From: an uncultured cyanobacterium
GTDB lineage: Bacteria > Cyanobacteriota > Cyanobacteriia > Cyanobacteriales > Cyanobacteriaceae
Length of the DNA: 64,000 nucleotides
Reading direction: 5' to 3'
Assembly (NCBI GenBank): GCA_963710605.1
Contig: CAVQBA010000006.1
Location: 32,001 to 96,000, forward strand
The position numbers and the translations under genes were made by a program. Below, in pieces: positions 1-64,000 of the stretch. The notes below the pieces were generated by a model that saw nothing but the letters and a program-made list of their open reading frames with translations, was not told where the DNA came from and did no database searches. Position 1 is the stretch's first letter; the number at the start of each line of letters is the position of its first letter.

Positions 1-1
1 G

Positions 2-226
2 CAAAATACGATCGTAGCGATCGATTGTGAAGATTTAGAAACCGAGCAAAAATCAAGTTGGCAAACATGGCAAACGGAAACTTATCGTTATGTTCGTCTT
101 TTAAATACAGAAATACTATTTTGGCGATCGTCACGACAAGCAGAAACAAAAAACGATCGTTTTTTAGCCATACAACAAAGATTAAGTAATATGATTCAAT
201 TAACCGATAAATTACTTAATAGTTGA
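2..226 (+). CDS. 3' end of PatD-like (heterocyst frequency control family) protein, truncated by window start
   Basis: Open frame from base 2 to TGA at 224-226 translates QNTIVAIDCEDLETEQKSSWQTWQTETYRYVRLLNTEILFWRSSRQAETKNDRFLAIQQRLSNMIQLTDKLLNS. This resembles the PatD-family QTE..R..RLL..E..F....RQ..T pattern (recalled, not searched). Confidence 0.6.
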   Translation, partial: QNTIVAIDCEDLETEQKSSWQTWQTETYRYVRLLNTEILFWRSSRQAETKNDRFLAIQQRLSNMIQLTDKLLNS

Positions 227-403
227 GAGTAAGGAGTAACGAGTCGTGTTATTAATTACTAATTGCTAATTACTAATTGCTAATTCAAACTGTGCTATGA
301 TGTTTAGGTTTCACAAATAAATATAGCAAGATACTGAGTGAGAATTATTCGGTATTTTATTTATTGATTAGAATTTGTTAAAAGAAAAAATATAGTAATT
401 CGT

Positions 404-1825
404 ATGAAAGTAACACAGGAAAAACTTCCTGCCAGTCAAATTGGTTTAAACATCGAGATACCAGCACCTCAAGCTCAAGAAACTTACGACAAAGTTGTCA
501 AAAATATAGCCAAAACAACTACCATTCCAGGTTTTCGTAAAGGAAAAATACCTCGCCCTATTTTACTTCAACGTTTAGGTAGTAAAAGAATTAAAGCCGC
601 TGTTTTAGAACAAATTGTTCAAGATACCTTTAGCAAAGCCGTTGAAGAGCAAGAAATTAATGTTCTTGGTAATTATCAGCTTCGTTCTGATTTTGAAGAA
701 TTAGTTGAGCAATATCAAGTCGGACAACCTTTTGTTTATGAAGCTTCAGTTGATGTTCCTCCAGAAGTAACTTTAGGACAGTATCAAGGACTACAGGTAA
801 AAGCTGAAGAAGTAGTTTATAATCCTGAAGATATTGATAATTTACTTCGTGAACAACAAGAAAAATTAGCAACTTTAATCCCAATCGAAGATCGACCTGC
901 TCAGTTAGATGATACTGTGATTATTGATTTTGAAGGACGTAATCCGGGTGAAAACGAAGGTGAAGAAGGAGATGTTATTCCTAACACCGAAGCTAAAGAA
1001 TATCAAACCGAATTACAGGAAGAAAAATTTATCCCCGGTTTTATCGCTGGTATTGTCGGGATGAATTTAAACGAAAGCAAAAAATTAGATTTAACTTTTC
1101 CTGAAGATTACCCTCAAGAAGAATTAGCTGGTAAACCTGTAATTTTTACTGTCACTCTTAAAGATATCAAAGTCAAAGAATTACCTGAATTAGATGATGA
1201 TTTTGCCGCTGATGCCAGCGAATTTGAAACTTTTGCCGAATTAAAAGAATCTTTAGAAAAGCAGTATCAAGAAAAAGCGGTTAATGATACTAACCAAAAA
1301 GTTTATGATGCTATTGTTGAAGAGTTATTAAAGCATACCACGATCGAAATACCTCACACCATGATGGAAGAGGAAACACAAAATATTTTGATGCAAACAG
1401 CCAGACAACTAGAAGGCTATGGTATGGATTTGAAACAGTTTTTTACTCCCGAAATGGTTGCTAAAATGCGTGAAACTGCCAAGCCAGAAGCAAGCAAAAA
1501 TCTACATACTACCTTAATCATCGATAAAATTGCTGAAACTGAAAATATTAGTCTTAGTGATGAAGAAATAGAAGCTAAGAAAAATGAAATCAGACAAAGT
1601 CTGAAACAAGATGAAGTTGATGAGGAAAAACTAAATAAGTTTGTTAAACAAGACTTATTAAGCGACAAAACTTTAGCATGGCTTAAAAACCAAAATGAAG
1701 TTGAATTAGTACCAGAAGGCACTCTTAACCCTCCTGAAGAAGATTCGAGTGAAGAGGCACAAGAGGCAGAAGAAGTATCTTCCGAGTCGCAACCAGAAGA
1801 AGAAATTGTCACTACAGATAGTTAA
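404..1825 (+). CDS. tig: Trigger factor
   Basis: MKVTQEKLPASQIGL start, IPGFRKGK ribosome-binding signature, FKBP-like central domain (FIPGF..GIVGM, TFPEDY). Confidence 0.97.
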   Translation: MKVTQEKLPASQIGLNIEIPAPQAQETYDKVVKNIAKTTTIPGFRKGKIPRPILLQRLGSKRIKAAVLEQIVQDTFSKAVEEQEINVLGNYQLRSDFEELVEQYQVGQPFVYEASVDVPPEVTLGQYQGLQVKAEEVVYNPEDIDNLLREQQEKLATLIPIEDRPAQLDDTVIIDFEGRNPGENEGEEGDVIPNTEAKEYQTELQEEKFIPGFIAGIVGMNLNESKKLDLTFPEDYPQEELAGKPVIFTVTLKDIKVKELPELDDDFAADASEFETFAELKESLEKQYQEKAVNDTNQKVYDAIVEELLKHTTIEIPHTMMEEETQNILMQTARQLEGYGMDLKQFFTPEMVAKMRETAKPEASKNLHTTLIIDKIAETENISLSDEEIEAKKNEIRQSLKQDEVDEEKLNKFVKQDLLSDKTLAWLKNQNEVELVPEGTLNPPEEDSSEEAQEAEEVSSESQPEEEIVTTDS

Positions 1826-1918
1826 TCTTAATCAGGAGTTACTCAGTATTTAGATAAGTAAAGAGTAAAAATGTTGCTCTTACTTACTTACTTACTTTTT
1901 AATACCTTAGGTTTACAC

Positions 1919-1944
1919 AAATCTCGTCCTTGATGACGGGATTT
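1919..1944 (+). terminator. Stem-loop downstream of tig, probable intrinsic terminator
   Basis: AAATCTCGTC-cttgat-GACGGGATTT: 10-bp stem with one G-U pair, followed by T-rich sequence. Confidence 0.5.
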
Positions 1945-1990
1945 TGCCTTATATTTTTTTTCTTATTAACTTTAATAATTATTAGTAATT

Positions 1991-2389
1991 ATGTCCGATA
2001 ATCAAATTTCTGAACTAAAATATGGAGAAAGAGCGATCGAAGAAAGTAAATTAATTACTTTTCCTAATCCTCGTCCTGGTCGTGTTTATAATATTAGTGT
2101 CAGTTTACCCGAGTTTACTTGTAAATGTCCTTTCTCTGGTTATCCTGATTTTGCGACTATTTATATCAATTATTCTCCTGATGAAACAGTAGTAGAATTA
2201 AAAGCCATCAAATTGTATATCAATAGTTATCGAGAGCGTTATATATCTCATGAAGAGACAATCAACCAGATTTTAGACGATTTTGTCGCCGCTTGCGATC
2301 CTTTATCGATTACGATCAAAGGAGATTATTATCCTCGTGGTAACGTACATACTGTCGTTGAAGTTAGCCATCAAAAAAACCAAGGATGA
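1991..2389 (+). CDS. queF: NADPH-dependent 7-cyano-7-deazaguanine (preQ0) reductase, type I
   Basis: PEFTCKCPFSGYPDFA, ELKAIKLY, SHE and PRG motifs. Confidence 0.96.
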   Translation: MSDNQISELKYGERAIEESKLITFPNPRPGRVYNISVSLPEFTCKCPFSGYPDFATIYINYSPDETVVELKAIKLYINSYRERYISHEETINQILDDFVAACDPLSITIKGDYYPRGNVHTVVEVSHQKNQG

Positions 2390-2447
2390 CGAGCTAAAAT
2401 AGGAAGTAAAAAGTAATAGCTAGTTTATTGCTAACTATTAACTTTTC

Positions 2448-3353
2448 TTAGCGATACATTTTGTTACGCCACTTATTTAAGGTTTGATTACCAATTGAAG
2501 CAACTGATTCTAATTCAGCTACTTTTTTTTCTAAACGGGTAATGGTATTTTGCTGTTCTTGATTAGTTTTTTGTAAATTAGCAAAACTTTGATTATGATT
2601 GACGGTAATTTGATTTGCCCTAGTTTGTAATTGTCTTATTTGTTCGTTTTGAGATTGGTTTTGTTGTTTTAATTGAGCAATTAAATTATCTTTTTTCTCC
2701 ATTTCTTGGGTGAATTTTGCTGACTGATTCGCTGATGATGTTTCTTCATTTTGCCAGTTAGTAGCATCTTCTTTTAATCGATTAATTTCTTGATTTAAAT
2801 TATCGATTGTTATTTGTTTTTCGTCACTCGATTTTTCTAAATCAATTATTTGCTGACTTGTTTTTTCAGTTTTGTCTTTAGCTTGAGCTAAATCTTTTTT
2901 AAAGCTTTCGGAAATCAAAGAAACTTCAGCTAATTTTACTTGTAAAGAGTAATTTTCTTGGTCTTTTTCTTGTAAATTATTTTCTATTTGCTCAATCTTT
3001 TTTTCGAGGGTACTAATAGTTTCTTCTTGAGCTGAAATTTGGTTATTCTGAAGATTAGAATCAGAATCTTTTGGTTCTTTATTTAACTCATCAACAACTT
3101 CTACTGTTAAATTAAGATCATCTTTAGTCTCGCTAGAAGTATCATCAAATTTTAAATTGACTAATTTTTTAGCGTCCTCATTAGCCAGCGAAATAGAGCC
3201 ATCTAAAATACCTTCAAAAAAATCTGATTTAGTTAATTCTACTTCGTTGATGATTTTTTCTAAAGCTGATTTCGATTGAAGCGTAATCGATAAATTAACT
3301 TTAGCTTTAGGATTACTTAAACCTTTGCTTGTTTTTGTAGTTCTTCTAGCCAT
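2448..3353 (-). CDS. Hypothetical protein with N-terminal ribbon-helix-helix-like segment and long coiled coil
   Basis: 301-aa ORF. KVNLSIT...LEKI.....TKSDFFE N-terminus, then a Q/E/K-rich heptad region. Confidence 0.7.
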   Translation of the reverse strand: MARRTTKTSKGLSNPKAKVNLSITLQSKSALEKIINEVELTKSDFFEGILDGSISLANEDAKKLVNLKFDDTSSETKDDLNLTVEVVDELNKEPKDSDSNLQNNQISAQEETISTLEKKIEQIENNLQEKDQENYSLQVKLAEVSLISESFKKDLAQAKDKTEKTSQQIIDLEKSSDEKQITIDNLNQEINRLKEDATNWQNEETSSANQSAKFTQEMEKKDNLIAQLKQQNQSQNEQIRQLQTRANQITVNHNQSFANLQKTNQEQQNTITRLEKKVAELESVASIGNQTLNKWRNKMYR

Positions 3354-3607
3354 ATTTTAGTTCCTTAACGCAGAGATGCGATCACTATATATATCAAGTT
3401 ATTGTATTATAAATTACATTTTTTCCCTATCAAATGCAATAAAACTTTATATATTTAGATATCATCTGAAGAGTGTTTGGTTGAGAATAAATTGGTTAAT
3501 TGATAATTAACGACTAAATATTTAGATGTTTCTTTACCCTTGATTTATCGAATTTTTTGATGAATATGGTATGGGAACTTTTATACGTCAAAAATAAATC
3601 AATTCTC

Positions 3608-3647
3608 AATTCTCACCGAATAATTGCTTCAAGCAAGAATTCATCTC
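3608..3647. repeat. Small dispersed repeat AATTCTCACCGAATAATTGC...GCAAGAATTCATCTC (copy 1)
   Basis: The 20-mer recurs exactly, inverted, at 17957-17976. It recurs with one mismatch at 59462-59481, where the GCAAGAATTCATCTC tail is also shared. Confidence 0.75.
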
Positions 3648-3656
3648 AATTCATGA

Positions 3657-4307
3657 TTACTGTCTTCTTTCTTGTAGTTTTTTATAAACATCTCGCAGAT
3701 TAACATTATGATAAGCTAAGGCAACCAAACTGTGGTAAAATAAATCGGCAAATTCCCCAGCAATTTGTTGAGGATCATCATCTTTACACGCCATTACAAC
3801 TTCAGCGGCTTCTTCGCCAATTTTTTTAAGAATTTTGTTGTCTCCACCTTCATACAATTTACAGGTGTAAGATTCGGCAACAGGATGTTCTTTCCGATCG
3901 CTGATAATTTTAAATAATTCTGATAAAGTATCAGCAGGAGGAGCAGATTTAGAATGATCGATTTGATGAAAACAACTTCTTTCACCTTTATGACAAGCTA
4001 CATCACCAATTTGTTCGATCGTTAAAAGTAGTGCATCACTATCACAATCGTAGCGAATAGTTTTAATTTTTTGAATATGTCCTGAGGTTGCACCCTTATG
4101 CCATAATTCTTGACGAGAACGACTCCAATACCACGCCTCGCCAGTATCGATCGTTTTTTGTAATGATTCTTTATTCATCCATGCCATCATCAAAACTGTA
4201 CCATCAAGATAATCTTGAGTAATAGCAGGAACTAATCCTTGGTCATTATAAGCGATTTTTTCTACAGGGATAGATTGACTCAGAGGTATGGAAGGATTAA
4301 CTGACAT
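3657..4307 (-). CDS. hisIE: Bifunctional phosphoribosyl-AMP cyclohydrolase / phosphoribosyl-ATP pyrophosphatase
   Basis: [24 protein letters not shown] and KKIGEEAAE motifs. Confidence 0.97.
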
Positions 4308-4388
4308 TTGATTTGATGGACTGCAATTATTATGTAAAACTTAAAACTAATTCCCTATCATATCAGTATTATGACCATTAACTATTGA

Positions 4389-4432
4389 CAATGAACAATG
4401 AACGTGCGAACAATGAACAATGAACGTGCGAA
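4389..4432. repeat. Tandem 22-bp duplication (CAATGAACAATGAACGTGCGAA x2)
   Basis: Two exact adjacent copies in the hisIE-rsmA intergenic region, built partly from CAATGAA heptamers. Confidence 0.8.
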
Positions 4433-4500
4433 CAACTATTAAAAAATGAAGAATAAAATATTAATTCTCCATTCTCCATTCTCAATTATCAATTCTTAAT

Positions 4501-5325
4501 ATGGCTATTAAAGCACGCAAACAATTTGGACAACATTGGTTAAAAAATAAAAATGTTCTTGAGCAAATTATTGCCACCGCTCAAATCAGTGAAAAGGATA
4601 AGATTCTAGAAATAGGACCAGGAAAAGGAGTTTTAACCGAAAGACTTTTTAAATTTGCTGATAAATTATTAGCCGTCGAAATCGATCGAGATTTATGTAA
4701 ATTTCTAGTTAATAAATATGGAGATTTAGATAACTTTCTCTTATTAGAAGGAGACTTTCTCGATTTAGATACAAAAAGTATTTTAGAAAGATTTCCTCAA
4801 TTTGCTAACTATAATAAAGTAGTTGCTAATATTCCTTATAACATCACAGGACCAATTATCGAGAAACTTTTAGGCACGATTAGTAAACCAGCAGATAGAC
4901 AATTAGAATCGATCGTTTTATTAGTCCAAAAAGAAGTAGGGCAAAGATTAGTCGCTGTACCTAATAACAAAATATATGGTGCTTTAACAGTCAGAGTACA
5001 GTATCTTGCTGATTGCGAAATAACTTGTGATGTACCGGCTAAAGACTTTTATCCTCGCCCTAAAGTAGATTCAGTGGTAGTTAAAATCACTCCCAGAAAA
5101 ATTGCTCAACCTGCGGATAATCCCAAACTTTTAGAAAGCTTGATTAAAGTCGGTTTTTCTAGTCGTCGAAAAATGTTAAAAAATAATCTTAAAAGTATAG
5201 TCGATCAAGATAAACTCAATGAAATATTAACCCAATTACAATTAAATCCTCAAGTAAGAGCAGAAAATTTAAGTGTTGAAGAATGGATTAAATTAAGTAA
5301 TAATTTGAATTCTTTGGAAGAATAG
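4501..5325 (+). CDS. rsmA: 16S rRNA adenine dimethyltransferase
   Basis: FGQHWL, LEIGPGKG, VANIPYNIT, F.PRPKVDS and RAE.LS motifs. Confidence 0.97.
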   Translation: MAIKARKQFGQHWLKNKNVLEQIIATAQISEKDKILEIGPGKGVLTERLFKFADKLLAVEIDRDLCKFLVNKYGDLDNFLLLEGDFLDLDTKSILERFPQFANYNKVVANIPYNITGPIIEKLLGTISKPADRQLESIVLLVQKEVGQRLVAVPNNKIYGALTVRVQYLADCEITCDVPAKDFYPRPKVDSVVVKITPRKIAQPADNPKLLESLIKVGFSSRRKMLKNNLKSIVDQDKLNEILTQLQLNPQVRAENLSVEEWIKLSNNLNSLEE

Positions 5326-5377
5326 CTTAAAAAGTGTGAATATATTTTACTAAAGGCTATATTTACCCATCTTTTGT

Positions 5378-5545
5378 CTAATATTTTTCTTTTACATCTT
5401 CCCAATCGATTTCATTTTCATCTTTTCTTTCTTGAGAGACAAGCACATCAGAAAAATCTTCCCACAAGTCACCATATTTATCTAAATCAATTAATACAGC
5501 TTTTTTATCACCTTTCTCATCAATAACAAAACTAATTCCTTGCAT
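5378..5545 (-). CDS. Small (55 aa) antitoxin-like protein, absent from the ORF track
   Basis: ATG at 5545 to TAG at 5378: MQGISFVIDEKGDKKAVLIDLDKYGDLWEDFSDVLVSQERKDENEIDWEDVKEKY. Resembles short RelB-type antitoxins (V.DEKG.K.AVLI..., I.WE.VK). Confidence 0.65.
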   Translation of the reverse strand: MQGISFVIDEKGDKKAVLIDLDKYGDLWEDFSDVLVSQERKDENEIDWEDVKEKY

Positions 5546-5593
5546 AACTGTATTTTCTATAAAATCTTAATTATTATTGTATCCGAATGAAAA

Positions 5594-5640
5594 GACGATC
5601 TTTCTCACCACACCTTATAATTTAACGAGATAAAGACGAT
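5594..5640. repeat. 47-bp direct repeat, left copy
   Basis: 39/47 identical, ungapped, to 6176-6222. Both ends carry CGAT(CG)-type HIP1 cores. Confidence 0.85.
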
Positions 5641-5693
5641 CGAACAAGACTTATAGCATCATCAGTTTGTTAAAATCCAAACATTAATATTAT

Positions 5694-5885
5694 TCAACTG
5701 ATTGCATCAATAACTTGTTTTACTATTTTAGGATGAAGTATTTTTTTGCCATGAAAAGGAATAACAACTCTAATATTTTCTTTCTGGTATATGCGATGAC
5801 TTCCCTGACTTCTAATAAGAGTAAAATTAGCATCTAATAATAATTTTTCTGCTTCTTTTGCATTTAATCTCGGTAATTTAGGCAA
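5694..5885 (-). CDS. hicA: HicA-family toxin (mRNA interferase)
   Basis: 63 aa with RSQGSH..Y and V.IP.HG motifs. Overlaps the upstream hicB stop. Confidence 0.9.
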   Translation of the reverse strand: MPKLPRLNAKEAEKLLLDANFTLIRSQGSHRIYQKENIRVVIPFHGKKILHPKIVKQVIDAIS

Positions 5886-6111
5886 CTGATACCTCCATAC
5901 TTACCGTAGAAATTTCCTTAGTCAATAATAATTGTCTTTCTTCCTCGTTTAAAGTGGAGATATATAACTCTATTGCCTCTTGAATATTAGTTTTAATTTC
6001 ATCTAACGAATCACCCTGACTTTGGCATCCTTCTAGTTGGGGGCAATATGCGTAATATCCATATTCATCTTTTTCGATGATGACAGTTACATGGTAGGAG
6101 TTATTGCTCAT
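5878..6111 (-). CDS. hicB: HicB-family antitoxin, short form without DNA-binding domain
   Basis: Y.AYCPQLEGCQSQGDSLDE..NIQEAIELY motif. Lies upstream of hicA (hicBA order). Confidence 0.9.
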   Translation of the reverse strand: MSNNSYHVTVIIEKDEYGYYAYCPQLEGCQSQGDSLDEIKTNIQEAIELYISTLNEEERQLLLTKEISTVSMEVSVA

Positions 6112-6175
6112 TTTAATTTCGTATAAACCATCAAATTTTAACTACTATCATAATTTTAATCTTGATTGCCAAAAC

Positions 6176-6222
6176 GTCGATCGTTCTCAGCACAATTTAT
6201 AATGTAACGACACAAAGACGAT
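6176..6222. repeat. 47-bp direct repeat, right copy
   Basis: GTCGATCGTTCTCAGCACAATTTATAATGTAACGACACAAAGACGAT versus the left copy GACGATCTTTCTCACCACACCTTATAATTTAACGAGATAAAGACGAT. Confidence 0.85.
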
Positions 6223-6294
6223 TTTTACTTATTAAAAATAAACATCGATATCACTAGGCGAAAGCTCAAAAGATAAAGAAGATAAAATATGTTA

Positions 6295-6585
6295 TTATCT
6301 TGGTGCTTTTTTCCATCCTGCATTAATAGCTTCTTGCTCACTACAAAACCATTTTTCTCCATGTTCGGACTGTATTCTTGTCTTCTCATAATCTTTTTGT
6401 CCAGGAACATGATAAATTTTATTACCACTATTAATTGATATATTACCTTTGATTTTGCAGGTTGAATTGAGGTTACTATTTGGAGAATTAGGAATATTTT
6501 CTGAGACAGGAGGAAGGTTACGCTCTTTGATAGTAATGAAATAACCAATACCGAAGATTATTAATGTAAATAGCAATTTTTTCAT
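6295..6585 (-). CDS. Small exported protein with CxIKGNI...IYH.PG...WFCSE.EA..AGW domain (ExoI/thermonuclease-associated C-terminal type)
   Basis: Hydrophobic N-terminus followed by the recognisable IKGN/WFCSE domain. Confidence 0.75.
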   Translation of the reverse strand: MKKLLFTLIIFGIGYFITIKERNLPPVSENIPNSPNSNLNSTCKIKGNISINSGNKIYHVPGQKDYEKTRIQSEHGEKWFCSEQEAINAGWKKAPR

Positions 6586-6820
6586 GTAATTATTTGTAAT
6601 TATAATAAATTAACGATCGATATTCTTAAGCCAAGTTTTCTTATTTGCTAAATATCATTTTGATGTCCATCTTTTAAATCAATCAATTAGTTTATTTTGT
6701 TACACATCATTCTAATCGATTATTTTAGTTTATTCGATCGCTCTCAAATTACGTTAAACTAGTAGATTAAACTACCCCACAAAACAAAAGCCAACATTTT
6801 ATAACGTTAGTGATTACTCG

Positions 6821-9800
6821 ATGAAAAGCCTATTTTTAGAAAGATTAAATAGTCCACAACGTCCCGTGTTAGTATTGGATGGGGCAATGGGAACAAATTT
6901 ACAAGTGCAAAACCTTACCGCTGAAGACTTTGGCGGAGCAGAATATGAAGGTTGTAACGAATATTTAGTCCATACTAAACCAGAAGCCGTAGAAATTGTC
7001 CATAGAGGCTTTCTGGAGGCGGGAGCGGATGTCATTGAAACCGATACCTTTGGTGGCACACCCTTAGTCTTAGCCGAATATGATTTAGCAGACAAATCTT
7101 ACTACCTCAATAAAACTGCCGCCGAGTTAGCCAAAAAAGTAGCTCAAGAATTCTCCACACCCGAAAAACCCCGTTTCGTGGCAGGAAGTATAGGACCTGG
7201 TACTAAATTACCAACTTTAGGACATATTGATTACGATCGTCTTAAAGATGCTTACGTAACTCAAGTAAACGGCTTATACGACGGTGGTGTAGATTTATTC
7301 TTAGTGGAAACCTGTCAAGATGTTTTACAAATAAAAGCCGTCTTAAACGCCATCGAAGAAGTATTTACGGAGAAAGGAAAAAGACTCCCTTTGATGGTAT
7401 CAGTAACCATAGAAGACTTTGGCACAATGTTAGTCGGTACAGAAATTAACGCCGTTGTTGCTATCCTCGAACCTTATCCGATCGATATATTAGGCTTAAA
7501 CTGTGCGACTGGTCCGGATTTGATGAAGCCTCATATCAAATATCTCAGTGAAAATTCTCCCTTCATCGTTTCTTGTGTACCCAATGCAGGTTTACCTGAA
7601 AACATTGGCGGACAAGCCCACTACAAATTAACACCGATCGAATTGAAAATGGCATTGATGCACTTCGTTGAAGACTTAGGAGTGCAAATTATTGGTGGTT
7701 GTTGCGGTACAGACCAGCTCATATCAAAGCTTTAGCCGAGATTACGACAACTCTAACCCCCAAGCAAAGAGAATATAATTATGAGCCTTCAGCCGCTTCA
7801 ATTTACAGCACAACTACTTATACTCAAGACAATTCTTTCCTCATTATTGGTGAAAGATTAAATGCCAGTGGTTCAAAAAAATGTCGTACTCTTCTTAATG
7901 AAGAAGATTGGGATGGTTTAATTTCTCTAGCAAAAAATCAAGTCAAAGAAGGTGCGCACGTCTTAGATGTCAACGTCGATTATGTTGGGCGTGATGGTGT
8001 CAAAGATATGCACGAGTTAGCTTCTCGTTTGGTCAACAACGTTACCTTACCCTTGATGTTAGATTCCACTGAATGGCAAAAAATGGAAGCAGGATTAAAA
8101 GTAGCTGGTGGTAAATGTATCCTTAATTCTACTAACTATGAAGACGGGGAAGAGAGGTTTTTTAAAGTACTTCAATTAGCCAAAAAATACGGTGCAGGAG
8201 TCGTGATCGGGACGATCGATGAGGAGGGAATGGCTCGGACAGCCGAACAGAAATTTGCGATCGCTAAACGTGCCTATGAGGATGCGAAAAAATTTGGTCT
8301 TCCTCCTTATGAATTATTTTATGATCCTTTAGCACTACCTATTTCAACTGGGATTGAAGAAGATCGAGAAAACGGAAAAGCAACAGTAGAAGCAATCAAA
8401 CGTATTCGAGAAGAGTTACCTGAATGTCATATTCTCCTTGGTATTTCTAATATCTCTTTTGGTTTGAATCCTGCCTCTCGTCAAGTATTGAATTCGATCT
8501 TTTTACATGAATGTATGCAAGTAGGTTTGGATGGAGCGATCGTTTCACCTAATAAAATATTACCATTAGCGAAGATTGATGAAGAGCCGTTAAAAGTATG
8601 TCTTGATTTGATTTACGATCGACGAGAATTCAATGATAATATTTGTAGTTATGATCCCCTAATTAAATTAACTACTTTATACGAAGGTAAAACCACTAAA
8701 AGTAACAAGAAAAATGTAGCCGATTTACCGATCGAAGAAAGACTCAAACAACATATCATTGAAGGAGAAAGAATAGGTTTAGAAGATGCTTTAAATATCG
8801 CCTTAGAAAGTTATCCACCATTAGATGTGATCAATATCTATTTATTAGACGGCATGAAAGTTGTTGGTGAATTATTTGGTAACGGACAAATGCAATTACC
8901 TTTTGTTTTACAGTCAGCCCAAACTATGAAAGCGGCGGTGGCTTATCTCGAACCTTTTATGGATAAAGACGAAGCCGATGATAGCGGAAAAGGTAAGTTT
9001 TTAATCGCTACAGTTAAAGGAGATGTCCACGATATTGGTAAAAATTTAGTCGATATTATTCTCTCTAATAATGGCTATAAAGTTATTAATTTAGGTATCA
9101 AACAACCTGTCGAAAATATTCTTAAAGCCTACCATGAACATCAACCAGATTGTATTGCCATGAGTGGTTTATTAGTCAAATCTACTGCTTTTATGAAAGA
9201 TAACCTAGATACCTTTAACAAAGAAGGTATAAACGTTCCCGTCATTCTAGGTGGTGCGGCACTTACTCCCAAATTTGTTCATGGTGATTGTCAAGATGTT
9301 TATCAAGGTAAGGTAGTTTACGGTAAAGATGCTTTTGCTGATTTGAATTTTATGGACAAATTAATGCCCGCTAAAAAATCAGATCAATGGAATGATGTTA
9401 GTGGTTTTTTAGGCGAATTTTTAGAGCAAAATGAATACTTTGCAGGTAGAGCTAAAAATGAAGAAAATGGCGATAATAATAAAGAAGAAAAAGAAGTAAA
9501 AAATAAAGAACCAGAAGTAATAGATACTCGCCGTAGTGAAGCTGTAGATATTAATATAAAACGTCCAACACCTCCTTTTTGGGGTACTAAAATATTATCA
9601 CCAGAAGATTTTGATTTAGACGAACTTTTTTGGTATTTAGACTTACAAGCACTTTTTGCAGGGCAATGGCAATTTCGTAAACCTCAAGGGCAACCAAGAG
9701 AAGAATATAACGAATTTTTAGCTGAAAAAGTACACCCTATTTTAGATGAGTGGAAAGCTAAAGTTAAAGCCGAAAATCTATTACATCCCACATTAATTTA

Positions 9801-10371
9801 TGGTTATTTTCCTTGTCAATCTGAAGGAAATACTTTGTATATTTATAACCCCGAAAAACCAGAGGATAAAGAGATTGTTGCTCAATTTGACTTCCCCCGT
9901 CAAAAATCGGGTAAACGTTTGTGTATAGCCGACTTTTTTGCCCCTACAGACTCAGATACGATCGATGTCTTCCCGATGCAAGCCGTAACGGTGGGAGAAG
10001 TTGCGACTGAATATGCCCAAAAACTATTTGCGGCTGATGAATATACCAATTACCTTTATTATCACGGTATGGCGGTACAAACAGCCGAAGCGATGGCAGA
10101 ATGGTGTCATGCAAGGATAAGACGAGAGTTAGGTTATGGTGATTCTGAGCCCGATAATATTCGGGAAATGTTCCAACAACGCTATCAAGGCTCACGTTAT
10201 AGTTTTGGTTATCCTGCTTGTCCGAATATGCTAGATCAGTATATACAATTAGATTTATTGGATACTAAACGCATTGGTATGTATATGGATGAGAGTGAGC
10301 AAATATATCCCGAGCAATCGACAAGTGCTATTATTTGTTATCATCCCGTAGCGAAATATTTTAGTGCTTAA
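6821..10371 (+). CDS. metH: Cobalamin-dependent methionine synthase, split by a 1-nt frameshift near 7709
   Basis: ORF 6821-7735 has the Hcy-binding domain (DGAMGT, GLNCA, GGCCGT). ORF 7699-10371 has the folate, B12-binding (DVHDIGKN) and activation domains. One base is missing in GGT AC_ AGA CCA GCT CAT. Confidence 0.93.
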
Positions 10372-10384
10372 ATTTAGTGTAAAG

Positions 10385-10403
10385 AGTGAGCTTTTTGCTC
10401 ACT
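10385..10403 (+). terminator. Stem-loop after metH
   Basis: AGTGAGC-ttttt-GCTCACT perfect 7-bp stem followed by TTGTTATTTT. Confidence 0.55.
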
Positions 10404-10413
10404 TTGTTATTTT

Positions 10414-10695
10414 ATGAATATACAATTTGAATGGGATGAAAATAAGCGTTACAGCAATATTCGTAAACATGGAATCGATTTTATTGATGCTTACAAAATA
10501 TTTGATTACGATACAGTAATAATAGAAGACGATCGTTTTAATTATGGCGAACAAAGACTTATCGCTATTGGTTTATTAAAGGGTACAATAATCGTCGTTG
10601 TTTACACCGAAAAAGAAAATAGTATTAGAATAATATCAGCACGAAAAGGGACAAAAAATGAACAACAAATCTACTTCCAAGAAATCTATGACTGA
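10414..10695 (+). CDS. brnT: BrnT-family toxin
   Basis: FEWDENK..SNIRKHGIDF, YGEQR..IG, RIISARK motifs. Confidence 0.92.
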   Translation: MNIQFEWDENKRYSNIRKHGIDFIDAYKIFDYDTVIIEDDRFNYGEQRLIAIGLLKGTIIVVVYTEKENSIRIISARKGTKNEQQIYFQEIYD

Positions 10696-10930
10696 TTGGG
10701 AAAGATTAGATTCTATGACTGATGAAGATATAGACTTTTCCGATTGCCCTGAAATTACACCTGAAATGACAAAAAGTAAAACTATTAGACGTGGTTTAAA
10801 AGATTCTTCACACAAACAGCTACTAACTTTGTATTTAGATGAGGAAATAGTAACTTGGTATCAAAAAAATAAAGAATCTCATCAAGTAGAAATTAATAAT
10901 TTATTAAAAGATTATATTAAAAATCATTAA
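10658..10930 (+). CDS. brnA: BrnA-family antitoxin
   Basis: TDWERL..MTDEDIDFSDCPE, L.LD.EI..W and INNLL..Y. Overlaps the end of brnT. Confidence 0.88.
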   Translation: MNNKSTSKKSMTDWERLDSMTDEDIDFSDCPEITPEMTKSKTIRRGLKDSSHKQLLTLYLDEEIVTWYQKNKESHQVEINNLLKDYIKNH

Positions 10931-10931
10931 T

Positions 10932-11081
10932 CTTGATTATCAAAGTAGTCGATCGTTTTTAAAAAATACTTTATTTGTTCCTCATACAGAAGAAGAAACT
11001 CATCTTCTGGCATCACTAATTGAGTTTGTTGGGGTTTTAGTCGAGTCTTATGAAGATAAAAATATTTTTGAGTTGATGTAA
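10932..11081 (+). pseudogene. Remnant of a HigA-like antitoxin N-terminal domain
   Basis: Frame without ATG: LDYQSSRSFLKNTLFVPHTEEETHLLASLIEFVGVLVESYEDKNIFELM*. It matches the recalled family pattern FVPHTEEEY...ETHPLASL.E..GVL.E.YE with the middle segment missing. Confidence 0.55.
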
Positions 11082-11203
11082 GTTGAGTCTAAAACGATCG
11101 TCTATTATAATTTTGAGTGCGAAAAAATTTTACTGCTTAAGGTTTTTTTGGTCTTGCTCACTCTATAATTAGCTTAACTAAAATATGGCATTAATAGAAC
11201 ATT

Positions 11204-12514
11204 ATGAGAATAACAAAAATTTCTATAGATGGATTATTTGGGATTTTTAACCATGAAATTCGTCTAAATGTGGAAGAAAGGATAACTATTATTCATGGTG
11301 CTAATGGTGTAGGGAAAACAATTATTCTTACAATGCTCAATGATTTTTTTCATTCTCGTTATTCCATTTTTAGAAAAACACCATTTGAAAAATTTGTAAT
11401 TTATTTTGATAACGCTCATAATATTGAAATTGTAAAAAAGAATCATATTAACGACAAAAAAACGACAAGTCATAGGTATGATATCAAATTCTTATTAAAA
11501 GAAAATGATTTAGTTATTAAAGACTTTATTCCTAGAATAGAAGATAATGAAGAAAAAATAGAAGATTATGATTCTCAAATTTCTTGGTATAGTCAGATAA
11601 TAAGACGGAAAATATCTATGGATATAAATGAAATAGAAGAAGACTCAAATAAAAATGATGATGATATCTGTGAATGGTTAGAGCAAATAACAAATAATAT
11701 TAATATCCACTTAATAAATTCTCAAAGATTAATCAATATAGAAAAAATCAATAAAAAGAAGAAATCGTACTCTACTGTTTCTAATTATTCAGAAAAATTA
11801 GCTAACTTAATGGATCGAAAATTTACTGAATATGGTTCTATTTCACAATCTTTAGAAAGAACTTTTCCATCGAGAGTTTTACAATTGGTACAAGTAGGAA
11901 ACACTGATTTACAAAGAGAAAATCTATCTGAACAACTAAATCATCTGCAAAAACAGAGAAATCGCTTAATAAATGTTGGTTTGTTGAACAAAGAAGAAGA
12001 TAGCGATTTTAATATACAGTCTAATACCATTGATAATACCGATGAAAGCACAAAAATGTTTTTATCTGTATATGTTGAAGATGTAGAAAAAAAGTTAAAT
12101 GTATTTAAAGATATAGCTGATAAAATAGAATTGTTAAAAAAAATTATTGATAAAAAATTTGCTTATTCTTCTAAACAAATTAATTTTGACAAAGAAAGGG
12201 GTTTTATTTTTACAACGAATAAAGATTTATCTTCTCCTTCAGAAAATGAAAATAAGAAAATTTCGCCGACAGATTTATCATCAGGAGAACAGCACGAATT
12301 AATCATGCTTTATGATTTATTATTTAATGTAAAACCTAATTCTTTAGTCTTAATTGACGAACCCGAATTATCCCTTCATGTAAGTTGGCTAGTCGATTTT
12401 TTAACTGATTTAGAAAGTATAATTAAAATTGCCGATTTAGATATTTTAATGGCGACTCATTCACCAGATTTGATAAACGATCGCTGGGATTTAACGGTTG
12501 AATTAAAGAAATAG
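11204..12514 (+). CDS. ABC-type (AAA_15/AAA_21) ATPase, PARIS AriA-like
   Basis: Walker A GANGVGKT, signature LSSGEQ, Walker B LIDEPE, H-loop ATHSP. No transmembrane partner. Very AT-rich. Confidence 0.85.
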   Translation: MRITKISIDGLFGIFNHEIRLNVEERITIIHGANGVGKTIILTMLNDFFHSRYSIFRKTPFEKFVIYFDNAHNIEIVKKNHINDKKTTSHRYDIKFLLKENDLVIKDFIPRIEDNEEKIEDYDSQISWYSQIIRRKISMDINEIEEDSNKNDDDICEWLEQITNNINIHLINSQRLINIEKINKKKKSYSTVSNYSEKLANLMDRKFTEYGSISQSLERTFPSRVLQLVQVGNTDLQRENLSEQLNHLQKQRNRLINVGLLNKEEDSDFNIQSNTIDNTDESTKMFLSVYVEDVEKKLNVFKDIADKIELLKKIIDKKFAYSSKQINFDKERGFIFTTNKDLSSPSENENKKISPTDLSSGEQHELIMLYDLLFNVKPNSLVLIDEPELSLHVSWLVDFLTDLESIIKIADLDILMATHSPDLINDRWDLTVELKK

Positions 12515-12518
12515 AATA

Positions 12519-13376
12519 ATGCGAGAATATCTAACAGTCGATCGTATTGCTAACACTATCCGACAACAAAAAACAAATTTTCAAGGTAGTTTTATATTAG
12601 TCGAGGGTGATTCTGATAAAAAAGTATATCAAAATTTTGTTGACCAATTAAATTGTCGTTTTGAAATCTGTAAAGGAAAACCATCTAGTAAACAAAGAGT
12701 AATTCAAGTATTAGATATTTTAAATAACGATAATATACAAGGAATAATAGGTATCGTTGATGCTGATTTCGATCGTTTAGAAAATACTCAATATAACCAC
12801 AATAATTTATTTTTAACGGATTATCATGATTTGGAAATTATGTTAATTCGATCGCCAGCTTTAAATAAATTACTTCAAGAATTTGCCTCAGAAGATAAGC
12901 TTAATAAATTAAAATTAGATGTTAGACAAGTTTTATTAAATTTAAGTTGTGATTTGGGTTATTTACGTTGGATTTCTAGAGAAGATAACTTGAATCTCAG
13001 TTTTAATGATTTGAAGTACCAAAATTTTTTAGATACAAAAAAATTAATTGTTGATTGTAAAAAATTAATTAAAACAATTATAGATAAAACTCAAAACTAT
13101 TCGATTGTTCAACAAGATTTACTAGTGAAAATTAAGAATAAAAAAGATAAGCTTCATTATAAAGAGCAGATATGTTGTGGTCATGACTTAATTAATATTT
13201 TATCAATTTTGTTATGTAAAAAAATTGGCTCTAATAATACAAATCAAGTTAACAAAGAGAATCTAGAACGTAGTTTAAGATTAGCTTATGAAAGTATCTA
13301 TTTTCAGCAAACTAATCTTTATCTTCAGGTAATTAAATGGCAAGATCAGAATCACATTACTATGTTTGTGAAATAA
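12519..13376 (+). CDS. DUF4435 / TOPRIM-fold protein, PARIS AriB-like
   Basis: ILVEGDSD and IVDADFD TOPRIM acidic motifs, DLE and GHD motifs. Starts 4 nt after the ATPase stop. Confidence 0.82.
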   Translation: MREYLTVDRIANTIRQQKTNFQGSFILVEGDSDKKVYQNFVDQLNCRFEICKGKPSSKQRVIQVLDILNNDNIQGIIGIVDADFDRLENTQYNHNNLFLTDYHDLEIMLIRSPALNKLLQEFASEDKLNKLKLDVRQVLLNLSCDLGYLRWISREDNLNLSFNDLKYQNFLDTKKLIVDCKKLIKTIIDKTQNYSIVQQDLLVKIKNKKDKLHYKEQICCGHDLINILSILLCKKIGSNNTNQVNKENLERSLRLAYESIYFQQTNLYLQVIKWQDQNHITMFVK

Positions 13377-13633
13377 GTAATTATCATAGTTTATGTCACC
13401 TTATCTATCTTTGAAATTTAGAATCATCAAGAGTAAATAAAGAAAAGAGTATAAACAATTAGTCAGTCTTCTATTTTAGAGTCACAAGCTTATACTTGAT
13501 GAACCTATTACGATCGCAGGTAAAAATAGATATGAGACTAAACTATACTTAGAAAAAGATGAAAAGCTAGAAGAATTATAATGAACAATCATTACAACAT
13601 GGTAATTCAATAAAGTGAAGAAGATAATATTAT

Positions 13634-14662
13634 TTATTCATAAAAAGAAGGTAATTGCTTAATTAACTCGTACTCTATCTCCTCTAATTTGGGAACTATA
13701 CCAATTTCTGGATCTTGCAAAATTTGGTTTTTAAATTCAGTTAAATAATCAAGAATATTTTTTCTTAAAATAGGACGAGAATCCGCTACCATATTCTTAT
13801 AATCCCATACATCCCAAGCTACAAAACCGATCGCTAATAAAGGATCTATTAATTTAGCTGTAGTTGATACAGCAACGGAAGTTCCACCTTTAACTGCTAA
13901 TTTACTTCCTGCTTTGAGTGCGATATTACTAAATAATTTGGCACCGATAACTGCTCCAACGATCGTAGTTTCGGTTAACAATGAACTACCTAAACTTTGT
14001 AGTGATAAGCTAGATTTACTATTTCCTGTATTATAAATTAATTGAGCAAGTTCTCCTAAATGGCTATCCCAATCACGATCGTCAATTTTGTAATCGTTTT
14101 TAATATCTGCGAAAACTAAACTAATAGAATTACCATATATTTTACCAGTTCTTTCAATTATTTTTTTAAGATCTTTTTGAGCTGATTTAGTAAATACTAA
14201 TTCCTGAAATTTATCATAAAACTTTCTGGTCAATCTTTTAGCTATTATTTCACTTGAATTGAGATTTTTTTCATCTTCTTTTCTTAATAGTTTTAAGCGT
14301 TTGTCCAATTTGAAACCTACCCAAGAAATTACGCCTCCATATTCGATCGATTTTTGATTGAAAAAACTAAAGTACCAATCTAAAAAATCTTGATCTACAT
14401 TCACCATCAATTCATCAATATAGTCATCTAATTCTTCTGTTGCGAATTCCTCCGCCACAAGAAGACTGTCTTTAATTTTATCAGTTAATGATTTATCTAT
14501 CTTTGCCCAGTCATAATTTTTATCATCTAAAAAAGCTATTTTGTTATTGTTAATTATGTCCGCTACAGCAGGTTTTAAAAATAACAAATGATTATTAAAA
14601 ACTAAAATAATAGTAAGTAATAAGATAGTTAAGTTTTTGGTTAATCGATCGATAATATTCAT
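13634..14662 (-). CDS. Uncharacterised exported/membrane protein, paralog of 14718-15896
   Basis: Hydrophobic N-terminus, FLDWYFSFFNQK motif, Gly/Ala-rich hydrophobic hairpin ending WDVWD. Confidence 0.8.
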   Translation of the reverse strand: MNIIDRLTKNLTILLLTIILVFNNHLLFLKPAVADIINNNKIAFLDDKNYDWAKIDKSLTDKIKDSLLVAEEFATEELDDYIDELMVNVDQDFLDWYFSFFNQKSIEYGGVISWVGFKLDKRLKLLRKEDEKNLNSSEIIAKRLTRKFYDKFQELVFTKSAQKDLKKIIERTGKIYGNSISLVFADIKNDYKIDDRDWDSHLGELAQLIYNTGNSKSSLSLQSLGSSLLTETTIVGAVIGAKLFSNIALKAGSKLAVKGGTSVAVSTTAKLIDPLLAIGFVAWDVWDYKNMVADSRPILRKNILDYLTEFKNQILQDPEIGIVPKLEEIEYELIKQLPSFYE

Positions 14663-14717
14663 AAAAAATAATTAAATTAAAGATTTTAAAAATAGTTAAG
14701 CATGGTAAAAGTTTTAA

Positions 14718-15896
14718 TTAAATCAAACTTGAAACAATATTTTCCTGAATTCGATCGATAATAATTATAATTCCTGTCTCAGGATTATTAAGTAACGAAT
14801 CTTTTACTTCTTCTAAATAACCAATCAAATTTTCTTTTAAAATCGGTTTTTCAATTTGAGCGGTATGATTAATATCCCAAATATCCCATAAAATAATACC
14901 AACTCCTACACTTGCATCTAAAAAAGTTGAGCCAATTTTACCGGCTAAAACTCCACCTGTTTTAGTTGCCACTTTTGCCCCCGCTTTTCCTGCTAATTTA
15001 GCCACTACTTTACTGCTGACTGTCGGTATAAGTTTGACGATTAAAGGTTTAACAGCTACATAAGCACCACCACCGACAAAAACTTTTAAAGGTGTATTAG
15101 AAATGTTCCCTTCTGTATTGTAAATACTAACGGCAATATCATTAAGATAATTATCCCAATCTGTTTGAGGAATTTGATAGTTGATGGCAATGTCACTAAT
15201 ATTTGTTTCAACTTGCTTAAGATAATATCTAACTATTTGATTGGTTATTCTTTCTAATTGCAATTGAGCTATTTGGGGGCGTAATACTCTTTTACTAAAT
15301 TCTAACTGAAAATCTTGAGTAATTGACTCGGCTATTTGCTCATTTATACCTTTATTATTCAGTTTAAATAGCTTAAAACTTCCAGCTTTCAAGGCATTAA
15401 AAAAACCTTTATATTCTATTTGTTTTTGATTAAAATAACCAAAGTACCAATCTAAAAAATTAGGATCGATTCTAGTAGCTAAATCATCAACCCAAATTTG
15501 TAATTGCTCGTCTGCATATTCATTAGTATTTTTATAAGCTAAATCTAAACTATCTTTAATTGCAACATCAATTTTATTCCACTCAATAACTGTTTTTTCA
15601 ATCGTAATTTCTTTATTAGAAGTTGGTTTGTTACTAAAAGATTGAGCAATAATTCCTTGCCCGATTAAGGGAATAATAACAATAATAATTACTAATACCC
15701 ATAGATAAGGTGCAAAAGATTTTAACAAATTAGCGATCGAATTTAACAAGCGACTCCAAGAATTTATTTTTTGGGTAACATCGTTATCAGTCTTAGCTTC
15801 TAATGTTTTATTTACCTGCTTATCTTCTTTCTTGTCTTTCTCAATACTATTATCTTCTAACGTCTGTTTTTTTGGTTCGGTGTTTTCTTGAGTCAT
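14718..15896 (-). CDS. Uncharacterised membrane protein, paralog of 13634-14662
   Basis: TM helix LWVLVIIIVIIPLIG, FLDWYFGYFNQK motif, KLAGKAGAKVATKTGG...WDIWD region. Confidence 0.8.
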   Translation of the reverse strand: MTQENTEPKKQTLEDNSIEKDKKEDKQVNKTLEAKTDNDVTQKINSWSRLLNSIANLLKSFAPYLWVLVIIIVIIPLIGQGIIAQSFSNKPTSNKEITIEKTVIEWNKIDVAIKDSLDLAYKNTNEYADEQLQIWVDDLATRIDPNFLDWYFGYFNQKQIEYKGFFNALKAGSFKLFKLNNKGINEQIAESITQDFQLEFSKRVLRPQIAQLQLERITNQIVRYYLKQVETNISDIAINYQIPQTDWDNYLNDIAVSIYNTEGNISNTPLKVFVGGGAYVAVKPLIVKLIPTVSSKVVAKLAGKAGAKVATKTGGVLAGKIGSTFLDASVGVGIILWDIWDINHTAQIEKPILKENLIGYLEEVKDSLLNNPETGIIIIIDRIQENIVSSLI

Positions 15897-16136
15897 CTAT
15901 CTATGGGTTAGTTAGTGAAATACTTTAATCAGTTTAATATTATTGTTTAGTCTAATCTTTTAAGCATAAATGAATAACAAAGTACTGTAGTAATGACTTT
16001 AGTCATTGGATATGACTGAGTATATGTATATCTTGATTTTATTATAAGTCATCAAACAAATTTAATATCACTATCTAAAGCTCGATTTAATCTAAAATTA
16101 TCTTGAGGTAAAAAAACAAATAGTCGATCACTAAAA

Positions 16137-16856
16137 ATGCTAACAAAAATAGATTCAAATATTTGGATTGCACAACAACAATTAAAATACTTAGGGTTAG
16201 AAGTCGGGACAAAAATGACTATCATTCGTCTAGAGAATGATGAATTAGTAGTTATTTCTCCTATCCAAATTAATGATACTATTCAAACTCAATTGAATGA
16301 AATTGGATTAGTAAAACATATTATTGCACCTAATTTATTTCATTATTTATTTGTTTCTGATTGGAAAAAACTTTTTCCTAATGCGATGGTTTGGGCAAGT
16401 CCAGATTTGAAAGCTAAAAAACCAAATATATCGATCGATAAAAACCTTAATTATCAAGGTGGTAAATTTAATAATAGTCTTGAATATCTTTTTTTTGATG
16501 GATTTAAAACAACTACTTTTAACGGTTTTGAATTATTAAATGAATTTGTTTTTTTTCATTCTTTAACTAAGACTCTTATATTGACAGACACAGCTTTTAA
16601 TATTGATGATAGTTTTTCGCCTTTTATACAATTTGTAGCGAGAATTACTGGTGATTTTAATCATCTTAAACCATCGCTTTTAGAAAAAATTGCTACTAGC
16701 GATAAACAGAAAGTCAAAACTTCAGTGACTAAAATTCTAGAATGGGATTTTGAAAGGGTAATTATGGCACATGGCTCAATTATTGAATCAAATGGAAAAC
16801 AAAAGTTTAAACAAGGATATGAGCAGTTTCTTAATTGTACTTTGAATAATATGTAG
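16137..16856 (+). CDS. DUF4336-family protein (metallo-beta-lactamase-like)
   Basis: TKMTIIRL, HIIAPNLFH, EFVFFH..TLILTD and WDFERVIMAHG motifs. Confidence 0.85.
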   Translation: MLTKIDSNIWIAQQQLKYLGLEVGTKMTIIRLENDELVVISPIQINDTIQTQLNEIGLVKHIIAPNLFHYLFVSDWKKLFPNAMVWASPDLKAKKPNISIDKNLNYQGGKFNNSLEYLFFDGFKTTTFNGFELLNEFVFFHSLTKTLILTDTAFNIDDSFSPFIQFVARITGDFNHLKPSLLEKIATSDKQKVKTSVTKILEWDFERVIMAHGSIIESNGKQKFKQGYEQFLNCTLNNM

Positions 16857-17059
16857 TTAATTAGTAACTATAAAATTAGATAGATTAGATTTGCAATAAT
16901 TTTTTAGCAGACATACACAAAATGTTTAATTAGTCAAGCAATATATGATGAGTAAGTTTATTGATCTGATCGATCGTCTGCCCTTATTCTGCTTCGCACG
17001 ATCGTCTGTTATTATCATGAAAGTGAAATATTTTAGTGTTAAAACAAGAACAAGACAAA

Positions 17060-17725
17060 ATGACAACTTATTTAGTGACAGGGGCAAATAGAGGTATAGG
17101 TTTAGAATATTGTCGTCAACTAAAACAACTTGGAAATCAAGTAATTGCAGTTTGTCGAAGCACTTCAGAAGAATTAGATAGTTTGGGAGTAACAGTTATA
17201 TCAGGCATAGAAATTACTGAGTATCAAACGATCGCTGATTTGGTTGTAAAATTAGATGGTGAAACAATTGATGTTTTAATTAACAACGCTGGAATAGTTA
17301 ATGCTGATAGCTTCGATTATTTAAATTTTGATAGTATTCGTCAGCAATTTGAAATAAATGCGATCGGTACACTCAAGATAACTAAAGCATTATTACCTAA
17401 CCTCCCAAAAGGTGGAAAAGTAATTATTATGACTAGTCGTATGGGTTCAATCGAAGATAATACATCTGGTGGTTATTATGGCTATCGTCTGAGCAAAGCC
17501 GCAGTTTCTATGGCAGGTAAATGTTTATCAATCGATCTCAAACCCGAAGAGATTGCTGTGGCGATTCTTCATCCTGGATTAGTTAAAACTCGGATGACAG
17601 GCTTTACTGATAATGGTATTACAACAGAACAATCTGTCACAGGATTGTTATCGAGAATTGATGAACTTACTTTGGAAAATACAGGAACATTTTGGCATTC
17701 TAATGGAGAAGTTTTGCCTTGGTAA
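17060..17725 (+). CDS. Short-chain dehydrogenase/reductase (CsgA-like)
   Basis: TGANRGIG, NNAG and YxxSK motifs. I prefer the ATG at 17060 over the GTG at 17036. Confidence 0.9.
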   Translation: MTTYLVTGANRGIGLEYCRQLKQLGNQVIAVCRSTSEELDSLGVTVISGIEITEYQTIADLVVKLDGETIDVLINNAGIVNADSFDYLNFDSIRQQFEINAIGTLKITKALLPNLPKGGKVIIMTSRMGSIEDNTSGGYYGYRLSKAAVSMAGKCLSIDLKPEEIAVAILHPGLVKTRMTGFTDNGITTEQSVTGLLSRIDELTLENTGTFWHSNGEVLPW

Positions 17726-17956
17726 TAAGGGAAGGGAAAATTAACACATTTATGTTTGACTCAGTTGTCATGAATATAAATAAATAATTGAGCGTAGTGT
17801 GATAATGTCTCTAAAGAACGAATATATCGATCGCTAAAACAATACCAGAGTTTAGGTACTTGTTGGTTGTCTTCTAAATTTCGATTGATAAGAAGTAAAT
17901 TGCATTGATAAGAAGTAACAAGTTAATCAAAACCTGTGATGAATTAGTTCGGCTAC

Positions 17957-17976
17957 GCAATTATTCGGTGAGAATT
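17957..17976. repeat. Small dispersed repeat (copy 2, inverted)
   Basis: GCAATTATTCGGTGAGAATT is the exact reverse complement of 3608-3627. Confidence 0.75.
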
Positions 17977-17980
17977 ATAG

Positions 17981-18574
17981 TTATTTAAACGGTTGCCCCC
18001 ACCATTGCCATGATTCTTTATTAAAAGGCGATCGCCATTTTAAGATTAATTCTTTTTCTAACTTTTGGCGTAACTTTCTAGATTCTGGAACACTCCACCA
18101 AAAAGCACTTCTAATCAAAACAGGTAAATCGTACTTTCGATGTAATTCTAAATAGTGTTGAATATAGTTTTTACAATCGTGATTAATCCATCTTTGCCCG
18201 GGCGATCGTTTTGTTTCTCCTACGTATAATAATAAAGAAGAATGAGTATCTAAAATAAAGTATAAACAACTTTCACTTAAGTTGTAATTAGGTAAATCAT
18301 AAAACTGATCGCTATGAGTTTCTTGTTCAAAAGGATTAAATAATTCTACTTCGCAAATAGATGTTTTTTCACTGATTAAATCACCTTGTTGTATCTGATT
18401 ATTTATTTGAGCTTGTTGATAATTGTAAATACTTTTTTTCCAGTTTTCTAAAAAACTTTTACTCATAGCAATATCAGGAGTAGTTGTTTTTTTTGATAAC
18501 TGATAAGTAGCTGAGGGTTCAAACAAGCTCAACTGTTTTGGTGAAGATGAAGGACGATAATCAGAATAATTCAA
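17981..18574 (-). CDS. GIY-YIG nuclease-family protein (cyanobacterial type)
   Basis: CLYFILD...LLYVGET, HDCK.Y and E.ELI.KW.SPFNKE motifs. The start codon (TTG) is uncertain. Confidence 0.8.
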   Translation of the reverse strand: MNYSDYRPSSSPKQLSLFEPSATYQLSKKTTTPDIAMSKSFLENWKKSIYNYQQAQINNQIQQGDLISEKTSICEVELFNPFEQETHSDQFYDLPNYNLSESCLYFILDTHSSLLLYVGETKRSPGQRWINHDCKNYIQHYLELHRKYDLPVLIRSAFWWSVPESRKLRQKLEKELILKWRSPFNKESWQWWGQPFK

Positions 18575-18748
18575 TGGTTTTGAGCAAATAAATAATTTCG
18601 ATTCAAGCGATAAGTCTGTAGGGGTTTATGGCATAAACCCAAAATTAAATTTGTAGTTTTGTTTGTCAGGTTTCGCACTTTATTTTATATATTACTTATA
18701 TCCTAACGTTTTCTAAGCTTCAATCCAACCGACAATTTACGATCGCCA

Positions 18749-20401
18749 TTAATACCCGATCGCACTTCCATCACCACGAGGATCTGTACCACCATATCTT
18801 ACATCAGTGTCTCGATCGATTATAATCATCCCAGCGTGTCCCATCACATCAGTAAAATTAGGTTGTATATTAAGTTGATGCCCTCGTCTTTCTAACTCAT
18901 TTAAAACAGATTGCTCGACTCTTCCTTCTATTTTAAGTTCATTTGTTTCCGAGCCAAGATTTCGCCCTTGAATCCAACGAGGAGATTCGATCGCATCTTG
19001 TGCTGAAAAACCAAAATCAACTACACGAGTAACCAGTGCCGCTTGGGTTTGAGGTTGCCCGTCTCCGCCCATCGTGCCGTAAACTAAATAAGGCTTACTT
19101 TGTTTTAATAACATCGCTGGATTAAGAGTATGATAAGTACGCTTGTATGGTTCTAGATAATTAACGTGATTTGAATCAAGGGAAAAAAACTTACCTCGAT
19201 TTTGAAGCAATACACCCGTATTTTTAGCCACAATACCAGAGCCAAAAGCATCGGCAATACTATGAATATAAGATACAGCGTTACCATCTTTATCCACCAC
19301 ACCCATCCAAGCAGTATCAGATTCGAGACTAGTTGTTGAATCTGGAAATTGAGTAACCTGCATCTGGATTTGTTGAGCGAGATTGAGATTATGAGTCTTT
19401 GATAATAATTGAGTTAGGGGAATATTAACAAAATCAGGATCACTAAGCCAACGATTACGATCGTTAAATGCTAATTTAATTGCTTCGACGATTAGATGAT
19501 AATAATCTGCTGTTCCTTCTCCTAACTCCTTCACGTTAAAATTATTAAGAATACTTAAAATTTGTAGCGATGCCATTCCTTGAGTCGGAGGTGGTAGATT
19601 ATAGGCTTGATAACCACGATAATCGACAGAGATTGGCTCAACCCATTTAGCTTGATGCCTAGCAAAATCATCGAAAGTTAGTAATCCATCGTTAGATTGC
19701 AAATCTTGAATAATTCTTTTAGCTGTTTCTCCTTGATAAAATTCATCTGCACCATACTCAGCAATTCTAGTTAATGTTTGGGCTAAATCTGTTTGATATA
19801 GTATTTCTCCATATTGATAAGGCTTACCGTTAGGTTTAAAAAAAATCGAGTTAAAACCTTGAAAACGTTTTAGATTACCAAATTCTCGATCGAGTGAATT
19901 AATGTTTCTTTCTAGCCATTGATGTTGATGAGTAGAAATAGGAAAACCATTTTCGGCATATTCAATCGCAGGAGTGAGTAAATCTTGCCACTTACTCGTA
20001 CCATTCATTTGCTCTTGAGAATAGTGATAAGCCTCTTGCCAACCAGCTACTGCACCCGGTACTGTATTTGCCGCTAAATAACCTCGATCGGGTATTGTAT
20101 CGTACCCTTTAGAGCGATAAAAGTTGCTGGTGACGTTTTTTCCTGCCGCCCCCGTTGATTCTAAACCCTTTATTTGTTTTGTCTTAGCACTGTATATCAA
20201 CCAAAAATTATCGCCACCAATTGTCCCCATTTGTGGATACACTACCGAAAGTGCGGTCGAACCTGCGATCGTTGCTTCTACAGCATTACAGCCTTGATTT
20301 AAAGCAGTTAGAGCCACTTGTGAAGCTAAATAGTTAGGAGATGAAACCATCCCTTTTGTTGACATTACTGTGGTATTCGATCTACCAAAAAACTCATTCA
20401 T
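18749..20401 (-). CDS. Gamma-glutamyltransferase-family Ntn hydrolase, HpxW (oxamate amidohydrolase)-like
   Basis: VVYPQM..IGGDNFW, autocleavage region DTAWMGVVD, HTLNPA, GTMGGDGQPQTQ. Last gene of the urate cluster. Confidence 0.85.
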   Translation of the reverse strand: MNEFFGRSNTTVMSTKGMVSSPNYLASQVALTALNQGCNAVEATIAGSTALSVVYPQMGTIGGDNFWLIYSAKTKQIKGLESTGAAGKNVTSNFYRSKGYDTIPDRGYLAANTVPGAVAGWQEAYHYSQEQMNGTSKWQDLLTPAIEYAENGFPISTHQHQWLERNINSLDREFGNLKRFQGFNSIFFKPNGKPYQYGEILYQTDLAQTLTRIAEYGADEFYQGETAKRIIQDLQSNDGLLTFDDFARHQAKWVEPISVDYRGYQAYNLPPPTQGMASLQILSILNNFNVKELGEGTADYYHLIVEAIKLAFNDRNRWLSDPDFVNIPLTQLLSKTHNLNLAQQIQMQVTQFPDSTTSLESDTAWMGVVDKDGNAVSYIHSIADAFGSGIVAKNTGVLLQNRGKFFSLDSNHVNYLEPYKRTYHTLNPAMLLKQSKPYLVYGTMGGDGQPQTQAALVTRVVDFGFSAQDAIESPRWIQGRNLGSETNELKIEGRVEQSVLNELERRGHQLNIQPNFTDVMGHAGMIIIDRDTDVRYGGTDPRGDGSAIGY

Positions 20402-20499
20402 GGAGTTAGTCTAAAAAATATATTGTGAGATTAACCAAGACATCAAAAATATAGCAGAAAATGAATAGGTTAGGACATTGTCATCCCCCTTCAATCAAG

Positions 20500-20701
20500 C
20501 AGGGCTGTTTCATGTCTTATGTCTGTAATTTATACCACGCCAGAAATACCAGTAAACTTAGCCGTTTTTTTCTAATAGTAAAAAGACAATGTAAGCACTC
20601 TCGATCGAGTAGTAATAGCTTCTAGCTATTTATTGTGAGCAGATAGCTATTTATTGTGAGCAGATAGCTATTTTCTTCTTCCTTTGAATGAAACAGCCCT
20701 G
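20500..20701. mobile_element. 202-bp non-autonomous IS derivative (MITE), ISAs1-like ends
   Basis: Perfect 14-bp terminal inverted repeats CAGGGCTGTTTCAT / ATGAAACAGCCCTG. Exact 13-bp flanking direct repeat CCCTTCAATCAAG at 20487-20499 and 20702-20714. Internal 21-bp tandem duplication. Confidence 0.9.
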
Positions 20702-20819
20702 CCCTTCAATCAAGGAGGAAACTTCTACTATAATATTCACACAAACCCTTTGGTTGCTACAGATATTATCAATTTACGAGAATAAGTTGATCTAGTTTTT
20801 TTGTTGACTTTGTTTAGAA

Positions 20820-22182
20820 TTAGCTATTGATTAAATTGATGGCAATTTGCTGAGTTTTTGTCACTAAAGAATTTAACTTGATTGTAGTTAGTTGTCCTCG
20901 ATTCGACTATTTTTTTCCCGTTGACAAAACTATAATTAACTCGATCGTTTTGACAGTAAATTAAAGCCGAAACCAAATCAGCATGAGTACCAACAAAACT
21001 AGGTTTATCTATATCAATCGCAATAAAATCCGCTGCCATTCCTGTGGCTAGATAACCAATATCATCTCTTCCTAATACTTTAGCACCTCCTCTAGTGGCA
21101 ATCTCAAGAGCATTACGAGCATTCATCACCCCAGCAGATTCACTACCTACCCTAGCTAACAAAAAAGCCTGACGGGCTTCATGGAGTAAATTAGTGGCAT
21201 CATTAGAAGCCGCTCCATCAACACCTAAACCCACGTTTACATTCGCATTCAGCATTTTACGAATTGGAGCAATTCCACTGCCTAAACGCATATTACTACA
21301 AGGGCAATGAGCAACTCCTGTACCTGTTTTACCAAAATTTTCGATCGAGCGATCGCTTAATTTCACACAATGGGCGTGCCAAACATCATCTCCTAACCAG
21401 CCCACCGAATCAGCATAATCCCCCGGAATTAAATTAAACTTAGATAAGCTATACTCAACATCAGCTTTATTTTCAGCTAAATGGGTATGTAAACGGACAC
21501 CTGCATAACTTCTTGCCATAGCCGCCGATTCTTTCATTAAATCAGTAGATACCGAAAAAGGCGAACAAGGGGCAAGAACAATTCTCAACATAGAGTATCG
21601 ATCGTTATCGTGGTATTGTTCAATTAACCTGCGACTATCTTGAAGAATATCCGCTTCTTTTTCCACTAAGCTATCAGGTGGTAAACCTCCTTTACTCTCA
21701 CCGACACTCATACTACCACGACTAGCATGGAATCTTAAACCAGTTTCTTGTACCGCTCTAATTTGTTCATCAAGAGTACAATCATTCGGAAAAATATAAT
21801 GATGATCACTTGAAGTGGTACAACCTGAGAGTAATAACTCCGCCACTGCCAATTGGGAACTATAATACATAGCTTCGGCGGTAAGGTTTGCCCAGAGGGG
21901 ATAATGAGCAGTCAACCAGTTAAATAAACTACCATTTTGCCCCGCAGGAGTAACACGGGTTAGGTTTTGATAAAAATGATGATGAGTATTAATTAAACCA
22001 GGTAAGACTATATGTTTATCTTCTAAGTCAAGAATTTCATCGGCAGTATCAGGTAATTGTTCGATCGTTCCTACCTGTTCGATGACGTTATCATTAATGT
22101 ATAAAGCACCATGACGAATTTCTCGACGGTTATCATCCATGGTGACTAAAGTATGGATATTTTTGACTAATAAAGTGGACAT
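20820..22182 (-). CDS. 8-oxoguanine deaminase-like amidohydrolase, probable +1 frameshift near the C-terminus
   Basis: NTHHHFYQ, SSDHHY, RFHASRGSMS, APCSPFSV, LHTHLAE and GVDG motifs. Removing one base near 20899 restores ...KIVESGQLTTIKLNSLVTKTQQIAINLINS*. Confidence 0.88.
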
Positions 22183-22196
22183 ATACTAGAAATTTT

Positions 22197-22703
22197 TTAA
22201 CTGATTAACGACTCTAAACGTAGTCGGGCAATAGTACTTATTTCGGTTAATGCCCGTTGAGTTTCTTGCTCTCGATCGTTTTGCAGACGATCGACAAAAG
22301 CCTGTAAAATACTTTCTTTATTATGATACTTAACTGCAATGATAAAAGGAAAACCAAACTTATCTTTATAAGTCTGATTGAGATTTAATAGACGATCGTA
22401 TTCTTGCTCGGATAGAGAATTTAATCCTGCCCCTGTTTGCTCTTCTACCGACGCTTGAGCCATTTTTGCTTTACTACCTAAATCAGGATGTGCTTTAATT
22501 AAGGCTAATTGTTCGGTTTCTGTCATTTGATTGACGATTGTTAGCATCTGTTGGTATAAATCATCTAAATCTTTAAATGCTCTTTGATACCAAGTCTTTC
22601 GGGCAATAGCTGGGGTTTGTTCCCAAATTTCCCCTAAAGTAGCCACAAATTCCTCTAAAGACATTTGATTTATTTGTTCGATGCTATATAAACTGCTATT
22701 CAT
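22197..22703 (-). CDS. uraD: OHCU decarboxylase
   Basis: LIKAHPDLG, S..EQ..AGL, Y..KFGFPFIIAV and IARLRL motifs. ATG at 22703 (the ORF track extends to a TTG at 22724). Confidence 0.93.
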   Translation of the reverse strand: MNSSLYSIEQINQMSLEEFVATLGEIWEQTPAIARKTWYQRAFKDLDDLYQQMLTIVNQMTETEQLALIKAHPDLGSKAKMAQASVEEQTGAGLNSLSEQEYDRLLNLNQTYKDKFGFPFIIAVKYHNKESILQAFVDRLQNDREQETQRALTEISTIARLRLESLIS

Positions 22704-22953
22704 AGAAAAAGTATTAAAATTCAAAAAAAAGCTTAGAGAATGGAGAATTTGGAGTTAAAAGATGATGAAAAAGAAAAATTTTCCACTCATAATTCAACTC
22801 ATTAAATTTTCAGCCAACAAAAAATCCCCCAACTCAAATATAATGACGATCGTGGTTAAAATAATTCCCCACTACAAAGATTAACCGATCGCTATTCCTT
22901 GGCAATACAACTATTAGCGGTATTTAAAACTTGAGTTGTAAGTCTTCTTGAGA

Positions 22954-24117
22954 TTAACGCAGTGGCCCACCTAAAATAATTTTAGCGATCGCATCGGTCA
23001 CATCTTTTTCTTCTTCTTGTTTTAACTGCTCGTACCATTCACGAGTTAAATCGGGTTCTTTATTATAAATAATGTCGGTACGCTTACGAGCCTTTAATAC
23101 TAACTTAGCAACCCTTTCTTTGCGTTCAGCTTCATAACGATTAAGAGCATCTTCTACACTGATATTAGTAGTAATCAAATAACGAGATAAAACCTCACCA
23201 TCTTCCATAGCTTGACAACCACCTTGACCTAAGGTAGGGGTACTCGCATGGGCAGAATCTCCAACTAAAGCAATTCTACCTTTAACCAGATGAGGTAAAG
23301 GATCGAGATCACCAATTTCTAAACGATTAACCTGATCAAGATCGATTTTAGCAATCAAATTTTGTACAGGAGTAGCCCAACCTTGAAAAACTTCTTGTAA
23401 TTCTGCACGGATTTTTTCAGGAGGAGTTTTACTACCTTGAGCCATCGGGCAACCAAAGAAAAAGTAAAAACGATTGTCCCCAATAGGCATCATTGAAGCT
23501 CTTTTACCATCGCCTACATATATCACCCAAACATCCTTCTGGGCTAAATCAGGACTAGCTTCTACTATTCCATTCCAGTTAACATAACCTGCATAACGAG
23601 GTTGTATTTCACTACCATTAAGATAGCTTCTCACGATCGAATTAACTCCATCAGCCGCAATTAGCACATCTGCTGTAGCGGTAGTGCCATCTTCAAAAAC
23701 GGCTGTTGCTTTGTCTTCATCTTGCTTAACTTCGACACAAGGCATCCCCATTTTTACATCTTCTTCACCAAAAGCCGTTAACATCATTTGCTGTAAGTCT
23801 GTACGAGAGACAGGATAAGGTCTTTGCCCTACTTGTTCCATTAAGGGAATTAAGTTAATATCATTTAAAACCTCTCCTTCTAAATTACGGTACTCCATAC
23901 GGTTCATTTGTCCACCAATGGCGGCAACTTCTTCTCCTAAGCCTAATTTATTGAGGACTTTAATACCATTTGACCATAGAGATATACCTGCACCTGCGGG
24001 ACGTAATTTTTTAGTTCTTTCATAGATTTCTACCTTGTATCCCGCTTGACGTAGAGCGATACCGATTGTTAAACCTGCCATTCCTGCACCGATAATGACT
24101 GCTTTTAAGTTATACAT
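22954..24117 (-). CDS. hpxO: FAD-dependent urate hydroxylase
   Basis: GAGMAG, AGISLWSNG, YAGYVNWNG, GKRASMMP, GDSAH.STP.LGQGGCQAMED and RV..LVLKARKR, plus gene context. Confidence 0.9.
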   Translation of the reverse strand: MYNLKAVIIGAGMAGLTIGIALRQAGYKVEIYERTKKLRPAGAGISLWSNGIKVLNKLGLGEEVAAIGGQMNRMEYRNLEGEVLNDINLIPLMEQVGQRPYPVSRTDLQQMMLTAFGEEDVKMGMPCVEVKQDEDKATAVFEDGTTATADVLIAADGVNSIVRSYLNGSEIQPRYAGYVNWNGIVEASPDLAQKDVWVIYVGDGKRASMMPIGDNRFYFFFGCPMAQGSKTPPEKIRAELQEVFQGWATPVQNLIAKIDLDQVNRLEIGDLDPLPHLVKGRIALVGDSAHASTPTLGQGGCQAMEDGEVLSRYLITTNISVEDALNRYEAERKERVAKLVLKARKRTDIIYNKEPDLTREWYEQLKQEEEKDVTDAIAKIILGGPLR

Positions 24118-24311
24118 TTTCTCTTTAATTTGATTTATGAATGATTGATTTAATTAATTAATTAGTTATCTTTTAGTATTAATTCACAATTGGTAAGCTG
24201 TGTTAGTTCGGCTAATACCAATTTACTTACATTTTTAGCACAAAATAAAGGTTAAATGAAGGGTACTCGTGCAAGGGGTAAAGGGCAAAGGGTAAGTTAG
24301 CTTTTAGCTTT

Positions 24312-24353
24312 TTACTCATTACTCATTACTCGTTACTCGTTACTCATTACTCA
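24312..24353. repeat. Heptamer tandem repeat TTACTC(A/G) x6
   Basis: Six contiguous 7-mers directly after the permease stop codon. Confidence 0.85.
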
Positions 24354-24354
24354 T

Positions 24355-25752
24355 TTATTCTCGTCCAGGTATAATTGTATTTAACAATAAAGCAGTAATT
24401 CCTCCTGTAGAAATACCTGAAGAAAAGATATTTTTAACTAAGATAGGCATATTCGCTAAAATTTCGGGTACGACAGTTACTCCTAAGCCCAAACCTAAGG
24501 AAACAGCTAAAATGATCGAATTACGCTTAGTTAAATTAACACAAGAAAGAATTTTAATTCCTGCTACGGCTACTGTAGCGAACATAACAATGGTTGCTCC
24601 TCCTAAAACAGGTTGAGGTAAGGCTTGGAAAACTCCAGTAACAAGAGGAAAACAACCCAAAATTATAAAAATAGGGGCGATAAAAAAACCAATATAACGG
24701 CTACCAACTCCTGTTAGTTGAATTACACCATTGTTTTGACTAAAAGTAGTATTAGGAAAAGTGTTTAAACAAGCCGCAATGATTGAGTTAATACCATCAG
24801 CTAAAACTCCACCTTTAATACGTTTGAAATATTTAGGTCCTTCAATCGGTTCTCCTGAAATTGCTGAAGTTGCGGTTAAATCACCAATAGATTCGATCGC
24901 TGTAATCAGATAAATAAAAGCGAAAGGAATAAATGCTCCCCAACTAAATCCTAAACCATAACGAAAGGGTATGGGAAGAGTAAAAGCAGGTAATCCAGAG
25001 AGGTTACTAAAATCGACTAAACCTAAAGGAATACAAACTATAAAACCGACAACTAAACCAATAACAATTGATGACATACGCAAAAAATTATTGGTGGTAC
25101 AATTCAAAGCAATTATTACCGCTAAAACTAAAAATGCCACCCCTAAAAAAATAGGACGACCAAAAGTATCTGCGTTTTGGGCAGCAACACCGCCTCCCAT
25201 CGAAACAATACCAACTTTAATTAAAGTTAAACCGATTAGAGTGACGACTACCCCCGTTACTAAAGGAGTAATAACCTTATTAGCTAAATGAAGAAAGCGA
25301 CTGATAAAAATTTCGACAAAAGCACCAAAAAAACATAAACCGAAAATTATTCTCAGGGCTTCTTGAGGGCTACCACCTGCACCTTTGATGGCTAAACCAG
25401 TACCAATAATCGGACCTAAGAAAGCAAAACTTGTTCCTTGGATACTAAGTAAACCCGAACCAACAGGGCCTAGTTTTTTTACTTGAATAAATGTAGCGAT
25501 ACCTGACACGACTAAAGACATACTGAGAATATAAGTTGTATCTTGAGGAGGTACTTCTAATGCACCGCAAATTATTAATCCGGGGGTAATAATACCAACA
25601 AAACAGGCAAACACGTGTTGTAAGGCGACAAATATCGACTCAACAAAAGGTGGTTTGGCATCCAAACCATAGATTAAATCTGATTCTACAGTATTACTTG
25701 TTGTAGATACTCTATTTTCTGGTTCTTGTGTACTTATCTTAGGATTATTCAT
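24355..25752 (-). CDS. NCS2 nucleobase (xanthine/urate) permease
   Basis: LQH motif, SIQGTSFAF, ESIGD and NAT signature TTFSQNNGVIQLTG. Many TM helices. Confidence 0.93.
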   Translation of the reverse strand: MNNPKISTQEPENRVSTTSNTVESDLIYGLDAKPPFVESIFVALQHVFACFVGIITPGLIICGALEVPPQDTTYILSMSLVVSGIATFIQVKKLGPVGSGLLSIQGTSFAFLGPIIGTGLAIKGAGGSPQEALRIIFGLCFFGAFVEIFISRFLHLANKVITPLVTGVVVTLIGLTLIKVGIVSMGGGVAAQNADTFGRPIFLGVAFLVLAVIIALNCTTNNFLRMSSIVIGLVVGFIVCIPLGLVDFSNLSGLPAFTLPIPFRYGLGFSWGAFIPFAFIYLITAIESIGDLTATSAISGEPIEGPKYFKRIKGGVLADGINSIIAACLNTFPNTTFSQNNGVIQLTGVGSRYIGFFIAPIFIILGCFPLVTGVFQALPQPVLGGATIVMFATVAVAGIKILSCVNLTKRNSIILAVSLGLGLGVTVVPEILANMPILVKNIFSSGISTGGITALLLNTIIPGRE

Positions 25753-25971
25753 TTTTTATAATTAATATTTCAGTTTCTTAATTTTTGTTTTGCCTCTGAC
25801 TAGGAATGTCATGTTCTTGCCATTAAAGTTTTCTGCTATTGGTATTACTGCTAAAATTGCTAAAATTTAGACAAGTAAAAAATAACTTTACTTTGATTCA
25901 ACTAATACACAAGGTTTTGTGTTGAAAGTAACTATAATTTGAGTTTTTCTACTTTAAGTTTAATACTGTAT

Positions 25972-26014
25972 ACCGTATCCCAAAATATAAGTAAAGAATG
26001 TGTTTTTGGTTACA
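25972..26014 (-). promoter_or_regulatory. Putative NtcA-activated promoter for the purine/urate cluster
   Basis: On the minus strand, TGTA-ACCAAAAA-CACA (GTA-N8-CAC, one mismatch to GTA-N8-TAC). The CAC is followed 22 nt later by TACGGT, a TAN3T -10 box. Confidence 0.65.
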
Positions 26015-26062
26015 GATTAATGATTATTAAACAAACAATTTTTTAGCTATTCCGTTTTTGGC

Positions 26063-26122
26063 TAAGTAGCCCCAATTAATTAAACGTCAAAAAACTTTCT
26101 TTTATTTAGGTAAAGCTACTTA
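26063..26122. mobile_element. 60-bp miniature inverted-repeat element (TAAGTAGC...GCTACTTA)
   Basis: Perfect 8-bp terminal inverted repeat. Its reverse complement aligns with both ends of 54537-54660. Confidence 0.6.
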
Positions 26123-26344
26123 TCTAAGCTGAAACTGGCGATAATCAAGAATTTTGCCCAATCAAAAGCCCAAGGGATATCAACTTTAGCTGTAGGGATG
26201 ACTTGATTGGTGATTGCTTCGGCTGAAAGTTTTAATTGCCATCACCTAAAAAGAAATCTCAACAATTGCACTAGCTATAAAGATTAAAGTATAATACTTT
26301 GGGCGTAAGAAATTATCTATTATTAAATTAGGAGATTAAGAAAA

Positions 26345-26572
26345 TTGCCACATACCATTGTTACTGATGTTTGTGAAGGAGTTTCTGATTGTGTATCTGC
26401 TTGTCCTGTAGCTTGTATTCATGAAGGGCCAGGTAAAAATGCGATCGGTACTGACTGGTTTTGGATTGATTTTGATACTTGTATCGATTGTGGTATCTGT
26501 CTGCAAGTTTGTCCTGTAGAAGGTGCTATTTTAGGCGAAGAGCGTCCCGATTTACAAAAAACTCCTTCTTAA
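26345..26572 (+). CDS. Bacterial-type dicluster ferredoxin
   Basis: CEGVSDCVSACPVACI and CIDCGICLQVCP. TTG start preceded by AGGAG. Confidence 0.9.
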   Translation: MPHTIVTDVCEGVSDCVSACPVACIHEGPGKNAIGTDWFWIDFDTCIDCGICLQVCPVEGAILGEERPDLQKTPS

Positions 26573-26711
26573 ACTATTGTTGAAGTAGTAATTTATATTT
26601 TATATTTTATATCTTACATTGTGTATTTCTTCTGAATTACTTTTAGGCTTCATGCTTTATTTTTCATGCTTTATTCTTCATCCTTACAGATGTAACTATT
26701 AACTCTCAATT

Positions 26712-27431
26712 ATGGGCAACTTACTCGAAGTAGAAAATGTATATGCTGGATATATTAAAGATTTAAATATTTTACAGGGTATTAATTTTCGGATAGATAA
26801 TGACGAATTAGTAACCGTAATTGGGCCAAATGGTGCGGGGAAATCGACTTTAGCAAAAACAATTTTTGGCTTATTATCTCCTAATCAAGGCAAAATTACT
26901 TTTAAAGGTGAAAATATTGCTGGTTTAAAACCGAATGAAATTGTCGCTAAGGGAATGTGTTATGTACCGCAAATTGTTAATGTTTTCCCAACTTTAAGTG
27001 TAGAAGAAAATCTCGAGATGGGTGCTTATATTCTTTCTGGTAGTACCAAAAAACAAAAGGATTTTATCTATACAATGTTTCCTAAATTGCTTGAAAGAGC
27101 AAAACAAAAAGCAGGTACTCTTTCAGGTGGCGAAAGACAAATGTTGGCAATGGGTAGGGCTTTAATGTTAGATCCAGATTTACTCATTTTAGATGAACCT
27201 TCGGCGGCTTTATCTCCTATTTTAGTTAATAATGTTTTTGAACAAATCAAGGCAATTAATCAAGCGGGTAAAGCAATTATTTTAGTTGAGCAAAATGCTA
27301 AAAAAGCTTTGATGATGGCACATAGAGGATATGTACTAGAAAGTGGTACAGATGCGATTGAGGGTAAAGGTGTAGATTTACTCAACAATCCTCAAGTAGG
27401 TGAACTTTATTTGGGTATTAGTCACAATTAA
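26712..27431 (+). CDS. Branched-chain/neutral amino acid ABC transporter ATPase (LivF/NatE-like)
   Basis: GPNGAGKST, LSGGERQMLAMGRALM, LDEPS and LVEQNA motifs. Confidence 0.92.
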   Translation: MGNLLEVENVYAGYIKDLNILQGINFRIDNDELVTVIGPNGAGKSTLAKTIFGLLSPNQGKITFKGENIAGLKPNEIVAKGMCYVPQIVNVFPTLSVEENLEMGAYILSGSTKKQKDFIYTMFPKLLERAKQKAGTLSGGERQMLAMGRALMLDPDLLILDEPSAALSPILVNNVFEQIKAINQAGKAIILVEQNAKKALMMAHRGYVLESGTDAIEGKGVDLLNNPQVGELYLGISHN

Positions 27432-27567
27432 TAATTAGCAATTAATAATTAATAATTGTTTTTTTGATACTCTACATAGAGCAGAAGATGAGATATTTTA
27501 ATTTTCTGCCGACTTTTCTACTATTAATTGCTAATATGAAGATATTTTGTTAGTTTAGTATTTTTGG

Positions 27568-28428
27568 ATGATAAAAATAGTGTTATCTCGTTACCGATTT
27601 TTACCAATTTTAGTTTTATTGAGTTTGCTTTCTTTTTCTCCTAAAGTTAAAGCACAGGCATTGTTGCCTTACACTCCTGAATTGAATGAAGAGTATTTTA
27701 ATACTTATAGTTCACAGTTGATACAAGATGCGGTACAACTAATTAGATTTCAAGAATTTGATTTAGCCCTTTCACGAGCAAAACTGGCAACACAATTGTC
27801 TCCTCAAATTTATCAGACATGGTTTATTTTAGGAACGTTAGAACTACAGTCGGGAAATACTGCTGAGGGAATACAATCATTTCTCAAAGCGAAAAACTTA
27901 GCCCCTGAAGATGCAGATATTTTATTTTCTTTAGGCAATTCTTATTTTCAGTTAGGAGAATACGAATCAGCGTTAGAAGAATTGCAAGCAGGAGTAAAAA
28001 TTAATCCTGAAGTGCCACAAGCATATTTTGATTTAGGTAATACTTATTTAAAGTTAAATAAATATCCAGATGCGATCGCATCTTACCAAAAAGCGACTGC
28101 ATTAGAAGCTGATTTTTGGCCAGCAACAAATAATATTGGTTTGGTTGAATACGAAGAAGGTAAAACCAGCCAAGCAATTGACAAATGGAGACAAGCATTA
28201 ACAGTAGATGAAAATCAAGCTGAGCCAATATTAGCTATCGCTGTTGCTTTGTATCAACAAGGAGAACGTACAGAAGCGATTAAATTAGGTCAAAAAGCCC
28301 TAAAAATAGATAATAGCTATGGTAAATTAGAATTTTTGTCTGAAAATCTGTGGGGAGATAAACTGTTAGCTGATACGAGTAAGTTTTTCCAAAATCCAGC
28401 TATCAAACCGTTGTTACCTCTTCCTTAA
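27568..28428 (+). CDS. Exported tetratricopeptide-repeat protein
   Basis: Signal peptide (..VKAQA) and several TPR-like repeats. Confidence 0.85.
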   Translation: MIKIVLSRYRFLPILVLLSLLSFSPKVKAQALLPYTPELNEEYFNTYSSQLIQDAVQLIRFQEFDLALSRAKLATQLSPQIYQTWFILGTLELQSGNTAEGIQSFLKAKNLAPEDADILFSLGNSYFQLGEYESALEELQAGVKINPEVPQAYFDLGNTYLKLNKYPDAIASYQKATALEADFWPATNNIGLVEYEEGKTSQAIDKWRQALTVDENQAEPILAIAVALYQQGERTEAIKLGQKALKIDNSYGKLEFLSENLWGDKLLADTSKFFQNPAIKPLLPLP

Positions 28429-28513
28429 AATTTCTTAATAGTTATCTAGATAACTTTTAGCTGATGTAAACGACTCTATTGTGAGGAAAAGATATCCATA
28501 ACATTTTTATTTT

Positions 28514-28927
28514 ATGAACGCATCTGAACAAGCTAATACATTAGAAACAACCACCAAAATAGCCTCTGTTGTTAATCTGTTCAAACAACATTTTCCTGAT
28601 GCTAAAGCTGACTTGAAACCATGGCAAAATGACCCAGATACGATCGATTTAATTGATCCAAATTCGATCGATATTGGTTTTCACTTTCCCGGATGGAGTC
28701 GTAAACTACAAAGTAGAAGTATCTTAGTCCAAATAAGGTTTCACCAAGATATAGTCGAACAAACCCATAAATTTATCGGCATCGAAACAGCAGGTTTTAA
28801 CCATAGTGGAGAAGTCTGGCGATTTTCAACGATCGAAAATTGGCAATTAACAGGTAAATCCCTACCGACTAAAGAAATAGAAGAAAAATTAAAACTATTT
28901 TGCCGTGGCGTATTTGAATTGTTTTAA
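28514..28927 (+). CDS. Conserved cyanobacterial hypothetical protein
   Basis: DLKPW.NDP.T..L.DP.SIDIGFHFPGW pattern. Confidence 0.75.
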   Translation: MNASEQANTLETTTKIASVVNLFKQHFPDAKADLKPWQNDPDTIDLIDPNSIDIGFHFPGWSRKLQSRSILVQIRFHQDIVEQTHKFIGIETAGFNHSGEVWRFSTIENWQLTGKSLPTKEIEEKLKLFCRGVFELF

Positions 28928-29043
28928 TTGATAAGAGTTGTTATTTTTTTCAACAATTTGTAACATTTTTGCACTTAAAAACAGACACCAAATTAGGTTA
29001 AACTAATCATATAAATACATCAAATAACACTAGTTAATTAAAA

Positions 29044-29529
29044 ATGAGTATAGTCAGTAAAGTTATTCTCAAAGCAGACGATGAACTTCGTTACCCTAGT
29101 AGCGGTGAACTACAAGGAATCAAAGCATTTTTAGATACTGGAGAAATGAGGGTACAAATCGCCCAAACATTGTCTGAAAACGAACAAAAAATTGTTGATA
29201 AAGCAGGTCAAGAATTATTTAGCAAACGCCCTGACTATCGTGCACCCGGTGGTAATGCTTCTACTCAAAGACAATATAATCAATGTTTAAGAGATTTTGG
29301 TTGGTATTTACGTTTAGCCAGCTACGGAATATTAGCAGGGGATAAAGAGCCGATTGAAAAAATTGGTTTGATTGGAGCTAAAGAAATGTATAATTCTTTA
29401 GGAGTACCTTTAAATGGTATGGCTGAATCTTTACGTTGTCTCAAACAAGCATCATTAGCATTGCTTTCTAGCCAAGAAGCAGAACAAGCCGCTCCTTATT
29501 TTGATTATATGATTCAATATATGTGTTAA
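29044..29529 (+). CDS. apcD: Allophycocyanin-B alpha subunit
   Basis: [34 protein letters not shown] and IEKIGLIG. Confidence 0.95.
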
Positions 29530-29867
29530 TTTTGCTAGGCAAGAGCAAGCTGACTCAATAATTAATTAGTTGGGTAAAACGAAAATAAAACAATTTTGGC
29601 GTTGCTACTTGCTTTAGCTAAGTGCATAGTTAAAGGTGAAAGATTAAAGGATAAAGGATGAAAGCGGAATTGAAAATTGCGGTTAACTGTTTTTATTGAC
29701 TACTAATCGCTTTTTTGAACTTCCCTTTCTATTAATAAAAAATTTGCTACCGAGAGTAAAAAGTTCACTACAGAGTAATTTGATCGCTAATAGATTCAAC
29801 TAATTATCAAAAATCTCGACTTAGATTCGATAGTAAGTAAAAATTTGGTATTCACTACGGTTGTTAG

Positions 29868-30407
29868 ATGCCTAATAATAGATACAAACTTAATTCCCAA
29901 AACGAAGATATATCTTGGTTAAATAGCAACTTATTTTTATCTTCAAGTCTTTTTCTGTGTACTTATCTTATTTTTGGTTGGTTGATTGCCAGTAATGCTT
30001 TATTTTGGGCTGATTTACTTCATGAGCAAAACGTCTCTTTGCAAGTTGGTTTAGAAGATGACTTATTGTTATCACTAATTAAATTTTTGGCGGTGATTAC
30101 TATTATCCTGATTACTCTTGCTTTAAGTACACCTATTGCTTTAACTACTTTTTTGTTTACTAAAAGTATCAATTCCGATTTTAAAGGATTGTTTTCACTT
30201 TTATTATGGTCGATCGTATTAGTCTTTGCATTTTGCTATTTTGGTTATTTTGCTGATTTTTTAGTGATTGTTTCGGCAAATATTTTGCTAAGGTTAGATT
30301 TAAAGAAACTAAAATTATCTCAATGGCAGATTATGCTAATTACGATCGTCTTTAGTGTACTTGCCTTTATAACTGGAATGATTTTGTTTGACTTATTAGC
30401 TACATAA
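29868..30407 (+). CDS. Hypothetical integral membrane protein
   Basis: 179 aa with several hydrophobic helices. Confidence 0.7.
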   Translation: MPNNRYKLNSQNEDISWLNSNLFLSSSLFLCTYLIFGWLIASNALFWADLLHEQNVSLQVGLEDDLLLSLIKFLAVITIILITLALSTPIALTTFLFTKSINSDFKGLFSLLLWSIVLVFAFCYFGYFADFLVIVSANILLRLDLKKLKLSQWQIMLITIVFSVLAFITGMILFDLLAT

Positions 30408-30598
30408 CAAATGAGGGATGAAAGATGAGGGATGAAGGATTAATTCAAAAAAGCTTACTCTTTATAACTATCAACGTCTTAATCAGCCTTCGGTGTCGAG
30501 TGTCGATTATCATCGCTCAATTAAAACCTCTTCGTCTGTCGTATTACTAGCGGACTTCTGAGTGCTATCAACTATCAATTATCAACTAATTATTATCG

Positions 30599-31625
30599 AT
30601 GACTATGGAAACACTTAATGAGCAAAATGTAACGATCGATTACAATCAAAAAATACAACTTCAACCGTTACCTTATCAACGTCCTTTGTTGATGATAGGT
30701 CATGGTACAAGAGATGAAGATGGTCGTCAAGTTTTTCTGGACTTTGTTCAGATGTATCAAAATTTGGATCATTCTCGCCCTGTGATTCCTTGTTTTTTGG
30801 AATTAACCGAACCAAATATCGAGCAAGGTGTTGATTATTGCATTGAACAAGGTTATACAGATATATCAGCTTTACCGATACTTTTATTTGCCGCTCGTCA
30901 CAACAAGTTTGATATAACAGGCGAACTCGATCGTACTCGTGTAAAATATCCTCAACTTAATTTTCATTACGGCAGACACTTTGGCATCAACCCCAATATC
31001 GTTTCCTTATGGCAAAATAGACTCGCCGAGCTAGATACCCCTGAATATAATCCTCGTCAGATTGCCCGTAAAGACACTGTCTTACTCTTTGTTGGTAGAG
31101 GATCGAGTGATCCTGACGCTAATGGAGATGTTTGCAAATTAGCTCGTATTATGTGGGAGGGAAGCGACTATCAGACTGTTGAAACTTGTTTTATCGGTAT
31201 TACTCATCCTCGTTTAGAAATGGGTTTTGAAAGAGCATTATTGTATCGCCCGCAAAAGAATTATTGTCTTACCTTATTTCTTGTTTATGGGTGCATTGAT
31301 GAAAAAAATACATCGTATCACCGACGAATACAGACAAGAATATCCAGACATCGAAATCACTTCCTTATCAGAAATGGGGATTCAACCTGAGTTATTACAA
31401 CTACTGAGAGAAAGAGAAATAGAAACTCATCTAGGCGAAGTAAAAATGAATTGTGAGATGTGTAAATTCCGCCTTAATGCTCTCAATGGCGACAATGCTC
31501 ATCATGATCATAATCATCATACTCATAGCCATGGACACAATCACAGCCATGAACATAATCATAGTAATGCAGATCCTTGTGCTAAGCCTCATGATTATCA
31601 TCAACGCATCTGGCAGACACCTTAA
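30599..31625 (+). CDS. cbiX: Sirohydrochlorin cobaltochelatase (long form), +1 frameshift near 31252
   Basis: GHGTRD, CFLEL and [10 protein letters not shown] in the first [18 protein letters not shown] and the His-rich tail in the second ORF. One extra base in CGC CCG C AAA AGA ATT. Confidence 0.9.
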
Positions 31626-31713
31626 AACAGTGAACAAATAGACAAAATACAACCTTTTCTCCTGCCTCTTTTAGAAAGATTGGACTAAGAGGGGTAGGAA
31701 AGACGAGTGAAAG

Positions 31714-31735
31714 GTTTGATCAATACAGCTTTGTT
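31714..31735. repeat. 22-bp direct repeat at the stop of the GGDEF/EAL gene
   Basis: GTTTGATCAATACAGCTTTGTT, 21/22 identical to 34360-34381. Confidence 0.8.
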
Positions 31736-34350
31736 CAAGATAATAATTGCACTTTAGAGACATGATAACCTTGAACATAATCAATATCCATTTGGCTTAT
31801 CATCTCTCTGATTTCTCGATTTTCTACATATTCAGCGATCGTTTTAATTTGTAAAATTTTAGCCATCTCACTGATTGACTCAACTATCTTGTAACATAAA
31901 GAATCAGTGAGAATATTCTTCACAAATTGACCATCTATTTTAATGTAATCTACAGGCAATTCTTTCATATAAGTAAATGACGACATTCCTGAGCCAAAAT
32001 CATCTAAAGCAAATTGACAACCTTTATTTTTGAGTTGTAAAATAAATTCTTGGGCTTGATTCAAATTGCCGACAGTAAAAGTTTCGGTAATTTCAAAACA
32101 AATATGGGAATAAGATACTTGGTATTGCTCAAACAAATCAAATAGTGAATGTAAAAATTCTTGATTCCCAACAGTTTTTCCTGACAAATTAACCATATAT
32201 GTAGTCTCTTTTACTTTTGGATTATGACTATTTTGAGACAAAAACAAAAATAATTTTTTGATGACGAGTAAATCGATCGTATTCATTAGACTATATCTTT
32301 CGGCAATCGGCACGAAAATCGCAGGAGAGACAATTCGTTGATTGGGTAAAATCATTCTTAACAAAACTTCACAACGAGGAGAAGAGTGAGAAAGATTATT
32401 GCTATTACTCGGTTCTATTTTTTGATGATAAAGAACAAAATAGTCATTTTCGATCGCTTGATTAATTTGAACAATCCATTGCCTTTCTAGACGCATTTGT
32501 TGTAATTGAGTATCAGTATCTCGGTGAACCCAATAACGGTTTCCTCCTGCTTGTTTAGCCGCATAACAAGCTCGATCTAAATTACTCATAATCCAAGTTT
32601 TATCTATATTATCTTCATTAGGAATTTCAATAATACCGATACTGACACCGACTTTAAATATTTGTTGTTGCCAAACAAAGCTATATGCTTGAACATGATC
32701 AATAATTTTTTTAGCCACTTCAACGGTTAGGCTTAAATCTGTTTGATAAATAACGATCGAAAATTCATCACCTCCGACACGGGCGATTAAACTTGATGGC
32801 GGTAATTGTTGTTTAATTAAATTAGCTAAATGAAAAAGTACTTCGTCTCCTGCCGGATGCCCACAAGTATCATTAACAATTTTAAATTTATCTAAATCTA
32901 GAAATAAAATTAGATTACTTTGTCTGGAGCGATTGTTTTTATTTTTGTCCTTTTCAATTAACAAAGATAATTGTTTTTCAAAATAATAACGATTATATAA
33001 ACCCGTTAAAAAATCTTTTTCTGCTCGATCACGTAAATCAGAAAATAACAATTCTAATTGATTGGACATTTGTAGAAAAGATCGACCTAAAACCTGTATT
33101 TCTTTGATTGGATGAAACGAAATTGATTGCTGTAAATCGCCTGCCGCTATTTTTTCAGTTGTTTTAGTTAATTTAGCTAATGGTTCAGAAATAATCTTTG
33201 ATTGATACAAAATGATCAACATAGAAAAGAATAAAACAATTAGACAAATCAAAATCGTGTTGTACCAATTTTCTTTTAAAATAGCCGTAAAATCTGATTT
33301 ATTGACGGCTGTAACAATTAACCAATCAATACCATATTCATCCTGATACACATTAACTTGAGCTAGATAATTATCATTTTTATCTTGATTGATAGTTAAA
33401 TTAATTTTTTCAGTATTGTTAATATCATTTAAGTCGTTATATTTTTCAATAAGTTTTGTTGTCAGACTACTAATAACAACATTTTTACTTTTGTGAGCTG
33501 AAATGAAAGTTAGTTCTTCTTTTTGAGGATTTAACCAAACTGTTACTTTATCTTCTGTTGTCGTAGCGATTAGATTACCTTTTCGATCGATAATAAAAAT
33601 TTCAGTAGAAGGTGAAAATTGAAGATTTCTTAAAAAGTTACAGATATCATCTAAAAGAACTTCTGCGGTTAAAATACCTTGTAATTTATCTTGCTGATAA
33701 ATTGGTTTGACTGCTCTAAGAGTAGCCGCTTCAACAATACTATAAGGTCTTATTTTCAGCCAAGTTTGTTTGTTTTTACTAATACTGTCTTGATACCAGA
33801 GTAACTGACGATGATCGTAATCAGGAATCGTTTTAAATTCTTCAGTAACAATTCCATTTTCATCTAAATAATATAAGCTTAAATTATCTTGAAAAGATTC
33901 CGCTAAAATATCTTTATTTTCTTTGCCAAAAATACCGAAACGATCGTGTGCAAAGGTAACAACTTCTCCTTTTTCGTTAGCATAAATAATTGTAGTTAAA
34001 TTATCGAATTGCTTTAGTTGAAATTGTGAACCAAAAAAACTTTTTAATTGATCAAAATCGTTAATATCAACTATATTAGTCTCCAAAGCAAGACTATTAA
34101 TTTCTAAAAACTTATGAGGAGTAGCTAAAAAGTCATTTAATTGATAATTTATTTGCTGTGATGATTTGTCTAACAACTGATAGACAACCTTTTCAACTTC
34201 ATCATCTCCATTTTGATAAGCAAAATAACCGACCAAAAAACAAGCACAGATTAATGTAATGACAGAAGGAAAAATAAGAATTGTCGAAATACTAAAAGAT
34301 TTATTTTTGATTTTCTTTTGGTACGATTTACGCCATAATCTAAGAATCAT
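31735..34350 (-). CDS. Membrane diguanylate cyclase/phosphodiesterase (Cache-HAMP-GGDEF-EAL)
   Basis: Two TM helices around an extracytoplasmic domain, HAMP, intact GGDEF, EVL and DDFGSG motifs. Confidence 0.93.
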   Translation of the reverse strand: MILRLWRKSYQKKIKNKSFSISTILIFPSVITLICACFLVGYFAYQNGDDEVEKVVYQLLDKSSQQINYQLNDFLATPHKFLEINSLALETNIVDINDFDQLKSFFGSQFQLKQFDNLTTIIYANEKGEVVTFAHDRFGIFGKENKDILAESFQDNLSLYYLDENGIVTEEFKTIPDYDHRQLLWYQDSISKNKQTWLKIRPYSIVEAATLRAVKPIYQQDKLQGILTAEVLLDDICNFLRNLQFSPSTEIFIIDRKGNLIATTTEDKVTVWLNPQKEELTFISAHKSKNVVISSLTTKLIEKYNDLNDINNTEKINLTINQDKNDNYLAQVNVYQDEYGIDWLIVTAVNKSDFTAILKENWYNTILICLIVLFFSMLIILYQSKIISEPLAKLTKTTEKIAAGDLQQSISFHPIKEIQVLGRSFLQMSNQLELLFSDLRDRAEKDFLTGLYNRYYFEKQLSLLIEKDKNKNNRSRQSNLILFLDLDKFKIVNDTCGHPAGDEVLFHLANLIKQQLPPSSLIARVGGDEFSIVIYQTDLSLTVEVAKKIIDHVQAYSFVWQQQIFKVGVSIGIIEIPNEDNIDKTWIMSNLDRACYAAKQAGGNRYWVHRDTDTQLQQMRLERQWIVQINQAIENDYFVLYHQKIEPSNSNNLSHSSPRCEVLLRMILPNQRIVSPAIFVPIAERYSLMNTIDLLVIKKLFLFLSQNSHNPKVKETTYMVNLSGKTVGNQEFLHSLFDLFEQYQVSYSHICFEITETFTVGNLNQAQEFILQLKNKGCQFALDDFGSGMSSFTYMKELPVDYIKIDGQFVKNILTDSLCYKIVESISEMAKILQIKTIAEYVENREIREMISQMDIDYVQGYHVSKVQLLS

Positions 34351-34359
34351 TACGATCGA

Positions 34360-34381
34360 GTTTGATCAATACAACTTTGTT
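34360..34381. repeat. 22-bp direct repeat just upstream of the GGDEF/EAL start codon
   Basis: GTTTGATCAATACAACTTTGTT, separated from the ATG at 34350 by 9 nt that include a CGATCG. Confidence 0.8.
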
Positions 34382-34743
34382 TAAATCATTTTAGTCTTAA
34401 TTTCAAATATTATCGATTTAGATACCGAATAAAAAGTTTGAAACCAATTCATTCTACAACAGAGTTTTACTATTATGATGTCCGCTATTATAAAGATTTA
34501 GTAAAGTTGCTCAGTCATTATAACCTCCTGTTAAAATTATCAGATTATATTGATCTAATACTACAAAAGATTTCACAAGTGACTCGATCGCCAAGAAGTA
34601 GTAAGTAATGAGTTATACCTGTGCAGAGTAATGCAATTGCTCTTAAAGTATCACAATTATACTTTTTTTTTCGTCATAAAGACGAGGCTAAAGCTTACCT
34701 AGTTAAAAGCTGAAGTTATACTCATTACTCATTACTCATTAAT

Positions 34744-36093
34744 TTATTGCCCTGTGATTGATAACTCATCAACCCAAATACGTGGGCAAACACCGCTAGG
34801 AGTAACCTCTGCTTGATTATCTGGCTCAACATAAACGATCGATTTTAGTAAACTTAAAAAATCACCCGCTACTGTTGCCGCCTCGATACTAGTTTTTTCG
34901 CCTTTATTGATTAACCAACCATCAAAAGGTAAAGAAAAAGAACCTTGCAAAGAATTAACACCTGCGTGTAATGCTTGGACATCATCAATTAAAATGACAT
35001 TTTCAGCGGTATCTAAACTATATTCTTCACTCTTTGGTTGCTCACCACGAAAAACATGATAATAGTTAGGACCAATACTTACTTTAGCACCGATACTAGC
35101 ATTACCCGTTGGCTCGGCATTCATTTTTTTAGCTGTGACACTACTATGTAAAAAATTAGTCAAAACTCCTTTTTCGATAATCGATAAGTTTTGAGTCGGA
35201 GTGCCTTCTCCGTCAAATGTTTCCGCACTAATATTACCTGAGTGAAGGGCATTATCACTAACTGATAACAAAGGTGAAGCAATTTGTTTCCCGATCGATT
35301 CAGATGTACTCAAACTTTGTTTATCAAGTATGTTTTGAGCATTATAAAGATTACTAAATGCACCTAACAAGCTTAAAAATGCTTCAGCGGAAAAAACAAC
35401 TTTATATTTACCTGATTTGATTGGTTGATAATTCAAATGGCTAACGGTTTTTTCAACGGTTTCGCTAAAACAACCTTCTAAGTCTAATTTGTCGAGACTG
35501 TGAGCTATTTTATATGCCCCACCACTACGAGGTTTTTTGTTTTCTTGTTCGGTAGTCGCATAAAGATAAACGGAAGAATAGGTGCGTTTTTCTTCTCTGG
35601 TTGCACCTTCGCTATTAAGATAAAAACGTTCTATCTCTTGTTCTCCTAAGCCATTATAAGGTACTGAAGCGATCGCTTCGTGAGAATCTAATAATTTTTT
35701 TTCTAACTTTAATAAATGCTCAATCAAATCAGAAGCGGGTGTATTTTCTCCTAACTCGGTAGAAACTTCAGGTAAAGAAGATTTAGCCGAAGGGCTAAAA
35801 TCTGGTACATCTTCGGTTACACCAAAATAACTAGCTTCTTGAGCTGTTTTTAGAGCTAATTCTATCCCTAACTTATCAACATCAGTAGTAGAAGTTACAC
35901 CGATTTGCTCTTTTTCATTCCAGACTCTGACAATGACATTGGATTTTTGGGAAGCTTTTATCTGTTTTGGCTCTCCTTGAAATACTTGTACATTTGTTCC
36001 ATCGACTGCCGAGCCGTAAATATCAAATTTCTTGATTCCTAATTGTGTTGCTACTTCACTAGCTGTTTGAGCGATCGTCTGTACTTTTGACAT
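34744..36093 (-). CDS. TldD/PmbA-family protein (PmbA/TldE-like)
   Basis: FDGEGTPT, G.FSLP..G and TVAGDF motifs. No HExxGH motif. Confidence 0.9.
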   Translation of the reverse strand: MSKVQTIAQTASEVATQLGIKKFDIYGSAVDGTNVQVFQGEPKQIKASQKSNVIVRVWNEKEQIGVTSTTDVDKLGIELALKTAQEASYFGVTEDVPDFSPSAKSSLPEVSTELGENTPASDLIEHLLKLEKKLLDSHEAIASVPYNGLGEQEIERFYLNSEGATREEKRTYSSVYLYATTEQENKKPRSGGAYKIAHSLDKLDLEGCFSETVEKTVSHLNYQPIKSGKYKVVFSAEAFLSLLGAFSNLYNAQNILDKQSLSTSESIGKQIASPLLSVSDNALHSGNISAETFDGEGTPTQNLSIIEKGVLTNFLHSSVTAKKMNAEPTGNASIGAKVSIGPNYYHVFRGEQPKSEEYSLDTAENVILIDDVQALHAGVNSLQGSFSLPFDGWLINKGEKTSIEAATVAGDFLSLLKSIVYVEPDNQAEVTPSGVCPRIWVDELSITGQ

Positions 36094-36772
36094 AATGTGA
36101 TAATTAACTTTTTTCCCCTATTTTGACATACTCTTCCCATTAACTGCTATTTATTCTTCGATCGTGATCAAAATCAAGAATTATTTATTAGTTATTTTTT
36201 AATTATTAGTTTAAATCTTATAATATTTGATTATTTACTATTAACTAATTATTATTTTCAATTATTAATCATCTTTAATTATTAAGATAGCTTTTTTTGC
36301 TTTTCGGCTAATAAAAGTCTAAGTTATTTAATCAATACTTTAATTAAATTGTTAGGAAATAAAACTAATAAATCTTTATTACTAATCTCATTATTTAACG
36401 ATAATAACCGCTCATTCTATCAATAATAAGTTGCGATGTCTCTTCAATCTGATTATCTTCGATCGTACAATTTAACTGTTTGAAAACGTCAGTTAACATT
36501 GCACGACACTGATCAAGATAATCTATTTGGATCATGAATTTTTCAATAATCAAAACAGGAAATTCTTATCAACACAATAATATTAAATAGCGATACTTAT
36601 ATAATGCAAGTCTTACATAAATATAACTTTGTTCTCACTAACATTTAATTATTAAGTTTAGATTGACTATATTGATAATTTAATTTTACCTGAGTTTTGA
36701 ATGACTGGAATATAACTATTTTGTTTTGATTCAGATAAACCAGATTAAGCAAAAATTAGAAATAATCTTTAG

Positions 36773-37165
36773 TTATTCAAACAAAATCTTCTCAAAACAT
36801 TTTTCACCAGTATCTCTAAGTTCTCTTGCCGTTTTTCGATTAGTATTTATTTGCTGGGTTAGTGTTTTAAACTGTGCTGTAGTATATTTATTTCTAAATT
36901 GGGAAATAGTACATTGACAGACAGTCTTAGCTGATTGTAAAGGTAAACCCTCTTTTTTTGACTGAACCAAACATTCTTCTTCGTAATTACACCAAACAGA
37001 AGCTTGTGTAGATTTCAAACCTTGCTTGACTAAGTTTTGAATACATTGCTGTTTATTTAATAAAGCTGGCTTCGATTGGGCTAGTGTTTGCTGGGGTATC
37101 ATCGAAGAAGCTAAAGAAAATAAGGTGATGTTAACAGCGATTAAAGAAAGACGATTTTTTAGCAT
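36773..37165 (-). CDS. Secreted cysteine-rich hypothetical protein
   Basis: Signal peptide, six Cys including VCQCTI, C-terminal CF..ILFE. Confidence 0.7.
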   Translation of the reverse strand: MLKNRLSLIAVNITLFSLASSMIPQQTLAQSKPALLNKQQCIQNLVKQGLKSTQASVWCNYEEECLVQSKKEGLPLQSAKTVCQCTISQFRNKYTTAQFKTLTQQINTNRKTARELRDTGEKCFEKILFE

Positions 37166-37338
37166 AAATAAATTAGTAATAAAGATACCTAATTTTTATT
37201 ACGACGATAAGTAGAGATAAAAGTTGCCCATGATAGTAAATGATTGGCGATTAGCAATTGGCAGTTAAATAAAAAGAATTAATCATAGCAACGATCGTAT
37301 TTTGTGCTCAATAATCGATCGTTGTATCTAATTATTAA

Positions 37339-38172
37339 TTATTGATTCTCCAAACGACAATGCCCTTCTCCGACATGACCTAAAGATTTAAGATTATCCA
37401 TTAGCTTACTGTAATCTTCGCTGGATAATTGTTGCTCTAAAGTAGGCAAATCTGTTTGTAACTGATTATCATTACTAGCAATTACCGCTAAAGGCTCAAA
37501 TCCTAATGCACCAAGATTTAGTTCATCATCAGCAGGTGTTTCACTATCGCCAAAAAGATGATCGAAATGAAAAGTAGTTTCTAACTCAGCAGGTTGATTA
37601 GCTTCAATGATACCTTTTCTTTCATCACCTACAAATTCACCGCAAAGATATTCTAATTCGATCGGAAATGAGATGACAAAATCAACAGTACGATCGTCTT
37701 TAACCGCAACACCATCAAGAATAACACTAGCATTTTTCTCAGGGTCATTAACCAAACTCCAACCGATCGCATTATAATTTCCTTCAGGTGCAGATACTTC
37801 TGTCACCACAATAGGCGAAGCGTTTTCGTCACCTTCGGCTAAATCGATCGTTGTTGGTGTTTCTACTAATGCAACTGATTCAACTGCTTCAAATTCACCT
37901 TCTTCAGCATTAAAAGGAGGATTTGTCTGATAAGCAGTAACTTGATTCAAAGTGACATAAGCATGATTAAAATCTATTTGCCAACCGTCTTTACTGACAA
38001 AACCCTGACGAATAAAATCTTCTCCATTAGCAACTAACGAAAAATTGCTAGTTTCATCGTTATTATCTGAAGAGTTGGTGGTTGTTGTTTGAGGTGAATC
38101 ACTGACTCCACAAGCCGATAAAGTGAAAATTAATAAAGCACTTTTGAGTGCCAAGATAGTTGTTTTTGCCAT
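37339..38172 (-). CDS. Lipoprotein, DUF4382-like
   Basis: Lipobox LSAC. ANGEDF.RQGFVSKDGW, TFHFDHLFGD and LGHVGEGHC motifs. Confidence 0.8.
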   Translation of the reverse strand: MAKTTILALKSALLIFTLSACGVSDSPQTTTTNSSDNNDETSNFSLVANGEDFIRQGFVSKDGWQIDFNHAYVTLNQVTAYQTNPPFNAEEGEFEAVESVALVETPTTIDLAEGDENASPIVVTEVSAPEGNYNAIGWSLVNDPEKNASVILDGVAVKDDRTVDFVISFPIELEYLCGEFVGDERKGIIEANQPAELETTFHFDHLFGDSETPADDELNLGALGFEPLAVIASNDNQLQTDLPTLEQQLSSEDYSKLMDNLKSLGHVGEGHCRLENQ

Positions 38173-38519
38173 TTTAATTAATTACATAATGAAGCTATCA
38201 CTACATCTTCTCTTGAATGTTTTCCTTTTACAATGCCCCCCCATTGGAATTAAGTAATAAAGTTTCAAGATAAAAAGTTAAAAGTCTAAAAGTCTGTCGA
38301 TTGAAGGATACTCGTATAACATAGAACTATTTAATTAGGACAATAAACCACCCCTAACCCTTCCAAATAAAGGAAAGGAACTTTTTCAAAGCGTCTTAAC
38401 TTATTCTTTTACTGCTATATCTCTACATTTTAAGTAATTTCTAACTCATCAATCAAACCGCTTATCTTTATTGATTAATTAACAAAAAGCATTAATGCAC
38501 TTAATTGTTTTTTATTATC

Positions 38520-38654
38520 TATAGCAATTATCGCCATTATGAAGTACAAAGAAAGCCCCCTCAATCAATTCTGGGGGAGGATATAGGATGCTTCGCTTTG
38601 ATTTGTTGGGACTTGTAAATAGCAAATGTACCTCATAATTCTGAAAAACGTTAT
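38520..38654. mobile_element. TATAGC-ended miniature inverted-repeat element (degenerate right end)
   Basis: TATAGCAATT...ATTATGAAGTACA / TGTACCTCATAATT...CGTTAT. Both ends are shared with 40205-40314. Confidence 0.65.
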
Positions 38655-38752
38655 CTTCTACTCACGTTTGACTCATCACCATCAGGTAAAGACTGATCGG
38701 GCTATGATATTAGAATCTAGTATTTTATTTATCGATCGTTAATCTATTTTAT

Positions 38753-40078
38753 ATGAGTGTCTCGAATTATAATTCTTCGTTTTGGAATTTATTTTGGCGA
38801 AAACTAATTAGAATTATTTCTGATTTACGTTTAGCTATTATTTTACTATTAGTAATCGCCCTTTTTAGTATCAGCGGTACAGTTATCGAACAAAATCAGG
38901 GGCTTAATTATTACCAAGAAAACTATCCTGAAAACCCAGCTTTATTTGGTTTTTTAACTTGGCAAGTTTTGCTAACGATCGGATTAAATCATGTTTATAC
39001 TACTTGGTGGTATTTAAGTTTATTAGTCTTTTTTGGAGCTAGTTTAATTGCTTGTACATTTAGAAGACAATTACCCGCCTTAAAAGCCGTTAAAATTTGG
39101 AACTATTATGATAAACCAAAACAATTTAATAAGTTAGCAATTAGTGCCGAGATAGAAGCAGAATCTTTAGCTAAAATTCAGTCTAAATTAAATGTCAAAG
39201 GATATCGTGTCTATCAAAACGATCATGCTTTATATGCCCAAAAAGGTATCAGTGGCAGAATCGGACCAATTATTGTTCATATTGGCATGATTGTTATTTT
39301 ATTAGGTGCTATTTGGGGTGCTTTTACTGGTTTTTTTGCTCAAGAAATTATTCCGAGTGGAGATACATTTTCAATTAATAATTTTATTGAAGCTGGTAAA
39401 TTTACTAATCTAGAATCAGCTCAATCTTTTCAAGTAAAAGTTAATAATTTTAGAATCCAATACACAGATACAGGCTCAGTTGATCAATTTTATTCTGACT
39501 TATCAGTTATTAATGATAATGGCGAAGAATTAAAACATGAAACTATTTTTGTTAATCAACCTTTAAGATATAATGGCATTACTTTTTATCAAACTACATG
39601 GGGTATTTCGGGTATTAAAGTACAGTTAAATAATAGTCCTATTTTTAAATTACCAATGGTAGAATTAAATAGCGAAAATCAAGGACGAATTTGGGGTACA
39701 TGGATTCCTCTTAAACCTGATTTAACTGAAGGAGTTTCTTTAATTGCTAAGGATTTACAGGGAACTATGTTTCTTTATGATATGCGTGGTAATTTGGTTA
39801 AAGCCGCCCGCACTAATATGCCGATTGAAATAAATGGTATTACTTTAACTATCTTAGATTTGATTGGTTCTACTGGTTTACAAATTAAATCTGATCCCGG
39901 TGTACCGATAGTTTACACTGGTTTTGCTCTTTTAATGATTGGGGTAGTGATGAGTTATATCTCTTTCTCTGAAGTTTGGGCTTTAGAAAAAGACGATCGT
40001 TTTTTCGTCGGTGGCAAAACTAATCGAGCTCAAGTTGCTTTTGAAAAAGAATTTTTACAAATTATCGAACAACTCTAA
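38753..40078 (+). CDS. ccs1: Cytochrome c biogenesis protein Ccs1/CcsB (ResB family)
   Basis: LRLAI.LL, GTVIEQ, GPIIVH, FYSDL, VNQPL and GLQIKSDPG motifs. Confidence 0.93.
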
Positions 40079-40204
40079 ACCCATTTGTAGTCTCTGTTGG
40101 TTAATTTTATCTTGAATCAATACCCAGAAAACCAAGCTGTAATCTTGATCAACAGTGAACTATAAATACTCAACACAAAACAGTTAATTAAGTATTGATC
40201 ATTA

Positions 40205-40314
40205 TATAGCAATTCTCACCATTATAAAGTACAAAGCGATCCCCCGCTCATCCCCCGCGCATTCGGGGGACTTGAAAATAATAAATGTACCTCATAATTA
40301 TGGGCAACGCTATA
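40205..40314. mobile_element. TATAGC...GCTATA miniature inverted-repeat element
   Basis: Terminal TATAGC/GCTATA, subterminal ATTATAAAGTACA / TGTACCTCATAAT, and a GC-rich internal hairpin TCCCCCG..CGGGGGA. Confidence 0.7.
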
Positions 40315-40404
40315 TCGTTGACAAATATTAAGACTAACCGACTTTTCGTTTCACAAAACTGTCAAAATGTCAAGTAAAAAACAAATATTAAAATTACCCA
40401 AATC

Positions 40405-40743
40405 ATGAGTTTTACCAATATTAATGTAGAAGAATTAGCGATCGTATTAGAAGACGAAAATCCTCAACAGCAATTAATTGATGTCAGAGAATTATCAGAA
40501 GCTCAAATTGCCTTTATTCCTCAATTCAAATTGTTACCTTTAAGTGAATCTCAACAATGGATGAATCAAATCACGACTAATTTTGATCCGCAAATAGAAA
40601 CGATCGTTTTATGTCATCATGGTATGCGATCGACTCAGATGTGTCAGTGGTTGGCAACACAAGGATTTACTCAGCTTAAAAACGTAACTGGTGGAATTGA
40701 TGCTTATTCAGTGGCTGTTGATTCATCTATACCTAGATACTAG
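40405..40743 (+). CDS. Single-domain rhodanese
   Basis: LIDVRE, CHHGMRS and GGIDAYS...D..IPRY motifs. Confidence 0.92.
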   Translation: MSFTNINVEELAIVLEDENPQQQLIDVRELSEAQIAFIPQFKLLPLSESQQWMNQITTNFDPQIETIVLCHHGMRSTQMCQWLATQGFTQLKNVTGGIDAYSVAVDSSIPRY

Positions 40744-41204
40744 TGTTTTAAATAATTGAAAAATAATTAGTAGTAAGTAATACATTTTTCAAAAGATAAA
40801 TAGAGATAAAATTAGTTTAAATTAATCGAAAATATAGTAATAAAAAAAACTAATACGTTTTGAAGATTAAAATTGAAAAAAACTAAGCTAATTGTTAATT
40901 TTATATTTTTGCGACGGTTAAAGCTAGATAGCAAAGGTAATCACTAATTAGTACTTTACTTTAGAGTTGATTAAAAATAGATAAAACATAAGTATTAATC
41001 AATTCAATTAACTAAAAAAAACAAGTTAAAGTATTTGTTTAAGTGTATCTTTGTAGTATTATTTACTAAAATCAAAAAATACAATTAATTAAGAGTAATC
41101 ATTTTGTTGAATATTCCTTTTTTAACCTAAAGGATTAATAGTTGATTTGCATAAATAAGCAATGATAGGATGAACAAATAATTTATAGTCAAGAGCGAAC
41201 CTTT

Positions 41205-42236
41205 ATGACAAAAGACTGGTCACACTTACTTACCCAACTTTTAGAGCAAGAATCTCTAACAGAAACACAAGCAGGAGAGTTAATGAGTGGATGGCTCAAA
41301 ACTCAAATTTCTCCAGCCCTTTCAGGGGCTATTTTGACTGCAATTCAAGCTAAAGGTGTTAGTGCAACCGAATTAGCAGGAATGGCTAAAGTGCTTAAGT
41401 CTCAATCAGTTCAATCTCAACTAACTAACTATACTATTCCTGTCATTGATACTTGCGGTACGGGTGGTGATGGTGCTTCTACTTTTAATATTTCTACTGC
41501 CGTCGCTTTTGTTGCCTCCGCTGGGGGTGTTAAAGTGGCAAAACATGGTAATCGCTCCGCTTCTAGTAAAGTTGGTTCGGCTGATGTTTTAGAATATTTA
41601 GGAGTTAAACTTAATGCGGATGAGTCAATTTACCAAAAAGCATTAGCCGAAGTAGGTATTACTTTTTTGTTCGCACCAGGATGGCATCCAGCTATGAAAG
41701 CGATCGCACCTATTCGTCAAGAATTGAAGATTAGGACTATTTTTAATCTTTTAGGGCCATTAGTCAATCCCCTTAATCCGACAGCACAAGTTATCGGTGT
41801 CTATCATCCTCGCTTAATCAAACCTATAGCCGAGGCTTTACAGTTACTTAATTGCCAAAAAGCGATCGTTGTTTATGGGCGAGAAAAACTAGATGAAGCT
41901 GGATTAGGAGATATTAGCGACATCGCCTTATTAGACAATCAAAACTTAACTATCACAACTATTAATCCTCAAGAATTAGGCTTAACAAAGGCATCGTTAT
42001 CTGAGCTAAAAGGTGGTAATGTAGCCGAAAACGCCGAAATTCTGACTAAAGTATTGCAAGGAAAAGGTACACCTGCCCAAACTGATGTAGTTGCACTTAA
42101 TTCTTCTTTAGCTTTGCAAGTAGCTGGGGTGATTCCGATGGGAGAACATCGTCAAGGAATAGAGATAAGCCAAGAAATCATTAGCAATGGTAAAGCATGG
42201 CATAAATTAAGTCAATTAGTTGACTGGTTTTGTTAA
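41205..42236 (+). CDS. trpD: Anthranilate phosphoribosyltransferase
   Basis: [23 protein letters not shown] and FNLLGPL.NP motifs. Confidence 0.97.
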
Positions 42237-42478
42237 ATTATTTTGTTTTTTGACAAAAATTACTGAAATAAACTCCAATTAAGTTATAATCTTGCTGAGT
42301 AGAATTGACTAGGTATATCAAATCTTTATTAAACTACTCAGGGACTCATAGCAATACTTCCAAACGATCGATAACTTTTAATCATATATTATCCTATAAT
42401 TGATTAGTAAAAATTTTCTTTTGCTGGCGATTATTTCTGACTATACTAAAAACAAGTCAATATTATTAGTGACTTATT

Positions 42479-43756
42479 ATGAACGAAAACGAACTAAACC
42501 TATCCGAATTTATCAAAGTATCTAACTCTATGTCAACTAATGGCGATCGCACAAAAACTGTGATCAAAAAAGTTGCCAGCCCTCAGCAAGGAAAATTAGA
42601 ACCAGAAATGAACCCTAACCAGATTGTACCGAGTAATATAGCGAAAATAAAAGTAATTGGTGTTGGTGGTGGTGGTTGTAATGCAGTTAATCGGATGATT
42701 CAAAGTAACGTCGTCGGTATTGAATTTTGGCAAATTAATACTGATGCTCAAGCATTAGCTCAATCCATGGCGACTTACTGCTTACAAGTTGGACAAAAAC
42801 TAACTAGAGGTTTAGGTGCAGGAGGAAACCCAGCTATTGGGCAAAAAGCGGCTGAAGAATCAAGAGATGAGATAGCCAAAGCATTAGAAAATACAGATTT
42901 AGTTTTTATCACCGCCGGGATGGGTGGTGGTACAGGTACAGGTGCCGCACCTGTCGTGGCTGAAATAGCCAAAGATATGGGTTGTTTGACAGTTGGGGTT
43001 GTCACTCGTCCGTTTACTTTTGAAGGTCGCCGTCGTACCAAGCAAGCAGAAGCAGGAATTAAAGACTTAGAAAGTAAAGTCGATACTTTGATTGTTATTC
43101 CTAATAACAAGCTACTTTCAGTGATTCCGGCGGATACTCCTTTACAAGAATCATTCCGTATGGCTGATGATACCCTCAGACAAGGAGTTCAAGGTATTTC
43201 GGATATTATTACAATTCCGGGATTAGTTAACGTTGATTTTGCCGATGTTAGAGCTGTGATGGCTGATGCTGGTTCGGCTTTGATGGGAATAGGTATTAGT
43301 TCAGGTAAATCTCGGGCAAAAGAAGGTGCGATCGCCGCTATTTCTTCTCCTTTAATTGAATCTTCGATCGAAGGAGCGACTGGTGTGGTGTTAAACATTA
43401 CAGGTGGAAAAGATTTGACTTTACACGAAGTTAATACCGCCGCTGAGACAATTTACGATATAGTCGATCCAGATGCTAATATTATTTTTGGTGCAGTAGT
43501 CGATGAGTCAATGCAAGGTGAGGTAAGAGTAACAGTAATCGCCACCGGTTTTTCAGGACAAAATACGACTATTGTTCAAGAAGAAGTTAAACAAATAACG
43601 ACTCCTCGTGTTAATCCTAATCAGGTTCAACAAAATACTAATACTGTCACTCATGAGCAAAAGGTAGTTCCCCCAAAACCAGCCGAAGATGACGATTTAA
43701 CTTCAGGATTAGATATTCCAGAATTCTTGCAACGTCGTCGTTTTCCACGTAACTAA
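42479..43756 (+). CDS. ftsZ: Cell division protein FtsZ
   Basis: GVGGGG.NAV, GGGTGTG tubulin signature, NVDFAD and C-terminal LDIPEFL core. Confidence 0.98.
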
Positions 43757-44062
43757 AGTATTGTTTAGCTATTAGTGATTATTGATTGAGATTGAATACC
43801 AAAATTATCACAATCAAAGGTAAAAGTTATTCTTCTTAGCCATGGTTATTGACTAGTAATGATTAATTATTAGCTAAACAAACACAAAATATAATTAGAA
43901 GGAAAATAGCCTCTAACCAACGAGAAATAGATGGTTTGACTCAATAAATTATTGTTTTTGATCAATTAGCGAAAATATTAATTGATAAATAGTTTTTATT
44001 TATTGACACTTTTAGTTAGAATTGAAGTTAAAATAATAGGTAAAATTACTGGTTAAGGTATT

Positions 44063-44323
44063 ATGACTAGTAGCAAAACGAATCAATCAGCATCCTTGTC
44101 TGAGAGGGAAATAGAAATTTTGGATTTAGTCGCCACTGGCTTAACCAATCATGACATTGCCCTCAAGCTAGAAATTAGCAAAAGAACAGTTGACAATCAT
44201 ATTAGTAATATTCTCACTAAAACTAAAACTGACAATCGTGTTGAATTAGTTCGTTGGGCATTACAATGGGGCAAAATTTGTCTTGATCAAGTCAATTGTT
44301 GTACTCTTCCTCATACTTTGTGA
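44063..44323 (+). CDS. pedR: Small LuxR-type regulator PedR
   Basis: LSERE..HTH..RTVDNHISNILTKT, RWALQWGK.C....CC. Confidence 0.85.
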   Translation: MTSSKTNQSASLSEREIEILDLVATGLTNHDIALKLEISKRTVDNHISNILTKTKTDNRVELVRWALQWGKICLDQVNCCTLPHTL

Positions 44324-44449
44324 ATCAGTTTGATTCATTTGTTGACGGGTATTTAGTAAAGCAACTATGATAAAAGGGTTATGCTTAATAATACAACAAA
44401 ATTTCCCCTCTAAAAATAACTGTAAGTAAACCTTTTTATTATCAAAGAT

Positions 44450-45526
44450 ATGACTGCAACTTTACAAATACCCACGACAAAACGTCGTGTAGTTTTTCCT
44501 TTTACGGCAATTGTGGGGCAAGAACAAATGAAACTTGCGTTACTACTTAATGTCATCGATCCTACCATTGGTGGTGTCATGATTATGGGCGATCGAGGTA
44601 CAGGTAAATCAACAACAATCAGAGCATTAGCTGATTTATTACCTGAAATTGATGTAGTCAATGGTGACTTTTACAATTCTTCTGCCGATGATTTAGAGTT
44701 GATGGGGGATGAAGTTAGAGAAAAAATTCAAAACCAAGAAGAATTAGAAATAGTTAAAAAGAAAGTACCGATGGTTGATTTGCCTTTAGGGGCGACTGAA
44801 GATCGAGTTTGTGGTACGATCGATATCGAAAAAGCCTTATCTGAAGGTATAAAAGCATTTGAACCGGGTTTGCTCGCTAAAGCGAATCGGGGTATTCTTT
44901 ATGTTGATGAAGTTAATCTTCTTGATGATCATTTAGTTGATGTTTTACTCGATTCTGCCGCTAGTGGCTGGAATACAGTTGAAAGAGAGGGTATTTCTAT
45001 TCGTCACCCTGCTCGATTTGTTTTAGTTGGTTCAGGTAATCCAGAAGAGGGTGAATTGCGTCCTCAGTTGCTCGATCGTTTCGGAATGCACGCAGAGATT
45101 AGAACAGTTAAACAGCCTGATTTAAGAGTCAAAATAGTCGAGCAAAGAGCCGATTTTGATCAAGACTCTCAATCATTTATGGCAGAGTATCAATCACAAC
45201 AAGAAGAATTACAAGAAAAACTAGTTAAAGCACAACAACTTTTACCTAAAGTAAATATTGATTACGATATTAGAGTTAAAATCTCGGAAATCTGTTCTGA
45301 ATTAGACGTAGATGGATTAAGAGGAGATATAGTTACTAATCGTGCCGCTAAAGCCATTGCCGCTATGGAAGAGCGTACTGAAGTGACTATTGATGATGTT
45401 CGTCGGGTTATGCCTTTATGTTTACGTCATCGCCTCAGAAAAGATCCCTTAGAAACGATCGATTCAGGATATAAAGTAGAAAAATCGATTAACCGTGTCT
45501 TCGGTTTAGATATAGAAGAAGAGTAA
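44450..45526 (+). CDS. chlI: Magnesium chelatase ATPase subunit I
   Basis: [27 protein letters not shown] and LYVDEVNLL motifs. Confidence 0.97.
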
Positions 45527-45615
45527 TTAATACCACTGCTATTTCCTCTTAGGAATCTAAATTAGGTACTTACATTAGTTAATTAGCAAAACCAAAACTA
45601 AAACCCAACAAATTA

Positions 45616-45651
45616 CCCCGCTTAAAGCCAAAGATTAAACTTTAAACGGGG
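45616..45651. terminator. Hairpin between convergent genes
   Basis: CCCCGCTTAAAG ... CTTTAAACGGGG, 11 of 12 positions pair. Confidence 0.5.
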
Positions 45652-45791
45652 ATGATTTTTAGATGATGACTATTGAAGTTATTCTTGAGAATCAAAATTT
45701 ACTAGCTAAGCACAATTGAAAAATGATTAGCACAGAAATAATGTAATCTAATAACTAAGATAGATAAATTTATCAAATCACAAAATATTGA

Positions 45792-45974
45792 TTATTGCTG
45801 ATCTTGTTGTTCAGACTTATTTTCATCTTTTTCTTCATCTTTCTTCTGGAAACCTCCATTTCCATATCCTCTACCACGACGAGAAGAGTAACGAGATTGT
45901 TTTTTACGGAATTTTCGAGCGTAAGCTTTATTTCTTTCAGCTTTTTCTTTTTTCGGATTTGGACGCTTTGACAT
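45792..45974 (-). CDS. Small basic conserved hypothetical protein
   Basis: MSKRPNPKKEKAERNKAYARKFRKK, preceded by a GAGG ribosome-binding site. Confidence 0.7.
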   Translation of the reverse strand: MSKRPNPKKEKAERNKAYARKFRKKQSRYSSRRGRGYGNGGFQKKDEEKDENKSEQQDQQ

Positions 45975-46116
45975 TGTTACCTCATTTATAGGACGTAATG
46001 CTTCTTGATCTTTATATTTGATTAAATCAACGAAGAAACATTATTATATCTCATCTCAAGTGTAACAGGATTTCATGTTTACACTATATCGATAATCTTA
46101 GAAACAAGAAGAGAAA

Positions 46117-46404
46117 TTATCGTAGCCGAGGATTACCACCACCACGATTAAAGTCTTTTTTCTCACGAGGTTTAGCTTTATTTACTCTTAATTCACGATT
46201 CATCCAGTCTGCACCATCAAGAGTTTCGATCGCTTTATCTTCTTCTTCTTCCGATGCCATTTCCACAAAGGCAAAACCTCTTACACGACCTGTTTCACGA
46301 TCTGTGGGAATATGTACTCTATTCACTGTTCCATATTCAGCGAATACTTCTTTTAAAGTTTCAGAAGTAACTTCATAGGGAAGATTTCCTATATAAATTG
46401 ACAT
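46117..46404 (-). CDS. RRM RNA-binding protein (Rbp family)
   Basis: MSIYIGNL (RNP2) and RGFAFVEM (RNP1). The likely start is the ATG at 46404, not the TTG at 46482. Confidence 0.93.
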   Translation of the reverse strand: MSIYIGNLPYEVTSETLKEVFAEYGTVNRVHIPTDRETGRVRGFAFVEMASEEEEDKAIETLDGADWMNRELRVNKAKPREKKDFNRGGGNPRLR

Positions 46405-46784
46405 GATGATTGTTTTTACGTAATTAAAATTATTTGTAGAGGGCGATAGAGATACTAGAAAACGGTCTGCGTTCCAAGTCAATAGACTTATACTTAAATA
46501 CTATCAATACTGAAAACAAACACTGCTATTAATCTTTAACTATCGACTTAATTGTAACATTGATTAGGCTACAATTACAACTCACTAATTATTATCATAT
46601 CGATAAAATGAAGAATTAATAATTAATAACTAATAAAAATAATGAGTACTTATTATACTTGTCTTCATGTGGATATCTATGTGCGTAGAAGATACACACC
46701 TGAGGAGGCTTCACTTGTGTTCGCAATTATCAATAATCAATTGCTATAGTAGATAGAGTAATCCCACGATAAGATTAAATAAGT

Positions 46785-48221
46785 ATGGATGAGTTACAGT
46801 GGCAAGAAGAAGACTGGGATAATACTATTTTAGATTTTGCCAACTTACAAGGCGAAATTAATTATCAAAAAGCACAAGAATCTTTACAAAATTTACTCAC
46901 TAATTTAGATTTAAAAGAAGAAGAGAAAACAGGGTTAGAAAAACAAATCAATCACCTCGAACAGATGTTAAATAATCTGGAAAACTCTGTAATTCAAATA
47001 GCCGCTTTTGGGATGGTAGGCAAAGGTAAATCTAGTGTTTTAAATGCTTTAATTGGTCAAGATTTGTTTATAACCGGACCATTACATGGTGTCACTCGTG
47101 AGATAGATAAAGGTAATTGGCATTTAGGTAAACATGATTTTGCTAATAGTCAATTTCCAGTTCAAAAATTAATTAAAGCCACTGAAAATGTTCAAATACA
47201 ATTACTAGATACCCCAGGGATTGATGAGATTGATGGCGAAAAATACGAAAAGTTAGCTCATGAAATTGCCCAAAATGTTGATTTAATTTTATTTGTGATA
47301 GCAGGAGATATTACACGAGTAGAATATCAAGCACTTTGCCAATTAAGAGAGGTGGGTAAACCGATGTTGTTAATCTTTAATAAAATCGATCAATATCCCA
47401 GTGCCGATCGAGAAGAAATTTATGCGACAATTAGAGACAAAAGGGTAAAAGAATTACTTTCTGCGGATGAGATTGTCATGGTAGCGGCTTCTCCTTTGAT
47501 TACTATTGCTCAAAAAGATGAAGCAGGAAAATTAAATGTGACTCGTCAACGAGGTAAACCGCAAATAGAAGATTTACAACTCAAGATTTTGCAGATTCTC
47601 CATCAAGAAGGTAAATCTTTGGTTGCTCTTAATACGATGTTATCCACAGGAAATATTAATCAAAAACTAGTTGAGCAAAAATTTATTTATCGTTTTGAAG
47701 AAGCCGAAAAAATAATTCAAAAAACAGTGATTACTAAAGCAACTGCGATCGCTTTTAATCCTGTCACGGCGATCGATTTATTTACCGGTGCAATAATCGA
47801 TATAGCGATGATTTTAAGTTTATCTCACCTGTATGGTATTCCCATGACACAATCTAGTGCGGTCAAATTATTACAAAAAATAGCCGTAAGTTTGGGTAGT
47901 CTGACAATTAGTGATATTTTAGTTACCTTTGGTTTAAGTTCGCTTAAAGGGGTATTAGGTTTAGCCACTCCTGCTACAGGTGGATTAGCTGTAGTACCTT
48001 ATTTATCTGTAGCGGTTACACAAGGATTAATCGCTGGATTTTATACTTATACGATCGCTCAAGTTACAAAAACTTATTTAGCCAATGGTGCATCATGGGG
48101 AGAAAATAGTCCTAAAGCTGTGGTAGAAAACATCATCAATTCTTTAGATGAAACTTCAATCATAAACCGTATCAAATGGGAATTAAAAGCCAAATTAGGC
48201 AAACAAATCAAGAATAGATAA
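46785..48221 (+). CDS. Era-like GTP-binding protein with DUF697 C-terminus
   Basis: GMVGKGKSS, DTPG and NKID motifs. Hydrophobic C-terminal NP...D region. Confidence 0.85.
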   Translation: MDELQWQEEDWDNTILDFANLQGEINYQKAQESLQNLLTNLDLKEEEKTGLEKQINHLEQMLNNLENSVIQIAAFGMVGKGKSSVLNALIGQDLFITGPLHGVTREIDKGNWHLGKHDFANSQFPVQKLIKATENVQIQLLDTPGIDEIDGEKYEKLAHEIAQNVDLILFVIAGDITRVEYQALCQLREVGKPMLLIFNKIDQYPSADREEIYATIRDKRVKELLSADEIVMVAASPLITIAQKDEAGKLNVTRQRGKPQIEDLQLKILQILHQEGKSLVALNTMLSTGNINQKLVEQKFIYRFEEAEKIIQKTVITKATAIAFNPVTAIDLFTGAIIDIAMILSLSHLYGIPMTQSSAVKLLQKIAVSLGSLTISDILVTFGLSSLKGVLGLATPATGGLAVVPYLSVAVTQGLIAGFYTYTIAQVTKTYLANGASWGENSPKAVVENIINSLDETSIINRIKWELKAKLGKQIKNR

Positions 48222-48257
48222 TATTGATAATTGAGAGAGTGCGAGAATAAATACTTT

Positions 48258-48334
48258 TTACTTCTTACTTCTTACTTCTTACTCCTTACTCCTTACTCCT
48301 TACTCCTTACTTCTTACTTCTTACTCATTACTTT
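48258..48334. repeat. Heptamer tandem repeat TTACTYH x11
   Basis: Eleven contiguous 7-mers, mostly TTACTTC and TTACTCC. Confidence 0.9.
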
Positions 48335-48449
48335 GCGACTCCTAAGTATTTTTCTGTAGTCGTGATTCAATTTAATGACGCAAATTGTTAAGATAGTTAC
48401 ACAGACAAACAACAAACATTTAGAATAAGAATATATATATTCAAAAACT

Positions 48450-48686
48450 ATGTCTTTAGCATTAACAGACGGTAACGTCGAAACAGTATTGGACGAATTA
48501 CGTCCTTATTTGATGGCAGACGGCGGTAATGTCGAACTTGTCGAAATTGAGGGACCTACAGTCAAGTTAAGATTACAGGGTGCTTGTGGCTCTTGCCCTA
48601 GTTCGGCAATGACTTTAAAAATGGGTATTGAACGTCGTTTAAGAGAGAAAATCCCCGAAATTTCTGAAGTAGAACAAGTATTTTAG
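48450..48686 (+). CDS. nfu: NifU/Nfu-type Fe-S scaffold protein
   Basis: [13 protein letters not shown] and [11 protein letters not shown] (CxxC). Confidence 0.93.
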
Positions 48687-48747
48687 AAACTTGATGATTG
48701 ATAATTGATAATTGATAGTTAATTTTTGTCAATTATCAATTTATTGA

Positions 48748-49266
48748 TTAAACTTTGGCTTCTAGAGATTTTAAATACTCAGTATTCACTCCCGATTCAC
48801 GAACTAGAGCTATTTTACCTGTACGAGCAATTTCTTTGACACCGAATTTAGTTAACATTGAGATAATTGCAACCATTTTACCGGGGTCACCTACCACTTC
48901 AAAGGTGAGACTATTATCAGACATATCGACCACTCTAGCACGGAAAATTTGAGCTATTTGTAGGGCTTCGTTACGATTATGGGTATCTGTACTAACTTTA
49001 ATTAACATCAATTCTCTTTCAACGCAAGGTGTCTTGGTGACATCTGTTACCTTCAGAACATTGACTAATTTATTTAGTTGTTTGGTTAGTTGCTCGATCG
49101 TATTTTCATCACCGGGTACAACCATTGTAATGCGGGAAATACCGTAAGTTTCGGCAGGTCCTACAGCTAGACTTTCAATATTAAAACCTCTACGGGCAAA
49201 TAAACCCGCTATTCTAGTCAGAACTCCTGCTTCGTCTTCTACTAGTACGCAAATAGTATGCTTCAT
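48748..49266 (-). CDS. ilvN: Acetolactate synthase small (regulatory) subunit
   Basis: [31 protein letters not shown] and EIARTG. Confidence 0.96.
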
Positions 49267-49821
49267 TGATTGATATTTAAAGATTCGATTAGTAAATAAA
49301 ATTAACAGACTAAGGCTAATTTTTGGGTTGTCTTCTGCTATTGATTTAGCAATTAATTAAGCCCTTTATCTTAGCAAAATCTCTCCTATATCGCTACCAT
49401 TATGATTATTATTTAACGATCGATATTCTACTCACCTAATTATATTCTGGTTAGTAACTGTTCTCTAAATTAATCTCGACAATAATTGATAAATGTAAAA
49501 CAAATTTGCTTGATCTTGATTAAAACCATAAACTAAAATTTTGACTCGACAATTTGGGACAAAATAATAGTACAATCAAAAGATAATTTCACGTTATAAT
49601 ATCGTTACTGTTGTGTAGATTGAAAAGATATAAAAATTAATATACTTAAGTATTTTTACGCCGTAATAATTCAGTAAAATACAGTAAGTATAAAAGCAAA
49701 TATTACCTATATTTAAATAATAATTAAATAATCATCAACTAGTTATTTACAACTAAGGCAAATTTGACCGATAAAAGCACGATTAGTAAACAAAACAAGT
49801 TAAGAGAATCTAAAAAAAGCC

Positions 49822-51861
49822 ATGACTCAAACACCCATCTCTTCTTTTGATAATAAACAAGAAAAATTAAAAACGGCTCTTGTCAGTCCCGATTATTTTA
49901 ACCCCTTTGGTAACAAGTTAATTCAATCAGGATATATTGATAAAGAACAATTAAAAAATGCTTTAGTAAAAGTTCGCAATACCAACAAATCATTGGTAAA
50001 CGTTTTAGAAGAGATGACCAATAAAGCGTTATCTCCAGAATTGTTGAGGCAATATAAACAACATCATCTTTTTGAATTAAAAATATTATATGGTGTAGAT
50101 TCAGTCGATCCTGATACAGAAGAAATTCTTTCTGAGCAGATGGTTGATTTGATTGAATCAGTTATTGGTAGTCAGATTTGTGTCCGTCATAAGTTATTAC
50201 CTTTAAGGCGTTTAGAAACTGAACCACCGACGATCGTGATTGCAATGGTAAATCCAGATGATTTACAAGCATTAGATGACGTTAAAAGAAGATTACGCTC
50301 TAAAGGATTAGGAATTAGTCGAATTGTAATTACAGAAGAAGATTACAAAAGACTTTTAGATGAATTTTATGCTAACGAAAAACAAAGACAAAAAAGACAA
50401 GAAGAATTAAACGCTAAAAAAGAATCCGAAAGATTAGGTGATGTTAGCGATTTAGTTGATGACTTAGGAGAGCAAGGTTTAGATGAGGCGGCTGATGAAG
50501 GTGGAGATTTAGCTTCTACTGATGATGCGAATCAAGCTCCTATCATTAAATTAGTTAATAAAATTTTAATTAAAGCTTTACAAGAGCAAGCATCAGATAT
50601 TCATATTGAACCACAAGAAGAATTATTACGAGTTCGTTTACGTAAAGATGGTGTTTTAAAACAATACTTTACTTTACCTAAACACATTATTCCTGCGGTA
50701 GTAGCTCGTTTTAAAATTATGGGTGAATTAGACATTGCTGAGCGTCGTGTCCCTCAAGATGGCAAAATCCGAAGAGTATTCCAAGGACGAAATGTTGACT
50801 TTAGAATGAATACTCTTCCTAGTCGTTATGGGGAAAAAGTAGTCTTAAGGATTTTAGATAACTCAGCTACTCAATTAGGTTTAGATTTTCTAATTTCTGA
50901 TCCTGAAACATTAACTAAAGTTAGAGATGTTGCTAGTCGTTCTTTTGGTTTGATTTTAGTAACTGGCCCTACTGGATCGGGTAAATCCACGACATTATAT
51001 TCTGTATTAGCAGAAAGAAACGATCCAGAAGTTAATATCTCAACAGCCGAAGATCCGATCGAATATGCCTTACCCGGGATTACTCAGGTACAGGTAATTC
51101 GAGAAAAAGGAATGAATTTCGCTTCAATTTTAAGAGCATTTTTACGTCAAGATCCTGATATTATTCTGGTAGGGGAAACAAGAGACTCAGAAACAGCTAA
51201 AACAGCGATCGAAGCCGCTTTGACTGGTCACTTAGTCTTAACAACTCTTCATACTAACGATGCGGCAGGAGCGATCGCCCGTTTAGACGAAATGGGAGTT
51301 GAACCATTTATGATCTCAGGTGCATTACTAGGTGTATTAGCCCAACGTTTGATGCGTAAAGTCTGTAGCGAATGTAAAGAAGCTTATAACCCAACTAAAG
51401 AAGAATTAGCCCGTTTTGGCATGAGTTCGGCTAACGAAGATTCTATCACTTTTTATCGAGCAAAAACTTTGGATAAAAAACAATTAAAACAAGCCGAAGC
51501 TGATGGTACATTATGTTCTAAATGCGGTGGCGGTGGTTATAAAGGACGTATTGGGGTGTATGAATTTATGGTGATGAGTGAAAGACTCGAAAAACTAATC
51601 AACCAAGGTGCAACTACCGACATGATTAAAGAAGCCGCCGTTGATGAAGGGATGATTACGATACTTGCCTATAGTTTAAACTTAGTACGTGAAGGACATA
51701 CAACTTTAGAAGAAGTAGAAAGAGTAACCTTTACCGACTCTGGCTTAGAATCTGAACTTAAAGCTAAACGTAAAACATCTTTAACTTGCGAAAACTGCGA
51801 GGCTGAATTAAAACAAGATTGGTTAGATTGCCCTTATTGTTTGACACCTCGTTTTGCCTAA
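49822..51861 (+). CDS. pilB: Type IV pilus assembly ATPase
   Basis: ASDIHIEP, GPTGSGKST, LRQDPD and TGHLV motifs, plus the cyanobacterial C-terminal CxxC...CPYC extension. Confidence 0.95.
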   Translation: MTQTPISSFDNKQEKLKTALVSPDYFNPFGNKLIQSGYIDKEQLKNALVKVRNTNKSLVNVLEEMTNKALSPELLRQYKQHHLFELKILYGVDSVDPDTEEILSEQMVDLIESVIGSQICVRHKLLPLRRLETEPPTIVIAMVNPDDLQALDDVKRRLRSKGLGISRIVITEEDYKRLLDEFYANEKQRQKRQEELNAKKESERLGDVSDLVDDLGEQGLDEAADEGGDLASTDDANQAPIIKLVNKILIKALQEQASDIHIEPQEELLRVRLRKDGVLKQYFTLPKHIIPAVVARFKIMGELDIAERRVPQDGKIRRVFQGRNVDFRMNTLPSRYGEKVVLRILDNSATQLGLDFLISDPETLTKVRDVASRSFGLILVTGPTGSGKSTTLYSVLAERNDPEVNISTAEDPIEYALPGITQVQVIREKGMNFASILRAFLRQDPDIILVGETRDSETAKTAIEAALTGHLVLTTLHTNDAAGAIARLDEMGVEPFMISGALLGVLAQRLMRKVCSECKEAYNPTKEELARFGMSSANEDSITFYRAKTLDKKQLKQAEADGTLCSKCGGGGYKGRIGVYEFMVMSERLEKLINQGATTDMIKEAAVDEGMITILAYSLNLVREGHTTLEEVERVTFTDSGLESELKAKRKTSLTCENCEAELKQDWLDCPYCLTPRFA

Positions 51862-52000
51862 AAAGATAGAGATATATAGTATAGGTAACCGAAAAATTCG
51901 CACTATCACTATATTATTGATTCAAACTATAGATATTATCCTCATAGCTTAATCAGATTGAGCTATATTTAAACCAATTATTTAACCAAAAGGAAAAAAC

Positions 52001-53128
52001 ATGATGGATATAATGATCGAAGATTTGATGGAGCAACTAGTAGAATTAGGTGGCTCTGATATGCACATTCAAGCTGGCGCACCTGTTTATTTCCGTATTA
52101 GTGGTAAATTAACCCCTATTAATGACGAACTTCTTAGCCCTCAAGAATGTCAAAAGTTAATCTTTAGTATGCTAAATAATACTCAAAGAAAAACCTTAGA
52201 ACAAGAATGGGAACTAGATTGCTCTTATGGGGTGAAAGGTTTAGCTCGTTTTCGGGTTAATGTTTATAAAGAAAGAGGTTGTTACGCCGCTTGTTTGCGA
52301 GCATTATCCTCAAAAATACCTAACTTTGATCAATTAGGATTACCTGATATTATCAAAGATATGAGCGATCGTCCTCGTGGTTTAATTTTAGTGACAGGGC
52401 AAACAGGCTCAGGTAAAACAACAACCTTAGCGGCGATGTTAGATTTAATTAATCGAACTCGTGCAGAACATATCTTAACAGTTGAAGATCCGATCGAATA
52501 CGTCTTTAACAACGTCAATAGCCTTTTTCATCAACGTCAAAAGGGAGAAGATACCAGAAGTTTTGCGAATGCCCTGCGAGCCGCTTTAAGAGAAGATCCT
52601 GATATCATACTAGTAGGTGAGATGCGAGATTTAGAAACGATTTCTCTAGCTATTAGTGCCGCTGAGACAGGACACTTAGTTTTTGGGACACTTCATACTA
52701 GTTCAGCCGCTGGTACAATCGATCGGATTATTGATGTTTTTCCTGCCGCCGAGCAAGCTCAAATCAGAGCCATGCTTTCTAACTCATTATTAGCCGTGTT
52801 TGCTCAATGTTTACCGAAAAAACAAAACCCCAAACCCGGTGAATTTGGTCGAGCCTTAGCTCAAGAATTAATGATTATTACCCCAGCAATCGCTAACTTG
52901 ATTAGAGAAGCCAAAGCACCACAAATTTATTCGGCTATCCAAACAGGAGGAAAGCTGGGAATGCAAACAATGGAACAAGCTTTATCTAACCACGTAAAAA
53001 CGGGTACAATCTCCTTGGAAGAAGCATTAGCTAAAAGTGGTAAGCCAGAAGAGCTTAAACGCTTACTTGGTGGTTCGCTTGATGCTAGTAAAGGTAACAA
53101 CATGGTAGGACAAAAAAAACGTCGTTAA
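52001..53128 (+). CDS. pilT: Type IV pilus retraction ATPase
   Basis: GQTGSGKTT, LREDPD, AETGHLV and AIANLIRE motifs. Confidence 0.96.
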   Translation: MMDIMIEDLMEQLVELGGSDMHIQAGAPVYFRISGKLTPINDELLSPQECQKLIFSMLNNTQRKTLEQEWELDCSYGVKGLARFRVNVYKERGCYAACLRALSSKIPNFDQLGLPDIIKDMSDRPRGLILVTGQTGSGKTTTLAAMLDLINRTRAEHILTVEDPIEYVFNNVNSLFHQRQKGEDTRSFANALRAALREDPDIILVGEMRDLETISLAISAAETGHLVFGTLHTSSAAGTIDRIIDVFPAAEQAQIRAMLSNSLLAVFAQCLPKKQNPKPGEFGRALAQELMIITPAIANLIREAKAPQIYSAIQTGGKLGMQTMEQALSNHVKTGTISLEEALAKSGKPEELKRLLGGSLDASKGNNMVGQKKRR

Positions 53129-53273
53129 GATTAATTGATTATTAATTTTGAGGAAGCTGTTTTCTTTTCTATAGTTTTGACTAAACCGTAGGTAGATAAG
53201 TTTCCTTAGATTTAATTATTAATTACAAATTATAAATTATAAATTATTAATTATGTAAAGAGGTATCACAACT

Positions 53274-54488
53274 ATGGCTACTTATATCGTTCAAGTTAAA
53301 GATAAAGCAGGAAACCTATTTCAAGAAAGAGTGGTTGCCGATTCTCAAGACGAAGCTAGAAGAATTTTACAAAAAAGATTTCCCGCAGTCGGTAAAATTA
53401 AAAAAGCAGGAGTTGACTTTGATTTAGCTAGTATTGAAGCGGCTTTAAGTAATGTTGGTGTAAAAGATAAAGCTATTTTCTCTCGTCAGTTTGCTGTTTT
53501 GGTTAATGCTGGGGTAGCAATTGTTCGCTCTTTGGGAGTATTAGCTGAGCAATCAGGAAATCCTAAATTTAAAAAAGCTCTAACTATCATCAGTGAAGAT
53601 GTTCAACAAGGAACAAATTTGTCTGAAGCGATGGCGAAACATCCTGATTGTTTTGATCAATTATATGTAAGTATGGTTCAAGCAGGAGAAACAGGTGGTG
53701 TACTCGATGAGGTTATGAATCGTCTTGCTAAACTATTAGAAGATGTTGCTCGTTTACAAAACCAAATCAAATCAGCAATGGCTTACCCTGTTACCGTCGG
53801 CATTTTTGCGGTACTTGCTTTTTTGGGGATGACCATTTTTCTTATACCTGTATTTGGAGATATTTTTACTCAGTTAGGAGCGGAATTACCTCTTTTAACC
53901 CAAACAATGCTTACTTTGAGCGATTTTCTCCGAAGCCCAAAAATAATTTTTCCGATCGTTGTCTTTATTGGTATTGTAATTGGTTTTCGTACATATTATA
54001 AAACACCGATGGGCAGGTTACAGATTGATCAAGTTTTATTGAAAATGCCTATCTTTGGTGATTTAAACGAAAAAAGTGCTGTAGCTCGTTTTTGTCGAGT
54101 CTTCGGTACACTGACTCGTTCTGGTGTACCCATCTTACAATGTTTGGAGATTGTGCAAGATACTATTCCTAATAAAGTAATTGCTAACGCCGTAGGTGGT
54201 GCTAAAGATGCAATTCTAGAAGGTGGTATGCTCAGTGTAGCGATCGGTAGTAAAAATGTATTTCCGCCAATGGCAGTACAAATGATGATGATTGGGGAAG
54301 AAACAGGGGAATTAGATGCAATGATGATGAAAGTTGCTGACTTTTACGAAGATGAAGTAGAACAAGCTGTAAAAGCTTTAACCAGTGTAATCGAACCGTT
54401 AATGATGGTTGGGATTGCGGGAATGGTTGGTACTATTTTGTTATCAATGTATTTACCAATGTTCTCTATTTTCGATCAGTTAGGTTAA
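53274..54488 (+). CDS. pilC: Type IV pilus inner-membrane platform protein
   Basis: FSRQF, AGETGG.LD, AMAYP, GEETGELD and SMYLPMF motifs. Confidence 0.96.
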   Translation: MATYIVQVKDKAGNLFQERVVADSQDEARRILQKRFPAVGKIKKAGVDFDLASIEAALSNVGVKDKAIFSRQFAVLVNAGVAIVRSLGVLAEQSGNPKFKKALTIISEDVQQGTNLSEAMAKHPDCFDQLYVSMVQAGETGGVLDEVMNRLAKLLEDVARLQNQIKSAMAYPVTVGIFAVLAFLGMTIFLIPVFGDIFTQLGAELPLLTQTMLTLSDFLRSPKIIFPIVVFIGIVIGFRTYYKTPMGRLQIDQVLLKMPIFGDLNEKSAVARFCRVFGTLTRSGVPILQCLEIVQDTIPNKVIANAVGGAKDAILEGGMLSVAIGSKNVFPPMAVQMMMIGEETGELDAMMMKVADFYEDEVEQAVKALTSVIEPLMMVGIAGMVGTILLSMYLPMFSIFDQLG

Positions 54489-54536
54489 TAATCAACAATT
54501 TTTCAGTACGAGAATTGACAATTAATAATAGTTTAG

Positions 54537-54660
54537 TAAGTAGCTAACCTAAATAAAAGAACGTTTGTAGTTACCCCTAATGGTGTCTAAAAAGCTATTA
54601 AGATAAGGGCAATAGCCCTAACTCTAATATTTTTGACGTTTAATTAATTGGGGCTAGTTA
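54537..54660. mobile_element. 124-bp miniature inverted-repeat element (TAAGTAGC family)
   Basis: TAAGTAGCTAACCTAAATAAAAGAA ... TTTTTGACGTTTAATTAATTGGGGCTAGTTA. Ends match 26063-26122 in inverted orientation. Confidence 0.6.
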
Positions 54661-54757
54661 ATCTTCACTGACTATTATTAATGTCTTGTTTTAATTGACT
54701 AAAGTTATCACTACAAGTTTTTATACCTCAACTATCAATTATTAAATATCATCGATC

Positions 54758-55348
54758 GTGTCTATCAAAAAATCTGATTACGAAAATGTTTTAGCCGATT
54801 ATACTAACAGAGTCTCAGTTGCATCTTTATTAAAAGAGCATCGTGAATACATGGAGATGATTCCTAGTATGAGAAGAGTAAAAGATAGTATCGTCACAAT
54901 ACCTCTACCTTTAGCAAAAATTCGTTCTGTACGATCGACTTTAAATCAATCGACAAATATTCTGCCGAATCAAGAACAAATAACTTCTATCCCTTGTGAT
55001 ATAGCTATATTAATGTGTGATCCTGAATGGAAGATCAAAATAGGAGTTGAGATTTTGATTTTTATTCATCGCCCTGAAGAAGACTTTTCCGATTTACTCA
55101 AACGTTGGCGACAATCACAAATATATTTACATCAACCATACGAATGGATAATGCCCACAAACGAACAACATATGTTTAGCGACATTGCTGAGCAAATTTT
55201 ACCCCTTTTTATTATTTTTCCTCAAACCCCCGATCGAATTAAAAAAGGTTTAAATGGTACTGGTTTACCTTATATCGAATACATTAATCAATCAGCAGAT
55301 AATAACGATCGTATTTTAGAAGAAGAAGAATCTGCGACTACTAATTAA
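54758..55348 (+). CDS. Conserved cyanobacterial hypothetical protein
   Basis: Y.EMIPSMRR, PCD.AILMCDPEWKIK.G.EI..FIHRP.EDFSDLL.RWRQ pattern. Confidence 0.75.
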   Translation: MSIKKSDYENVLADYTNRVSVASLLKEHREYMEMIPSMRRVKDSIVTIPLPLAKIRSVRSTLNQSTNILPNQEQITSIPCDIAILMCDPEWKIKIGVEILIFIHRPEEDFSDLLKRWRQSQIYLHQPYEWIMPTNEQHMFSDIAEQILPLFIIFPQTPDRIKKGLNGTGLPYIEYINQSADNNDRILEEEESATTN

Positions 55349-55509
55349 TTATATCGATCGATTGATCGTCTCTTGTCATGCAACGTCTTTGTTTGGGAAT
55401 TATACCCTCGATTTTTAAGCTCAGGAGCAAACCACAGCCAAACACTAATTTAAGATATAATTAATGCTTGACAATTGATAAGAATATTTAATTAACACAA
55501 AGAAAATTT

Positions 55510-57084
55510 ATGTTTTGGGCGGATAAAATAGCACAGAAATCTCAACAAGAAGAATTAGTTAACGATTCTAAAACCCCTTCAGGAAGAGTACACGTAGGTT
55601 CGGTTAGGGGCGTAATTATTCATGATGTTTTATATCGTGCCTTGAAAAGACTAGACAAACCTGTCAAATTTACTTATGGTGTTGATGATTACGATGCCCT
55701 TGATAATGTACCTCACTATTTAGATCAAGAAAAATTTACTCCTTATTTGGGTCAACCTCTTTGTAATGTACCTTCTCCCGATGAAAGTGCTTCTGATTAT
55801 GCTAAATACTTTATGGGTGAGTTTTTAGAAGTATTTGAATATTTGGGTGTCAAACCAGAAATTTATTACCTCAGAGATTTATATCGTGAAGGTAAACTAA
55901 ATAGTTATATCGATAAATTTTTACAACACGCTCAAGATATAAAAGACGTATATAAAAAAGTTAGTAACTCCGATCGAGCTGACAACTGGTATCCGTTTCA
56001 AGTTATTTGCCCGAATTGTGGCAAAATCGCTACTACTGAAGTTACTGATTATAATGGTGAAGAAGTTTTTTTCACTTGTAAAGAAGATGCCACCGATTAT
56101 GTCAAAGGATGTGGGCATCAAGGTTGGATTTCTCCTTTTGATGGTAACGGTAAACTACCTTGGAAAGTGGAATGGGTAGCTAAATGGGATTTAGTCGGTG
56201 TCACCATGGAGATGGCAGGAAAAGATCATTCTCAAAAAGGAGGCTCAAGAGATGTCGCTAATGGTATCTGTAGCAAAGTATTACACCAAAAACCACCTTT
56301 TCATTCTCCTTATGAATTTATCTTAGTTAATGGTACTAAAATGAGTTCGTCTAAAGGAGTCGGCTCAAGTGCTAAAGATATGGCACAGTTGTTACCTCCT
56401 GAGTTATTACGTTTTCTTATGTTACGTACACAACCACGTACGGTAATTAATTTTTCTCCTGATTATGAAACTATTACACGTCTATTCCGAGATTATGATA
56501 GTTTGATCGAAAAATATGCTGAATATAAAGCTGAAGATAAAGATATAGAATCAGATAAAAATTTGTTAGCTTTGCTTTATGCTCAAACAGATGGCGAAAT
56601 AGTTTCACATAATCCTGTTGAGTTGACTACCATCATTTCTTTATTACAAATACCTCATTTAGATTTAAAAGAGGAAATCATTAAACGATCGACTGTAGAA
56701 TTAACTGATTATGATTGGCAAAAAGTAGATGAAAGAATTACTGTTGCCCAAAAATGGTTAGATGATTATGCTGATGAAGAAGAAAAACTAGTTATTTATT
56801 TTGATGAAATTCCTGATACTGTATCGTTATTAACTGATGAGCAAAAACAGTATTTAAGTAAGCTTAAAGAAGTTTTATCAAATGTACCAAGGTGGGATGG
56901 TGAACCTTTACAAACAGCTTTATTTGATGCTCTAAAAGCGTTAGATATGAAACCTAATATTGCGTTTCCTGCTGTTTATTATAGTTTCTTAGGTAAAGAT
57001 AAAGGTCCTAAAGCAGGTTATATATTCTCTTATTTAGATAAAGATTTTGTTTTTAAACGTATTGATGATGCGATTAATAGCTAA
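55510..57084 (+). CDS. lysS: Lysyl-tRNA synthetase, class I
   Basis: MFWAD start, PSGRVHVGS (HIGH-like), CPNCG, GKLPWKVEW...W, GKDH, KMSSSKG (KMSKS-like) and C-terminal GPKAG. Confidence 0.93.
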   Translation: MFWADKIAQKSQQEELVNDSKTPSGRVHVGSVRGVIIHDVLYRALKRLDKPVKFTYGVDDYDALDNVPHYLDQEKFTPYLGQPLCNVPSPDESASDYAKYFMGEFLEVFEYLGVKPEIYYLRDLYREGKLNSYIDKFLQHAQDIKDVYKKVSNSDRADNWYPFQVICPNCGKIATTEVTDYNGEEVFFTCKEDATDYVKGCGHQGWISPFDGNGKLPWKVEWVAKWDLVGVTMEMAGKDHSQKGGSRDVANGICSKVLHQKPPFHSPYEFILVNGTKMSSSKGVGSSAKDMAQLLPPELLRFLMLRTQPRTVINFSPDYETITRLFRDYDSLIEKYAEYKAEDKDIESDKNLLALLYAQTDGEIVSHNPVELTTIISLLQIPHLDLKEEIIKRSTVELTDYDWQKVDERITVAQKWLDDYADEEEKLVIYFDEIPDTVSLLTDEQKQYLSKLKEVLSNVPRWDGEPLQTALFDALKALDMKPNIAFPAVYYSFLGKDKGPKAGYIFSYLDKDFVFKRIDDAINS

Positions 57085-57135
57085 TAATTGAGAATATCTG
57101 AATTATTGATTGTGTAAAAGTTATAAAGATATAAA

Positions 57136-57168
57136 AGGGACGTTGTTATGTAACGTCTCTACTTTTTT
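57136..57168 (+). terminator. Palindromic dispersed repeat positioned as a terminator after lysS
   Basis: AGGGACGTTG-ttatg-TAACGTCTCT followed by ACTTTTTT. Related to the GTAGAGACGT palindrome nested in uvrA. Confidence 0.55.
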
Positions 57169-57352
57169 ATGACAACAAATATTCCACAGCTTTAAAAGAT
57201 ATTATTCTTACTTTTAAAGTAATATATTAATCACTTTCAAAATGAAAATAGATAGATTCAATTTTGCTCCTTACTTATAAAGGTAAAAGTCTAGATAAAA
57301 TATTTTATTCTCAAAAGTATATTTAAAAAATATTAATAAAACGATCGGTAAC

Positions 57353-57514
57353 TATAGCAGTAAACTAGTTAATTACGACAAATATTGTGAATCAAAAATT
57401 TTGATTGAAAATCCATATTTCTCTGTATTTCTCTGTATTTCTCTGCGCTCTCTGCGTTCTCTGCGGTTGTATAATTACTCAATAAATGTCCTAATCAAAT
57501 CGTTTTTTGCTATA
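57353..57514. mobile_element. TATAGCA...TGCTATA miniature inverted-repeat element with internal short tandem repeats
   Basis: Terminal TATAGCA/TGCTATA, subterminal ATTACGACA / TGTCCTAAT, internal TTTCTCTGTA/TCTCTGCG repeats. Confidence 0.6.
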
Positions 57515-57579
57515 CAATTAAGTTTTACAATCAAAATTTGAAAATTAATAAAACACGATCGATTAATCAACTAAAAATA

Positions 57580-58071
57580 ATGAAAAAATCACCATTAAAA
57601 TCTAAAAACAAACTTTTCAATCAATCTAAATTGTTAACAATATTTTTAACTAGTTGGGGATTTAATCTGATTAATCTTAATTTAATTGAAGCCAAACCAG
57701 TAACATATGACTTTACAATTAATGTAGTTGAAGGCTCACTAAAAGGAAATACTTACAACGGTTTTTTTTCTTATGATGATGAAGAATTAACAGGAAAAGA
57801 AACCGAAACAATCAACGCCGAAAATGGTTTAAAAGTCTGTATGAACTTTTTTGATCAAATTCATAACGAAACCAAAGATGTTGATTATCCTCAATATCCT
57901 GTTTTAATATTTAATCAAGGTAAACCCGAAACATTAGATTTTTGGATGGAATCACCTAAACGTAGTATTTGGTGGAATCGTAATGGCTGGAATGTGGAAA
58001 TCACTCCAAGAGAAAATCAAACTCAAGTAACTAATTGCGATTGTTTAAAGCCATTGACAATGGATAATTAA
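57580..58071 (+). CDS. Probable exported hypothetical protein
   Basis: Signal-like N-terminus, then TYDFTINV..GSL.G..Y.GFFSYDD, a pattern seen in cyanobacterial exoproteins. No PEP-CTERM tail. Confidence 0.65.
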   Translation: MKKSPLKSKNKLFNQSKLLTIFLTSWGFNLINLNLIEAKPVTYDFTINVVEGSLKGNTYNGFFSYDDEELTGKETETINAENGLKVCMNFFDQIHNETKDVDYPQYPVLIFNQGKPETLDFWMESPKRSIWWNRNGWNVEITPRENQTQVTNCDCLKPLTMDN

Positions 58072-58453
58072 TCAAAGTATCAAAGTATAGTAAAGGACAA
58101 AGTTAAATAGACAAAGGCAAAGGATTCAAAGGAATTGATATAGACTTCATAATACTAATAATCACTAGATCAAATTATAACTATTAACTAAAGAGGTTTT
58201 TAATTAATGTTTTTTAAAAAATATAATTAGAACTCTTTTTTTTGTTTTTAACTATTATTATTTATATTTTTTGTATTTATAAAAATAAATAGCTTGTGTC
58301 TTAAAACTTAGTTGACACTAGATATAGTGGAAAGAAAATATGTACTGCAAAAACTAAAAAAAACGGTAGAAATAATCGAAACAAAAGATGTATAATAAAA
58401 AACCTTGAGCTAAACAAGAAATTACAGTTTTGTCAAAAAATAGATAAAGTACG

Positions 58454-59368
58454 ATGATCAAGTATCAAAAAAATAAAGAAAATAAAAGTAAGTATTATGC
58501 GGTCGCTTTACTTTATACAAATGGAGAAGAAAATCCAGAAGAATTATTTTGGGAAAACATCAGTCAACCATATAAATCAATATTAGAAGAATGTTATGAT
58601 TGTGCTGAAATAGGTAAATATCAAAAATTAGAACAAATTACTAATAATATTAAATATCAGCGTTTAAGCTATATCAAACTAGGTATATTACTTTATCAAA
58701 CTAGATACTATAAATTGTATAAAAAAAAGTATTATAGCTTTACAACTTATTGTAGAAAAGAACTTCATTATCATAAATGGAGAGTAAATCAAGTAATAGA
58801 ATCAGCACAAGTTGCAATTAAACTTATCAAAGCAGATTTCGATATAATTCCTCAAAATGAAACCCAAGCTCGAATTTTAACCAAATTAAATGAAGTAGAA
58901 TTAATTAGTAAATGGCAAGAAGTATTAGATACTTATGAGCCACATGATATAACAGCTAAAAGAATAAAAAAAGTAGTTTTTGGAGAGAAACAAATAACTA
59001 AAGGAACAATAAAATTACCAATTAATCTTATTACTAAAATAGAAAATAAATCATGGGAAATAGGTATCTCTTCCGCTGATTTGATTAGTAAAATAATTGA
59101 GGGAGAATTATTAATTAATAGTGATGGAAGTATAGAAAATCATTTAGTTGAAACAGAAGAAATAACTCATAATCCTTCAACAGAAGTATTAGAAAGATGG
59201 GAAAAAGATTTGGATAAACTAGTTTTATCTGATAGAAATAAAATAGATGATTTTGCTGAAGATTTAGCTGAAGAAGTAAAAAATACAGTAACAGATTTTC
59301 AAGAAGTGATTAAAAAACGTTTTATTAAGTCGTTTTTAGAACCTTTATTCAGCTTAGAAAATATCTAA
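58454..59368 (+). CDS. AT-rich hypothetical protein with F..YC...R....I.SA.V...PQNETQAR.L motif
   Basis: 304-aa ORF. The motif resembles helical proteins common on cyanobacterial plasmids/mobile DNA (recalled). Confidence 0.65.
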   Translation: MIKYQKNKENKSKYYAVALLYTNGEENPEELFWENISQPYKSILEECYDCAEIGKYQKLEQITNNIKYQRLSYIKLGILLYQTRYYKLYKKKYYSFTTYCRKELHYHKWRVNQVIESAQVAIKLIKADFDIIPQNETQARILTKLNEVELISKWQEVLDTYEPHDITAKRIKKVVFGEKQITKGTIKLPINLITKIENKSWEIGISSADLISKIIEGELLINSDGSIENHLVETEEITHNPSTEVLERWEKDLDKLVLSDRNKIDDFAEDLAEEVKNTVTDFQEVIKKRFIKSFLEPLFSLENI

Positions 59369-59461
59369 AGTAGTGGACAGTAAAGAGTGAACAGATAATA
59401 ATTAGTCATCAATACTTTTTACGAATTACTTAATTTTCAATAATAAACTATTTATATCTTT

Positions 59462-59503
59462 AATTCTCCCCGAATAATTGCGGACAGTGCAAGAATTCAT
59501 CTC
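59462..59503. repeat. Small dispersed repeat (copy 3)
   Basis: AATTCTCCCCGAATAATTGC-ggacagt-GCAAGAATTCATCTC, matching 3608-3647. Confidence 0.75.
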
Positions 59504-59509
59504 CATTCC

Positions 59510-61981
59510 CTATTTCCTAACGTATTTTGTCATTGCTTGTTTAATATCGTCACATTTAATCGGTTTAGCCACAAAGTCATTCATTCCCATTTGTAAACAA
59601 TTATCCTTATCTTGAGATAAAGCAGAAGCTGTCATAGCAACAATCCATGGTTGATTAACTTTTTCAGTTAATTTTCTTATTTGTTGTGTAGCTGAAAAAC
59701 CATCAAGTATAGGCATTTGTATATCCATAAAGATAAGCGGATAATTTTCACAATCAAACATTAAAACTGCTTCTTTTCCATTTTGAGCAACATCTACATT
59801 CTGATAACCTAGTGTTTGTAAAATTAGTAATGCTACTTGTTGATTAATTTTATTATCTTCAACTAACAATATTTTCAAATTATTGATTGATATTTTTTTA
59901 TTCTCAAAGTTATTCAATGAAGAATTACTGAGAGATTGAGAAAATAAATCATTAAAAGCTAAACATAATTGTTTGTATTGGATAGGTTTAGTGATGAAAG
60001 TGACTGGAGAAGATGTCGTTTTGGTTAATTTATTTTTGTGTTCTATACTTAGAGGTGTTAAATAAATTAAAGGTATTTCAGGAAAATATTGTTGGATATT
60101 TTGTTTGAGTTGTATTTGCTTAATTAGGGTTAAAGGATAATCAAGAATAATTACATCGATTGAAGCAAAATTAATGTTATAATAAGAATTAGAATCTTGA
60201 CATATCTGGGTCATTAAACCTAAATGCTCACAATACAAACTTAGCATTTCGATCATACTTTGAGATTCAAAAATAATTAATACTTTTTTATTCTTAAAGT
60301 TCACTTGAGGGCAACATTGACTTGCAATGGTTGTTAGGTTTTGTATTTGATACTCTAAAGGTAGAGTAACCTTAAATTGAGAACCTCGATTGATTTTACT
60401 TGTAACAGTAATTTCTCCCCCCATCAACTCAGTTAGTTTTTTACTAATAGTCAATCCTAACCCAGTGCCTCCGTATTGACGAGTGGTAGAAGCATTAACT
60501 TGAGAAAAAGCATCAAAAATATGCTTCAAACGACTACTAGGCATCCCAATACCTGTATCTTCAACAAACAAACAAACCTCAACTATATTTTCATCTACAA
60601 TCTCAATTTTTTGAGTAACAACTATTTCTCCTCTTTCAGTAAACTTAATTGCATTACTAACTAAATTAAGAATCACTTGTTTAATTCGATTAATATCTCC
60701 CACTAACAGATAATTATCTTGGGGGTAACAAACATAAATAAGATTTAAACCTTTTTTTTCAGCTTGTAATCCGACTACATTAATTACTGATTCGATATTT
60801 TCATTAAGATTAAAAGCAATTGATTCTAACTCTATTTTTTGTGATTCTATTTTGGATAAATCTAAAATATCATTGATAATCGTGAGTAGAGTATTACTAC
60901 TTTGATTAATAATAGATAATAAATTTTTTTGCTCTTGATTGAGGTTAGTTTGAGCTAATAATTCAGCCACACCAATAATACCATTCATCGGAGTTCTAAT
61001 TTCATGACTCATCGAAGCGAGAAAATCGCTTTTGGCTTTACTCGCCGTTTGTGCTTTTTCTTGGGCTTTTTTTAAGGCTAGATTACTCTTTTTTTCTTGC
61101 TCAAGAAGTCTAGCTTGACTAATGGCTATCGCTAATTGCTGGGCAACACTTTCGAGTAAATTTATTTCTGAGGTTGTCCAATTTCTAAATCGATCGCATT
61201 GATGTAAGCATATTAAACCATTTACTTGATTTTTATAGTAAGTACGGACACATAAAATTGATTTTAATTGTATTTGTTCACAAAAATCAATTAATGATTC
61301 TAACAAAGGTTCTTGATAAATATCGTTAGTAGCGATCGCTTTTTCACTTTCTTTAATAGCAAAGAAATAAGAATCACTAGCTGATAAATGCGTATCAACT
61401 CCTAACAGAGGAATAAAATCACCATTAATTGCTTCTGCTGTCATCTGAAAACAAGCTGATTGCTCACGATTATAAGTAAAAATTTGACAACGATTAACTC
61501 GAAAATGATTAATCAAAATTTGTACGGCTTGAGCAAATAACGTCTCGATATCAAGGTTTTGCCGAATATTTTGGGTAATTTTTTTGAGAATAATTTCTTG
61601 CTTTAATTTCTCTTCAATATGAGAAACTTTTTTAATTAATTTATATTTGTTTTGTACTTTTTGATACCGACAAATAATTACTTTTTTGTTGATTCGTTCT
61701 AATTTAACTTTAAATGGCAAACTTAAGTTATTTTTTGTGTTTACTAAAACTTCGTTTTCCCATAAACCTTCTTTTTTACAAACCGAAACACCTTTTTCCA
61801 GTAATTTTTGTGAAGATGCTTGATGATGCTCTAACCACGAATTATTTAATAATTCATTTTTTGCATAACCTAATAATTGCAAATATTGCTGATTAACAAA
61901 TATATATTTAGTTTCTTCAATGATAACTATTGCTTCATCTAGATAATTAATAGCTATATTTTTGGATTTATCTAAGATCAT
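59510..61981 (-). CDS. Hybrid sensor histidine kinase (PAS-GAF-HisKA-HATPase-degenerate REC-REC)
   Basis: FLASMSHEIRTPMNG, NLVSNAIKFT, DTGIG and GGTGLGL motifs. Terminal receiver with VEDN, FMDIQMP and KP. Confidence 0.93.
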   Translation of the reverse strand: MILDKSKNIAINYLDEAIVIIEETKYIFVNQQYLQLLGYAKNELLNNSWLEHHQASSQKLLEKGVSVCKKEGLWENEVLVNTKNNLSLPFKVKLERINKKVIICRYQKVQNKYKLIKKVSHIEEKLKQEIILKKITQNIRQNLDIETLFAQAVQILINHFRVNRCQIFTYNREQSACFQMTAEAINGDFIPLLGVDTHLSASDSYFFAIKESEKAIATNDIYQEPLLESLIDFCEQIQLKSILCVRTYYKNQVNGLICLHQCDRFRNWTTSEINLLESVAQQLAIAISQARLLEQEKKSNLALKKAQEKAQTASKAKSDFLASMSHEIRTPMNGIIGVAELLAQTNLNQEQKNLLSIINQSSNTLLTIINDILDLSKIESQKIELESIAFNLNENIESVINVVGLQAEKKGLNLIYVCYPQDNYLLVGDINRIKQVILNLVSNAIKFTERGEIVVTQKIEIVDENIVEVCLFVEDTGIGMPSSRLKHIFDAFSQVNASTTRQYGGTGLGLTISKKLTELMGGEITVTSKINRGSQFKVTLPLEYQIQNLTTIASQCCPQVNFKNKKVLIIFESQSMIEMLSLYCEHLGLMTQICQDSNSYYNINFASIDVIILDYPLTLIKQIQLKQNIQQYFPEIPLIYLTPLSIEHKNKLTKTTSSPVTFITKPIQYKQLCLAFNDLFSQSLSNSSLNNFENKKISINNLKILLVEDNKINQQVALLILQTLGYQNVDVAQNGKEAVLMFDCENYPLIFMDIQMPILDGFSATQQIRKLTEKVNQPWIVAMTASALSQDKDNCLQMGMNDFVAKPIKCDDIKQAMTKYVRK

Positions 61982-62816
61982 TTCTTAAACATAAGTAATA
62001 TTCTGTTATTGATTTTCATTATAAATCACAAACATCTTAGCCGCTATACTTTTACTAAACTTAATATTAAAATTATTTACTATTATATTTTTTAATTTTT
62101 TAGCCAATAATACATTATCTGTAATTAGAATATAAGCTAATATATCTCGAACTTATTAATAAAATAGCTTGGGTTTAAAACATAACGATGGCTAGTAAAA
62201 TAAAAGCAAAGCTATTGATCTCATAGATTAATTATTTTTGAGTAAAAGTAACAGCTCAAAAATACGCCTATCGTAATCTAAAACTCAAATAAATATTTAC
62301 TGTCAGAAACATTATAAGAGAATAAAATAATATTGATATTTATCATAGATAACTAAAACAGTAAAAATACAATTAAAAAATACTTGATTATAAATGTAAA
62401 TTATCTAAAGAAAGTGATTTGGAGCTAAAAATAGTATAGATTGCCTATAAACTAATCTAGTTTTAACTAGGATGATTTTTAATTTTTAATTAGTATCTAA
62501 ATACAATTTGAGGAAATAATTGGTAAAATTTAAGTAAATATTTCGATCGATAAAGATATTAAAACAACGTGATTATTTAAATGTATAGTTTGTATTATTC
62601 AGTGACCAAAGTTTAAATAAAGCTTTTTTTGGTAGATTGATTAAATAATTTAATCTATACCTACAGAACGATAGACAGTATGTCACAACCAAGAGATAAT
62701 ATAGTATTCACAACAACTGCTTAGATACAGATTTAGCTAAAAAAACTTCTGACAAATTTAGTGAAACTGTCTGTGTCATTACTACCAATTATTTTCATTA
62801 ACATACATATATATCA

Positions 62817-64000
62817 ATGTCGGCTAAAATTACTATTCGTGGTGCTAGACAGCATAACCTTAAAAATATCGATTTAGATTTACCTCGCAACCAATTAATT
62901 GTCTTTACAGGTGTTTCAGGATCTGGTAAATCATCCCTTGCTTTTGATACAATATTTGCAGAGGGGCAGCGTCGTTATGTAGAGTCTTTAAGTGCTTATG
63001 CTCGTCAATTTTTAGGGCAGTTAGATAAACCTGATGTTGATAGTATTGAAGGATTATCCCCCGCAATTTCGATCGATCAAAAATCAACTTCCAATAATCC
63101 TCGCTCTACAGTAGGTACGGTAACAGAAATTTACGATTATCTACGTTTACTTTATGGTAGGGCAGGCGAGCCTTTTTGTCCTAAATGCGGTCAATCGATC
63201 GCTCCTCAAACTATCGACGAAATGTGCGATCGTATTGTTAGTTTACCTGAAAAAAGCAAAATACATTTACTCGCTCCTGTGATTAGAGGTAAAAAAGGTA
63301 ATCATAGTCAACTACTCTCAGGATTAAGAAGTCAAGGTTTTGCCAGAGTTAAAGTTAATGGTGAAATTAGGGAATTAGCCGATAACATCGAGTTACAACC
63401 GCAACAAAAACACGATATTAGTGTAGTAGTCGATCGTTTGATTGTTAAACCAAAAATTCAAGAAAGACTTTCAGATTCGCTTTCTACCTGTCTTAAAATA
63501 GCCGATGGGATAGCGATCGTCGAGGTTTTAGATAGCCCCCCTAGCCAAGAAACCACCCCTAGTCACTCCTTGCAAGGAGAAGATACCACCCCTAGCCCCT
63601 CTTTGCAAGTAAACAAAACCACCCCTAGCCCCTCCTTTCAAGGAGGGGGAGAAGAAAAAGCCCCCCTTTGTAGAGACGTAGCATTGCTACGCCGTGGGGG
63701 TTGGGGGGATCAAATTGTCTTCTCAGAAAACTTTGCTTGTCCGACTCATGGGGCGGTAATAGAAGAGTTATCTCCTCGTTTGTTTTCTTTTAATTCTCCT
63801 TATGGTGCTTGTTCTAATTGTCACGGTTTGGGTACTTTGAAGCGATTTTCTCCTGATTTAGTTATACCAGATCCATCCGCTTCTGTCAGAAGTGCGATCG
63901 CACCTTGGCAATATAAAGATAATGACTATTATATGTCGTTACTTGAATATACCGCCGATGAATACAAATATAACCTAAGTGATAGTTGGGATAGTCTTAG
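62817..64000 (+). CDS. uvrA: Excinuclease ABC subunit A, 5' part (runs off window)
   Basis: MSAKITIRGARQHNLKNI, GVSGSGKSSLAFDTIFAEGQRRYVESLS, NPRSTVGT and FSFNSPYGAC. The frame stays open to the window end. Confidence 0.97.
   Translation, partial: MSAKITIRGARQHNLKNIDLDLPRNQLIVFTGVSGSGKSSLAFDTIFAEGQRRYVESLSAYARQFLGQLDKPDVDSIEGLSPAISIDQKSTSNNPRSTVGTVTEIYDYLRLLYGRAGEPFCPKCGQSIAPQTIDEMCDRIVSLPEKSKIHLLAPVIRGKKGNHSQLLSGLRSQGFARVKVNGEIRELADNIELQPQQKHDISVVVDRLIVKPKIQERLSDSLSTCLKIADGIAIVEVLDSPPSQETTPSHSLQGEDTTPSPSLQVNKTTPSPSFQGGGEEKAPLCRDVALLRRGGWGDQIVFSENFACPTHGAVIEELSPRLFSFNSPYGACSNCHGLGTLKRFSPDLVIPDPSASVRSAIAPWQYKDNDYYMSLLEYTADEYKYNLSDSWDSL
63534..63710 (+). repeat. Composite palindromic-repeat insertion inside uvrA, in frame
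   Basis: Three ACCACCCCTAG... units at 33-nt spacing (63552, 63585, 63618), then a CCCCCCTT...GGGGGTTGGGGGGAT element with nested GTAGAGACGTAGCATTGCTACG. Confidence 0.85.

Follow-up and report, generated by a model that had tools for sequence, protein, structure and literature searches.

Several described systems resemble, in one respect or another, the gene pair analysed in this study. The alpha-pore-forming toxins ClyA, YaxAB/XaxAB, Hbl, Nhe, and AhlABC are tandem all-helical paralogs of 340-400 amino acids, which carry a hydrophobic segment beside a beta-hairpin and form heteromers. Zorya (ZorAB), Kiwa (KwaA), and superinfection-exclusion proteins are small membrane systems that carry no nuclease; they occur in defence islands and are thought to act at the envelope or to sense its state. 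PARIS, consisting of an ATPase (AriA) and a DUF4435 protein (AriB), has been demonstrated experimentally to be a defence system (PMC9122126), and the canonical class 1 DISARM set is drmD, drmMI, drmA, drmB, and drmC (10.1101/2021.12.28.474362).

Two adjacent genes, hereinafter referred to as B and A, were analysed in a 64,000-nucleotide stretch of DNA from an uncultured cyanobacterium (the window; Table 1). A and B resemble the alpha-pore-forming toxins in being tandem all-helical paralogs with a hairpin-side hydrophobic segment and a predicted heteromeric state, but no profile or fold match was obtained for them, B is probably anchored, and their relatives are mostly single chromosomal genes. 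With Zorya, Kiwa, and superinfection-exclusion proteins, they share the character of a small, presumably membrane-located system lacking its own nuclease. Unlike these, they matched no PADLOC model, although the library includes Zorya and Kiwa, and instead of an ion-channel-like multi-pass layout, one single-pass and one secreted subunit are predicted. The likeness to PARIS lies in the form of a two-gene cassette and in the use of the same gap between drmMI and drmA, where PARIS-like genes occur in four of nine plasmid DISARM loci. A and B differ from PARIS in having neither an ATPase nor a Toprim/DUF4435 domain, in showing no sequence relation to it, and in being putatively membrane-anchored and secreted, whereas PARIS is cytoplasmic.

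Two paralogous genes inherited as one cassette

The earlier note on this DNA described two co-oriented genes 55 nt apart with shared colinear blocks, with which the ORFs and a BLASTP alignment of A and B (92/293 identities, 31%; 55% positives; E 3e-46) agreed. Every block named there was present in the alignment (W.KID, FLDWYF(S/G)(F/Y)FNQK.IEY, Y.I...DWD..L, KAG.K.A.K.G, WD(V/I)WD, and PIL..N...YL.E.K...L..PE.GI), and the FLDWYF/FNQK block was also seen in the DNA as a 62-nt direct repeat with 81% identity (14334-14395 and 15406-15467). A and B are true paralogs of one uncharacterised family. No terminator-like site was detected in the B-A spacer by sequence scan, and the spacer sizes of the intact pairs are consistent with transcription of B and A as one unit. 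The promoter of B was not located by a consensus scan, which returned 12 promoter-like sites against a shuffle mean of 17.4.

Table 1. Features of the A/B locus and its surroundings (positions in the window)
Feature	Position	Strand	Remarks
Gene B ('up' type)	14718..15896	-	ORF, 392 aa; upstream of A
Gene A ('down' type)	13634..14662	-	ORF, 342 aa; downstream of B
B-A spacer	14663..14717	-	55 nt, both genes on the same strand
Region upstream of B	15897..16136	-	Presumed promoter region, common to the divergent DUF4336 gene
DUF4336 gene, divergent from B	16137..16856	+	
Transmembrane anchor of B	15645..15713	-	About residues 62-84, LWVLVIIIVIIPLIGQ...; Kyte-Doolittle 19-residue maximum 2.80
Val/Lys/Gly/Ala-rich segment of B	14916..15089	-	Residues 270-327, directly after the predicted beta-hairpin
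Predicted Sec-type signal peptide of A	14561..14662	-	Residues 1-34; R6/K9, core, A32-V33-A34, then D35
Counterpart segment of A	13838..14005	-	Residues 220-275, Leu/Ser/Ala/Gly-rich, stops before WDVWDY
PARIS-like ATPase gene	11204..12514	+	AAA_15 54.2 bits, AAA_21 48.4 bits; PADLOC AriA 1e-21
DUF4435 gene	12519..13376	+	DUF4435 62.9 bits; PADLOC AriB 2e-24
BrnT/BrnA toxin-antitoxin	10414..10930	+	BrnT_toxin 95 bits, BrnA_antitoxin 27.2 bits; context only

Of 113 confirmed relatives, the best 80 were retained; 65 of these loci carried a single B-like gene, 13 an intact pair, and two a decayed pair; the decayed pairs were both from Hormoscilla (L012 and L062), and their fragments scored better with the down-type HMM. 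The up-then-down order on a single strand was fixed in all 13 intact pairs, and gaps between called ORFs ranged from -4 to 82 nt, three larger overlaps being artefacts of over-extended ORF starts. At none of these 80 loci did a down-type gene occur alone. The distance matrices of the up and down types were correlated (Mantel r 0.85), with none of 5000 permutations as high. The two-gene unit put forward in the earlier note was borne out; its proposed test, whether homologs always occur as pairs, came out negative at the 65 singleton loci.

In phylogenetic trees, the down types formed one clade (UFBoot 100, SH-aLRT 100), and the 13 up types together with L059 formed another (98/88), nested in the singletons; quick trees concurred. 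The hypothesis of one duplication basal to the pair clade was not rejected (p-AU 0.129). The clade spanned several cyanobacterial orders with a patchy distribution, and Lyngbya PCC 8106 harboured a singleton (L053) in addition to a pair (L007). The dN/dS values were 0.14-0.22 for B (four pairwise comparisons) and 0.11-0.34 for A, with all eight comparisons falling within the latter range; both genes are under purifying selection. Together, A and B constitute one co-inherited cassette.

The singleton relatives had the variable N-tail, transmembrane motif, and helical body of B (45-56% identity) and were all annotated as hypothetical protein; they differed from the pair in lacking an A-type partner and in having lineage-conserved chromosomal neighbourhoods. 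Their neighbours commonly included DUF3318 (26 loci), an unnamed protein of 185-206 amino acids (22), a phytase-like protein (17), chlN-type (14) and chlL-type (13) genes, and mutL (8). Such lineage-conserved synteny with ordinary genes indicates a cellular ancestral function, which the pair may still have. Singletons in housekeeping synteny were one of two outcomes which the earlier note had taken to speak against its proposal; they were often seen, but the other outcome, a match to a characterised family, was not.

Orthologs of B with 45-80% identity were found in many cyanobacteria. In Anabaena PCC 7120, the ortholog may be all5075, judging from synteny; no publication was found on all5075 or on DUF3318. 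The family comprised 370 clusters at 50% identity. A tblastn search of B against plasmids detected a distant singleton (21% identity) on a Microvirga megaplasmid; no homologs were found on cyanobacterial plasmids, and none in phages by tblastn. Of 12 longer members scanned for fusions, ten carried no further domain, P0220 (701 aa) had a C-terminal WD40 propeller, and P0152 had an N-terminal DUF5678 and an aspartyl-protease region, which may represent a merged upstream gene. Two full-length copies within one protein were not found among the best 150 representatives. An ORF of L008 (10805-11203), grouped with the family by BLAST clustering, was dropped, as no HMM confirmed it.

Protein architecture and the modelled A-B complex

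The A/B family is undescribed, in the sense that no test against described families gave a significant match; no new function is claimed by this. Neither protein matched Pfam above the cut-off or any family of NCBIfam, PADLOC, or PHROGs; PADLOC-DB v2.0.0 gave no families for them even at E <= 0.1. The only Pfam rows were below the cut-off (ParE_toxin, 15.3 bits vs. 23; Reoviridae_Vp9, 13.7 bits vs. 21), in line with the earlier remark that no enzyme motif was recognisable, and no enzymatic or nucleic-acid-binding domain was found in A or B. When 93 family members were searched against Pfam, 12 stray rows were obtained, each from one member (one of them CARDS_D3). A profile of the same 93 members against all PDB chains gave just three unrelated rows (E 0.19-2.4). 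With Foldseek, no matches at E <= 0.001 were obtained for the models of A (pLDDT 60) and B (pLDDT 77) against PDB, or for that of B against BFVD. In the ESM Atlas, the best clusters were unnamed (0.95-0.96), most commonly from Pseudomonadota, Cyanobacteriota, and Campylobacterota, and the best named cluster reached 0.77. Further, among the papers found on DISARM, drmMI, cyanobacteria, defense islands, and transmembrane proteins, no title or abstract pointed to such a pair, and the available portion of a preprint on a YprA helicase mentions neither 'transmembrane' nor 'DUF4435' (PMC12458937).

Protein B began with a hydrophilic N-tail (residues 1-60). A single conserved transmembrane helix came next, followed by an all-helical body of roughly 290 residues. 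The anchor motif was common to up-type and singleton sequences, and W66, V69, V73, P76, and G79 were invariant in 40 up-type sequences, 29 of which had a hydrophobic core starting after residue 45. In the AF2 model built from a 93-row alignment (pLDDT 77.2, pTM 0.65), helices were placed at residues 106-253 and 328-391 and a beta-hairpin at 255-269. The segment that follows the hairpin (V 17%, K 16%, G 16%, A 14%; pLDDT 46-66) was moderately hydrophobic and is not a classical transmembrane helix, since a single 19-residue window reached a Kyte-Doolittle value of 1.6.

Its paralog A had a signal-peptide-like N-terminus where B has the tail and anchor. The hydrophobic segment claimed earlier for the N-terminus of each protein was recovered by Kyte-Doolittle analysis, at about residues 62-84 in B and 10-29 in A (19-residue maximum 2.22), the latter followed by A-V-A at 32-34. 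A rule-based pattern check by the authors called a type I signal peptide in A on the basis of a positive n-region, a hydrophobic core, and small residues at -3/-1. All 13 down-type copies from intact-pair loci were inspected for an N-terminal hydrophobic segment; the core lay inside the first 45 residues in 38/38 down-type sequences, and [AV]-x-A was placed 10-36 residues past the core start in 36 of these. The signal peptide of A is probably cleaved, and because of this N-terminus and the anchor of B, the bodies of both proteins would lie outside the cytoplasm. The segment of A that aligns with the Val/Lys/Gly/Ala-rich stretch of B had a pLDDT below 50 in the model of A.

The heteromeric complex suggested in the earlier note was supported by multimer prediction: A and B were predicted to bind each other with an ipSAE of 0.81 (runs 0.84, 0.81, and 0.76), against 0.00 for the best of three controls. 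The ipSAE mark was reached by 116/157 solved complexes and 2/215 mismatched pairs, a calibration that is rough here, where self-made alignments were used; near relatives of genuine partners reach the mark as well. The runs shared at least 63% of contacts, with a partner pLDDT of at least 62. In the modelled interface, residues 202-219 and the hydrophobic residues 276-290 of B faced the C-terminal helices of A (274-331). As A and B are paralogs, this may be an inherited homo-oligomer interface.

Gene surroundings and the drmMI-drmA slot

In the window, the pair had been described as lying beside a defence cluster, and Pfam and PADLOC placed a PARIS-like gene pair, convergent with A, and BrnT/BrnA next to it. 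The ATPase and DUF4435 genes satisfy the published PARIS detection thresholds (PMC9122126); they form the context of A and B and are not established as part of their unit. No tRNA gene marking an island boundary was present in positions 1-30000, no flanking repeat marked an insertion of the pair, and its GC3 (0.20) was like that of the neighbours. A DUF697/dynamin-N-type GTPase was encoded at 46785..48221, 30 kb from the pair; in L002, one lay upstream of the pair at a distance of about 1.4 kb.

PADLOC neighbours (E <= 1e-10) were detected at 6/11 pair loci scanned versus 12/16 singleton loci. Counted as proteins, matches amounted to 19/83 at pair loci versus 17/150 at singleton loci, 15 of the 19 being DISARM-island genes of L003, L008, and L011. 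Simple nearness to defence genes is not enriched for pair loci relative to singleton loci. In eight of the 12 intact pair loci besides the window, no recognised defence system directly adjoined the pair; the exceptions were L003, L008, and L011 (DISARM) and L002 (Cas12k fragment). The link to defence held plausible in the earlier note has some basis in three loci, where the pair is embedded in class 1 DISARM; a general excess over singletons was not seen.

In these three loci, the DISARM genes of which were identified by PADLOC (E down to 0), the pair was co-oriented between drmMI and drmA. L003 contained all five canonical DISARM genes, with gaps of 53, -4, and 31 nt around and within the pair. 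Compared with the DISARM of a Scytonema NIES-4073 plasmid, it showed 94% DNA identity on either side of a clean indel, in which 2630 bp including the pair replaced 117 bp of the plasmid; neither a target-site duplication nor an inverted repeat was found at the cassette junctions. A and B do not belong to the five canonical genes but form an additional insert.

The same slot was inspected in nine DISARM loci on Nostocales plasmids in which drmMI and drmA are both present. It held an AAA_15 ATPase with a DUF4435-like gene in four loci, was empty in four, and in Nostoc N6 (L089) was filled by a 480-aa protein without a Pfam family; the A/B pair was absent from all nine. The ATPase and DUF4435 genes of the window were considered as close kin of those in the Trichormus slot, a candidate that was rejected: the two sets have the same architecture and share only Walker-type motifs. 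Elsewhere, the slot was occupied by PARIS-like modules, GmrSD, or an AAA_35 ATPase. The slot and drmMI also host toxin-antitoxin genes and an IS element, and non-defence cargo can land there. DrmA proteins of the two pair-bearing DISARM branches were 60% identical, and the nearest DrmA to that of L003 (98%) had an empty slot beside it, which suggests two entries of the pair into the slot; since the three loci were found through carrying the pair and L008 and L011 are close kin, they represent at most two independent events.

Possible roles of the pair

We propose that a gene for a cyanobacterial membrane protein was duplicated in tandem and gave rise to the cassette, the paralogy, co-inheritance, purifying selection, and cassette behaviour being observed. 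B would be a single-pass protein with a variable hydrophilic N-tail in the cytoplasm and the body of about 290 residues across the membrane. A would carry a cleavable Sec-type signal peptide in place of the tail and anchor, so that its body is released into the compartment of the B body, either the periplasm or the thylakoid lumen; this topology and secretion are read from sequence. There, A may bind B, as modelled along with the fold, and contact in the far-side compartment would place the complex on the membrane's outer face. The Gly/Ala/Lys-rich stretches of the complex would lie on or in the bilayer. That an anchored and a secreted paralog act as one unit, the structural part of this explanation, we regard as quite probable.

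The proposed role is that of an envelope-level defence accessory, directed at phages or other DNA entering the cell; it would either exclude them at entry or sense a disturbed envelope. The module may function by itself, as it would in the window, or as an addition to a larger system. In favour of defence are the position within DISARM, the contents of that slot elsewhere, the PARIS-like pair and BrnT/BrnA in the window, and the cross-order distribution; the singleton synteny, the PADLOC counts, the non-defence cargo of the slot, the lack of homologs in phages and on cyanobacterial plasmids, the GC3 value, and the missing enzymatic or nucleic-acid-binding domain count against it. Whereas PARIS has experimental support, role and mode for A and B are drawn from gene context, and we assign the whole explanation, including defence, a probability of roughly 0.4. 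Its most specific form, an extracytoplasmic anti-phage/anti-plasmid module in which anchored and secreted paralogs on the outer face block or report DNA entry, which can take the position of a PARIS-like guard in class 1 DISARM and whose fold lacks described relatives, is tentative and on balance doubtful.

There is also a substantial, though less than even, chance that the pair is a non-defence module for envelope or membrane maintenance, namely a duplicated membrane-associated structural or stress protein that serves, for example, to organise the envelope or thylakoids or to handle lipids on the outer face of the membrane. An accessory pair of this kind would end up in variable regions, where cyanobacterial defence and toxin-antitoxin genes are densely packed. 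The mostly single relatives in stable housekeeping synteny, the wide family with its Microvirga megaplasmid member, the missing PADLOC and PHROGs matches of A and B, the PADLOC nearness, which was not enriched, the host-like composition, and the eight pair loci without an adjoining defence system all favour this explanation. It fits less well with a clean cassette indel within a tightly packed DISARM operon, with the presence of the pair in two DISARM branches, and with a slot that elsewhere holds PARIS-like modules, GmrSD, and an AAA_35 ATPase. The patchy cross-order distribution and the coexistence of the pair with a singleton copy also argue against it.

Very unlikely is a bipartite alpha-pore-forming toxin or membrane-damaging effector, directed at the membrane of a competitor or, in abortive infection, at that of the producer. 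This likeness, suggested in the earlier note, draws on the tandem paralogs, the putatively exported subunit, the predicted heteromer, and elongated all-helical models with a beta-hairpin beside a Gly/Ala-rich hydrophobic stretch. ClyA (E 0.40-1.2), Hbl-B (E 0.53), and AhlB (E 1.4) did appear in the Foldseek lists, but at noise level (TM 0.10-0.14), and the likeness was not upheld. No toxin PDB chain was found by the family profile at E <= 10, and no Pfam match to the HlyE/ClyA, Hbl/Nhe, Yax/Xax, or Ahl/Smh families was obtained for A, B, or any of the 93 members, the stray CARDS_D3 row being the sole toxin family. Further, the conserved anchor would fix B to the producer's own membrane, singleton relatives lie among housekeeping genes, and no secretion system or immunity gene was consistently adjacent.

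A partnership with dynamin-like GTPases, in which the helical bodies would serve as stalk and paddle in membrane remodelling, is scarcely credible; a likeness to dynamin-like proteins had also been raised in the earlier note. Stalks of BDLP (E 0.55-0.81, TM 0.23-0.30), LeoA (E 0.44, TM 0.16), Drp1, and MxB (E 0.87, TM 0.32) included the top TM values of the Foldseek lists (up to 0.30-0.32), and DUF697/dynamin-N-type GTPases are encoded near the L002 pair and in the window. None of these Foldseek rows (E 0.44-0.87, probability mostly <0.5) reached significance, and long helical bundles match one another loosely. Dynamin_N, MMR_HSR1, and other P-loop families were absent from A, B, and the 93 members in Pfam, and the bodies would lie in an extracytoplasmic compartment, which has no GTP. 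Such GTPases also occur near the singleton loci L020 and L022, not adjacent to the gene, and 30 kb away in the window.

If the pair is a defence module, as we propose, the catalogue of defence systems would gain an extracytoplasmic system of two proteins from a new family. The pair would also be the first envelope-located accessory inside DISARM, giving a DNA-targeting system an envelope partner. The drmMI-drmA gap of cyanobacterial DISARM would then be a swap slot that can be mined for further cassettes, for which the 480-aa protein of Nostoc N6 is a candidate. As near-identical natural DISARM operons exist with the pair (L003) and without it (Scytonema NIES-4073 plasmid), a direct comparison is possible. 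If the pair does not act in defence, the family would still deserve a name, as a group of widespread cyanobacterial membrane proteins that lack a Pfam model as well as any solved or similar structure.

Sequence, predicted topology and predicted contact of the two genes

Genes A and B were found to be a real, conserved and co-inherited two-gene unit of an undescribed family. In the window, B (anchored) and its downstream paralog A (signal-peptide-like) are spaced by 55 nt and share 31% identity across 293 residues (BLASTP, E 3e-46). Each of the motif blocks by which the earlier note had recognized two related ORFs is present in this alignment. The FLDWYF/FNQK block constitutes a 62-nt DNA repeat between A and B that is still 81% identical. 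Short repeats around TCGATCGA / CGATCG palindromes, which we take to be reminiscent of cyanobacterial HIP1-type palindromes, were observed within and between genes at window positions 9500-18800 (e.g., 14645-14664, 14751-14770, and 16431-16450).

Coordinates and settings of the window genes, the DISARM operon of L003, pair-bearing loci and decayed pairs (L numbers denote loci of relatives)
Feature	Locus	Position	Strand	Remark
B	window	14718..15896	minus	392 aa, upstream ORF of the pair
A	window	13634..14662	minus	342 aa, downstream ORF of the pair
ATPase + DUF4435, PARIS-like	window	11204..13376	plus	meets PARIS detection thresholds as published
BrnT/BrnA toxin-antitoxin	window	10414..10930	plus	beside the PARIS-like pair
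drmD	L003 (Nostoc sp. FACHB-892)	90-2372		
drmMI	L003	2387-6346		
up-type (B-like) gene	L003	6400-7767		
down-type (A-like) gene	L003	7764-8882		
drmA	L003	8914-12366		
drmB	L003	12363-14237		
drmC	L003	14234-15034		
Pair	L003, L008, L011			inside class 1 DISARM operon
Pair	L004, L009			beside deaminase-toxin and SUKH-immunity genes, next to rbcLXS
Pair	L005			beside PIN/MazE
Pair	L006			PIN gene nearby
Pair	L010			beside antitoxin-like gene and Uma2
Pair	L001			beside Uma2
Pair	L002			Cas12k fragment and DDE transposase fragment nearby
Decayed down-type	L012 (Hormoscilla MAG)	8879-9839		three frame-shifted pieces
Decayed pair	L062 (Hormoscilla MAG)	8231-9389		up-type truncated, down-type frame-shifted

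B and all its close relatives consist of an N-terminal tail, a membrane helix, and a helical body, in that order. The tail is hydrophilic and poorly conserved, with the hydrophobic core beginning after residue 45 in 29 of 40 up-type sequences. The up-type membrane helix is strikingly conserved (P-x-[LI]-W-x-x-V-[IV]-I-V-[VI]-I-I-P-L-I-G-Q), and W66, V69, V73, P76, and G79 of B are invariant in the 40 sequences. In A and all its orthologs, a short basic segment opens the N-terminus, ahead of a hydrophobic core (about 15-20 residues) and an [AV]-x-A motif; in 38/38 down-type sequences the core is within the first 45 residues, and 36/38 have the motif. The N-terminus of A (R6/K9, core L11-L29, A32-V33-A34, then D35) fits the pattern expected for Sec signal peptides that are processed by signal peptidase I, and cleavage is predicted. 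The signal-less, hydrophilic tail of B is expected to be cytoplasmic, which, together with the signal-peptide pattern of A, would make both homologous bodies extracytoplasmic (periplasm or thylakoid lumen), with B anchored and A free. Many up-type and singleton proteins (singletons being loci with one B-like gene only) carry a conserved G-Q-x-F-I-A-[KN]-[AS]-F directly past the anchor (B ~79-88), which is also compatible with an [AV]-x-[AS] cleavage pattern.

The AlphaFold2 model of B (93 rows) was all-helical with pLDDT 77.2 and pTM 0.65, and comprised a long N-terminal helix including the membrane span, a helix bundle (106-253), a beta-hairpin (255-269), a low-confidence stretch (270-327), and two C-terminal helices (328-391). 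Residues 270-327 are rich in V (17%), K (16%), G (16%), and A (14%) and moderately hydrophobic, with one 19-residue window at 1.6 (Kyte-Doolittle) and modest helical hydrophobic moments; the segment looks surface-seeking or partly inserted, not like a membrane span. The A model (20 rows) was also all-helical (pLDDT 60.2).

Complex prediction was performed with bodies lacking the anchor or signal (B 100-392 and A 45-342), each with its own ortholog alignment. A and B gave an ipSAE of 0.81 (0.84, 0.81, and 0.76 in individual runs), while the best of three controls reached 0.00; at least 63% of contacts were shared between runs, and partner pLDDT was at least 62. In the calibration of the tool, 116 of 157 solved complexes reached the ipSAE mark, as did 2 of 215 mismatched pairs; these counts are only roughly valid for A and B because self-made alignments were used. 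The predicted interface is formed by B 202-219 and 276-290 with A 274-331. The prediction supports binding of the two proteins; as A and B are paralogs, this contact may be an inherited homo-oligomer interface. Taken together, the sequence rules and the structural models predict one anchored and one secreted paralog, in contact with each other in an extracytoplasmic compartment.

Distribution and co-inheritance of the pair

By word-indexed search, A had 22 other relatives (42-67% identity) and B had 246; identity to B was 43-80% for the best 120 of its relatives. All relatives with a name were "hypothetical protein" and cyanobacterial. An exhaustive profile search (E ≤ 0.001) yielded 370 clusters at 50% identity. 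The genome scan, using one genome per species, detected 113 stretches with a relative, and the best 80 of the 113 were kept as 79 loci. These were all from cyanobacteria or MAGs, one of which is labelled Acetobacteraceae yet groups with Nostoc. A distant singleton relative was also present on the Microvirga ossetica megaplasmid NZ_CP016617.1 (5851-6921 of L080; 21% identity to B, family HMM E 3.7e-36), where the surrounding stretch of this alphaproteobacterial replicon is unannotated. The family is therefore not strictly cyanobacterial, in agreement with look-alike clusters from Pseudomonadota and Campylobacterota in the ESM Atlas. No homolog was found on phages or cyanobacterial plasmids in the collections searched. 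One family protein (P0220, 701 aa) carried a WD40 beta-propeller at its C-terminus (~398-694) after the family domain, a single case that could be a gene-call fusion.

To assign copy classes, all ORFs of the 79 loci and of the window (80 loci) were scanned with HMMs. Two full-length copies were present in 13 loci (window, L001-L011, and L014) and a decayed second copy in two Hormoscilla loci, whose pieces scored better with the down-type HMM; the decay may be real or may stem from assembly errors. Only the up-type was present in a third Hormoscilla locus (L024). The remaining 65 loci had a single copy, including six (L016, L041, L043, L048, L052, and L059) in which the contig ends less than 1.1 kb past the gene and a partner is possible. 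In all pairs, the anchored type preceded the signal-peptide type on the same strand, with gaps between called ORFs of -4 to 82 nt, except for three over-extended starts. The A-type was never found alone in the 80 loci; the B-type was single in 65 of them.

Phylogenetic analysis (IQ-TREE, LG+C20+F+G4) was based on 53 rows, namely all 26 pair members and 27 of 66 singles picked for spread. The A-type formed one clade (UFBoot 100, SH-aLRT 100), and the 13 up-types plus L059 formed another (98/88) whose position is among Oscillatorialean singletons. The same picture emerged from quick trees, whether built from all 92 rows or from the 53. With midpoint rooting, the long-stemmed A-type clade fell outside all others. 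A topology with all pair members held together was not rejected (p-AU 0.129), so that the pair may stem from one tandem duplication, after which the downstream copy changed fast.

The same sub-groups were recovered in both halves of the pair (window+L001, L004+L009, L003+L005, and L008+L011); L007 and L014 were joined in the down-type tree and weakly so among up-types. Pairwise distances of up- and down-types were correlated (Mantel r 0.85), a value that 0 of 5000 permutations reached. Purifying selection acts on both genes: NG86 dN/dS was 0.11-0.34 in 8/8 comparisons, although dS was near 1 in most. The pair clade includes Geminocystis, Dactylococcopsis, Nostoc, Iningainema, Argonema, Lyngbya, Microcoleus, and Pantanalinema; scattered in this way, it does not follow orders, whereas singletons largely do. 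Further, Lyngbya sp. PCC 8106 harbors a pair (L007) plus a singleton (L053) in one genome, which marks the pair as an accessory unit distinct from the singleton gene.

Gene neighbourhoods and the DISARM slot

Neighbours within 6 kb were clustered and then named by Pfam; contexts cover the 80 loci, at one genome per species. Singleton neighbourhoods are lineage-conserved and ordinary, with DUF3318 (26 loci), an unnamed 185-206-aa protein (22), phytase-like (17), sugar transferase (15), radical-SAM (15), chlN-type (14), chlL-type (13), DUF1400 (13), DUF5331 (12), Transglut_core2/TPR (12), and mutL (8) families. None of these recurrent families was present in the window neighbourhood, and most families near pairs occurred in just one to three loci. 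The window pair has the PARIS-like pair and BrnTA on one side and DUF4336 and SDR genes on the opposite side, in an otherwise ordinary chromosomal stretch (metH, ggt, ftsZ, chlI, and pilBTC). Nothing defence- or toxin-like was found near the pair in L007 and L014.

Several features of these neighbourhoods were observed in addition. The PARIS-like pair and BrnT/BrnA make up a small defence-type patch with metH on one side and the membrane pair on the other. The window metH appears as two overlapping ORFs in different frames, 6821..7735(+) with the homocysteine S-methyltransferase domain (Pfam S-methyl_trans, 272 bits) and 7699..10371(+) with the remaining part of the enzyme and a TTG start; a frameshift, a sequencing error, and a truly split gene are all possible. 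In L009 (2222-3102), a deaminase toxin gene (Pfam Toxin-deaminase, 76 bits) and a SUKH-family immunity-type gene lie between the pair and the rbcLXS operon, while the corresponding genes of L004 (4411-5288) are on the opposite side of the pair.

Proximity to defence genes was assessed with PADLOC (E ≤ 1e-10) within about 5-6 kb, in 11 pair loci (L009, nearly a copy of L004, was omitted) and 16 singleton loci of taxonomic spread. At least one match was found in 6/11 pair loci (19 of 83 proteins, 15 of the 19 in the DISARM islands of L003, L008, and L011) versus 12/16 singleton loci (17 of 150 proteins, of 151 listed). Several singleton matches were loose (SMC-like, kinase, MotB-like), and clear systems occurred in L028, L036, L057, and L078. 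By simple proximity, the defence association proposed in the earlier note is not above background, and adjacency alone says little since cyanobacterial genomes are dense in defence-type genes. The main rival explanation, which is quite possible, is that the pair keeps a non-defence envelope or membrane function from its singleton ancestor and merely lands in variable regions; what bears on the other side is its placement within DISARM.

The canonical class 1 DISARM set is drmD, drmMI, drmA, drmB, and drmC, according to 10.1101/2021.12.28.474362. In L003, the operon lies on one strand, and the pair fills the drmMI-drmA interval (hereafter the slot); successive gaps around and within the pair are 53, -4, and 31 nt. 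L008 and L011 carry the pair in this slot together with GmrSD and Uma2, or with an AAA_35 ATPase. These three loci were ascertained through the pair itself. A tblastn search with L003 DrmA retrieved class 1 DISARM on Nostocales plasmids; ten loci were inspected, nine of which had drmMI and drmA, the tenth (Synechococcus elongatus) having drmABC only. No A/B family member was found in the nine. Their slot was empty in four (gaps of 44-111 nt; Scytonema NIES-4073, Nostoc C057, Calothrix PCC 7716, and C. brevissima NIES-22) and held an AAA_15 ATPase with a 288-aa protein in four (Trichormus variabilis ATCC 29413 plasmid C, N. flagelliforme, Nostoc UHCC 0926, and N. carneum). In Nostoc sp. N6 plasmid pNPM2, it held a 480-aa protein (L089 4550-5992) with no Pfam or PHROGs family, another candidate cassette.

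The 288-aa protein is DUF4435 by the annotation of the Trichormus record, and two copies scored 26.0 and 22.3 bits against a Pfam cut-off of 27. A PARIS-like module is thus nested in class 1 DISARM (L082 6898-8881 in Trichormus plasmid C, L084, L085, and L086); no mention of such an arrangement was found in literature passages. This commonest filler belongs to the module type that adjoins the window pair but is not closely related to the module in the window.

On either side of the slot, L003 and the Scytonema plasmid share 94% DNA identity (6.3 kb on the left, 6.1 kb on the right); between these flanks, 2630 bp with the pair replace 117 bp of the plasmid, and no repeat was found at the junctions. 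DrmA of L003 shares 98% identity with its counterpart on this empty-slot plasmid but only 60% with the L008 and L011 proteins, whose mutual identity is 90%. The pair therefore occupies the same slot in two separate DISARM branches, through either two entries or one old entry and several losses. Apart from the pair, the occupants of this swap site are for the most part defence modules. drmMI itself was split by a MazF-type toxin gene (L008 2503-3223), a PIN-domain gene (L011 4553-5137), or an IS4 transposase element (Nostoc C057, L081 4927-6294), the methylase remaining as two ORFs in each.

Family and fold searches and the possible role of the pair

Neither A nor B had a Pfam match at or above the cut-off, nor any in NCBIfam, PADLOC, or PHROGs. 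A 93-member alignment of diverse relatives was built for profile and Pfam searches; no Pfam family was matched by more than one member, and the profile found nothing relevant among all PDB chains (three rows, E 0.19-2.4). The ESM Atlas search gave unnamed clusters only, and literature searches at the level of listings and passages found no publication on the family.

Foldseek produced no match at E ≤ 0.001 for the A and B models against PDB or for B against BFVD. ClyA (E 0.40-1.2, TM 0.10-0.14), BDLP (E 0.55-0.81, TM 0.23-0.30), Hbl-B, AhlB, LeoA, and the MxB stalk appeared at noise level, and long helical bundles match one another loosely. Membership in the alpha-pore-forming toxins or dynamin-like proteins, suggested earlier from long helices plus a hydrophobic stretch, is therefore unsupported, the likeness going no further than those two features; that A and B act as a toxin is improbable, and that they are dynamin partners is highly improbable.

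From its gene context, we infer with a probability of roughly 0.4 that the pair would have an accessory role against phages or incoming DNA at the cell envelope.
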